A DNA stretch of 64,000 bases from Bugula neritina (lineage: Eukaryota; Animalia; Bryozoa): NCBI GenBank assembly GCA_964035545.1, contig OZ037773.1, positions 8,523,751 through 8,587,750 on the forward strand, given 5' to 3'. A program made the translations under genes and the position numbers. Position 1 is the stretch's first letter. Every line of letters begins with the position of its first letter. The notes under the pieces were generated by a model. The model saw only the letters and a list, made by a program, of their open reading frames with translations, did no database searches and had not been told where the DNA came from. Shown here piece by piece: positions 1 through 64,000 of this stretch.

Positions 1-715
1 CATAGCTAGATGTTATTATCATATCAAAATGTACTATTCATTTTGATATTCATATTGATCATATATTCATTTGGTTAGATCCAATTACAATATCATTCAA
101 TATGATATAATAATAATTATGGTTATCATTTAGTAACTCATATAGTTATACATATTATGATTAATTTCAGTTTATACAAGCAGCTTTAACTTTAAATTGA
201 TATTTTGCATGTCTAAGTTCTAATAGTTATAGCTATGCTAGTAGCTATAAGTAAATATTGATTCAGATAGAAATATAATTGATATCAAACAAGCATAATA
301 ATGGTGTTGGTTTTTGAATTTTAGTTGAAAAATGAAACTAGAAAATTTAATTAATTCGCTTAATTTTTTGCAACATTCTGTCTTGCTTGTTAAGTCTTGT
401 TTTGTTTTAGTATGAGTTTTATTTGCTGATAACATCAGTCTCATTATATCATAATGATATGTGTTTATAATCACCATAACTATGCTCACACTCATAATTA
501 TATATAATTTTTGTTAAACTTTATAATTATTCTCATTCCTCACACCAGTGCTAAATTAACAGTTATTATTTTTGAATGTAGTTAATCAAAAACTTATTTT
601 TTAAGAAAATTAGTGAGCATTGTAGAATTTTAAGCATAATGATGATCTAGCATTGCTTTTAACTATTGTGATAGATTGTGCCTTGGTTTTGTTCTTTTGT
701 TCAATAATGTTAATT

Positions 716-816
716 GGGGTCCGAAATTCGGAGTTCCGAATTTCGGCTTGACTGAAGATCGGTCCTCCCGATCTTCGGCCCTGCCGAATTTCGGAGCTAC
801 CGAACTTCGGGCCACA
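716..816. repeat. Array of six 11-bp palindromic units CCGAANTTCGG at 15-16 bp period
   Basis: Units at 721, 736, 752, 768, 784, 800; CpG-rich island in very AT-rich DNA. Confidence 0.8.
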
Positions 817-3013
817 CATACAAAAGATTCTTTGTTCTATGTTCTTTTGTTCGCTGTATATAAAAGCAGGCGAGTTATGGTGTAAAGCCAGTCTACTACT
901 GGAGCTCGCCTGGACAAGTTGATATTATTTTTCTACTATAATAAACATTTGGAACTCTACTACTTCAACCTATCTTGTTCTGCACTAAGTTACATTCAAC
1001 CCACAAGTTTATCACACTATTGTAGTAATAGTTTTGATTTTCATTTTTCTTCCAACATTTCCTTTGCTAAAACTACTGCCAGTGCCACTTTTACCATTTA
1101 TTCTTGTCCTGTGTTCACTTGAAAACAAAAACCAAGCTTGAAATAATATCCAACTTAATCAATAGTTAGATGCTATGTCCTTACTGTGGACTACCATTAT
1201 ACCTATATCATCGCATACCATCTTTTATAAGGCCTATGCGCACAGCATTTTGTGCTGGTACTTGTTGTTGTAACTGCATTAAGTGTAATGATAGTAAATG
1301 ATAGACAGAGTCATAGTAAGTTATTGGATGATTTCGGTCATTTTGTTTCACACTACTATTGCGTTGGGTATAACTATGATTATAGTTCTCGTTGACAGAA
1401 AGACCTTCAACTGCACCAGTTTTGATACTCATATTCAAAGTGATATAGAATGTCTAGTTATGACCAAATGTATTTGTGTATATTTTTACACCCTATACTC
1501 AGTTAGCCAGGCATTTATGCTGTAAGTAAAGTCTAATAAACACTTGTTTAGGTTATTGGTAATTCTTACCACTAATATCTATTTGTGTGTGATAAAAGTG
1601 GTATATACAGCTGAGCTAATGATTTCAGTTTATGCCAGTAACATTCCTTTCAGTATATGTATACTGGAATATACATATCTTGAAAATTATTGACATGCTT
1701 TAAAAATGTATTTTTTAGCTAAAAGGTAACTGGTAAAGTTTTTGTATTTTTGAAAAAAGCTTTAGTAAAATTATCTAATAACTACTGAATTACACCTCAC
1801 CATGATTACTTTCAAGTTTTAATTTAACTTTTAGTAACTTTACAGCAGTTTAATTCTGGCGAAACACTGATTCAAATTTATTTGAATATATTAAACTGAT
1901 TGTTTCCCTACTTGTTGTTTGTAAAAGCTCAGTTTCAGAGATGTTCTGTAATCCCATTCATATCTACTGGTTGTGCTATTATACACACTTTTGGCACCTT
2001 AAAATGGTTTGCACTCAAAAATAACCCAAATATATATATATTGGAGAAGCTGCTGGTAATGAATAAATTTACCATTGTAGCAGCATGCCACTTCGTTGCA
2101 GCCTCTCACATCTTGTCAGAATTGTGACCTTCACCCCCATCTGGTTTCTAGAAAATGCTCGGCCTTTGATGTCAAATTTTTTTCTTCACTCAGTCTTAGA
2201 CTCCTGTTAATATTTCACTCATGGTGGTTGCATAACGTAGAAATGTTGCTGTTTCTTCTTATCTCTGTGTGTTAAGAATTGAATTAGGATATAACCCCTT
2301 CCTGATATCAGCTGGGATACATTGTTAGGATATACCAGTGTTCTACTCTATGACTCATCACTAGTACTAAATACTCAATCCAGTATCATGCAGTTACAAC
2401 TGGATTCTCACTCCACTATCAGTTGCAGCATGTTTAGAAAACCTGCACAGCAACCAATACTCCCTCATGTGACCAAATATGTTCTCTTTCAACATTTTCA
2501 TTTTCATAACAAAATTTGTTTGTTCAACATATTGATGATTACAAGATTGTTGTTTTTGTTTACTGTTTGAAAGGTAGTTTTTGTTAGAAATTCCTACTTC
2601 CTAATGTCTTGTAAAGTTTTCAAAAAAATATCTAATGCATCATATAGTTTATGTTTAATAACTGGCCAATTTAATAAAGTGTTACATATTTTTTTCATGA
2701 AGATAACAATAAAAGAGGACAACTTACAAATGTCTCTTTTCCGGCAAGTTCTAAGCAGATGCTCTTCTCGCTGTCACCACTAACCCTTATAGATTAGTGC
2801 CATCAATGTAGCGCACTGTGTGACACCCTACGCAGGTACCCCCATCTGCTGGCTGTTCACTAAGTTATGGAAAATATTACATATGAACAAAAATTACTTG
2901 ACTTAACAAATTAGGATGTGCAGATGTATAACATAACACTGTCGTGATCATGAAGATTCTTATGTTTCAGATCATTCTGAGTTGCTAAGAGACAAGCATT
3001 TCCTGTTGATAAA

Positions 3014-5524
3014 ATGGATGGCGGCATACTTACCCTAGGTCACATGATATGCTGGATATTACTGTTTATATTCTCTCTCCTCACGATCGCCCCGATGACC
3101 GTGTTGATTACCAACTTCTCAGGGCACTGTCTCCTAGGTGTCAGTATTACTCAAATCATGTGAGTATATCAGGTGTCAACGCGTCAGTACATCAAGTGTC
3201 AATATTAGAGGTAGGTGCAGTTATAGAGAAATTGAAAAACGCCTGTGTTCTGGATAAAAAATGTAGCAAAAGAAGTTATGTTCTCGTGAGAATTTCAACC
3301 CCAAACCAAAAGTTAATAAAATTAAAGAACTTAGGCTATCTCAATTTCTCCACTACTGCTTTTAAATGGAGTATCATTAGATGCAGCATTTTAAGGTTCT
3401 GTGAAATAATGAAGAATATTTTATAGAAATGTATAATTCATTGCTGTATTGTAAATTAAAAATTGTCTTCCCCAAAGTCACGGCTCTAAAGTCTGCACGT
3501 TTTGTATCTCGGCACAAGTCATGTGACTCATGTCTCTCACCAACTCTCTCACAGCTGGTGTCTGTTGTAGCAATGCATCACAACCCGTCGTCATGGCTAG
3601 TATCCACGGTAACGGAGGCAGGTGTGCGTTCGTCGAGCTGATGGGTTTTCTGGCTCTTTTCATGAGTATCGGACTGCTAGTGTGGCACTCTTATGTGCTG
3701 TTCAACTTGTGGCAAAGGTGGGCAGTATTCACCCCCTCCCCTACCTCCCACTATAGCCATTGTATTAAGTAGCGTTATTGTGTGTTTCTTGGGTCAAGGT
3801 TTTATCAAACTTATATAAATTTAGAGCGTTCACTTTTTAAAATTTCTGAATCATGAAATTTGGAAGAAAGGAGATAACTCTCAATAAACCAAATGAATTT
3901 TAAAATAATTATGTTACTCACTTTTACAAAAAAAATATTTTTAAGCACTGCCAAATTCGTAGAACCTATTTTCTGGAAGTTTTAGTCATTCACTATAAAT
4001 TAGAAATGCTGCAGAGTAACTGTTCACTGCAATTATTCGTAAGAATTTCCAAATTGGTCTGTTTTATAGATACAAGTAATTTTCCAGTCGATTTTATTCT
4101 AATTCATTCAAATCAGCCATTTGTAGATTAAAAATTTAAACTCTTTGATTTTTAAAAAACCTACTCTTACATAAATGAATCAATTAATAGAGAACTTTAT
4201 GCGGTTTCTAATAAGGAATTCTAACATAACATGGTGGGACAACTCTTGTAGCTCATGGCAAGAAAACTTTGCTGGTACAGCCATATCTGCTGCCTTAATG
4301 ATATTGATGCTCATAGCCAGTTCTGTCCTGACATCATCTGTCAACAAGTTCTGTTTGGAACTGAGACACAACTCTCTCGGGTTAGTGTGACTGTACTCTC
4401 AGTGTAACACTGTACTCTCAGTATAAATCTGTACTCTCAGTATAAATCTGTACTCTCAGTGTAACTCTGTACTCTCAGTGTGACTCTGTACTCTCAGTGT
4501 AACTCTGTACTGTCAGTGTAACTCTGTACTCTCACTATAACTTTGCACTCTCAGTGTAACTCTGTACTCTCACTATAACTCTATACTCTCAGTGTAACTT
4601 TGTACTCTCACTATAACTCTGTACTCTCAGTATAAATCTGTACTCTCAGTGTGACTCTGTACTCTCAGTGTAACTCTGTACTCTCAGTGTGACTCTGTAC
4701 TCTCAGTGTGACTCTGTACTCTCAGTGTAACTCTGTACTCTCAGTGTAACACTGTACTCTCAGTATAAATCTGTACTCTCACTATAACTCTGTACTGTCA
4801 GTGTAACTCTGTACTCTCACTATAATTTTATACTCTCAGTGTAACTCTGTACTCTCAGTGTAACACTGTACTCTCAGTATAAATCTGTACTCTCACTATA
4901 ACTCTGTACTGTCAGTGTAACTCTGTACTCTCACTATAATTTTATACTCTCAGTGTAACTCTGTACTCTCAGTGTGACTGTACTCTCAGTGTGACTGTAT
5001 ACTCACAGTATAACTATTTCAGATGCAATTCTGTGAACTACCATCACAATTCTTTATGGATAAGGTTTATAAACTCGGAGGGTAAGGAGGTGGAGAATAT
5101 TCACACTACTGGCTTTTATACTCTGCTGCAACTCACACAGGTATGTGCTATTCTTACTAATGTAGGCGTGTCACTCACGAATATAGGCGTGTCACTCACT
5201 AATGTAGGCGCGTCACTCACTAATGTAGGCGCGTCACTCACGAATGTAGGCGTGTCACTCACGAATGTAGGCGTGTCACTCACGAATGTAGGCGTGTCAC
5301 TCACTATTATAGGTATGTAATCAGGTTCAGGTAGTGTCACCAGAGTAGCTGTGATTTTTCAGGTGGGTGGTTGGCTCTGCTTCCTAACGCTTGTCGCCGT
5401 CACCATGATTTACAACGCAAAGCAGAGAAGCTCCTCCTTTGGACAGCCAGTGGCTAAGAATATTGGTAGAGAGAGGCAAAGACTCATCAATGGAGATCAG
5501 CGACGCTACGACCAAATCTCCTGA
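3014..5524 (+). CDS. TMEM179: TMEM179-family four-pass membrane protein (~245 aa, 5 coding exons)
   Basis: Phase-consistent GT-AG exons 3014-3159, 3571-3717, 4216-4380, 5023-5140, 5363-5524. Translation MDGGILTLGHMICWILLFIFSLLTIAPMTVLITNFSGHCLL...GRCAFVELMGFLALF...LIASSVLTSSVNKFC...VGGWLCFLTL...ERQRLINGDQRRYDQIS*. The FxGxCLL motif after TM1, the CxF before TM2 and four hydrophobic segments fit TMEM179 from memory. Tail has ExxxLI and YxxI sorting motifs. Confidence 0.75.
4383..5010. repeat. 19-bp minisatellite (TGTAACTCTGTACTCTCAG), ~33 copies, fills TMEM179 intron 3
   Basis: Direct reading; the intron is 4381-5022. Confidence 0.95.
5152..5312. repeat. 21-bp minisatellite (CACGAATGTAGGCGTGTCACT), ~7 copies, TMEM179 intron 4
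   Basis: Direct reading; explains repetitive ORFs 4991..5320 and 5116..5340. Confidence 0.95.
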
Positions 5525-7500
5525 ATATTCTCACGGTACGTTGTGTCACACCGTGTCATGTCAGTGTACTGTGACAGTCTGGTCACACCAGTTCAGTCTT
5601 GCCGTATAAAGACTGCCGGTATTGATTCTTTGAGTTGTTCTACTCACACTTGTTTTTCTGTCATTATTAATTGCTGAAGAAAAGTTGCGTGATGTGTGTA
5701 TTGGGTTGAGAGACTGTAATATTAGGTTTTATTCATAACTAGTGTAGATCTGAGATTAACTTTTCAATATGAGAAAAGTTAAACATGTCTGCTGTTTATT
5801 TGTAGTAACTATTTAGAGACTAAATTGCCGTCTGCATGAGGACAAAGTATCCAATCAGATTAGAGTTGTGGTGTTTTTTATCCATACTTGTAACACAACA
5901 TGTTTTATTCTGTGATAGATTGCTTTTGTATCTTTTTTTTTTTAGATTGGAACAGCCAACAAAGTAGAGCTGTGACGTTTCCCTCTTTTATTTATTAGAC
6001 CTTGCTGACTCAATCCAAAAATTGCTGACTAAATCAGAACAGTGCTATACACCCAATCCGTTGTGCATATTCTAAGTTATATCAATCATACTGTCACATT
6101 TCACTCATATTTGTACTTCAACATTTCCTATATGTACGCCATTATGTTCTTCTACTCGACAATCTCGCCGTTATTGCCATTTGCTCCATTAACACCCACA
6201 TCTATAGTCATTGGTGCTTTTCTCATTTTATTTGTGTTGCATTTTACTGCATGATTGTGTGTATTTTATTGGCTCAGCGTGTTTCATGTTGTTGAACTTT
6301 TTGTCGTCTTTTGTTGTAATGTAACCACACGAGATTCTGTTCACCCCGGAGAAGTATCTCAATTCGTATTTATTCACCAAAGAGTTCACTTTATATATGA
6401 TTTATTCTAATATGTTTTAGTAATACTAGTAGCAGCTGATTTCAGTTTTCTGGAAGTTTCTATTCATTCAACTCTTGACTGCGCCTAAATGATTATAAAA
6501 GAAATGAATTATTATTTATGCAATATTATAACTGCTGATATTTTTGTATTGGTGAAAAACTTGTTTTATTTTTTAGTATTGCGTGATTTACTCTTGCATA
6601 ATAAAGTTTATGAGGTGTAACGTGTCTTTTTTTGTTACCTTAGTTATTAAATTGATGTGTTTAAGCAGATCTAGAAGAAAAAATGATGATTCTTTGATGT
6701 GCTATTTGAAAGTCCCACAGTTGCTGCGTATTCTATAAAAATACTGCACAATTATAGTCAAATCTAAAACAATTTTAGACATCTTCTTCGAATAACATGG
6801 AATAAGCTACTGCATGCACCTCAGTGGTCTGTAGACACCAGCTGTTTCAGGAGTTAATAATAGTTGGGACAGCTTCCCGATTAGACATCTATGAGAAGTA
6901 TATACTGCATCAATACGTTACGTCTTAGTTAGCACACCTGCAAGCAACTGTTGGTGAAAAAATCTAAGACTACTTTTGCTACTCTGAAAGATTGGCTGCC
7001 AGGACAGTGACTAGGAAATCTCATCCTGACATGTTGTTATACTCTACATAGTAATCTTATGGACATCAAAATCTCAGAACTGAGCAGATAAAAGCCAAAG
7101 TAGATGTCTGGGGGGGGGGGGAGAAAAATTTAACCAATAGCCTGGAATTTTATTGCCATTGGCATGTGTAGAAGTGCTAACGGATAACAGTGAAACACAG
7201 ATCTATTGTTGAAATATAGAGTTACATGTATTATATATTTGCAAATTGAAACAGTAATAAAAGTTTTAGTTACATTATAAAATTATAAGATATACATTAT
7301 AGAATATAGAGGTTTCACAAATTGATCATGTATCAACAAATATACTAATATTGTGAAATGTGAAAAAATGTTAATAAATGTACATATATATTGTGAAAAG
7401 AAATATTTGAAAATTATAAGAACATAATTGTGTATAAAATTTTTCAAGCAATGTAATCATACAGATTTCAGTCAAACATAATATTGTGTTGAGAATATTA

Positions 7501-10500
7501 TTAACTGGTCGAAAAATCGTTTTTCGCTTCCTCCATGTAAGGCTGTTGGAAATGCAAATTGTTATCATAGTTTGTTGAGGAGTGACATGAAGACTGCAGA
7601 CAGTGTAGCTCTTCGGGAGAGCAAGGAATGTTCTCACACGAAGGTCTGCTGCCGCTACTCTGGCATCGGTAACCAACAGCGTACGGAATTATGCAATTGG
7701 CTGAAGAGTCCCATGATACAGCATCTCTGTCATCTCCATGGCCAAGGAGTACGCAACGTCTGGGAGGTACTTTTGACTTTGGTCTGAACTCCTCGTAGAC
7801 TGGGGCTCTGACAAAGCAGGGGGGAAGAGGGGCTAGTTCCCTTGGTGCCCGATCTTCTACACCTCTCCTGTGTAATAAACTCAAGTTTCAGCTCCTTTAA
7901 ATTACATGAAGTTGTGTTCCAATAACATAATACCACAATATATATAATTCAATTTAATCGCTTCGTATTGAATAATAGTTTATCATATATTATAGATTTT
8001 AACCCCATACTGGCAGCATGAATACATGTAATATTTAATCAACATTTGTAAAGTTAAGGGACGGTCTCTTTAGCTGGACAAATATTTCATGGACAAACCT
8101 TTTTCTCCTCACCATCATTGCCAGGAGTACTACAATTAGTAGCACTACTGCAACAGCCAATACGAGGACAGCGTATGATGTCCAGTCATCAAAGGAAAGG
8201 AAGTCACTCACGATTGCTTCTACAAAAAGAGAAAAGTTCAAGCTTACAATATTATTCTGACTATCTTTTTACTATCTTTTACCACTTTCATCCGCAACAA
8301 TTGTTATTGGGAGAGATAATATTATTTGTTGAAAATCATCATGCTCAATAAAAACATAAATTCTATAACACTAGAAGCTGTGGTGTAATGATATATTATG
8401 TTGTTTATAATGTAGTAACAACATAGCCCAAAAAGCAAGTATAAAATACAGAAAAATGAATTATGTTGTACCATTTCAAATTCTAAAGAAAGTTTACAAA
8501 AAGTTATGATGTATCTTTGAAATAAAGTAAAAACATATTTTACTCTGATACTTACAAGTCAAGACCAAAAAATGTATTGATGTTATGATTTGCTAAAATT
8601 CAACTTTGAACCTTAAAAAAATAGTTGCACTTAGATTTCATGCTTCAATAATTCTCATTTCTTAAACTCACCTGATTTAGCCGTCTTTGCTTCAACCTCT
8701 ACGAAAGATGTTGTTTTCATCACAGAAGGTGAAGTTGTCAGCGTTACTTTGTGTGTTGTTGTATACTGGGGGATAGCATCTATAAACATGTACAACACAT
8801 TGCATTGCATAATATATTATAATAGATATGATTTGCAATTTGCATATTATATAATAAAATAGAATAAATTTCACATTATATTATATAATAAAATATAATG
8901 AATTTCACTTTATATAATATAATGAATTTCACATTATACAATATAAAATTTTTTTAGTAATTACAGAACATATAATGCCAACTTGCATGCAAATTGAAAC
9001 ACTAACCTATGTTTTTCATTTATCACTTTGAGAGAGAAAAGCCAGATGTAAATTTATTAAATTGTGAATGTTGAAGGCCCAAGAGTGTGCAGAAAGCAAT
9101 TTGTTGTGTTCATCGATATTGCAATTAATAAGAACATAGTCTATGACATTATTTAGGGGAGAGTACAGCTCGTAACATTCCATTATAGGCTGATGAAAAG
9201 TATATTTCATTACTGTAGTTATATATAACAACTTTAACATAAGTGCATAGAGCTCAGTACAATTATAATAAAACACACTAACTCATTTGTTGTAAGGCAA
9301 AACTGTGAGCAGGTATTTCCAACATGACTATTATGTGTAGAGCAGTAGATATGAAAGATAGCGTTACTATCAGCTCTCATGACACATTATGGATATATTA
9401 TTTTGCATTGTGTAGTAGTATATTACATTACTCACCTTCTAAGGTAAGTACTTCCACACAGTCTTGATAACCAACATACAGTTGTCCTCCACTAGCTGAT
9501 ACACTGTTAGGTGATTTGTCGGCGCAGCTTCCGTTTAGGCTGGCGTTCCAAAAATTAGCTTTTTGTGAGTTGAGCAAATCAAATTGATGAATACCATCAT
9601 GGTCGGCAACCAGGAGTATGTCCACAGAGCGCAGAATGTAGAGGTCTTCTATATTTCGATACACTTCTTTTGAGCTTATTGTGCTATAATTTGTAGCACC
9701 ATTTACCTCTAGCAAGCGAGACCCCGTTGATAGTAGCAAATTGTTATTTTTTGGATTTACAGCCAAACTCCGTAAGTTGATGAGTTGGTGATCATCTTTT
9801 AGAATTGTTTCTACCCGCACACTTTGATAGTCTGCTGAGACTCGCAACAGCCGAACAGCGCTGTTCTTGGAGTCAGTTAAGTAGTACTGATCTTTCCCCT
9901 TGGCCGATACTATAGCATGTGGCTCATTGAATCTAGCTTCTGTACCTTCACCATTATTAAATTCAAAAAATGTACATCTACCGGCAAAAGGACTCGTTGA
10001 ATTTGTTGTTCTATCGACCAATCGCAGGCAATGATTTCTCTTATCAACAACTATGATATGTGAAGAGTTGACTTGGTGGAAACTTGTTATCAGGTTGAAC
10101 CTGGCTGAGAGACCTTGACCTTCTGAGTAACCTGATCGAGAATTTCCAACAAAGGTTTCAAGCCGCTTATCATGCTGCAAAGTACCCAGAGACTGAAAAG
10201 TGGCTATTATGAGTTGATGCCCAGGATTCCCTTTGTCCTCTTCAATGTGATTGGCTGTTGATGGGTATATTGACTGAGAATATCTTTTGTTCCCTGTTAT
10301 TGTTAACCTAATGGTTCAATAAAATTATTATTCAATATATCAGGCAAAAATGGTTCAGTTAAAAATTGCACAGGTAAAAATGGCACAGGTAAAAATTGCA
10401 CATTTTCAACTCTGGGGTTTGGGGGTTTGAGTTTGAGGTTTGGGAACATTTAAAATTAGCGTGCCATATTTGCTTAATTTCTGATTTGCACCATTATTAC

Positions 10501-10890
10501 CTGTGCCATTTTTACCTAAAGTTGCAAAAACTGGCAAGGTTGTACAAAACCAAGTTAGTATTATTTCTCAGCAACAAACATTTTACTTAAAAGCATTTCA
10601 GAGGGGGGGATGAAAACCCGCATGTTCTTACGATCAATCTATTCAGCATTGGCTTTTGTTTTACTCGGCCTGTTTTTGGTAATGTAAGATGAATAAATAG
10701 CATACGATGATTGTATCCACAAACTTTAATAAACATTATAATAATATATGTAACTAAAGCATGCTACCTGGCTGTACAAGTAAATAATCTATATGGCTAT
10801 TTCCTGAAAGAAAATTATTTTAACTTACCCAAGATATATGTTTATTAGTGATGAAACAATGAGATAAAGTTGAAGGAATAATTTAAGCAT
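7501..10890 (-). CDS. Type I membrane protein with NHL-repeat beta-propeller ectodomain (~509 aa, 5 exons)
   Basis: Phase-consistent exons 10890-10829 (signal peptide MLKLFLQLYLIVSSLINIYLG), 10307-9436 (NHL repeats GYSEGQGLSARFN..IIVVDKRNHCLRLV and NGEGTEARFNEPHAI..YYLTDSKNSAVRLL), 8779-8672 (Thr/Ser stalk), 8219-8099 (TM YAVLVLAVAVVLLIVVLLAMMV then RRKR), 7867-7501 (cytoplasmic tail). Total 1530 nt with no internal stop. Confidence 0.8.
10357..10518. mobile_element. Short MITE-like element in intron 1 of the NHL receptor gene
   Basis: Three tandem AGGTAAAAAT(T/G)GCAC-like units on the left, inverted GTGCCATTTTTACCT-like units on the right, and a GGGTTT-like centre. Confidence 0.6.
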
Positions 10891-10964
10891 TATTATTCAG
10901 ATATGTGCCCTCTTGTCCTTTATTTGACCTGGAAGAGTCCTCCCCCTACTCTACATTAATCTGA

Positions 10965-11694
10965 GCATTCAGCTATGTAGCTAGGTTGAAAGCTCAACAT
11001 GAAATGCTATTCTTGCAGTATATTCTGTGTAACTAAGTCTTTTCAGTAATGAGTCATGCCAAGTTACATAACACCCAATGAACTGATATTCCAAAACTTC
11101 CTTGTTCAACTATATAAACAATGCAACGTTAACTCTATTACGATACAAGTATATAAGGACTGATAAAGTAGATGCCACTGCATACCAATAGATAAGAGAA
11201 ATCTACTGTTATTGTTGATGCAAGTTGCTACGGCTCAATTGCATGCAATTTCAAAAAGTAAAAGTTTATTGTAGCCATTAAATATTTCGTTATTTACAAT
11301 TCTATAATCTGTTTGCTTTTGATTGATATATAAAGCTGAATGCCGTTAATTATAGAATAGTATGCATAAGATTCCAAAGTTGTTGCATTCATGTCTTAAT
11401 TTGCAAAAAGAAACATACATTTTCAAGTTTTGATTAAAGATCCATCAATTTAAATGCATATAATTCTGCTATAGTATATTTGCTATGTTCACACCACCGT
11501 GGGCATTCAGTTATGCAGCTAGGCTGCAGGATCAACATTAAATGCTATTCTTGCATTATAGTCTTTGTAACATAATCCTTTTCAGTCATGAGTCATGCTA
11601 AGTTACATAAAAGCCAATGAATTATCTTTACAAAAAGTTCTTTGCTTAATTTAACAATACATTATTAACTTCATTACAATACAAATACACTAGG
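10965..11694. repeat. Diverged ~195-bp direct duplication (10965-11160 and 11503-11694) upstream of the NHL receptor gene
   Basis: Colinear blocks GCATTCAG..AAATGCTATTCTTGCA..TTTTCAGT(A/C)ATGAGTCATGC(C/T)AAGTTACATAA..CCAATGAA. Confidence 0.85.
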
Positions 11695-12825
11695 TATCAT
11701 AACCTGGGTGACTTCCCCCTTGGTGGTAATTTTAGCTTTTAATGGAGGGGAAAAATTTCACACAGGTGGTGAGTTGCGTAAATTTGAGCTCTTGCCTTGT
11801 TTCCCAATTACAGTACGGGTATATCTATAAATCCCATACCATAGTTCGTTTACTTATCTGAACTACATTTTGCAGTCTAAGTCTATTATTCACTTCAACA
11901 TAACTACTACCCTTGCTATACTGTGAATTGAAGCTAGAAAGTTTCAATTGAAAGCCAATTAAAACTAACAGCGGCCATGCAAGCTATGAGTCACCACCTT
12001 TCTGTGAGGTGAGATTCTCATTAATGCTAACCATTGAAAACAAGAAGTGACTTGCCAAGTAGCCTGAGAAGGTGCCAGGTTCAAAAGAGCCAGACTTGAG
12101 CAAGATGGCACAAAAGCATCAGCTGCAGCCATCACATTAATAATTGAACTGCTCTGTATTTTAGAAATGCATAATATAATTATCAGAGACAATTATAATA
12201 TTATGATCCAATATTACAGAACAAATATAGATTTGTATAGTATATTGACTATCAAATAAATTGGGAGGAAGTTGATAGTACAAGTTTGTGAAAGAGAGAA
12301 TAGTATGAAGGTGGAAAACCACTTCGTTATACCATATTTGTTTATTATTCTTGTACATACATGCATGTTATTCGTAAGGTTTTAATCAAAGGGGCTAAGC
12401 TTTTGTGGCTGAAGCTAAATTGACTTGCATAACATTTTATTGCATTAAATATTATACTATACAAAATTTATATATAAATATCATTAGCTATCTAGTTACA
12501 AGTTGTAACACACTGACAATACTTGATATATTATTATACTACTTCATTCAATATGAGAAAAGCTAACTTAAAAGGATGATTGGCATGATACAACAATATG
12601 AAATATCAAGACATAACTTAAACTGTAAAAGCAGCTACAATCATAAAAATATAAAATGTGTAAAACATATCAAAGTAGTATATTGAATATAATGAATAGA
12701 AAAAAGAGAGAGAGAGCTAGTATTTATAAATTCACAGGTATTTTAGAAAGGAAAATATTATAAAACAGAGTATAAAATCCATCAACAGTGACTGGTTGTG
12801 ATGGAGTAACCATTTGGTTCTGAGA

Positions 12826-12985
12826 GGTAGGTAACAGGTGAGTAGGTAACAGGTGGGTGAGCAACGTGTGATTAGGTAAAAGATGAGCAGGTAATGACTG
12901 AACAGGTAATCAGGTAATGAGTGAACAGGTAGCCAGTGAGTATGTAATGAGTGAGTAGGTAATGAGTGAACAGGTAACAGGTAAT
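12826..12985. repeat. Degenerate AGGTAA(C/T)GAGTGA-type tandem repeat downstream of the SLC5 stop
   Basis: Direct reading. Confidence 0.7.
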
Positions 12986-13146
12986 CAAAGTAGTTTAGAA
13001 ACAAATTAATCACACCTGAGATACACAGTAATTGTCTTTATTCGAACTTATTTTTTAATGACATGAAAATTTTCAAAATCTAATTTCAACAAAATATTGA
13101 TCACAGCTTTCATCAACTTGAAATAATTTGTATAGATAATATACAT

Positions 13147-13292
13147 GCAGTACAGTACAATACAGTGCAACAGTACAGTACAACAGTACAGTACAACAGT
13201 ACAGTGCAATACAACAGTACAACAGTACAGTACAACAGTAGAGTACAGTACAGTGCAGCGCAGCGCAGCGCAGTACAGCACAGCACAGTACA
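13147..13292. repeat. Pentanucleotide microsatellite (CAGTA/CAGCG/CAGCA)n
   Basis: Direct reading; source of the Cys/Tyr/Val ORFs at 13048-13304. Confidence 0.9.
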
Positions 13293-13568
13293 ACAGACAT
13301 ACAATATAGAAATTATAGAAATTAACTTACTGTATTAGTTTGCTTTGTAAGTTTAGGAGAAATCATAAAAATCAATTGATAAACCAGGAAATATGTACTG
13401 TGTGTTAATGTACAATGTTTAACCTGACTTCAGTAGAATTATATTTTGTTAAAACTGCAGAATCTAAAGTAAGTAAGTACTAAGATGTAAGTACATAGAG
13501 ATAAGTATTAAGAAGTAAGTAGCCTACTAAGAAGTAAGTATTAAGAGGTAAGTATTAGGAGGTAAGTA

Positions 13569-16500
13569 TTAAGCCCAAAAAGCAAAGAGGAAAGTCCCTA
13601 TGACCATGAGAACAATGGCTGAAGCATCACATAGGATCTTCCAACGTTTCTGCTCCTTCAGTGACAAGTGTTGGTGTTCAGCTTCTGAGCTGCCCTTGAC
13701 CTGAGAGGTCACCTGTTTATCAATGCCGCATACCCAGAGGAGGGCAGTTTTGTACCAGGGTCTTCTGTGTGTTGAGTCTGTCAAGTAGAAGAGGACATGA
13801 GGATGAGAATACTGCTAGTAGTTTACTACTGTTTTGTTTATTATCATTACTATTAGTTTATTATCATTACTATTAGTTTATTATCATTACTGTTAGTTTA
13901 TTATCACTACTATTAGTTTATTATCATTACTGTTAGTTTATTATCACTACTATTAGTTTATTATCATTACTAGTAGTTAATTATCATTACTGTTAGTTTA
14001 TTATCATTACTAGTAGTTAATTATCATTACTATTAGTTTATTATCATCACTATTAGTTCATTATCATTAATGTTAGTTTATCATCATTACTATCAGCTAA
14101 TAGCTTACCATGATTCAGTCCATTATCATTATCATCAGCCTCAGTCTGAATGTGGATCTCCTCAAGTCTCTCTCCCGACTTGTCGACAGCAGCTGCCGTG
14201 TCCTCATTAATCACCTCATTGTCAGTGATGGCCGTCTCGTTTTCGTTATTATCTACAGATATTTCAGCCATTCAGGGAACATCTAGATACAACCTTGAAC
14301 TTTCTATACGAACATTTCAAGAGCACACGTGGATACAAGCACAGAGATGGAGGGTCTACAATTATATAGTGGAATACATTCTGTAGAGGTTGTGTAATAT
14401 TTCCGTAGTGAAATAGTTGAAGAAAAAGATGTGAAAAAATTTATAGGCTAGGAGTAGAGAGAACAGAACTCCATTTATTGTGCTTGGATTTCAATTATAA
14501 TACATGTGGAGAAAATTCCTATATCTCTATAATACAGCCATTCAATGTGAGTTTAACTATTTAGACTAGTTGAAGATGACAAATCTCAAAGAGAGTACAA
14601 CTTCACTGAATTGCTACTAGGCTTTAACTAAAGGGAAACCTGCACATACTACGCAATCATTCTCTTTACTAGGTCACAGTCACACCATCTTGGAGTTGTC
14701 TTATTAACTTTGATTAACATTACCAATAGTGTGTAAGTAATAACCTTACCAACTAGTACCAACTAGCACCGTACCTGCAGGAGGAGAGACTTCCTCTGTA
14801 TCCAGATCTGTTCTCACCTCAGAGCTATGTCGGGACCAGAATGTCAGCCGGTAGAGCTACAAGGGAAGTGGTATTGATGAGAATTCTAGTTTTTCATCAT
14901 ATTATATACTCTAGCTGTCTGAATACACTCTAACGTACTATATATACTCCAGCTGTCTGTATAAATACTCTATCTGTATATATAAATATGTCAACTACCA
15001 ACTTAAACAGCTTTCACAACTTTTTATAGTCACTATATATTTCAGGATTTGGTAGCACCAGCTTTGAGTAAGAGACTACTTTATGTTACATAATAATGTG
15101 AAAGCTGACCAGATACAATATAATATAATACAATATAATATAATACGATATAATAGAATACAATATAATGTGTATAGAATAATAGGGATAATATAATAAG
15201 ATATAGATAATACATAATACAACAAAATAAGTAGAAAATACTATAATAGGTATAACATTATAATACCTATAATATGTTATATTATAGATATAATATAACA
15301 TATTAGGTAGAATATAATATAACATAACACAATAGATAGAGCATAATAAAACATATCAAATAGATTAGCAGTAGACAGAGAGAGTTGATAAACTCACATG
15401 TTTCCTATCGATAGGTTTAGTCAGGATGGAGACAACGACTACTATGATTCCCGTGAAGAAGAAAAGGAAAGTTCCGAAGTAGAGGTAGTGGAAGTCTCTA
15501 ACAATGGCCGGCCGGTAGTCTGTGGGATCTTCGCACGTCGGAGACTTGTATGAATATTGAATGGCGAAGCGAATGAGTCCAGTTCCTATACCAACCACGA
15601 GCCCCACGAAGGCACCCTGTAGATGTGTTGAATAAGAAGTAAAGGAACAATCGGCACCAGTATTTCACAAGCATGTTGGTAGTTAATTAGCCCAATGCAG
15701 CTGCATTTAACACAGCGATGTCTATGAATTTCGTATCACTGAGCTCTATGCTATATGCTTTAGAGAGACAGAAACATAAGATGGTAACCAAGGAGACAAA
15801 AAAGCATTAACAAGTTAGTAAAGTACTAGTTATGATCATTTTTGAAGCTGAAAATTAGTTTATTTGAAAACAACAGCTTTGGTGAGCAACTTGGATATAT
15901 TTTCACACGTCCTGTTTTGTGTATAACTCAATAGAATAGAGCTGACACCACCAAAACATGTTACTACATTGCATTACTATATCCTTAGAGCTGTGATTGG
16001 GCAAAGTTCTTATGTGTAATTTTATTCTCAAAACCTCAACTTATAAGGCTCATGATAACAAAAGTGGTGAGTGATGAAACTTTTCTGTAGAAACTCTGAC
16101 GTCACTTGAAACAAACCTACCAGCTCATTGGCTCGAGACCAGAAGAGTCCAGCTATAAACACGGCTATGATTGGTGGCTGGAGAAAGCTGGAGATTTCCT
16201 GTATGTAGACAAACAGTTCCGTCCCCTGCGACTGTTTGATGATGGGAACCCAGAGGACACTTAGGGCTACTAGTATTAGTACAAACACTCTGTAATATAT
16301 ATTACACTGGCTACTAGTATTAGCACAAACACTCTGTAATATATATTACACTGGCTACTAGTATTAGCACAAACACTCTGCAATATATATTACACTGGCT
16401 ACTAGTATTAGCACAAACACTCTGCAATATATATTACACTGGCTACTAGTATTAGCACAAACACTCTGTAATATATATTACACAGTCTATTAGTATTAGT

Positions 16501-19500
16501 ACAAACACTCTGTAATATATATTACACTGTCTACTAGTGGTTATTGCGGGTGGGGTATCATACCTCCCAACAATCATCTGTTCTCGTGGTGAGGCCTGCT
16601 TCCTCAGCCTCATCCAGATGTCTATGGTGAATATGGTGCTGCTAGAGTTGAATATAGAGGTCAGCGAGGACATGAGAGCTGCCAGCATCACGGCAAGCAT
16701 CATGCCACGGGCACCTGTAGGACATGTCATAGGTGGTCACATGACGTCACGTCAAACATAATAAAGTAAAGTATTAAAATAATACGTATTTCTTTGATGG
16801 GAATTTCAATATTTGAAAAAAACTTGGAATATAAAACAACAACATTTACTAAAGGCTAAGTATGAACTGTAACCGAGAGTGATTTAGTCAGTCAGAGGTT
16901 GTGAACTTATGATAATATCAACAAGTTGGGGCCGTGTGGCGGACCTTCCTACCACATCACTAGTACAAACCAACCCACTCAGCTACATTTTCCACAGTCT
17001 TCTCTAATCTGCCAGAAAAAGTAGTCTACTTCAAACCAGCTCCGCCAGATTTGATACTTTTTGGCAAGGATTTGATTAGAATTACATTTCTTAGACTCGG
17101 GACTTACCTATGGGCATCAGATTGAGAACGAGGGTGGGGTAGGCAATGTTCGAACAGCCACTAGCAGAGCCACAGACGGCCTTGCAAGTCTCCGAATCAG
17201 CGCAGGCCACCGTGTCTGTTCATAAAACAGCATCTCTAATCAATTTGATTATTATGTGTAATAATTACCTACGCTACAGCAATAGCCAGACTACTAGTAC
17301 ACAAGTGGTTGTCATAGCTACCAGCTCACCAACTCTAATATACTTGGGAAATATTTACAAAAAGAATATTTAATTTGTTGCCTTACAGTAGGAAGAAAAT
17401 CAACATTCTCTTACAGAAACATCAAAAGACATAAATTTTAATAGACAGTAGTAAAGGTAGTCAAAATTGTTATCAATACAATACATCTGGAAAGAGTGAA
17501 GATAAACTGCTGGAATTTTCCAGACTAATGACTGCACCTCACAATTACAATTACTTATACTTAACATAATGTGATGATTTTCCTTAAAAACCTGGAATGC
17601 ATATAACCAATTATATAAATTAGTATTCCCATAATACATGTTCTCCAATATTACAGCTGATGGAACTAGAATAAATGGCACTAAACTGATGTGTTGTTAA
17701 TAATGCTATGAATGCCTGCTTATGTTCAGAAATAAAAACATGGCAAAGATTGACATTTATTTAAAATCTGAAATTATTTCAAAAATGAATAAATGTTCTA
17801 CTGTTTCAAGCTAATCTATGCTAAGAAGTCAAATAACTACAATAAAGTAGAGTTGGGAAATACCTACCAGGATATAAAATCCGTGCGATCATTCCAGGAA
17901 AAACCAACGTGAACAAAGGCAATACTTTGAGGAAGCCTGCCAGCACGGTCCCAGCTTTGGCATGTGTGAAGTTCTTAGAAGCCAAGGCTCTTTGAACAAT
18001 AACCTAGACAGAGAGAAGACAAATGCCAGTTGGAACTTTATAAACTCAGTATTCACTGTAACTAGCACAGTGTTAGTAACTTGCGTTTCAAAAGTAGATC
18101 ATTGCAAATCTTTCAGAGATGGTATATGAGATGATGTTTTCAATATTATTTCCACAATCAAAAGCTGGTATAAAGGCCGAGTAATGTGGTTATAATATTG
18201 TAAGTATGTATTTAATATTGTTCAATAGATGAGATAATGCAACTTCAAAACATGTAAGAAAAGAGATTGCCCATCTATAGACCACATTCTTTATTTATCA
18301 GACGGCATTATAGTTGCAGTTTATTCATAACAAGAAGGTAACTACTGTGACAGAATGTAGCCTAGGATACCTGGTCGGCACACCAGTACCAGAGGGAGTT
18401 GATCATCACCCCAACTAGTCCTGGCCAAGGCAGGTCCCCAGTCTTAGGGTCTCTAAACAGGTTCATGTAGTCCTTCCTGGGCAGGTTACAGCTGCTGTTG
18501 GAGAGAATTACGTTGGTGGCCACAGCTGTTGGGTATTTCCGCACCATTTCCTCGTACCCGCCCACTCTTTCAAAGCCTGTAACCAGTTTACCATCAAAAT
18601 GGTGAGTGTGAGCATAGAACTCACACTATATCTGGTATAGAACCCACACTATATCTGGTACAGAACCCACACTATACCTGGTATAGAACTCACACTATAT
18701 CTGGTATAGAACCCACACTATATCTGGTACAGAACCCACACTATATCTGGGATAGAACTCACACTATATCTGGTATAGAACTCACACTATATCTGGTATA
18801 GAACCCACACTATATCTGGTATAGAACTCACACTAACAGAGGTGAAGGTAACTCGACTTACTAATAATGGTGAGGACTATTGCCCCTATCAGCATGAGTA
18901 TGGTCTGTATGAAGTCTGTCCACACCACCGCTGTCAGACCTCCAGTGATGGTAAATATGGCAGCGACAGCGAGCAGGGCGAATATACTGGGGTAGGTGTT
19001 CCACTTGAGAGACTGCTCTATGAATATGGCTCCAGCGTACAAGTCGGACTGAGAGATATACAGAAGAGTTCATTGGAATCAAACAGAAGAGTTCATTGGG
19101 ATCAGACAGAAGAGTTCATTGGGATGAAACAAAGCTAAGTATGTAGTATGTAACATAACACAGTAAATAGAACAAAGAATGTGGTACAAAAATTACGAAA
19201 CTTTTACTCTATCTTAAAACCATGAAATTGCAAACCAGCCACTACACAAATAATATGGTTTGTTGGGAGTAGACAAGGTAAATGTTTGGGTATATCTGTG
19301 TAGTGGGTGAAATGCAAAGGTAGCTATTACTATTGATATGGTACTTTCATCATGTACAGGTTTGTGCCTAATTTTATTAATTATAATAGACAGTCAATAG
19401 ACTAATAAGAGATTATTAAAGTACTGTTAGTAGACTGTTAATAGACAGTTAGTAGATTCGTAATAATATTACTAGACTAGTAATTTTCTGTTAGTGAATC

Positions 19501-21734
19501 TAGAAATCTGTGCATAAGCCATTTAAAAAGTTAAAAATAATTTGCCTTGAATTAAACTCCTTAGATATAATTTAAATCTACAATTTAAAATATTATATAT
19601 TAAAATGTAATATAATATAAAGACTTGAAGAGAATGGGACACTAGATCCATGAAGCACTAATTTATTCAAATGTAAACAATAACAATTCCTTCCAGGATT
19701 CAAACTTATTTAACATGCAACACATAATCTCAAATACAAACAAGATCCACTCCCTTCAAGTAAGAATTATCTTAGCACAGGGTGCAGCACTCACGGAAAT
19801 CTTAGTGAAGACGTAAAGTAGTAGAGCGAGAACTGCAAGGGACACACGAATACGAGCTCCTCCAAATCTTAGCCTTAGGTACTCTGGCATAGTAGAGATC
19901 CCACCAGCTATGTAGACGGGCACAAACAGCCACCCCAACATCAACACAATGTAGATAGCCTAATGGAGAGAAATGCAATCACAGTAATTAGAATGAAGTT
20001 CCGTGATTTATCAATGAAGTTTAGAGTATTTTAAACAAATACAAATGTTCAATTTATTTCCTAAGAACTAGACGGCCATCCCATACTAAGTGTATGACAT
20101 TCAGGACTAGGGAACAAGCATCTTACGTTGATCTCATAGACGCCTACTCCTATACCAGAGTTGGCTCCACTCCCAGCGAGTCCAACAAAATGAATACTGC
20201 CGATATTACTGGCGAATATAGAGGCACCGACCTGCAAACATACAGAACTAGCTTGATTAGAGCCAGACATGCGTCAAAAGAGATACAGTCAGAGTTCTTC
20301 CAAATCTATCAAGTACTTGGCGAGGTTTTAGCCACAAGTACACTGGGTATTTTATGTTTTTTTGGTAGTTTCCATAGCAAAATGGCATTTAGGAATAAAC
20401 TGGGGGGAAATTAACATAGCCTAAGTTCTTTAACTTTATTATTAACTTTGGGTTTGGGTTGAAACTTTTGTTGAGAACATAACTTCTTTTGCTACATTTC
20501 TAATCTAGAACACAGGCTTTTCTTAATTTCTCTAATAATGCACATACCTCGCAAATGGTTATAACAGAAAGTCGGTATAGAAAGTAGTTAAACCTGGGAC
20601 AAAATAGAAAGGTCAGCTCTCCCAGTTACTATTTCTAAATCTTATGCTAATATTATGTAACACACAGGCAAAGACACACTGTGAACACATGCATAATAAA
20701 TTAGGAAAACTTTGATTCTGAATCTGATATCCCCAACAGAGATTAACAATGGAGCCAGACAAAAGGAAAACTAATAACAGTACAAAAGGTGACATGTGAT
20801 ATGATCATATGATACGTAATATATGATTACATGGTGCATATTATATGATTATATGCTGCAGCATTGAAGATAATAGAGTATCATTACGAGCCATGCTTAT
20901 GCAATGAGTTTATTCCCAAAACTGATTTATACTGCAAAGTATAGCCGCAATATTCTACCAGAATTATCAAATTAAACAGGAACTAAGGAAATCACTACAA
21001 GGTTAATGAGGAATATTGCTGTTTATTTCAAGATGCAATAATAAAGGAGTTAACTCTATCTTGGAACCGATAATCATTACAAGTGTTTATGCTAAGTTAT
21101 GGGAAGTAAACAGTTAACAAAACCAGATATTAGCCCCTGGGAACATTTTATAGTCAACAGTGGTTGGGGTGGGGGTTGGGTGTCACAGTAATATAGTTGA
21201 TTGTCACTTACAGGAATCCAGTGCATGCTTCTTCCAGCCAGAAAATATCCATCTACACTACCTCTGTTAGCTCTTGAGGTCTACAGCATGAATATACAGG
21301 TAGTAGAATATATGAACAATACACAGGTAGTAGAATATATGAACAACATACAAGTAGTAGAACTTATGAAATCATGGAATTACAGCTGCAAAGTTGGTAC
21401 ACTGCAGAGTAAAATGATATCAACTATAGAAAAGTTATGTTTTGATTGAGGATGTAGTGAATTATCAGCCAAGGTGATCAGTTTGTTCAACCAGGCTGCT
21501 AGCTGCACTCCCTTCTGTTATATGACATCACGTTTTACTTGCAGTCAACTCTAAGTTAGGATTTAACAAAGGTACATGTCACATGTCAAGATGAAGCAGG
21601 TATGTGGTAGTGCCACTACTTACCCATAAGCCAATGAGAAGGACGATGGCAAAGTAGACAACAATAACGAGTATATCTGACCAGTGTAGCGAGGTACCAG
21701 TCACTAAGTTATTAGTACTACTAGTCACATCCAT
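13569..21734 (-). CDS. SLC5 sodium:solute symporter, SGLT/SMIT subfamily (SLC5A1/9/11-like), 14 coding exons
   Basis: Exons translate to family motifs [128 protein letters not shown] and a final TM ending FLFAFWA*. All junctions GT-AG. The exact vertebrate orthologue cannot be assigned by eye. Confidence 0.95.
13838..14095. repeat. 21-bp minisatellite (TTATTATCATTACTATTAGTT), ~12 copies, last SLC5 intron
   Basis: Direct reading. Confidence 0.95.
16264..16538. repeat. 44-bp minisatellite, ~6 copies, spanning an SLC5 3' splice site
   Basis: Unit TAGTATTAGCACAAACACTCTGTAATATATATTACACTGGCTAC; the first copy overlaps the exon start at 16289. Confidence 0.95.
18614..18835. repeat. 23-bp minisatellite (AGAACYCACACTATATCTGGTAT), ~9-10 copies, fills most of an SLC5 intron
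   Basis: Direct reading. Confidence 0.95.
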
Positions 21735-24700
21735 TACTTCTACTGTTTAACCAGAGTGCCTGAAATGTTGCCAAAGTTATCACGGAACAACTCTTAAAAT
21801 AGCAGCTACTAGTCGCCTACTAACACGTGATTATAATCTACTACGTATGTTATAATCACACCCAGTAGCTGAATGCGGTGGGCGGAGCTTGTTTATGTTA
21901 GGCTATCACTGGACTGTAATACACGTGCATAACACGTGTTTGCTGCAATTAGCAGAACCAACAATCAAATGGACTTGAAATATTATTCATACTTCTATAT
22001 AGAACTGCAACTTAAATTATACTAGCTATTCGTGCAATGTTAGTTAATATCCTGTTTATTGTTGTTCTAATATAATTGTTTTTAGTATGCAACCAATTAG
22101 TTTGGTAGAGTTTATAGCTGTGTACAATAGTAACTGCAATGTTGATGATCACACAAATAACCTTAGAGTCAGCTGTTCTTATAACACCTTTAGTGACTTA
22201 TTGCATAAAGCTACACCAACCTATAGAGATTTGTGTTGCGGTGAAGAACAAAGCTATAATTCAGCCCATCAACCTTGGTAGTTGCATTGAATTAAGCTAA
22301 ACTGCTCAGCTGACTAAATCAGACTGAGAAGACACAAATATTACAAATACATAAATTTTACAGAACTTAGTAGCTAGGTAATTGGGTAAATTTTAGAAAA
22401 ATAAACTTTATTTTAAATTTAATTTACATTCAATCTAGTGTATTGCTATTACTGAGAAAATAGTTAATTATTTCTCTGCATCTCTTGAATTGCAGCTAGA
22501 GTGTTGTAAATAAGTATGAAGTGTCAGTCACATCATTGATCTATATGTTAGCTTTTGAGCCATTGTTAAATTCAAGCTTCTAGTGTTAGATTACAAAAAC
22601 ACGTGGGCACCTACATTTTGGTGTCAATTCAATAACCGAATTTCACCACGAATATTACTTTATGTAATATTCAGGTGTATGCAGAGAAAGATATTCATCA
22701 CAGAAATGCGTATGCCATTACTAATGTTTTTAAGATAATAGAGTCTCATCAAAAATGGCAAATTAAAACAAATACAAATGAACATATAGAGGTGGATTGA
22801 TTTATAGTGCTCTCACTTTATGGTCGGAAATGAGTACTTCTGTGATTGAGCACTCTAACCATGGCCACAAAGTCAATCTGTTAGACATTATGTAAGTCGT
22901 GCAATTCCTAGAGTTATCTGACTTGAATTCACACATCTTTTAGAAACCTTAGTTTCTCTGATAGAGAGGGTGTGGACCTCAGTACCCTGATCTTTGCTGA
23001 GGAGGAAACAAAATCTAAAACAGCTGGGGTACACAGATTGACTTCACGCACACACATGCACAGACATGCACATGTACAAACACACACAATCCATAATAAC
23101 ACATTTATAGTTTTTCAATTTGATTAATACTAAAATAATAACTTTTATTATTAGGTGTTTATCAATTTATATATTATACTGCTTATAATTATAGTCACAC
23201 TATAACTTAAATTTGGTATAACTGTATACAAAATAAAAAAAAAATGATCAAATTTAATAAAGCAATGTTCGTAAATGAGCAATAGCAATAGTTAATTGCT
23301 TTAATTTCAATTATAAAAAGTTAACATATTATGACTATTACACAAAATAAAAATTATGGTTGTCATTATGATCATCATTATAATAATCAGTGATAACAAA
23401 TAAACAACTATTGATTACTGATTACAAGTTTGTCGATAAATTACCACTTTTAGTGAGTAATCAGTAAACGTAATGATTCATTGACATTAAACTTACTCAT
23501 TACTAATTAAATTAGAATTTGCTCATTAGTTTAGACTGATAGCTACTACTAGCACTAGTCACTGTCAGTTAGCGATAAATGGTGAATGATGACTAAACTA
23601 AAACTAAAACTAAAACTAAAAGTAAACGAGACTCAGCAATGATTTATATTTTATTGATCATTATTATCATTATAATTTAAATTATAACTATGACTTTAGC
23701 TATAAGTATAAGTATAATTATAGTTGGAATTATTATAATTATTACAATTAGTATTACCATTGGTATCACTATTAGACTTAGTAATATTAAATTTAATAAT
23801 AATAGTATTAGTCACTATGACTATTACTATTAGTATTAGTATTACTATTAGTAATACTAATAGTATTAGTAATACAAGTAGTATCAGTAATACTAATAGT
23901 GAGTGCTGAGTAATACTAATACTAATAGTATAAGTAATACTAAAATTTTAGTAATTAGTAATACTAATAGTAATACTGATACTAATAGTAATAAAAATAC
24001 TAATATGTTATATGTAATAGTAATTCATATTCTGTCATTCATATTCATATTGATAATCATAATGATATTCACTTAATCTTATATTGAAGTTTAATTTGAG
24101 TATCATTATCCGTCGACTATCAGATTTATGTAATATGAACATCTAGTTAGAAATTGCAGCATCAAAATTCCCCAAATTGAAGCAATCAAAGGTTTGTTTA
24201 TTTGCTGCAGCAAAGATAAAAATGCCATTTTCGTAATTAATCAATAATCATTACGAACGCTAGAGCAAAGATATTGTAATTGAATGGTTCTATAAGCAGC
24301 TCCGAGTTGGGAGTGGCCGGGTTATGCGGTTCTCAAGTTTGAAGTCAAGAGTGTCATTTTCAACTCTGAACTCGAGAACTGCAAACTATTGCACCCAGTG
24401 ACCCTTTGAGCTGCTTTTAGAATCATTGGTTCGTTTTGATACATAGTGTGGGCTCCTAATTGTCGAAGTTAGTAAGGAGCTGTACAATGAGCTCCAATTA
24501 CTATATAAAACCCCTATTATGATATAGCGTGTCCAGTAAAGGGTTGTTTCAAAAGTTTCAACAGTTAGTAAAGTCAAGTTTGGGTTTAGATGGTTGATGT
24601 TGCGTTGATGCAATGAACTAAAAGTAAACCTTCCTTATCGTTCAATGGGTTGAGCTTGATGATTTTGAAAATTATAGCTTTAACTATAATTATAATACTA

Positions 24701-25163
24701 AGCCTGATGCCAATAGATATGGTCATCTTATAGTAATAGTAAATGTAATTTGAATCTTTAAATTTGAAATCGTAATCATAATGATAATGATATTCATATT
24801 GAATAATATTAATAATTGTTTTTAGTTTTACTTTTAGTTTTACTCATTTACTGGCCCGAAAATTGAAATCTTAAAAAATATATAACTATAAGTATGTCAC
24901 TGTGGGTTAGTTGCATGGCAGCTTTGTTTTTTTCATGGCAGACAATTAAAGCTGAGTAGTGAGTAGAGAAGCTCATTTCAGAATCAGAATGTTCATAAAA
25001 ATGTTAAAAATAAATATAATATTTAAAGGTCTAAATTAAAATTTCTTGCTTGTGTAAAAATATGTTTTCAGGTTTGGTTTGATGTTTTTTATTTTTATTC
25101 TAGAAATTTTCTAAACAATTGTGAAAGCTAATCACGAGATCTAGTTCTACTCAAGTCTGCAGC

Positions 25164-26000
25164 ATGGCTTTATTTGGAAACGTTGTAAGTTGTTGACTAT
25201 AATTCACATTGGTTGATACATTCACAAAACTAATATTTTATCATATAATTTATCCAGATTCTAGATATATCTCATGTGTTGGAGTTTCTTCCTTGTATAT
25301 GTCAATGTTTCCTCTAAAAGATATACTATATACTCATATTTGCTACATCTCAAAGGCTAAATAAATAGTTCAAAATTTTATGTTTTATTTTTATTTGGAT
25401 GCATATAAAATGAATTTTGTGAAAACTGAAACAGATGCTAGTTAATGTAGATGTAAATAGCTATATTTATCCTTCACGCTATGATTTTGGTATGTTGATT
25501 TTTTACTGTAGGTATGCATACTTGCTGGGGTGTATGCTGGAATATATCTGGACCAGAATTACAATGTACGTGGTGAGAGTAAAAAATTTATATATTTAGA
25601 TTAGTATATATTATATATAAAAATAAAATAAAATGTATAAAGAGTAATATACCATGTATAAATAGTAATATATTATATATAAAGAGTAATATATGATGTA
25701 TAAAGAGTGCATAAAAATAATATAGCATAAAATAAAAAATGGTATATTTTATATAAACATGATATATCTATCATATATGAAAGATAATAAATTATATATA
25801 AAGAATAGTATGCCATACATAAAACATATTTCCACTACTTGCTTCATACTCCCTATAACTTGCATGTGTTGCTAACATATATAAGGGTAATAATACTACT
25901 AATCTGTGGTTGTGTAATTTTGTAGGTACCTAAAGTCAACAATCCCCAGCAACTTATAGACCAAGTCAAAGAATTCCTTGACAGGAACAAAAAGGACTGA
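25164..26000 (+). CDS. STMP1: Short transmembrane mitochondrial protein 1 micropeptide (49 aa)
   Basis: Exons 25164-25184, 25512-25565, 25926-26000 give MALFGNVVCILAGVYAGIYLDQNYNVPKVNNPQQLIDQVKEFLDRNKKD*. The GxYLxQNYxVP motif is characteristic of STMP1/C7orf73. Absent from the ORF track because of size and splicing. Confidence 0.85.
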
Positions 26001-26749
26001 CGTAGGCATTGACCGGTTTTCATAAAGTTGTAGTATATTGGTGCAGTTTATTTTTGTTTAATGATAATGAGAGTCAGTAATGGATTAATTTAATGTCAAT
26101 TGCTTCTTTATTATTTTGCAATTTTTATCAGGCAGATTTATTACATTATAAATTGTTGTATTATTTGTACTCTGCTTTGAATATTGCAACTATTTTATCT
26201 TGTATTCCGTATTATTTGTTGTACTGTATAAAAGTTGTAAGCTTTACTTTATTACTTTGCTTACATTACTTGTATATTTTTACTTGTAACATTCTGAAAT
26301 TTATGTTGTAATTTTTCTGCAAAACTTTGTTGCCAGGAAGCTGCAATCGTTCCATGAATATTATATAATATTTAAATGATCAAATCTATTAAATTTCATA
26401 TAAATTAAATAATATCTAATCAAATCTTAGTTGTTACTTCATTATTATTAGCCAGTATATACGCTGTTTGTAGTTCTTTTTCACATTCTAAAACATTTTC
26501 TGTAATAATATATAAATTCGATTATAGATGTATTTATAAATATGATATGATATAGCTGTATTTGAGGTTTCACTATTTCTAATCCATTTATGGGATAAAT
26601 CTAACAGTTATATTACGTTTACGAAGTTGTCTTTTCTCTAACTACAATTTATCGATTTAGCTAAAGTTCCACAATACTTGTAATTTTCAAAGTATGTAGC
26701 GTAGGGCAGAACAGTCCTTTGTTTTGTGTTCAAAGTACCTAAGACTTGC

Positions 26750-26820
26750 GGCTAATAATTTCCGTTTGCCATCTTGGTCGACCAGTTGCCGGTGTTGAAT
26801 AAGAACAGCTATACAAGATC
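26750..26820 (+). promoter_or_regulatory. Probable COX5A core promoter/5' UTR with YY1-like motif GCCATCTTG
   Basis: GCCATCTTGG at 26768 in a CpG-containing patch ~50 bp upstream of the ATG. YY1 sites are common at OXPHOS and housekeeping transcription starts. Confidence 0.45.
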
Positions 26821-29222
26821 ATGTTTAGATCAGCTATTTGTCGGGCATTGGTCGCTGTGAATCAGAGTGTTGTGCCTAATGTCACTAATAGATGTTTAGG
26901 TGAGATTTATTTTTAAAATATATTTCTTTAAACTCCCAAAATCAGCTTTATGTAACTCCAAAGGCAAGTCGAAGTGATCATCGTCATGAAAATCAAAATT
27001 TAAATTAAAGTATCAATATGAATTTCACTCATCAATACAATGACATTAACAATAGGACTATGGGTACAAGTATCGCTATGACTATAGATAATACTATGAG
27101 CTGAAGGAATTATAGTACCATTAAACCTTCTCTTATTCAAATATGGAATAGTTATAATGAAAATTGATATTAAATGCTAAAATAGTCATACTGTCATAGT
27201 CACAGTGAAACTGTAAGTGTAAGTGTAACTCAAAGTGAAAGACAAATTTAAACTGAGGTATTAATAATCATAATGATCATAATAGTATTTAATCGTGAAT
27301 TTTTGCTCCAAAATATTAAATTGATTTTTAATATGAATATATAATCATCATGAAAATTAATATATTTATTATTATTTATTTAATAAATGAATTATTTATA
27401 TTTATTCCTTTATAAGTTATTTCTGCTGGCATTAGTGCTTAGTCATCGACATTAGACTTAGGTTTAACTTGAAGTGTGTTGTTTGCTTTTCTCTTTTGGA
27501 TTTCAAAAATAAAAACGAAATATCTTCTAAAATTAAAATACAAAAACCAATTTAAATTTCTGAATGATACTAGTTACAGTGGACATTGCATTTATCGAAT
27601 GTTTGATTGTTTGCTAATTAGTAATACTAATAAAACAAAATCGATTTTCGTAGGCACCACTGCACACAGGCTCGGAAAGGTAGACACTCGAACAGACGAT
27701 GAAATAGACAAGGAGATCGTCACATACCTTGCCAGAACAGACATCGACAGCTGGCAGCTTAGAAAGACTCTACAAACTATTCACGTATGTGTCAGCTAAT
27801 TGCTGTGTCAGCTAATTATTGTGTCAGCTATTTATTGTGTCTGCTAGTGTAATACAGGGAAATATTTCTGTGGGAATTGACTTTTTTACTACTTGCATCA
27901 CTAAAGCATCTAGTAGTCAAAATGCTATCAAATATCAAATGCTATTGATATTTGTTAAGTTGCAATGTTTTTCCAACTAGTCCTACGACTGCAGGGGTAA
28001 TTACCCCAAAATAAAGTGAACTATTTTTTGCTTTGCCCTCTCCTAATGTTAGCTGATAAAGTACTACTGTGTACCGTCCCAGAGTGGAGCTTGTGCCCGG
28101 TCAGACTAAATGCATATCCTGTTTCAGACGAGAGATGCCATACCAGATCCTAACATCATCACAGCAGTTCTGAAAGCCTGTAGACACCAGAATGATTTCC
28201 CACTAGCTCTTCGATTTCTTGAGACAGTACAGGTGAGCCCCTTTCCTCTGTCGCTTCTACCTGACAATGAGGCTATGGTGTCAGTGGTGTACTTTGCAAT
28301 CAAATCAACATCAGGGCTCCTCTTAAAGCTTACACTTACTATTTATTGCATGTACCTGATAAAAAGTAAATAGTTTTTGAAACTAAAATGTTGAGCGCCT
28401 GTGCTTTTACCATTTTGCGATGAGAAATATTCAGCAGTAGAGATTCTATTGACTCCCAGCTTTATAAGCCAGAGGAAACAGAGTTCTTTTGTCATGAATA
28501 AAATACTTCTTTCTGTTGGAATTCTATTTGTACAGTTCAGTTGATGTAGTTTCAGTTGTCACATCTAGCATCCTGGGTTTAGCTCGGTTTATAGTTCTAA
28601 CACTACTATTAAAACTTATATATTTATTGATAATGCTTTCCTCTGTAGTGTATTTCCTTTTTATAAAGTGTGAAATTATAAAGTGAACTGGTATGCAGTT
28701 ACCTTTGATGTAGAGCTACAGCAAAGGTAACTGCATAAAGTGGCATAATAAGGCAGTGGTTGAATCAATGCCTGTAGCTTATTGCCTTCAGAAAACTGTT
28801 TTTCTTCTCAATAATTTTCTATAGATATATACTGTTTTTTGGCTAAACTTGTGGAGTTGTCTTTCTAATTTACCATTAAACTTGTTGGATGCCGTTTCGA
28901 GCTTTTGGGAGTCGGTTTCTCATCATATGTTAGAACCTTCACATTCATTGCATTGCTGTGGCAGTTGCCTCCCTTATTTGCCCTGTACTTTGAGAAGTTG
29001 TCCTTACATGCTCTTTCACAAAACAATTGATAGTACAAGCAGTCGTCTTCACCTGTCAATGTATTTCTCTTACAGTTGAAATGCGGTCCACACAAGAAAG
29101 TTGTCTGGCCCTGGCTGGTGCAGCAAATTAAGCCTACCTTGGACGACCTGGGTGTTCCAACTCCCGAGGAGATAGGCTATGATAAACCAGAACTCTACCT
29201 AGAGGACGTAATGGACATGTAG
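26821..29222 (+). CDS. COX5A: Cytochrome c oxidase subunit 5A, mitochondrial precursor (~153 aa)
   Basis: Exons 26821-26899, 27654-27784, 28128-28232, 29076-29222. Arg-containing presequence, then DIDSWQLRK, DAIPDPNIITAVLKACRHQNDFPLALRFLETV, IKPTLDDLGVPTPEEIGYDKPE. Confidence 0.95.
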
Positions 29223-31594
29223 AGAACTGCTTGACTCTGTACATTATCCCATCGCCGTCATCTGGTGGAAAATAATATATAAGTTGGGAAATGGTTGCTG
29301 TCAAGTCGATTCAGTTACATTATATCCTATTGTTTCGTTTTTGACGGTGTTACTGTTACCTACAGAGTATATCTTGATGGACTCTATAGTTATATATGTG
29401 GCTTGAAACTGTGGTTATTTTCAAATTGGTATTTAGTTTTATTTAATGATAATAAATTCTTAAAAATTGTCTTATGATTTCTGTGTTTGGTTAAATATTT
29501 TAGTTGCTGCTTTAGTATTGGGTTGAGATGAAAGTCCAACATAATGTTTCCAGCCGATTAGTGTATAAAAGTGGGGATGGGGAAACATACTGCAGGTATA
29601 AAATATCCAAGTATTCAAAGATCCAACACAAAGTCATCACCAACTTGTAAATATATAGAATTCTGAAATCAATATAATATTTCCAGTACCTTAGGCTTTG
29701 GTTTCTTTGATTCTGCTATGCAATGTTGGGTAAATATTTGCTCTAATTGAATCCTGTCAAAAATTCTGCTATAAAAATGTGTGATAGAAAATGAATGTAA
29801 GGTCACCATTCAACAGAAGTCTCTTGACATGAGTTGTGTGAGAAAATATTAAATTCTTTTCTAAAGATGCAGGTTAGCCCTGGGCAGATCATATTCCACG
29901 ATGGGTTTGGCAGTAATGGTATTGTTTTATCTACTCCAATGTTAAATCAAGAGTCAGTGAAAGGTTTGAAAAGCTGAGAATGCGCACTGGTCATGCATCT
30001 AAGCATATTCATAAGGGGACGTGGTGGACAAACAGTTGAATAAAAACTTTAATACAATTTCCTGGCTAGCATGTGCCCCGTCTTGCTGTTGGGATCTCGC
30101 TTTCAGAAGTTTTTGTTTCAACTTAGAAACTCTTCTGCAGGTGAGTTCGAGATTTAGAAGGCAAGCTGAAGTTTATATATAGGTCATGACTTTGTCAATT
30201 TTTTTATAAATAGAGTCCTAAAATTATTTATTGCATGTGCCATTAAATAAAACAGTTACAGCTTTTCAAACGTTGTGTATGTAGTATTAGTATATAGTTT
30301 TATTTTCTTAGTTGTTTATCTCTGCAATTAGAGAGATCTCAGCTCATCCTTGACACTAGAATAAAATATCTAAAGTTTTGGAAGGGTACAGACTAAGACT
30401 AGGGACCAGTCCTCAGGCTAACTTGTCTATCATCCCCCCATCAGGCTCCTCGCACAGCTGCAACATCTAAGGCAGTCTGCAAGTCGTAATGTGAGTGAAA
30501 CACTCTATCAAATATTTCCACAAGTGTCAAAAAATCTTGACCTAATCTGCTTGTTCAAATTAAAGGGAAATTCTTTCCACTCGGAGAGTAGCTTTTGCCT
30601 GTATAAATTCACATAAAACTAATGTAATCAACACCACCAACTGCATGACCTTAATTTACAACACATGTGCAATAGCTTTGTCTGCATGGGAAGTAGTTTC
30701 GACCAATCTTTTTAGAGTAGGGACAAATCGCCGTTTGTCATTGGTCAATGGTGTCGTTAGCCCCACCCTTGTCTAATTGACATGACATTGTTGTACAGGT
30801 GCGTGCAAGGTGTCGGTGCTAGAAAGCTGGGTACAAATTATGAGATCTATTGAATAGGTTGACTGCTGCAAGCCATCATTACTGCTGCTTTGCGCTGAGT
30901 GTATCTGAGAAGTAAGTTGTGTTACTCATCTCCTATTTTTTCTGTTATACAATATTTGTATTGATTGCTTAGTTATATAATGAATGTTTTAAAAACCTGC
31001 TCTAACTCTGTTTTTGAAAAAACTTTTCCTCTTCAAATTACAACCTATTGCTGAAATATTTTATATTTTAAAAACAAAACAAAAGCAATGCAGTTGTTTT
31101 TATTGTTTTATTTTTCACTTGCATATAATTTTTATATTTCTTTATAATGTTATTGTTCAAAGTTACATTACAGCTTATTGTGGTAGTGTACACATGATTC
31201 TTCGTTGCAAAACAACATACCATGTTTTTGTATATGTATATTATACGCAATATAATATATTCATATATCTATTTATGTAATATTATATATACAGTACCTA
31301 TGTATTATATGTAATATTATATATACAGTATATGTTATGTGTAATACAATATAATATACAGGATATATTATGTATAATACAATATATACAGTATATACTG
31401 CCTGTAACATAGTATATTATTAGTAGTATAAGTGTCGTATTATATTATGATTATATTCTTGTAGCCACAGGTCTTCACTCCTTAGACTGAGGTCGGGTAC
31501 AGCAGGCAAGGCAGATCTGTGTGCTCCAAGGCTATAGAGTGCTCCTCCTGCAGACACTCTGCTGTGGATATTTAGAGGACCGTAGCCTTAGGTC

Positions 31595-34500
31595 ATGGTG
31601 TCAATCATGAATCAAATATGGGTGCTATGCTCTGCAGTCCTCATAGTTTCAGCTCACACAGGTGTGTATGCCCTCAGTCAAGGTATATTTTTAGCTACAT
31701 CTGTGTATAGGATTTGATACCCTAACATCATGTGATGCGAGAATAGAACCAATGCTACAAGAAACTCTCTCATCTACTAAACGTTTCAGAAACCAACATT
31801 TACTTAGCTAATGCAAGCTGAGTTTCTCAATGACCTCCATGACATGTCCTGAATTTAGCAAATTTTTAGTTTCTCAGACAAACTTTGAAAGTTTATGGTC
31901 TGCATTTTGTTTGTAATAACTGCTCTGCAAAATGTCATCTGTAGTTGTAATCCTCATAAATATTAGGCAGCTTGTTATTTTGATGCCCTGTCTCTCTGTC
32001 TGTTTGTCCATCGGTGAAAAATGCTCAATAGCACAAACACAGTTTCTACTCATTCTCTGTTCTGGAAATCATTTTGCAGAAATTATCCACCAGTTTCCAT
32101 AATTTGTAATAAAGATTTAAACTAAAGTGTGCTGAAAGGCAGTAGAAAGTTATTTTACACTGCAAGTGTTTAATTCCTGTAATTTTAATTGTAATTGAAA
32201 TCTTGTCAGTTCAAACAATTTTTGTGCAAAAGTATAATTATGACCAAAAAAATGTTGATGTGATACAGTTCCCCTTGTACATTGCACTACAGTCCCACAT
32301 ACATATCACACTACACTATCACACACATTTCACACTACAATATCACACACATCACACTATATAAATTGATTCTATACAGGCAGGCTGTCCCACTTGTCTT
32401 TTGCTCTCAAATAATTAGTACAAAATATGTTTCTCATTAACTACAATTTCCTTAGCAGTGTAACCTGACACTCCAGCCATACGGGGCTTGTTCATACCTT
32501 CCCTACTCAAAGCCTATGCTCATCAAAGATAGCTTAGGCTAAGTGTGAGCTATTGTTCTCTGAATTAAGTGTTAGTGTAGCCAATTAGCGCACAGACTGG
32601 CAATGAGGCCAATATTCTAGGCAGATTGAAACAGTATGCTGTAATTCTACCAGCCTTGTTACTGCGTAACCTTCTAAAGTTACATGATGATACGTAGCAG
32701 CTGCTAGCCCGCATTCCTTTGTTTATAGCTGCTACATATACTGGGAGTTACTTGCTCTCTTCATAATAAGTAAAGAAAAGACAACTCTAAAATTATTTTT
32801 CTTTTTCGATTGACAAACTCAGCTATCAATAGTTTAGTAGTTAACAAGTGTAAATTAAAATAGTTTGTGTGCCTATGTTGCCTGTATTCCTGTGGATGTG
32901 GGCAGTGGTCAAGCTACACACACTTTGTAACAAGCTAGCTTCAGGGAGGCATTCAGTGCTACTTTGAAAGCTTCCAATAGCTTCCACCACCGAGGCAAAG
33001 CTTTTAGCCATCCAAATGCTTTGCAATTCTCTACAAATGTAGTGCTCATATAAGTTTTATCGCAATTCAATAATTCAATTGTTTTTCTTGTAATTTTTTT
33101 TAGTTGTAAAGAGACAGGCACCTTTGCAGGTAAATATTATACCTTTTTTTCAATATTATTTTACATACAAGCTTAGATATATGCTCTCTCTGTCTTATAT
33201 ACTACCCATATGTTATTTTTGTATTATTAGGAATTATCTTCCTTGTCGGTTACTTGCAATTGACAAAATAATGCATTGGCTCCTAGTTTAGCAGATAATT
33301 GTAACTTATAGCTGTGCGACTTATATAGCTGTATTAGTATTTCTGAAGAACCTAAATTTCTGGGTGTTCCTGATATATTACGTTTAACATGTACATAAAT
33401 ATTTCCATCTGATAACTTGATGCTTATTGGTGCAGTTTGATGAACCAACAAAAGGGCAGCAGCTGCCTTTGTCAGTGCCTTCTTTAGATGGCGCTGTTGG
33501 AATGCTGCCAGTAAGTAAGACGAGTGTTGCACTGCTTCTTAGCTGTAGATCAACTCTGTCTGTTTGTCTAGTTTAGCTGTAGATAAACTGTGTCTGTCTG
33601 TATGTCATGCTGTAGATCAACTCTGTCTGTCTGTTTGTTCAGGAGCAGTTAAATTTCAGGACAAATCTATCAGCTTGCATGTGCATCTGCAGAATACATC
33701 AGTTTGTTATGTCTAGCTGCATATATGCTCTGTATAACAGGATGAGTAGCTGTAGATAAACTCTGCCTGCCTTTGCATCTATCTGCATATAAACTCTATA
33801 CTAGTCTGCATGTATAGCAGCAGATAAGCTCTGGTAGTCTGCATGTATATTTATCTGTAGAAAAACTCTGGTAGTCTGCATGTATTTCTATCTGCAGATA
33901 AACTCTGCTTGTCTAACTTGTTGTTTTAAGGAATCTCTTTTTCTCTCAAAATATATTTCAATTTCTTCTCAAATATGGAAGCTAAAATTTAGTTACTGTT
34001 ACTTATTATTTGGCTGAATTTTGTTTTGTACTGTAATCGGTGTAATATTCAACAATTTTATTTAAAACGAGTAGATTTTTAAGCTTCTAGCTACATTTGT
34101 CTATTGTGAAATTATCCTATCATTTACTTTTGCTATGAAGCAATTTCTTGCTATCACTTGGGATAGAAACAATAATCATTTCTATTTGTACATCAAAAAA
34201 CATGGTGGCAGCATTAATTTGCAGTGCTCTGTACCCTGTTAATTAATATTATGGCAGGTATGGTACTGTAATGCCACATTTCAACAGTTAGTGTTGTAGC
34301 AGGTATAGTATTGTAATACCACATAATCTGTAAGTATTAGCTCAGACCTGTGGGCACTCACAATTCATATGTAGGCATATAAATTACTCTTAAATGCTTT
34401 TATATTCTGTAAGTACATAATTGGTTACTTATTGATTTAAGGGTGCTCCCGGACCACGTGGACCAGTAGGTAAAGCTGGAGCACCAGGTCCAGCTGGTTT

Positions 34501-37500
34501 CCAGGGACCTAAAGGACCAGATGGCCCTCCAGGACCAATGGGACCACAAGGTGACATGGGCATGCAGGGTGCTGAAGGACCTCCCGGTAAACAAGGAGAA
34601 CCCGGTAGAGATGGAGAACCTGGCCCAAGGGGTAAGATTTTAGGATTCGGGGAAGTTGGGTGAAAAGTTTGATTTTTGTTTCTTCTGTGCTGAACAATGA
34701 AATACCCACATCAGAAAATACTTTTTTATCAATGTGCGGAATTGTAAAATAGAATTGTTGCGCTTTTAGGACTACCCGGTGTCACTGGAGAACGTGGATC
34801 AGATGGACAGCCCGGTATCTTTGGTGAAAAAGGTCACAGAGGTAACCGAGGACCAAAAGGTGCAGCTGGAGATGTCGGACCTCTCGGAGCTACTGGAGAT
34901 CAGGGTATAATTGGAGCACCTGGACCTGCTGGTGCACCTGGACTTTCGGGACGTGTCGGTGAGAGAGGGCCATCCGGTCCCGTAGGGCTACCTGGTGCAC
35001 AGGGTGCTGATGGACCACCTGGACCTACTGGATCACAAGGTTTGTTACTTTATCAATGAGAAGCCTGCAGTAGATGCTGTCTGTTGTTTTCATAAATCTT
35101 TCATCAACTACTTTATTTAATGTGAGCTGTTTGTGTGCCTTAGGACCACCGGGACCTCCAGGTCAAGTTGGTTTGTCTGGTATTGCTGGAGATCCCGGCA
35201 CACCTGGACCACAAGGACAAGAAGGACCTAGAGGGCCAACTGGAGCTGATGGAGCTGATGGCAAATCTGGACTACAGGGTGCCCCTGGAAACCCTGGCAA
35301 AGATGGTGTTGACGGTAAAGTATATTTCTTAAAACTGTAGACTAACAAATTTTCTGCCTGCCTCCAGTAGAAGATAGCAGCTAGTTGAGAAGTTGTCTTC
35401 CTTTTGTCTTTTTAACATTTTTAAAGTTAAAATATTATTAATTATTTTGAAAAGACACTTCAGGAAGTTAAAAACCATTCACCTTTATATTTTTTTTTTA
35501 TAAATATTAATTGTGAGGAAAACATTCTAAATTCAATTCCAATTATGTGTGTTATGTAGGCAAACCTGGAGATGCTGGAACAGATGGTGCCACTGGCCCA
35601 CGTGGACCCATGGGATTACCTGGACGACCCGGACCCACAGGTCCACTTGGTGAAACTGGAGCCACAGGTTTGACAGGAGAACGTGGAGCACCTGGAGCAC
35701 CAGGTTGGAGTTTTATCTATCATAATAATCAATGATACAGCCTTAGTGAGTATTTCAGTATTTGAGTTGAGTATAAGCAGACGTAGAGCGCTAGCAGACG
35801 TAGAGTAGATGCAGATGTGGAGTGAGATGTAGACATGCAGAGTGTTTTACTTGCTGTTTTACAGGTATTCCCGGAGACATCGGTCTACAGGGTTCCCAGG
35901 GCAGCCCTGGTGTACCTGGAGACAGAGGTAGTACTGGAGAAGCCGGACCACGAGGAGAACCAGGACCAATGGGACCTATCGGACCACCTGGACCCCAAGG
36001 TTTTAGAGTGAGTTTTAGAATTTTTCCGTCGATGACTTATTTCGTTTTGACAATTTTCTAACAAGTATGCAGTGCATATACACTAGCCCTAGGACAGCTT
36101 TATAGATATATTATTCGTTGAGTTGGCTATTCTGAGTAAGTGGCATGATCGAGTCATACTAAGAACTGAATAAGTGACATCACTTTCTGTACATCAGTTC
36201 TCCCAGGACGTAGCGTGATGCCTTTTAATTGTAGTAATCTTACAGTCCCCCTTGCTTATACAATTCTGTTAAAATAGTAAGCTTTAGTTACTGCATAATA
36301 CACCAAGTTAGCTTTGATAGGCATTTTGCTGTGTCTTGAAACAACTACTAACGGTGCTCTCTTACCCTTAGGGTGAGCCTGGCAGAATGGGACAACCTGG
36401 TGCTGAGGGAGAAACTGGATTGCCTGGAGCAGTGGGTGTTGAGGGTCCTAAAGGTCAGAAAGGAGGTCGCGGATCTCCTGGAAACAGAGGGCTCATCGGA
36501 CCAACTGGTGCACCCGGAACTCGAGGTGCTCCTGGAATAGGCGGACAAGAAGGACAAGTTGGAGCTCCAGGTAATGTGAATACTAATTTTTCTGCTATTA
36601 TTTTTACAGCCTTTTCAATGTTGCATTTTATAAAAATTATTTTTTTAATCTTTCAATTTAGTTGAAGCATATTCTATTTTTAGGTATGCCCGGACGTAAT
36701 GGTATGGATGGTTCCCCCGGAGAAGTCGGTGTACCTGGACCTGTCGGTTTGCCAGGACCTGCCGGACAAGATGGTGCTGTTGGGCGACCAGGAGATCGTG
36801 GACCTGTGGGTCCTATGGGAGATGTTGGAGTGCAAGGAATCCCCGGTGAAAATGGTAAAGATGGAGAAGTCGGTGCCCAGGGAGAGCAGGTGACTCTAAA
36901 ATTACTCAATGGATAACCTTTTAGTTTTCATATTTAATGTTAGACAGATCTGTGTTTCAGCAGCAGTCTCAAGAATAATCAGTTAACTGTTCATCTATTG
37001 TACAATCACTCTTTCCATGTCTCATATTCTAAGACATTATATCAACATCTAAACAACTAATGGAGAAGAAATCTGGTTATTCGATTGTAGCAAAAAATTT
37101 AATGATCCTAGTAATGTTACCATAGTCAATGCATACTATGAGATTATGTGATAATGTAACAGACATTCTTGACATTCCCAGGGACCACCAGGGCCACAGG
37201 GGTTGAGAGGAGCACGTGGGGACCGTGGTATTGACGGCCCACAAGGGGTTTCTGGTCCTCAAGGAGAGAGAGGTTTCCAGGGACCACGAGGTCTTCCAGG
37301 TGACCAAGGTGCACCAGGCGTGCCCGGTATCCAAGGTGAACGAGGTGCTCGTGGAGATCGTGGAGTTAAGGGAGACAGAGGTAAGAAAAGCGTACATGAG
37401 AGTTGATGTATGTGGTTGTTGAATCACTTCTATTTACTTGATGTAGCATTATTACGATTTAATCTTTTAGTCCAGCTAAATGCTCATTCTAATAATTCTA

Positions 37501-40500
37501 AAACATTACCCATAATGGATAATGTTTTGAAATTATTAGAAATAACAATTTTAATGTTGGGCTTGTGTTTCAAGTTATGCCGCCGACTCTAGTTGGTGTA
37601 GCCTAAAATTTTATGCATAGCCTATGAACTCTAAATTCTTACTTCGTTATAGACATTTTTCTCTGAACTAAACCACAATATTTTCAAACAACTATCTTGA
37701 ATAGCTGTATCGTTGGGCTATTTGATGTTAACTCCTAGATAGACTAATAGATTTCTAATAATATGTGTGCATTAGGTTTGGATGGACAAGACGGACCTCC
37801 AGGCATTGCTGGTATTGATGGTATTGCTGGACTTCGGGGAGATGACGGAGCAACTGGAGAGAGAGGATCAAGAGGAGAACCAGGTGTTCCCGGATTAGTT
37901 GGACAGCCAGGTCAGTTTAGATTCAACAAAATTCTCTACACTCTTTATGTCGTGATTTTTATGTAATGTGCTATTTATATGTTAAATAAACCTAAAATTT
38001 GTTGCTGTTCTAGAATTTGCTAGCTTATCCTATTCAATCTGTTGCCATTTTAACTTGAAATACATTTTTATGCAATTTTGAGTGGGGCCAAAGCTTTTAA
38101 ATCAGTCTTTTTATTATTTATAGATATTATATATGTTTTATTCATGTTATTATATTATTTTTATACAGGAATTCAAGGTCCACAGGGTGTGAAAGGGCAA
38201 CGTGGACCAACTGGAACCAAGGGAGAGCCTGGCAAACCTGGATTTGATGGTGCACCTGGATCTATTGGTGCTCCAGGATTGTCCGGTAGTCAGGGACCAC
38301 CAGGTGTGAATGACTGACTCATCTCTACCTATACACATACACAATTATATAAATCAAGGTGCTAGTCACTATTTCATACATTGAGTTCATGAAAGTATAA
38401 ATAACATACATTTGATAGGTAAGCCTGGACAACCTGGTGCAACTGGACCAAGAGGATTGGCCGGAGAAGATGGAGCTGAAGGTTTAGAGGGGCTCCCTGG
38501 TGTGCCAGGACCCGCCGGTTTCCCTGGAGATAGAGGAGAACCAGGATCTCAAGGAGCTGTGGGTATCCCCGGACCACCAGGACTTCGTGGTGAACCAGGT
38601 CAACAAGGACCTCGTGGAGATAAGGGTAAGTGCAGACAACTCTCATACTACACCATGCAACAGATTCACATCATATCACATGTGTGTCTGCTTGCCAGCT
38701 GGTGCACATGTTACTGGGTGTCACAGGTAAACAGGGAACTGATGGCGCTGAAGGCGACAGAGGAATAACTGGAGAGAAGGGACAACTTGGACCAGATGGT
38801 GCTCCAGGTATGCCTGGTCTACCAGGTGTTGATGGACTTGATGGAGAAAGAGGTGCACCCGGTAAACCTGGACCTCAAGGCCCAATGGGTCTCCAAGGTT
38901 CCCAGGGTGAGCCTGGAGAGCGCGGACAACCTGGTAGAATGGGAGAAACTGGTATCCAAGGAATGCCCGGTGAAATTGGTTAGTAATTTACGTGTTCAAT
39001 ATCTTCATACTGTTGACTTTATTTAGTATAACTAGCTGTTGTGTGACTCTATTTGGTAAAATATAGAAAAGTGTCAAATTATGAATGTTAACAATAATAG
39101 TATTATTTTATTGTAGAGATACATATCGGGAATGTTTTTTAGACAGCTGTCAGCATATTGTGTTTTTATTTAGCTGACTGTTAAAAAGGTTGTTTGAAAT
39201 ATAGTCTCTTTACATCTTTTTTTACTCAGTATGAATATCTAGCACTGTTTTCTTGTATTTCAGGTAAGATTGGTGACAGAGGTTTGCGTGGTATGCCTGG
39301 TGCTCAGGGGGCTCAGGGTGTTGCAGGACCCACCGGACCACCCGGTCCCTCAGGTTTCCCTGGTGCTGTCGGAGATGTTGGACCTCAAGGTATGTACATT
39401 TCACTAATGTGTTGTACTGTGAGACTTAAGAGATAAACTTTCTGGTTACTTAGTTGAATGTCTGTCACCCAGTTTTTGGGCCTTAGCAGACGTTTCCTGT
39501 TGACTCGGTTAGCAGATGTAACTTGAATTTGGTCACTGCTCTGTTCAATAAATCTTTCTCTGTTCAGGGCCCCAGGGCTCTCAGGGTAGATCTGGCAAAG
39601 ATGGAACTCCAGGAAAAGATGGAGAGATCGGACCTGCTGGACCTGCCGGCCCACCTGGACCACCTGGTTCTGTCGGACCTTCAGGATCTGATGGAAGGTG
39701 AGTTACTAAACTTGTCTAAACTGTGAGTTATAGTAAAGGAAGTAAAACTGTGTCTTTACAAACGTACAGAGAATAACAAAATGTACCACTATTCAGTTCT
39801 CAAGTTACCAAAGTTGTTGAAAGACTATTCATTGACTTTTTGTATCTTCATTTGGTTATAAACATTGAAGCATATAGACCTTTTACCTACACATAGGTGG
39901 TTATAGTGACATATTTGTAAGTACACTTGTAATGTAGATTAAGTTTACTTATCTGTATATTGAATGTAATCGTAGGAGTGGTATGGATGGACTGAATGGT
40001 GCTGACGGACCAGTTGGACAGCCAGGTGTGCAAGGTAACCAAGGACCCATGGGTATGGTGGGTGCACCCGGTAGTGTCGGCCCTGATGGCAAGAAAGGAC
40101 CAGAAGGAGACGTCGTATGTATATATTCTGCCAATCTCTCCATAATCTTCCATGTTGCCAGTTTTACATTCTTTAACTTTGTTTACATGAACTTAGTACT
40201 TGCCTTACACATTTCACGATATCTGAGATATTGCTCAGAGCAAACAAATTATAGTTTTTGTGTGACCCTTGCAGGGCCCAGATGGAATCAGGGGACCACA
40301 GGGAGCCGTCGGTGCACCAGGACCTCAGGGTTCACGTGGTGACTCTGGTGTTAAAGGACTTCAGGGAGAGAAGGGAGATCAAGGAAAGTCTGGAGACAAA
40401 GGTATGTGTGTCTGTCTATAAGATGACCATTACTAACATATTATGTTTGGTTGTTTGATGCTGTAACAGACTTTTGTGGTTCTTAAACTGTTGGCTTGTT

Positions 40501-43424
40501 TTGCAGGATTCACCGGAGCACCAGGTATTCCTGGTATGCCAGGACCTGTGGGAGATGTCGGACTTCGTGGAGAACCCGGTCCAGCTGGCATGCAAGGACC
40601 TGCTGGTGAACGTGGTAATGAGGGAAGAATTGGTGAACCTGGACCACCAGGTGAAGTTGGTCCCATGGGACCTCCTGGACGAGATGGTGACAAGGTATAG
40701 ACTTGGAACTAAATTGGTTTGCATTTAAATATACTTTATATTAATCTAATGGTTAAAGCTGTGTACATCCCTCCTCCCAACAACTAAAATGTAGAGGGTG
40801 TTTCTGTGATAACTATTCTGCTACCATTTGATATTTACTAGCCCTTTTTATCGTTATAATGCCATTAGTATACCGCATTGATTGAAATTTCTAACATCTG
40901 ATGTTTTTGGTCAGTGAAAAAAGCACTCAGTAAATTTATTTATGCTTAGGTACTTTGCTATTTGTATCAGCCTTAAGTTTTTAGCTTCAAAGTAGAATAC
41001 AAACAATGCTGTTTTCATCGTGTCAATTTTTTCTCTCATACCGACACTTGTTTGTCAGTTTTAACACAACATTATTTCTTTTCAAATCTGGCTGTGAAAA
41101 ACCAAATTTTGATCAATATTAAGTGATAAAACATAAAAATTACAATGTAATTAATATAAAACTATCAGCCTGGTTTATACTACAAGTAGGCAACTAAGAT
41201 TCATCTCCACATACTCTCCATGCTGAAACAATAACAATTTTAAGCTGGGTTTTCATCTCTGTAGGGAGATCCAGGTAGAGATGGATCATCAGGACCTGCC
41301 GGTCCAGCAGGACCTCCAGGTGCTCCTGCTCCCCCACCGATATTTGCACCACCCATGAGAATGGCACCCACCAAGGGAGGTTACTACGGCGACGAGCCAG
41401 AGGTTCTGCAGGCCAATCATCAATTTGTGAGAATGTACCATGGTAAGTAGTAGTTACCGATTGTCAGCTTATGATGAAGTAGTAATGTGTTCGCCGTCTG
41501 TCTGTCTGTGTATCTGTCTGTCTGTGTGTACACTGATAAGTAGTTCATTAGTTACTTACCTATTTGACTGCTGGTTTCACAAATTCAAACTTGATGGAAA
41601 TCTCACACTTGGTTACCGAGGAAGCTTATAATTCGTCACCTCAACCAACAGGATTTCCCTGTATCGTGTATGAATCATAAATTCTTATTATTTCCAGAAC
41701 TGAGAGTACGAGACGGTCGCAAGAGCAGCCCCGCCAGAGACTGCAAGGAACTGTTTGAGAACAACCCTAAGTTGTCAGATGGATTCTACTGGGTTGACCC
41801 AGATGGTATGTAGTTTGAACTTGTAAGTTGTGAGAGCTTTGAGCTATTAGAGATTTCAGGAGAGGTTATGTAACCCCTACAAATGCTATACACCTTTCCT
41901 GGTGCATTCAAAATAGCTATATATGTTCTCTTAGACCTTTGTATACAGTTGATAATATTTACAGCAACCTGTTTTAAAAAGCTAGTCCATGACTGATATT
42001 TTTTTGAAGATGAATAATGCTTCTATTAATAGATTCTCTCCTCCCAACAGTAGCTAACATTTCTATAAATAAATACACTTGCCTGTGGCTGTTATTTATA
42101 TAAAGTGAGATAACATGACTGTCACAGGTGGTTCCATCATGAACGCAATCAGAGCCTTCTGCAGAAAGAATACTCAGACTACGTGCATCTCTCCCAAGAC
42201 TAGAGCTTACCAAGTGTCCAGATATGACGCCCAATCTACGTCATACTTCACAGAACTTTCAGGAAACAAGGAGGTCAATAACAAATATTGGTTTTGTTAT
42301 TTTGTCAATTTTTCATGAATTTCACTCCCAGAACACATTATGACATATCGACATGTTCTTCATTATTATTTTGTTATTATTTGCATCTTTAAACAATTTC
42401 ACAGATTCACTGTAAAAAAGCTAAATTGGGAACATTTTAATGTATATCACTTTTTTCTTGTTGAATGAAATTTTGGGTTACAAGTCTTAATAATTGATTC
42501 TTTATTTGCATTTTCGATTTTAGTTTGAATATGACGCAGAGTTATCTCAACTTAACTTCCTGAGGGTCCAATCATCAACTGCCACACAAACTGTAACATA
42601 TAAGTAAGTAAATATAGAATACATGCTCACGTCCTGCAGCATACCCTGTACATGTACTGTAGTTTACACTGTAGTGTTCTGTGTTGTACACATACATGTA
42701 CTGTAGTGTGTCATTTTCTATTTTGCAAAGTGCGATGCAGTGTTTTGTAGCATCGGTTGTACTGTTTTGTGTTGCAAATTGTAATGTTCTGTATTGTACA
42801 CTGTAACATCCTGTGTTGTATTCTATATTGTAGATGCATCAACTCGGTGGCTGTGGAAGACTCCAACGGCAAGAAGAACAAGTCTCTACTACTCTATACA
42901 TCTGGTGACGTGGAATACAAAGCAGTCGACAGAAAATACCAATATCAGGTCGTGAGAGACGGCTGCAAGGTACATCATGATGTCATATCCTATTCAAATA
43001 TAATAACTAGAAAAATAAGCGTACGTGTTGAATGAAATACAGTTGCAGATCTCCGCAGTTGGAGAATTTGCTCAAAGTTATAAACTTATTGAAAACATTG
43101 TTGAAATATTTTAATTTACTTTGGTTTTCATCTTTTCTAATTGTAGAAATTACTTTCATTTTCCTCTTTGAACCCGTGTTGTTTCAAATGACTTGCTCGC
43201 ATTAACCTTGATTTCTAAGTCGTATTAGTTTCAGAGTTGTCATTTGCCGTAACTTTCACAATTCTAACTTTCTGTAGGACTCGAGTAACCGCGAATCACA
43301 GACCATCATCCAAATCAAGACTAACATGGCCTCCCATCTGCCCATTTTGGACGTCGCCACCTCGGATGTTGGAGAGCGAAATAAAGCATTTGGACTCGAA
43401 ATAGGCGAAGTCTGCTTCTCATAG
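31595..43424 (+). CDS. Fibrillar collagen alpha chain: signal peptide, telopeptides, ~1008-residue triple helix, COLFI C-propeptide
   Basis: Signal exon 31595-31682; inferred microexon 33104-33129; N-telopeptide exon 33436-33510 (FDEPTKG); helix exons from 34442 to ~41327 sum to 3024 nt (336 triplets) and include GEKGHR; C-telopeptide PTKGGYYG|DEP; COLFI motifs [35 protein letters not shown]. The two 5' small exons are less certain than the rest. Confidence 0.93.
33541..33912. repeat. Degenerate tandem repeat (GCTGTAGATAAACTCTG core) after the collagen telopeptide exon
   Basis: About nine recognisable TGTAGAT(C/A)AACTCTG-like cores. Confidence 0.7.
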
Positions 43425-43984
43425 ACACAATAACTATGTTGGTAAAACGATATTAAATGAAATCACTAAAGCTTTTGACTGAACATCTGACTGTTGGAGA
43501 TGAACTCGTATTTTAGTACTTTGTGATTTGAAATATTTTATGCCAAGTTTTTTTATTCTTTTAAACTGAAAATGTTATATATACAAAACAATGGTGCTAC
43601 CTTCTTGTACAGTGAAATATTTATGTCATATAAACTTGGGCCGTAGATTACACGCATTGCCGTACTCTGAATACTAAATAGTGAAGAAAAAGTGCATGTG
43701 CACACAACTACAAAAATATACTCGGCTAAAAATAATATTCCAATTGTATTTGAGTAGTTTAAATTTAATCTTTTTGCTCTATAGTGTAATGTATAAGGTA
43801 TTACTAATTCAAATATTTTTAGTGGTGGTAATCTGTCTTGGCTGGGTAGGGGTTTGGAGTTGTCATCTACCGCATAGTGCTTCTTGTAGCCACACGGGTG
43901 GCCCTCAATCCCACCCTATATTCATCTCTTTACTTTGCTTATAAAATCTGTTGAATGTGCTGGAAATGTAGTTAGTTTTTTACT

Positions 43985-44007
43985 AAATAAACATGACTAA
44001 AAATAAA
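43985..44007 (+). terminator. Candidate collagen polyadenylation signals (two AATAAA)
   Basis: AATAAA at ~43986 and ~44002, ~560 nt after the stop, followed by a GT-rich tract. Confidence 0.45.
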
Positions 44008-44972
44008 AAAGTGTTCCTTTAGGTATATACAGCAAAGCAAATATAATCTACCTATTGCATGTTTGCATCCGCCATATAGCGGTGAAAGGTGAACCTTGTA
44101 TGTTTTATGCAAGTTTCAGAGCTTCCAATAATTATATGACAGATATAAAACCAAACTTTAATGCTTAGCTTCTTAATTATATATGTATTTTCTGACCATT
44201 TGATAAACTCTCTTTTAATAAGTTTGAAGGTATGTTTATTCCTCTACAAAGGTTTTTCGAGTTTCAGCCTCATTTACGCAATAAAAATTTGTGGAATTGT
44301 CCCCCCAGAAAAGTTGGGTTTTTGACTCCCTGAAATAAATAATTGGAAACTTGTGCATACAGAGCATTGTGAAGGCAGTATTACCAGATCAATAACTTAC
44401 CATTTATTTTACATTCAGACAAGGAATTCTAGGTCTAGGTAAACAGCGAATTGTTTGGCATCATGCAGTGCAGATAGCCTGGCTGCTAGATGTAGACAGG
44501 AGTATGACGACTTCTGTTTAACCAGATTACCATTCTTTCACTATTTCATGCACTTTATTTAAAAAAATATATAATATAGGCACACCATGTGTATATAAAT
44601 ATAATGAAAACGTGCACAGCATCACAATAATGTATACCAAAGTATACTCTTTATACAATACAAACTTCATGAGTATAACAAATGTGATTCAACTTACTTG
44701 AAGTCACCCTGATGAATACCAAGAGTTCAATTGAAGTTAAATGATGAAAAGTGCTCATCCAATCACCATGCATGTATCAAAAGTGCTGGTCCAATGACCA
44801 TGTTTGTACCAAAATAATTAGAACTTTCTCTAAATAGTTAATACAACCTTGGAAATCACGAACTCTGTAAGTCTTGTTGATTAAATATAAATTGCATTGT
44901 AAAAAACAATTCTTTGCTTAAAGTAGGAATAGTTACATTGTAGTCAGTGAATGTGTGATCTGGTAGAGATGG

Positions 44973-47900
44973 TCAGTTCCTCCTCATGTCTATCACATAG
45001 TTGGCGTTCGCTCTGTACTGATTGGCTCTAACTTGCTGACTTTCTTCTGCTGCTGGGTCCCTGCACTGGCAGCCACTGCGCAGGAAAAATAGAAGAGTGT
45101 TTAGAAAAGAGAAGTATTTAATTACTGGAGCACTACATACTTGCTACAAGGACTGCGTTCCCAGTCACTAGGTTTAAAAATACATGAAACTGTATTCAGC
45201 AAATCTGAGTGATTTCATCAGGAGAAGTTGTTTGCCCATGAACAATTTGCATTTCCAACAGTTTGAAAGGTAAAAGAAGTTCAACAGTATTCAAGTGCAT
45301 AGAAAAAATTTAACTTAGTCAAACAGGTACTTTAAGTTGAAGCTGTTACAAACAGATGAAAAGAAGAAAATGAATATTGTAAAAAGTACGATTCCTTACG
45401 TTGAGCATGTCTCGGGATAATTCTGTACACTTCCTGTCCGGGTGGTACTCGCGCAGCAGTCTCCTCCGTCGTATCCACATATCTCTCTGTTGTTTACACT
45501 ATCGCACCATCCATCTCCAATACTCTCCTGGATACAGGGAATACTGAGTAGCCAATGGGCAACAGGATATGATCAAACTAACCAATTATATCAGAAAATA
45601 CAAATAAACTTTTCAGACATAAGACAGTAAACATCTGCATTTTTAAGCTTTTGGTAAATATTTCATTCAAAAAATAAGAATATCTATGCCAAGTCCTTTT
45701 AAGCCCAGTCAGTTTAAACTAACCAACCAGTTAAATGTTTCTTGTATAAAATAGAATAACAGTTGTTACACACTCATTATTTTATGATCAACACAACTTA
45801 GTAAAATAAGAAAGATATTCCTAAATATTAAATGAGTGAAATGCAAAAATAAAACTTACATTGTAAAGTTTTTGTGGGTTGTTATCCAACAAAAAACTTA
45901 CAAAATATATTTGAAGTTTTGATAGTTTATTTGCTATTTAATTAATAGACAAAAATTTACCTTTACACACAGGGTGTCACAGGAAAGGCTGGCTAACCCG
46001 GGCATCCACTCGCCCAGGATATTGCATTTCAGTTTGTCCCTGTACTCACTAGTGCTAGTCTCTGTTCCAACTGTGAGAGTTTGGTAGAGAACCAGAGAGC
46101 TGTTCTTACACATAACCCGACATACGGACTCTAAATGTATCAGACAAATAACCTTGTTAATACTACACCTTTAAAGGCCACAAATAACTCTATACAAATC
46201 TGTGAAGTCATCAGATATCAAGAGATGTAGTAGTACCATATATACATAAGGATGATGTATGCCTAGAACACAGGCTCACATGCAATGTGTTTCGTACCAC
46301 AGACTAGCGATAAAACTGGTTGCAACATTAAAGCAATTTAGGGTCATCAGTATGTCGTACTAAACTTGTTATCATAGTAGAGCTGCTAAGACTAGGTCAC
46401 CCGCAGAGGAAATCATTCAGTAACATGGTCCAAAAGTATTTTGATTAGATGAAAAACTATCAAAAAAGTGAATTTCATTTATAGTAAATTGAAAGAAAAA
46501 ATGTTTTGCAGTTGTATATTGAAAGCTGTAATTCAAAAGAAAATAAACATGGACAGATTTATACTAGTGTGCGAGACAAGCTGTGATGAGATTGCCCAAT
46601 AAGACAAGCTGTTATATGAGTGACCAATGAGAGGACATCTTACCAAATGAATGGCCAGTACAGTTAACAGTTATATCAGTTCTAGAGATCGCTGTGATGG
46701 CAGGACATTCGACAGAAGAAGTCGGGCAAGCAGCAAAACTGCCATTCCACCGTCCAAAGTTAGAGCAGTATATTGTTGATGCAACCTTCAACACCAACAA
46801 TAGGCTGTGTGACTGAATATGTATATTGTATCATGTTGCACAACAATATAATGATCATAATACATTATATTCTATTACACATCATATCATACTACATATA
46901 CATGTATATACACACACATGCACACACATGCACACACGCACACACGCACACACACACACACACACACACGAGGGTAGATATATAATTATACTACTTATTT
47001 ATATTAATTTATTATTTATGGTTATATTGTACATAAAGGGTACCTTCTAACATGTGTAATGTAAAGTAGGGATACCATGTAATGTAAAGTAGGGATACCA
47101 TGTAATGTAAAGTAGGAATACCATGTAATGTAAAGTAGGGATACTCTGTAATGTAAAGTAGGGATACCATGTAATGTAAAGTAGGGGTACCATGTAATGG
47201 AAAGTAGGGATACCATGTAATGGAAAGTAGGGATACTCTGTAATGTAAAGTAGGGGTACCTGAGAGCCTGGACAAGTGGCGGTACACGAGGAACCGCTGT
47301 TGACTCCATCTGTGCAGGTGTAGATCTGACTCCAGACAAACGGAATTGGGGGACACGTGACTCGGACGCACCGCTCTGACCATTCGCCTGTCTCAAGACA
47401 CCTGGGCTTAGCCTTTCGTCTGAACAGAGTATACAGTGAAATAAATTGAATATCCCACACTGATTAAATGAAGAAATTGATTGTTTAGTAGTAGTTTTCT
47501 ACTCTTGTATTTTCTCCCAATTTTTCTGTCATTAATTCCTATGCCATGGCCAATACACTTTTAACATGTAAATAAAATATCAACAGTTTTATTGTAATTA
47601 ATGCATTATTGAAAATCCAGCAGCTTCCCATTTTTATATTTTTTTTTCTCAATACTAAAAACATATTAATATATAAGATAATGATGCTCAAATTTATATT
47701 ACTTCACTTTTTAAATGCTGACGTAAACACATGAAAATAAAGTATTGCTAAAATGCATGTGTTTTTTATTTTTCTCTCAATGCTACAAATGTTAATTATA
47801 ATGATGCACAATTTTATATCAATTATTAATTTGAACTTCCACTCAGGTTATCAAATACTGCCAGCTAGGTTCCAATTAAAATAACTCCAATGTCACATAA

Positions 47901-50900
47901 CTTTTATAAAAAGGGTTTACGTTTTAGTGGTGGCCTTTTCGATATAGTATCCGGTTTTGCAAGTGATGCGGCATTTAGTGTGAACTGGCTGGTTGCCAAC
48001 ACACGAGTCATCGTCTAGTTCCAGCTGCTGCTCGGACAAGTCTGGGCACATCGGAGAGCAGAAGCCTCGTGCTTCCGACCAAACACCACTTTCCAAACAT
48101 TTTATTATCGTCCCGTTACCTGGCAACACACATTCTATCAAAAACTGTCTGAATGGAAGCATTTGTAAGAGGTGTTTATACCGTGTCTACTTTGTTGGTT
48201 TTAGCCACAATTAAACCTGCAAACACATGAAAAAGATAGGAACTCTTTTCATACTTCAGAGTTGTTGTTGATGAAACCAGCAGACTCATTCGATTTTAAA
48301 TTTGTTCCAGAAAGTTTTACCGCAGTTTGAATTTAAATATGACAAACTTATAGGCTCACAATTAAACTAGTAAATTTAGTTTTAGTAAACAAGCTAAAAA
48401 AAGGGCTGCACAAATAGCAGCTTTGCTCTATAATGATAATTCAACAAAATAAGCCACTGTAAACCTAGCAAATTAAATTAATAAACAGTGGATGGCTATA
48501 TATTCTAGTTACTTGCATACAAAATGCACTAATACCATATAGTAGTAACATGCACTAAGACTATTATATAGCAGAATACCGAGTAGTTGAGAGGGCTGGA
48601 GACAGCTAATCTGGCAGACACTGTTATAGTGGTGGCCATCTTCACACGTCGTATAACCAAACGGGATGACTGGTCGACTACACTTCACCAGGTTACACTG
48701 TAGAGGTGGCTTCCACTCGCCATTGATACACGTAGTCACACCAGACACTGAGCTAGAGATATACCTGTAACAGAGAGTAATGACATGGACAGCAAAAAGC
48801 GATGACATCATATACAACAGACAGTAATGACATGTACAACAGAAAGTGATGACATCATATGCCACAGAAAGTGATGACATCATATACAACAGAAAGTGAT
48901 GATCTATACAACCTATGACAAATAACATAGCAGAAAACTTGTAGCCCACAAAAAATAGCTACAGTAATGGTTATAGCTCCATTCACTAAATAAATAATTA
49001 TTTTCAATAAAGCAAGTGTTAAAAACCCAATGTGAAACCCCATACTAAGTGCTATTAGTAAATAGCTATACAAAGAACTGCTTTTAAAATGAAAGCATAA
49101 AATTGAAGTTATCTTCTCTTACAATAAGGAGTTTGGTTTGCTTACCCTATGTCACAGAACATTGTGCAAACGTCACCATTGCCATTTCCTGTACAGGTGA
49201 GATTGCCATTGGTAGTTTGTAAGGGTGAGCATGAGGTTTCAGTAAAGGGAGTAATAGCAGAGCCTTGACACTGGTGGGTAACTAAACAATGGTAATGACA
49301 TGTAATGTTAGAGTATTACTTGGAATTACTGTTAAATAAGTACCTATTGCAGTGTGACTTGACTCAATTATGACTTGATAGCAGTACCCAATTATGACTT
49401 AAGGTAAGTATAACTTGATGTAAGTACAGTAGTGTTACTTGATAGTACAGTGATGTAAGTATTATAGAGTGACTTGATATTATGGTAACTGTAAGTAGCA
49501 ATGCATGAAATAATTGCAGTATGCTGTTGTAAAAAAAGTACTCAGTATATTGTATTGTAGAGTTTTAAATATTTCTGCTATGTACTAATACACATACAAC
49601 GGCTAATGCTTAGCCACCTTGGGCTTGTAGCTTCACTCAGTAGTTGGTTAGATTTCAACAGTTTAACATACAGATCAATGGTACCTCTATTACAGAGGTC
49701 AATGGTACCTGTATTACAGAGATCAATAATACCTCTATTATAGAGGTCAATGGTACCTGTATTATAGAGATCGGTGGTGCAAGAGTTGATGGTGATTGGG
49801 TCAAATTTTTCAAATGTTCGAATCCGTACAGCTGCGATAGAGATGGCTCGATTCACAATGTCCAAAATGACCACTAAAACAGATAAAGATTGTGACTTCA
49901 TAATCAGCTAATTATTGTATGTCACACATGACCTGAACCTAACCGAGAAACTTTAAATTTTGTTTGTACAAAGTAGATTAAAAGAAAGTCTGAATAAATG
50001 GGTCGGTGTAAAGAACTTTTTTCAAGTATTCGTCATCGTATCCTAAACTTTTAGGTATATGTCATTTCAAATTAGATAATTCAGCTAAAATCAGTTCAGA
50101 GTTTTTCATATTAATATTCTGTTGCTAGCGAAACTAATCACATGGCAATGCCGAGTAAGGAAATGTCCTTTGAGCTCTACCATACTCAGTTAGCATATGT
50201 CCTTGACATTTATACTCGTAGAATATTCTAGAGTTGGTGACCTTAACACTGACCTTTACTCCTTTTGAATGGCGCAGAAAGAGACTGATAGACTGAGATT
50301 TGCAGTGGGTTGTTGTGACATGTCAAAGCCCAACTGTGGATCGTACCTGTTCAATATAAACTCAAGTGTCTGAAGAGTCATGGCAAGAGAGCAGACGATG
50401 GTGTGTCAGTTAAAGAGTAAATTATCAGTTTATTACGATAATATAATATGACAATGTTATTATAATGATATATTACACTATAATAAAAAAGCGGTATAGT
50501 AAGATACTGTAGTGCAACATTTATAGTAAAATACTGTGACAGCCGAAAATGGTTACTGTATCAGCTGATAATTGTTGCTGTTTGGCACGGATGCCTATGT
50601 ATTGTGATGATTCACTTAATGAACGGTGAATGGATGAAGGACACAGATGCAGGCCACAACTCTATTTTTTGTCTATTGCCAACAGTATATTTTCTAAGTT
50701 AGACTTAGACTTAAGCTCACATTCATACTTAGACTCATACTCGTACTTTACTTGTACTGTAACCTATAACCATGAAAATTACAAACATATTGTTAACTTA
50801 ACATAAATTAGCTGACAAAACATTTAGTTAATGAAGTTCAAAACAAAAGATAATATAATACTTGATACTTACAATTATTTTGACAATAAAGTATAGATTG

Positions 50901-53900
50901 CCTGCATCTTTAGCAGGAGGAAAATTGAGCTACACTGAATCATCGAACAAAAACTGTCAGTTAATAGCTATCGTGAAAGCTTTCACAAATAGCTTTCGTT
51001 ACACAATGGTTTTCTGAAAGCTACCAAAAAAGCTCCTGCAACAACTACTACAACATAAAGACACATTACGTTATCATATAAGATATACGCATACTATTTA
51101 CCTATAGTGTATGAAGCGTGCTCTCCCTCGTAGATTTGAGATGCTGTGATTGATCCAGAGTCGCCCCCTCCATCTGTACCAATGTGGATCAGAACTTCAG
51201 TAATTACCACGGCTTTCTCAAACCCTAGCTATAAAAAGAAAACAACTCAATAAACTTACCAGGGCTTCAGCCAATAACCTAGTATATAACATCTTCCAAC
51301 ATCCAATCATACAACAAGTATTTAGCTGACAAAAATGTGTTTCTTAAAACAAATAACCAAATTATGAATAACTCATCATACATTCTAACAATTGATGGAA
51401 ATACAACCCACAAACAGAGAGCAATTATATAAAGATCAACCTCGACACGGGTGATGCAATGCAAACCTTCAGCTGATATCTGTTCAGGTGTTTGACATCC
51501 TGTCCGCCATCTCCATGAAACGAGTATCTAAAGTTACATGGCTTCCACACGGGAGGGTCAAGGTCATTGGATATCGGGTGACATTGTAGTGTGGGAGGAG
51601 GCGGACCCAGCAGTAAAAGGGCTGGACTACATGACAGATGACGACCAATTGTAACGGCGGAGGATGCCCATTGGTCAGAGTAGCCAGAAGGCACGTAATG
51701 GCCACACCCACTTTCATCATGCGTGAATCTGAATGAGCAATGTCGTCTTTCCAGATCTGACTCAATCCAGCAGATACTTGGCACTCCTGCATTGGAGAGA
51801 GTTGTGTTACAGTAACAAGTTACAGTTTAACAGTAGGTTCTAGATTAGTGAAATTCCCTGAATCTGCAGAACTCATCAAAAACTAATTTTTTATACTACT
51901 TGATTTCAAAATATTCTGCACAATCGCATTTGATGAATGATGATTTACAAAAATAAATTCTAACAAAATTTCTAGATTCGTTTCAAGAAATTAGTATTAA
52001 CTATTGCCTTCTACTTTTTTGCGCCACAGGTGATTAGGAATTGACTCTTTAGATTGGTTAAGAGTAACAAAAACATGTGGTAACGTTTGTTGGAATTTCA
52101 CTCATACAGAACTTGTAGCTTCTAAAGCACTGCATGGGATACAGACACATGGACTACTGTTCACAACAGACACGCTGCGTTTCTTGACTTAAAATATCAA
52201 AACATTAATAATACACTATAGTTTGAATATCACTAGCTGATGCCTAGGTTCGCCCACATCTGTTTACTCAATCTACATGGTTGCTACTACTACTGCTGCT
52301 GCTACTGCTGCTGCTACTACTAATGCTACTGCTGCTACTAATACTACTGCTGCCACTACTGCTGCTACTACTATTGTCTACTGCTACTACTGGCACATCA
52401 CACCACGATACAGAAGAAGGGGTATACTATTATACGACACAGGGAACTACTGCTCTGCTAGTGGTTACACTAACAGATAATGCCAGCAAAGTTGCAAGCT
52501 AGCTTCATTACCTGAACAAAAAAACCTGGGTAGTCTCAACCCGTACAGAATACAGGCTTCCGGAGCTGAAAGTTTAAATTATAATATTTTATAAAACTTT
52601 CGTGAAACACAAACCATTCGTAAAGCATCTAGAGAAAATAAAAAGATGTTAACTTATTTCAAGCATTTGATTATTTTGGAGTCAGGAGCAGGAAGTTACC
52701 TTCGCAGACGTACTCCTCTTCCACTTTGCAGTGAGTTGAACAGCCGTCTGCATCTGATAGGTTTCCATCATCGCATTCCTCTTCGCTACAGGAAGTAAAA
52801 AGAACATCCTGTATTGACTATTACTCCCGAACTGTGAATCAACCTCATTGTAATAATTTGGATCAGTAAATGTTTGCTTGCGCCTTGCAGGGTCCTATAG
52901 CATGAGTCTCCCGTGTGATGGTACATCAATAGATACTCATGTATTTTATGTTCGTATATCAACATCTTTACACATATTAAATGTTAGTGTATCAACATAT
53001 ATGATACATGTACTATATGCTGTACTATATGTATCAACACGTCTACATGTATTATATGCTGCATATCAACACGTCTACATGTATTATATGTTGCTATATC
53101 AACAGGTCTACGTTTATTATATGCTGTATTATATGTATCAACAAGTGTAGACTACTTGCCATAGTACTAATGCACTCACCCATTCAACTCCCCATTCCCA
53201 CAGAATTCCTGGTTATGTACGTATCGGAATGGTTTAGAAGGAGCGCCATGAGACCCGGAGAGTACAGCAGTGATGGTGTATGTGTACTCTCCATTGGCTT
53301 CTACAGTCATGTCTTCAAACACACTACAACGTAATGCAAAATTTTTGTAGTGCATTGTATTGCTCAAATAAATACCTCCTAACTGCAAATATATTGCAGT
53401 GCATAAACACATTAACATGAGAGAAATATGTTATTTTTCATTTTGTTCTTGTTTACGTACAGACAACTCCTCATGAAACAAAGGTTTTTAAGCATCTGCT
53501 GCTCTACATTTCCTGGAATTTAAAAAACTCAAATCCAATAAACGGTGCATGTGCTGTGATGTAACTCTTGGCTGTAGAAAGCATATGAAATCAAAATGTT
53601 TAGTTGAAGTGGTTCATGTGGATAAGATAACTTCTTACGTGTCAGAAACTATTATCCTGGTGGGTAGAGCAGGCCGTCTGTCCACCAGGTACTCCACTCC
53701 CTCACACTGAGTGCACTGGACATCCTCAGGTTGAGATACTAACTGTATAGCATCAAACACCACGTCAGGTGTATTCGTATTGACCACCACCTGTGCAATA
53801 CAATTACTTGGGAAATTAATATCAAAAACTTTTAGCACCAAATTTTACTTTTAGCTTGATTTAAATAAAAGATTTAAAACTTTTTTAATTGATACCCCTG

Positions 53901-56900
53901 CCGCCAGACACATAAATCTATTGTTAAATGAAATTTTTTAGAAAGCTTTTGCTTTCCTATTTTCCTTGTCTTTGCAAAATATATTTTTGCAGCATACAAA
54001 AGTTATGAGTTAGTAAACTTTTTACTGGCAGAAAACGAAGAAAGTTTAAACAGAAAGAGGTGATAGTAAAAAACAAATTAATTTGTTACTTCATTTGACA
54101 ATAATTTTAGCATAAAATTACTGTTGAACACTTCTGAAGTTGAAGCTCTACAACAAAACATAGTTTGAAAACTAAACCAGCTAATACAGGTACTGTTCCA
54201 ACCTTATTAATTAGGCTTTCCACATCTAGCGTCTTGGTAAAGGGTTTATCGCACTGTATATGGACTTTATCTATTCTTTTGACAACATCTCCTTCAGGGG
54301 ATATCAGCAGGATGTTGTTAATAGGAGTTCCCCAGTAGGTCATCTGAAACCTGGGTTATGCCGAAGACAGGAACAAGAACACATATAAACCTTTTATTAC
54401 TAGCATTTTGTTAAATAAAATTGAGATCAATCGATCAACATAAAAATTGATTAAAAACTCTTGGTAACACACATCACAAGTGCTTGCTGAGAATTACAGT
54501 GAGGCAGAGTCTAGTTGTGAAGATAAAGTTAGGGCTCCAAAAGCATATAGCAAAGCTTTTTGCTAAAATAGCTAGCTTTTTGCTAATTTCTAGGCTTTAT
54601 GTCTTTAAGTGATACATGGTTACTTCAAGGCTTTTTGATTTTATTGTGACAGATGGCAAAGTTTGAATGAAATTGATGCCATATTATGTAATTTTGAGCT
54701 ATAATGAAACTTGGTACATACACTACATCACTCTCCACATTTAATTATGGAAGTTAAACGAATAAAAATGTTTTGACAGCTTAAAATAACAAAGTATTAC
54801 ATAATCACGGGCTTTCCATGTACCGATCTCAGATCGATCTCGCTGAGATCGATCGTTTTTCCATGAGAGTGTCAGATCGATCTCTCGAAGTTGCCTCCTC
54901 TTAAGTGAAGAATACTTTAAAAGTATAATTTGTTCACCTATTTGAGTGATAAAAACTACTATTGTTGAAAACAAGATGGTAGTAGTCTAAAATTTAATCC
55001 CAGCTATAAACTATACGCAGCAAAGCTTTCAGTGTATAGTAATTTGGCCAATTTAAAATAATTAATTTTAATTTTTTAGCTTGACAGCTTATATAAAATT
55101 AATGGCTGTCTTGCAGATTATTAATAAACTTACAGGACTGTTAGGCTTAAAATTACAAAGAAAATAGCTAATGAAACTAAGTTTTATTAGTCATTTAAAT
55201 TCAATTTGAATTCTCCCATTTTTTACCTTCTACTGCATATAATTGAGTTTTTGTAATCATTGTACTGAAAGTCAAAGTTTTGGCATCTGAAAAGGTGGCT
55301 ATCATAATTATTTAATACTTTGCTTAGTAATTATCAATGAGTTATCATTTTTATTAGCAGACAACATTGTAGCGCGCAGTCTTTTTCTACTTCTCAGATC
55401 GATCTTTGACGTCTTTCCATGGATCGATCTCGCTAAGATCGATCTGAGATCGGTACATGGAAAGCCGGTGAATATCATGAAGAAGTTGCTTGATGTCTAC
55501 TCACATTGGGATCCAGAGTTTGAGAGATTGAGGTTTGACAGGATGGGCAAAGGTGAAGTTAAACTGGGGGTCTACAGAATCTTCCAGAAATCTTGAGAGT
55601 TTAAAGTAATATTTCATAGGAGACCAACTCTCTGTTGTTTCTTTACAAGATGCTGAGTCAGGAGGACCTGCATCAGTGGCAGTTTATGTTATTAGGTCAC
55701 TGACATGTGTCACCAGGTCACTGACATGTGTTACAAGGTCACTGACATGTGTTACAAGGTCACCGACATGTGTTACTAGGTCACTGACATGTGTCACCAG
55801 GTCATTGACATGTGTTACTAGGTCACTGACATGTGCCACTAGGTTACTGACATGTGTTACTAGATCACTGACATGTGTTACTAGGTCACTGACATGTGTC
55901 ACAAAGTCACTGCCATGTGTTACAAGGTTACTGACATGTGTCACTAGGTCACTAACATGTGATACAAGGTCACTGGCATGTTATCCGAGACTACTGACAT
56001 ATTGCCACACAAACTGATTAGTTGTAAAGTGATTGACTTGTGTCATCAGGTTATTGATATGGATGTAAAGCAAGTGGCATGTGGCATAGTTAATAACATG
56101 TGTTCTTAGGTGATTAAAATGTACCCTCCCCTGGTCAATGGCAAATATTAGTAAGTTGTTGGCAAGTGGTATAATATGAATGCATATGAAAAAAATAAAA
56201 TAAAGAATATTTATTGTTCATCAGGAGATTTAGTCTTTTAAACAAATTCATTAAACAAATTAAATCAACTGTTCAGTGGGTAAACTGCAATTACATAAAA
56301 AATTTACCACACCAGTTGAATAAATATTAAAAGAGATATCATACCTATCTAAATCAGCCTGCTAGGCTACTCAAAGTAAATATTTTTGTTGAACTTAGCA
56401 GTAGATGGAAATAAATTTGCGTTCAATAAGTAAGTTTAGAGGTCTAGAGAAAGTTTAGAGATGCTTGCACATACCTGTAGCCTGCTGCGGACCGCTTTCT
56501 CTATCTATGGAGATACTGAACTGTTCTGCTCCCGTCATTCCAGCAGTCACAGCGTATTGCGTCAGACGATGCTCTCTGTCACATTGACGGCACTTCCTAC
56601 TTCCTCCAGTTGACAGGGGAGGCAACCACGAAATTGTCACTGAATTACTGTCTGCGTACGTTACCTACAAGTATGAAGGCTGGTTAGATACGCAGCTGAC
56701 GTATTTGACCTCTAATGGCAGTAAAGATGTTTGAATGCAGAAAACTGCCAGAGATACAAACTATGCTTAGACAAGCAACTAAGTCAGTTGAGTGCTGACT
56801 GTTCTACAATTATTCACCTAGTTTTAACATCTTTTTAACAGAAAAATTTCAAAAGCTCAACTTTATCTTAACTATGCTTCACTCACAGTCTACTATATAA

Positions 56901-59900
56901 ATAAATGTTAAAAGAAGGATAGCATAAGGATTGCAAGTAAATCTAACAGAGATGGGTGAATTGATATCTGTAGTAGTTGAGTCTAACAGTGAAATTGGAT
57001 ATACAAACTGTTGGCAGTATGCCAGTTACGTAAAAACACTTCTACATATTACAAAGTATTGCACAATATTCAGTAATTGTTTGTAAATGGTAACTTATAA
57101 TAAAGTGTTAATTCTTGCAAAGTCCTAGATAACAAATGTTATCACAATACACATTAAAATCATAAGCAATTCATTAGATGAGATTCACCCCTTATATGGT
57201 TACCTGGGGAGGGAGGGGTATGGCAGAAGGGCTGTTGTCTCGTACCGCTCCACTATGCACCAAGTCTAAGTAGCAGTGCATTCTGGCAATCTGCTGGCTA
57301 GTGAACTCTTTTTCCTCTGCACAAGTTCCATCTGATCAGAGAGCACAATTAGACACATGGTGTTTACAGATTCACATGCTACTGTGATTAAGAGGGAATT
57401 TATTGGTTCGATTTGTAATACATTAAACAAAATTGATATATTCTATAATTTTATCCAATGAAGTCTGAAACTGTTATGTGAATAAGTAGAGTGAAATTTG
57501 TATAAAAATGAGTATTTTTGGTTGAAAGCCAAGCTTAATTTATTTAAATATTTCATCATAAAATTAAAATAAAAATAATTTAATAGCCTGTGGAAAGTAT
57601 AAATCATTTCCCATGTGCGGGCAAGTAGGGGTGCTTACTCGAATAGCTCATGTGGTTGTTGTGTAGAGCATTATCAAGCGCTGAGGCTACAGAACACACT
57701 TGGCCTAAAGTTAGCTTCTGCTCTGAGCAGTCTGTGTGTATTGGGGTGGGGGGTGTATCAGAGCAGAGGTCTCCCAACTCTATAAACATAATGACTTCAC
57801 TTAGACTACAGAAGTTGCTTTGTTGTGAGAGATAGGTTGAAGTAAACAGATACATGCATGACTCACAGTGGTATGATGAATAAATATTCCAGAAGATTTT
57901 ATATAATATACCGAGACTTTAAAGTTGAAGAGCTCTCTATAATCAGCCACCACTGCAGTTTTATTGTCTGATTAACCAATCACACACAAGGGACAGGCGG
58001 AGCTTAAAGGATCCAACCAATCAGGTTATTTATGATGTCTGCTTACTAGTCCACCCATTATTTTTTGAAAAAAAGTTTCTTGAATAAAAGGTAGGATCGG
58101 AGAAGAATTTTTTTCACTTGAAACACAGAGATCAATTGATTAAATTCAATACTGTTGTCTGGTACACAGAGCTATAAAAACATGTTTTCATGTTTGCAAA
58201 CTGATTAAGTTATGTAATACCCAAGGATGCCTCCTTCTCCAGGCACTCATCTGTACAGGAAACCTCAGATATCCCATGGTGCACGTGCCACAGCCCAAGT
58301 ACGTGGCCGAGTTCGTGTACAATGGTATCGTGTAGATATGAGTTGAGCAGGACAGAAGTATCTACCACCACAGAGCCTACAAGGAAAGGTGTTTGTACAA
58401 CCAGATGCTAACTTCTTACAAGGAGGTTTAGTTTCCTGTATTAACTCTAGCTGCTACAAGTTTAACAACTGTTGCTTCTAGTAAAATGTACTACTTGTTA
58501 CGGTTAATGAATCTATTTAACATAAATGGCAACCAATAAAAGAAATTAGGTAAATGGTACAGGGTACTAATGCTGTAGTGCAAGAGTTTACAACAAAGTG
58601 AATTGGTTTTAAACTTAAACATATTTTTAAAGGTTATAAACTCAAATTTTGTCCCACAACAATAGAGAAATACACTTTCAGCTCTGAATCTGTCAAGTTT
58701 GAAGTTTGAGCTGCTACTAAATGGGATATTATACAAAAGTAAATTACACAGCTTCTACACCCTTACCAAATGAAATGTCACGATTTTGCTGCCAGGGTAA
58801 GGCAGCAATGCCCAGCATATCTTTATTCATCCAGTTTACACCAATCAGACTGATCATTTCCTCAGAGGCATTCAATAAGCTCTTGATCTCAGATATGTGA
58901 AAGTATTGCCTGAAACACACAAAATTCTTAAAGAAGTCAATGGTTTTATACAAAGACATCTATTCTAATAAACAGTGCATAGATTACTATGAAAGTGTTT
59001 ACTGTAAGGTTGTTCTTTCAACAACTAATTTTATAGTTTTATTTTTTGCAGTTTTAAACTGATACCACAGTCACATCTTAGTAAATTAGTTAGCCAGATG
59101 TCTAGAGTCATCTCCATGCTATTTACCTTCTATGACTGTAGAGGTCAAAGCATCGACTTCTACCATCATGTAACTCACCTGTGCAAGCTGAAGGGGTCAA
59201 AACACTGACTGGTGTCAGAGTTTGGGGGACAGCAGTCTCCATAGTCAAACCCGTAGTAGCCGATATTACATGCTTCATCGCATACACCATCTTCAATCTT
59301 GTCCCGGGAACATTCGTCAGTTGGAGTCGAGTAGTCACAGTCTCCGCCATCAAAGTTTGTTTCAGGAAAGTTGCAACATCTGCCAGCCTGACAGTCTGAG
59401 TCACACACTCCATCACCTGTATGAGAAACCGGAGAGTTCATCAGCAATCCGTGGATGGTTAGGCAAGTGAACACACTTGGCTTTATTTCTCCTTGACAGT
59501 CACTCACTGGCGAGAACCCTTGGTTACTACCCTAGCTGAGCACTCCTGGTGAAGAGGGCTTTAGACTACTGTATTTCTTCCTATACTAGAAATGTGACAG
59601 AAAAGCAACTCACTCACCTACCACTTCCAACACAGAGGTAGATGCAGTAATGGAGAAATTGAGAAACACCCGTGTGTCTAAAATTAACTCATCCAGCTGC
59701 AATCTCGGACTCACTTAACTACCACCACTAACTCACCCACCTACCATCACTAGCTCACCCACCTACTACCACTAACTCACCCACCTACCACAACTAACTC
59801 ACCCACCTACTACCACTAACTCACTCACCTACCACCACTAACTCACCCACCTACTACCACTAACTCACCCACCTACCACCACTAACTCACCCACCTATCA

Positions 59901-62104
59901 TTTCAGGCTGACAGTCTAGTAGAATAGAAGCTCTACGAAGCAAAGAGTTGTGCACTCGTCGTACGTGAAAGTTCCATGAGATGTTGGCAGGTTGGAATCC
60001 CTCAGATATAGACTGAGTGACTTCATTAATAGCTTCAGGACTCAGCAGCGGGTTGCTGCCATCTGTGTTTGCTAGGACTATGATCTCCATCTCAACAACC
60101 TACAAGTTAAATGCATCTCTATCGAAACTCTTTCAACAGCCATGCTTGAGCTTTCAACCAAATGCATCTCTTTCAAAATCATGGCGACTACTGACTCCTT
60201 TGGCCTCAAACTATTATTTTTTCTGTCCATATATTTCATATATTCAATTTAAAGTTAAACGCATCTTCCTTAAAACTTTTTTAACAATTTAAAATCATTA
60301 CCTCTCAAAATTCTTTTTTTAGCTGTAAACTATTATCTTTTATGTACATATTATATTTTTTAAAACAAAAGTTTTTTTATTATCAATTCAAAAAAACATT
60401 GATGACAAACTGCATTTAACTAAAACATTGAAGACTAAAGTTTGCTCTGTAACCCAACCTTCTTCTGCTTAAGTTGAGAGTTTGTAGCGTATGAAGTGAC
60501 AATAGCTGGATCATCACACACGGTCTTCCCGCAAGCTGGGGCAGAGATAGTTTGACCTTGATGCTGATTGGTGAATATTTCGACGATGGTAGGAGGCGAT
60601 TCAGTCAACCAATCAGGTTTGAGAACTGAAAGCACCTCATCAAACCAAGTGTTAGAATCAGTAGAATAGATCCCAGCATTAATCTGTTTGACTTCTCTGT
60701 AAAATATATTTAAGAGCTTATATGTTGTTCAACCAAAGTTACTTTTAGAAGTTATAACCCAGGCTCACATTTGATAGCTCATTGGCACAATCATGGCATT
60801 GCATAAACCTTTTGTGTCATAACTGTGTGAAATAATTTTTCAAGTTTCTATAAACGAGTGTAAATGTAGTTAAAAAGTTTTTTAAGTCACAGTTTGTATA
60901 AAAAATAAAACATAATGTATTGCGGTTGACAATTTTTCATGGCAAGTTTAGATTAGAGTGTATTAATATTTATGCTTATACAGTATCTGTGCTTATATCA
61001 CGATTAACATTCACTTTAAAACAACTGCTAAATATCTAAAAAGTATAAACTACAAGTAGTACTACTCACTTTGAGGTTAAAGCTCGAGATGAAATAAGCA
61101 AATCCTTGATCTTGCCTCGAAACCCTTTAGCTCGATGCCCTAACTCAAATTGTAGGCATTCTAGATCAGTGTACTCTGTCCACTCTATACCCTGCTCTAC
61201 AAACAACAAGAACAGTGGCTACTGATGCTAGAAACCATTGAAAATTATCACTCATTAGAAGTTAGATTACATTTACATTCAATATTGTTACCAAATAGCT
61301 CATTTCTTAATGTCTACGCTCTAGTGGTTTGAGTTCAACATTACGATTTTTATAGCCTTTTGGATAGCTGGGAGTTCTACTAAAAGACTAAATAAAGCAG
61401 GTGGGTTTGGGAACACCTCATCATATAAATACTAAACCAGTTCATGATATACTAGGATGTCTATACTTGAGGAATCATATCATAGTTCTCTAGTAAAGTA
61501 AGGATAACTTCATGAAACACAAGAGGGGAAAACTCCCTCTAGTGAAATTGTTCTACTTGAGCAACTATACTGCATGGTTAGATAGATATTGTCCAGGGAA
61601 AAGCATAAATGTAAATAGCCTTTGGTGAAGTGTGCCAACTGGCTAAGTGTAGAGAAAAAAGGAGGCGTGGCCTGCACAGCAATAAACACAAGCGATATTC
61701 TAGTAAGATACAGTAAAACCCCAAAAACTGACTCTCATGCTGTCACCTCCAGACACCACATCGTATAAAATTTAGTGCATGGAACTATGAGATAAGCACT
61801 TCTTTCTTAAAACTGTCGCTGCAACTTATACTTTTTTATTTACTAAATTGTTAAATTAATGAGTTTCTCAACATACCTGTGGCAATTCGAACACCATTCA
61901 CAAACATCTTAAGCTGCTGCACACTGTTCACTATGGTCAAGTGGAATAGAGAGTGATGTGTATATGTATCCATGGAAACTTCCTTCTTCTGTCTGTACAC
62001 ATCCTCAACAGTGAAGGACAGTTTGGAAGTCATGGTAGAGCCCCGTGTGGCTGGCTGTAGTGATAGGGACCACGGGCTATAGAGATAGCATGTGTTCCTG
62101 AGAC
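44973..62104 (-). CDS. PAPPA: Pappalysin (M43B metzincin), 5' end not found in window
   Basis: Domain order LamG-like (62104-~60459), LNR1/2 (~59416-59178), zinc motif HELGHVLGLWH (~58320), Met-turn NHMSYS, QQIARMHCYLDL, FCGNG..EECDDGN..DGCS, DQWASSA, five CCP modules, LNR3 IGDGWCD..YDGGDCC, CQCRDP, stop at 44973. Junctions checked are GT-AG and phase-consistent. Confidence 0.93.
46908..46969. repeat. (CA)n microsatellite
   Basis: Direct reading. Confidence 0.95.
47054..47260. repeat. 23-bp minisatellite (GTAATGTAAAGTAGGGATACCAT), ~9 copies, starting at a pappalysin donor
   Basis: Direct reading. Confidence 0.95.
48777..48918. repeat. ~25-bp minisatellite (GATGACATCATATACAACAGAAAGT) next to a pappalysin acceptor
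   Basis: Direct reading. Confidence 0.85.
49672..49772. repeat. 24-bp minisatellite, ~4 copies, spanning a pappalysin 5' splice site
   Basis: Minus-strand unit GA(T/C)CTCT(A/G)TAATA(C/G)AG|GTA(CC/TT)ATT. Confidence 0.9.
52283..52392. repeat. (CTA/CTG)n trinucleotide repeat, intronic
   Basis: Direct reading; source of the poly-Leu and poly-Ala/Thr ORFs. Confidence 0.9.
54806..55470. mobile_element. Non-autonomous TIR DNA transposon (MITE) in a pappalysin intron
   Basis: ~35-bp terminal inverted repeats CACGGGCTTTCCATGTACCGATCTCAGATCGATCT / AGATCGATCTGAGATCGGTACATGGAAAGCCGGTG; AAT on both flanks as candidate 3-bp TSD; AT-rich non-coding interior. Confidence 0.85.
55693..56000. repeat. 21-bp minisatellite (AGGTCACTGACATGTGTTACT), ~14 copies, next to a pappalysin acceptor
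   Basis: Direct reading. Confidence 0.95.
59709..59897. repeat. 22-bp minisatellite (CTCACCCACCTACCACCACTAA), ~8 copies, spanning a pappalysin 5' splice site
   Basis: Minus-strand unit TAG|GTGGGTGAGTTAGTGGTGG. Confidence 0.95.
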
Positions 62105-62477
62105 CTGAAGAGCAGTGATATAAGAGCTAAGCAATAGAAGCAGTAGGTTTGTGATTGGGACACAGTCTACACTCTACTGGATGCACCACAACCAGTATGA
62201 TTATGTTGAATAAACTCAAGGAGTTGTCTACTTACTATTGCTCCCTAAATGCATAAATATAGAGAAAACAAATCCATGAAAAACTACATGTTAATTATCA
62301 GTTTGTTTAGCTAAGCAAATTTAACTGATAAATTACTTAGTCAGCTACTTGATTGCTAATGGTGGACAAATCTGCAGGGTTATTCCAGAGAAAACACATA
62401 ACTAGCACAATTTTTAATAACAAACATCTATGCTAGGAACTATTCATGTAAGGGTAGTAGAGTTATCCAAACAAAAG

Positions 62478-62580
62478 GCAGGATATCAGATGTGTTGACA
62501 GGGTATCAGATGTGTTGACAGGGTATCAGATGTGTTGATAGGGTATCAGATGTGTTGATAGGGTATTAGATGTGTTGACA
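62478..62580. repeat. 20-bp minisatellite (AGGGTATCAGATGTGTTGAY), 5 copies
   Basis: Direct reading. Confidence 0.9.
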
Positions 62581-64000
62581 AGGCAGCTCGAAAAGTTATA
62601 CACCTTAATATCAATTTGTATTGACCTTGTTTATGTTTTGATGACTTCACAGGTGACCCTTGCTTGGTCAGACCAAATGCTGGTCAGATACTTTTTGTCT
62701 TCACGTGCATATTTTACTCTATAGATTACTGAATAAGATGGTGAAAACAGAAAATGGCTTTAAATAGAGCATGAACCCTTAAGCAAAAGCAACCATAAGA
62801 CATGGTAAGTCTCAAGTAAACATTGTATATGTAAAAATTAGCATTATGAGACACCCTGCACTTGACACATCTTCCCTTGCATAATGACACATTTCTACAT
62901 TAGACTACAATCTTTATACTATTTTACAAAGGGCTACAGCACATATTATAGAATTGCTTTTGTTCCCAAATCGTGTACACAGTGTGTAGTAGCAGCTCAA
63001 GGAATGATAACTCCAACATACTGGTGTAATGCATACAAAGTTTAAGTATTATTATATCTCTATAGGTTAAATCTGATCATGGCAGCAACATAATGACCAC
63101 CCAGGCTGGTCAGCTAGACGCCATGTTGAAGGCTGTCCCTATGATCAGCTGACTCAAGTTAATGTTTATGTTGGAAGGTGGTGCATCAGGTGATACGTAT
63201 GGTGGCGTGGCACGCCATTTCTTGGTGGGATAGTGTGAAGGTTACACAACCACAGCAAGTAAAAGCTCAAGTTATTACAACATTCTAGTGTTAGCAGTGT
63301 CGAGAGATTGTGTACTCTTGTTAATATTACCAGAAGTACAAAACTGAATCTCGATATTTTGCATTTCGCAAATAAGAAATATTCACTTTAAATCTTTTTT
63401 TGTTAAATTAAAATCAGTTCCATTAATCACAGCCGAATAAAGCACACTTTAAAACTTTGAGCTGGTTGCAAATTTAGAAAAAAAATACAAAATGCTTAGC
63501 AAATATGCAAAAGAAGGGGAATATTGAAAATCATAACTCTGCAATTTCAGTCAACAGTAATAAGAATGCTGGCAGAGCATTAAGAAAGATGCAAGGATAT
63601 ATTGTAGAGGTTATTATTAGTTATTACAACATGTTTATATAAACTATAAATATCATGTTAACATCTCCTAATCCAGACCTGCATGGTGGATTTGGCAATT
63701 ATATTCTCTAAACATAACAAGAGAGTGTGTCAGTGGAATTTCATCATCTAAGTGAGCAGTTGATCGAAGCACCTTCTGTTTACACTCCAAATATTTACAC
63801 AGTCCTGTTAGACTGCAGGGAAAAGGTTACAAGTTTATGTGAAATTCCAGTCTGCATAACACAAAGCTAACAGCTTTCTGCTTCAGGTTTAGTTTGAGCT
63901 CATCAACAACGTAAGCTTGTATAAAATTATCTTCTAGGCTCTATTATTTGTTTAAATTTATTCTCACAGTCTAAGAAGTTTGAAAACTTGCTATTATAAG

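Follow-up and report, generated by a model that had tools for sequence, protein, structure and literature searches.

The minus strand of a 64-kb stretch of Bugula neritina DNA (the window) holds at positions 10890..7501 a five-exon gene of 509 codons, the product of which is predicted to be a type-I single-pass membrane glycoprotein. As judged by its conservation, the locus is a real, intact and selectively maintained gene. The best reading of its sequence is that of a type-I recognition receptor that may signal, or be sorted, via tyrosine motifs; the part of this reading that can be called probable is the identity as a surface receptor, namely one of the Bugula NHL-propeller family. As to how such a receptor would work, a phosphotyrosine relay ranks first as a tentative proposal, endocytosis or sorting follows as a doubtful one, and adhesion comes third as an unlikely one.

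Gene model and conservation

All five exons lie on the minus strand. Exon 1 (10829..10890) contributes the ATG and a putative signal peptide in 20 codons plus 2 nt and ends at a GTAAGT donor; its 20 residues, a K followed by a hydrophobic run, were called a signal peptide by inspection, and they are the only coding sequence 5' of the propeller exon. Intron 1 contains a non-protein, high-copy repeat (10360..10515), recognized by its many internal joints and by a summed contig depth of 10,000-20,000 versus about 100 in the flanks. The entire six-bladed NHL beta-propeller of 290 aa is encoded by exon 2 (9436..10307), which measures exactly the 872 nt given for it in the first-pass annotation and is the longest open frame within the window. 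Exon 3 (8672..8779, 35 codons, phase 1-1) encodes a linker that had been described as a mucin-like stalk, and of this description the Ser/Thr richness holds (37% Ser+Thr), but the linker is short and not a true mucin domain. Exon 4 (8099..8219) follows with an acidic juxtamembrane segment, a single transmembrane (TM) helix of 23 hydrophobic residues (hydropathy 2.78 over 21 aa) and an RRKR stop-transfer sequence, the acidic side being placed outside and RRKR inside. Exon 5 (7501..7867) encodes the cytoplasmic tail with 121 codons and the stop. The eight splice sites are all GT/AG and the phases 2, 1, 1, 2 close over the 509 codons, so that the type-I receptor layout proposed for this gene was recovered with every part in place.

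The gene has 1:1 syntenic five-exon orthologues in two other lineages of the Bugula neritina complex. In one of them, B. neritina contig L033, the five exons are all collinear and synteny extends across window positions 4220-18976; in the other, JGI contigs carry exons 2-4 (L031) and exon 5 (L032). Sequence identity to L033 is 85% for exon 1 and 71% for exon 3, the latter reaching 94% in L031; for exon 4, it is 86-89% to the orthologues and 70% to a paralogue on chromosome 4. In the orthologue comparison, with searches, folds and dN/dS run exon by exon, the dN/dS values of exons 2, 3, 4 and 5 were 0.37, 0.16, 0.31 and 0.37 at a dS of about 0.19-0.21, the value for exon 5 being computed against L032. 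Indels in the introns range from 5 to 542 nt, and those in exons are in-frame only (3, 18 and 6 nt). As two other Bugula lineages share the five exons with their splice sites and frames, and as exon indels are exclusively in-frame, the gene model is beyond chance. The gene is single-copy, conserved 1:1 and moderately constrained (dN/dS 0.16-0.37 at a dS of about 0.2), and as it is not hypervariable, it resembles a fixed receptor more than a polymorphic marker of self and non-self.

One of the orthologues is annotated as B. neritina EB796_014303, in which exons 1 to 4 are joined identically to the model described here; the 2020 annotation has, in B. neritina P0163, the same join of exons 1 and 2 and the same N-terminus. 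EB796_014303 is an AUGUSTUS model with transcriptome hints (PMC7576161). In that other lineage, a different small last exon replaces exon 5. This could mean that the locus is not one functional gene, with the NHL exon on one transcript and the exons for TM helix and tail on another, or that it is a decaying copy, and it would fit such a reading that the sole sequencing run found consists of DNA contigs covering the introns and that protein searches gave no full-length protein. However, the acceptor of the alternative last exon has been lost at this locus, all frames are open with phases closing to 509 codons, and three lineages and the paralogue agree in exon order, with the dN/dS values and in-frame indels just described. 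A split or decaying gene is therefore very unlikely.

The NHL propeller

Exon 2 matches the Pfam NHL repeat (PF01436) with 27.1 bits against a cut-off of 20 (residues 126-152), and its AlphaFold2 model is confident (pLDDT 90.4, pTM 0.91) and has about 24 strands. Over its full length, the model can be aligned to experimental structures of six-bladed NHL propellers (Z 26-30), and according to this predicted structure the domain is a six-bladed NHL beta-propeller of the NHLRC2 type. The structural alignment gave Z 30.5 to SOQ1 and 30.1 to NHLRC2, with rmsd 2.4-2.8 over 272-276 residues, at a sequence identity of 14-16%, and VIA-align Z values were 30 for NHLRC2/SOQ1 versus 28 for TRIM propellers. 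A family profile agrees, with E 1.6e-28 for NHLRC2, 3e-26 for SOQ1 and 1e-7 for TRIM2. The likeness of the G..G..ARFN.P repeats to the NHLRC2, plant and bacterial type, which had been pointed out from the sequence, is therefore borne out by profile and structure, both of which rank NHLRC2 and SOQ1 first. The exon also encodes four cysteines, in two pairs (93/111 and 261/283) that are probably disulfides, and five N-glycosylation sequons. Cysteine pairs and sequons are confined to the ectodomain, and cysteine pairs of the disulfide type together with glycan sequons point to an extracellular domain.

The protein might also be an enzyme bound to the membrane, be it a monofunctional lyase like PAL or a hydrolase of the lactonase/SGL type, as six-bladed propellers between a signal peptide and a TM helix are known from such enzymes too. 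In the structural alignment, Z is 26.3 for PAL (3fvz) and 26-27 for several lactonases, and the layout of PAM, with propeller, TM helix and routing tail, is comparable. All enzyme matches, however, rank below the non-enzymatic propellers of NHLRC2, SOQ1 and TRIM proteins in the structural ranking, the family profile misses PAL at E 0.01 while it finds NHLRC2 at E 1.6e-28, and an alignment of 22 family sequences contains no invariant or near-invariant His. With no conserved His and no profile match to PAL, an enzyme of this kind was rejected as extremely improbable.

A propeller family in Bugula

The one-exon propeller has at least 136 matches in this genome, nearly all of them uninterrupted frames of about 300 aa; a family propeller is here defined as about 290-330 aa on one uninterrupted exon. 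In the 22-sequence alignment, the columns of an HIEED-like N-terminal strand, of GY.EG.G..ARFN, of VVD..NHCLR and of the Cys93/Cys111 pair are invariant or near-invariant, and all of these traits are present in the gene described here. Apart from the two cysteines, the residues conserved are those at the structural NHL positions (G, D, N, R and P). What follows the propeller differs within the family, with a TM exon in some members and another exon in others. A TM exon is found 3' of the propeller in a trio of genes on chromosome 4 (C4), in two C8 members, at C9:7.93 Mb and at C7:0.3 Mb, and a convincing one was not found in C2/C7-type members, these statements on C8, C2 and C7 being based on few examined members and on coordinate pairing.

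In the tree, this gene groups with its counterparts on L031 and L033 (98/99), and this group is sister to the chromosome-4 paralogue with B. neritina L030 (99/99), so that this gene and the first C4 gene each have their own orthologue in another B. neritina lineage. According to this tree, the gene belongs to a small TM subgroup together with the chromosome-4 trio and is the sister of the first gene of the trio, a paralogue with full architecture and the same tail. The gene had been regarded as an orphan, a description that has to be given up in view of the 1:1 syntenic orthologues, the chromosome-4 paralogue with the same tail, and the 136 or more one-exon propeller copies. Of the tail exon, the genome has only two copies.

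The sequences indicate that this gene arose via duplication of a complete receptor gene. It had been suggested instead that exon shuffling had built it from a domain gained by retroposition or horizontal transfer. As the long uninterrupted exon is common to the whole family, it does not count as evidence that a domain was retroposed or transferred into this gene, and the NHL exon, with its phase 2-1, lacks the symmetry of a shuffling module. For this gene, the suggested exon shuffling is thus not supported as an event, and there is no evidence for a recent transfer.

The proposed lineage specificity has held up, as close relatives come from Bugula material only and were not found outside of it in protein searches. 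Word-index searches with exon 2, B. neritina P0003 and exon 5 returned exon-sized or partial proteins and no full-length protein. An exhaustive search of representative sequences mostly gave giant multi-NHL proteins of about 30% identity, three of which were scanned and carry bacterial-type domains; a protein-atlas look-up gave generic NHL clusters only, and a metagenome scan with the tail gave no match. The family is mentioned in no paper that was found in the literature.

The cytoplasmic tail and its possible functions

The tail has no enzymatic domain as far as can be told from exon 5, which has no Pfam match and is predicted to be disordered (pLDDT 56, pTM 0.12), in line with the first-pass annotation. 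It contains the conserved blocks LPPCFVRAPVYEEFRPK, SWDSSANCIIPYAVGYRCQSSG, ENIPCSPEELHCLQ and MEEAKNDFS. Four tyrosine motifs had been named, VYEEF, IPYAV, NYDNN and PYMEE, and all four are present, but they differ in conservation. VYEE[F/V] and PYAVGYRC are invariant in the four-sequence alignment of three lineages and the paralogue, as are SxEExxCL and QPxMEEAKNDFS. The YEE-hydrophobic motif reads YEEV in the C4 paralogue, whereas this gene and both orthologues have YEEF. NYDNN, in contrast, is found in all three orthologue sequences and is deleted in the C4 paralogue, and the Y of PYMEE is replaced by C in one orthologue and in the paralogue. The third C4 gene has a tail ORF rich in Tyr, in which YDNN occurs twice.

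The most likely mechanism, to be taken as a tentative one, is a phosphotyrosine/SH2 relay. The propeller would bind a ligand outside the cell, possibly a glycan, a protein or another propeller, and the tail would relay this binding through its invariant tyrosines, with phosphorylated VYEE[F/V] as a Src-SH2-type site and YDNN as a Grb2-type pYxN site recruiting SH2 proteins. The sequence has the pYEE-Φ and pYxN motifs in a disordered tail that such a relay would use, and SH2 exons exist in this genome.

YEE[F/V] fits the YxxΦ endocytic signal as well as it fits an SH2 ligand, however, and the definitions of YxxΦ and other sorting motifs are well established. The protein could therefore be an endocytic or sorting receptor, the propeller of which captures cargo, while YEE[F/V] drives AP-2/clathrin uptake and a CK2-type acidic SPEE adds sorting. 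Propeller ectodomains with tail-driven sorting are known from the YWTD receptors of the LDLR family, from sortilin and from membrane PAM. YEEF and YEEV both satisfy YxxΦ with Y-E-E being invariant, the SxEE block is invariant as well, the tail is disordered as sorting tails are, and the family profile touches LDLR propellers weakly (E 0.003-0.007). Against this, the tail has no NPxY, a [DE]xxxL[LI] signal occurs in the paralogue only (EINCLL) and is absent here, and the recurrence of YDNN and the many tyrosines in the tail of the third gene of the C4 trio are more suggestive of docking sites, which leaves endocytosis and sorting as a doubtful reading.

By analogy with the trypanosome proteins FLA1 and FLA1BP, the protein might also mediate cell-cell or cell-matrix adhesion by binding a second NHL propeller in trans or in cis, and the partner could be a TM-less member of the family. 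The layout is the same as that of FLA1/FLA1BP (PMC10675206), and dozens of related propellers in the genome are candidate partners. A tail of 121 aa with four invariant blocks, on the other hand, far exceeds the FLA tails of 16-45 aa, and adhesion is held to be unlikely.

With the phosphotyrosine relay as the preferred reading, a wider proposal can be formulated, which is quite improbable as it stands. The members with a TM helix and a tyrosine tail, such as this gene and the C4 trio, may form the conserved signalling branch of a recognition system of NHL propellers that is specific to bryozoans, in which fixed receptors would transduce, by Src/Grb2-type docking, either their own ligands or complexes with TM-less propellers. 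If this were true, it would be a class of animal pattern-recognition receptors without counterpart in other phyla. B. neritina hosts a bryostatin-producing symbiont, and the subject is relevant to innate recognition and symbiont handling in this species. In bryozoans, a phylum with almost no functional genomics, the NHL propeller appears as the head of conserved surface receptors within a family of about 140 or more genes. Being single-copy, syntenic and moderately constrained, the gene offers a tractable entry to binding and signalling in this family, with one ectodomain and three invariant tyrosines.

Comparison with known NHL proteins

The known NHL propellers of animals belong to intracellular TRIM ligases, NHLRC2, PAM and teneurins. 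In structure as in sequence, the propeller comes closest to human NHLRC2 (6g7w/6gc1), which is cytosolic, and to the lumenal NHL domain of the plant protein SOQ1 (7djj-7djm), both having the same G..G..ARFN.P type of repeat. NHLRC2 and SOQ1 have a thioredoxin-like domain before the propeller and a C-terminal beta domain after it, neither of which is present here; in this gene, the propeller is preceded by a signal peptide and followed by linker, TM helix and tyrosine tail.

The six-bladed NHL propeller is also found in TRIM-NHL proteins (TRIM2/3/71, Brat, Thin; Z 26-28), but these are intracellular RING/B-box/coiled-coil ligases, whereas this gene encodes a signal peptide and a TM helix. A genome-wide B-box scan gave no match at C9:8.53 Mb or in the matched propeller arrays, and as the signal peptide also directly precedes the propeller, an origin from TRIM-NHL was rejected. 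Teneurins are type-II proteins with EGF repeats, TEN_NHL and a YD shell. Exon 2 matched PF01436 only in Pfam, with no TEN_NHL at E up to 1, and a teneurin was rejected because of the type-I orientation found here, in which the propeller follows the signal peptide and precedes the TM helix.

In membrane PAM, the propeller faces the secretory lumen and is joined via a TM helix to an unstructured routing tail. Its PAL domain is a six-bladed NHL-type propeller (3fvz, Z 26.3), the catalytic His triad, Tyr and Arg of which are not conserved here. The YWTD propellers of LDL receptors and sortilin are analogous as propeller ectodomains of single-pass proteins with a short tyrosine-based tail signal, but the LDL-receptor family has another type of propeller (profile E 0.003-0.007), as well as EGF/LDL-A modules and NPxY, which are absent here.

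To our knowledge, a plain arrangement with the propeller between signal peptide and TM helix and with a tyrosine tail at the end has been described only for trypanosome adhesion proteins, and the papers searched contained no animal counterpart of the FLA layout. FLA1, FLA1BP and GP72 of trypanosomatids likewise have a signal peptide, an N-glycosylated NHL ectodomain, one TM helix and a tail. FLA1 and FLA1BP hold the trypanosome flagellum to the cell body via propeller contact (PMC10675206). The FLA proteins are kinetoplastid, however, and their tails of 16-45 aa have no tyrosine-motif blocks; the likeness to the Bugula gene seen here is one of layout only.

Gene structure and layout of the product

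Five open segments on the minus strand of window 7501-10890 join through canonical GT/AG sites and compatible phases to 509 codons, and the layout and parts that the first-pass annotation had described are present there by strand, splice sites, phases and Pfam. Exon 1 (10890..10829, 62 nt) holds the ATG and a signal peptide with one Lys followed by a 17-residue hydrophobic run, and exon 2 (10307..9436, exactly 872 nt, 290 aa), the longest open frame of the 64-kb window, encodes the NHL propeller (Pfam NHL, PF01436, 27.1 bits, the cut-off being 20). A linker of 35 aa with 37% Ser+Thr follows in exon 3 (8779..8672), then exon 4 (8219..8099), which runs from an acidic DFLSFDDW through a 23-residue hydrophobic helix into RRKR, and finally exon 5 (7867..7501), which encodes a cytoplasmic tail of 121 aa and the stop. 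Pfam gave no match on the linker, transmembrane and tail exons. The linker had been called a mucin-like stalk, and a Ser/Thr-rich segment does exist, but its length is just 35 residues. Four Cys (93/111 and 261/283) lie in the ectodomain, as do five N-x-S/T sequons; none of the latter occurs in the tail. Taken with the positive-inside charges, this fits a type-I membrane glycoprotein. Searches, folds and substitution counts were all run per exon.

Short, very high-copy repeats lie in intron 1 (window 10360-10515) and upstream of the gene (12019-12215). Both stand out in sequencing run X1 by a summed contig depth of 6,500-20,000, compared with about 100 in the flanking sequence, and by numerous internal joints. 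This pattern suggests an element of the MITE or satellite type.

Conservation between lineages

The gene model was judged by comparison between lineages in place of RNA reads, and the X1 contigs are DNA, with the introns covered. At window 7646 in exon 5, X1 has a 6-nt in-frame insertion (two extra Ser codons) at the same site as the JGI contig L032, plus about 3% substitutions, and it seems to come from a JGI-like lineage and not from the assembled individual. Contig VXIV02002100.1 (L033) of the 2020 B. neritina draft GCA_010799875.2 aligns collinearly to window 4220-18976 (81-91% nucleotide identity) and holds exons 1-5 in order, with amino-acid identities of 85, 85, 71, 89 and 75%. A third lineage is provided by JGI sample 3300002729, in which contig L031 carries exons 2-4 (87, 94 and 86%) and L032 carries exon 5 (83%). 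The splice sites are kept wherever alignable, and the exon indels between lineages (3, 18 and 6 nt) are in-frame without exception; intron indels span 5 to 542 nt. For exons 2, 3, 4 and 5, respectively, the dN/dS values are 0.37, 0.16, 0.31 and 0.37, with dS at about 0.19-0.21. These comparisons show that the gene is intact, under constraint and matched by 1:1 orthologues, and a non-gene reading of the locus is unlikely.

The 2020 annotation, built with AUGUSTUS and transcriptome hints (PMC7576161), lists the gene as "hypothetical protein EB796_014303" (420 aa). Its exon joins 1-2-3-4 are identical to the present model, but the last exon differs, another small exon standing in place of exon 5. 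In the homologue of that exon at window 6227-6332 (-), AT stands where the acceptor should have AG, and the stop codon is missing. We regard exon 5 as the genuine final coding exon, as it is an open, constrained frame in three lineages and in a paralogue on chromosome 4, and as the alternative has neither acceptor nor stop here. The 106-nt stretch at 6227-6332 is 91.5% identical to the last coding exon of EB796_014303, versus about 84% for its surroundings, and may be either a conserved element, 3'UTR or regulatory, or an alternative exon that is lineage-specific.

In intron 2 of the orthologue, L031 has a 364-bp insertion (~1330-1700) that is absent from the window and, with two tRNA-like halves, looks like a SINE. 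The upstream neighbour at window 15113-18976 (-), corresponding to L033:1-3811, is a sodium:solute symporter gene (Pfam SSF) and is syntenic with the 2020 assembly. Farther along, a GC-rich block at about 34000-41000 (+), with 41-44% versus about 35% GC and with Gly-X-Y collagen exons, is probably a fibrillar collagen gene. Window 47012-48949 (-) holds frames in which units of about 22 aa (similar to YPYFTLHGIPTLHYMVSLLYIT) repeat in tandem at 47.0-47.5 kb and a Cys-rich, sushi-like frame at 48.5-48.9 kb, and a Cys/Asp-rich, LNR-like open frame lies at 59175-59507 (-), around 59.3 kb.

A large family of propeller genes

The own genome was searched in 216,009,554 bases on 321 contigs, with the window on chromosome 9 (C9); the published assembly tzBugNeri2.1 has 216.00 Mb in 9 chromosomes, with 320 scaffolds and the mitochondrion (PMC11480708). 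Exon 2 found 136 matches, nearly all of them unbroken frames of about 290-370 aa, so a single long exon is the normal state of the family. They lie on C2 (41; arrays at 24.67-24.85, 25.6-25.8 and 33.09-33.28 Mb), C7 (39; 13.5-13.8 and 14.0-14.7 Mb), C8 (43; 7.58-7.97 Mb), C9 (four, the gene itself among them) and C4 (a trio at 8.37-8.39 Mb), with six more scattered elsewhere. The C4 copies are the closest (64, 47 and 33% identity), and each has a transmembrane exon after the propeller; the first also has exons like 3, 4 and 5, and it is the only other site in the genome where the tail recurs (51% identity, E 3e-12). In the maximum-likelihood tree, the gene groups with L031 and L033 (98/99), and the sister of this group is the first C4 gene with its B. 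neritina counterpart (L030/EB796_015631; 99/99), followed by the second C4 gene. With a dS of about 1.1, the duplication is older than the divergence of the B. neritina lineages from one another (dS about 0.18), and both copies were retained. The gene arose when a complete receptor gene was duplicated. An origin by exon shuffling from a retroposed or horizontally acquired domain, as previously proposed, finds no support for this gene, whose NHL exon has phase 2-1, is thus not symmetric, and was inherited with the neighbouring exons.

A transmembrane exon also follows the propeller in two C8 members, at C9:7.93 Mb and at C7:0.3 Mb. In the C2 and C7 arrays, a Cys-containing exon of about 75 aa with the motif C..L.v.WPTD..fP follows the propeller exons at a distance of 1.3-3 kb (examples in these arrays are L025:6573-6815 (+) and L024:6137-6364 (+)). 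This WPTD exon has 86 copies, also by C5 and C1 members and none on C8 or C4, and no Pfam match; no convincing transmembrane exon was found for the few C2/C7 members examined, also downstream of it. A B-box scan of the genome found none near the gene or the arrays, and a TRIM-NHL identity was rejected. Beyond Bugula material, nothing came closer than generic NHL proteins, at about 30% identity over two blades, and all three of these that were scanned carry bacterial-type domains. With syntenic orthologues, a C4 paralogue with the same tail and 136 matches, the gene is no orphan, and these matches place it in a large family of the Bugula lineage. None of the papers found by literature search mentions the family; the architectural variant is new, though built on a known domain, and the bryozoan receptor family is undescribed.

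Propeller fold

AlphaFold2, with the 22-sequence family alignment as input, modelled the propeller with pLDDT 90.4, pTM 0.91 and about 24 strands. The model is most similar to plant SOQ1 (Z 30.5, rmsd 2.4 over 272 residues; VIA-align 2) and human NHLRC2 (Z 30.1), followed by a teneurin-like protein (28.1), TRIM71, Thin and Lin41 (~28), lactonases (~27) and PAL (26.3). Among PDB sequences, the family profile finds NHLRC2 (1.6e-28), SOQ1 (3e-26) and TRIM2 (1e-7) and does not reach PAL. These top scores bear out the earlier assignment of the repeats to the NHLRC2/plant/bacterial type. Conserved columns in the alignment (n=22) are structural NHL positions and the Cys93/Cys111 pair, and none is a histidine, which leaves a PAL-like or other metal-enzyme site without support; as the profile also misses PAL, this candidate was rejected and an enzyme is unlikely.

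The cytoplasmic tail and possible functions

The tail had been described as free of any enzymatic domain, in agreement with the missing Pfam match and a prediction of disorder (pLDDT 56, pTM 0.12, no secondary structure). An alignment of the gene, two orthologues and the C4 paralogue has four invariant blocks, P-V/A-VYEE-[F/V], PYAVGYRC, S-x-EE-x-x-CL and QP-x-MEEAKNDFS, between variable, indel-rich spacers, and by this prediction the tail looks like one built of short linear motifs. All four tyrosine motifs named before (VYEEF, IPYAV, NYDNN, PYMEE) are found, but only the first two are strongly constrained: NYDNN/KYDNN is weakly so, being present in the three orthologue sequences and deleted in the C4 paralogue, and PYMEE is not constrained at its tyrosine, where one orthologue and the paralogue have Cys instead. 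In the third C4 gene, the transmembrane exon is followed by a Tyr-rich open frame of about 200 aa (L022:1120-1731, G000:C4 ~8,382,120-8,382,731, (-)) with LYEH, LYEV, EYDNN, LYDNN and QYEPM, so that YDNN recurs in an otherwise unalignable tail.

The optimum of Src-family SH2 domains is pYEE-hydrophobic, the Grb2 SH2 motif is pYxN, and the AP-2 signal is YxxPhi. The propeller may bind a ligand outside the cell, an event that the invariant tyrosines would couple to SH2 signalling; the genome contains SH2 exons, and such a coupling is the likeliest relay, if somewhat short of an even chance. YEE[F/V] would fit an AP-2 signal just as it fits a Src-family SH2 ligand, and the same invariant tyrosines might serve endocytic sorting instead, which is doubtful. 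A hypervariable self/non-self marker is disfavoured, since the gene is conserved and syntenic and dN/dS over the whole propeller is 0.3-0.4, which argues for a fixed receptor. Such a receptor might also act in adhesion, which is improbable; the model for this would be the trypanosome pair FLA1/FLA1BP (PMC10675206).
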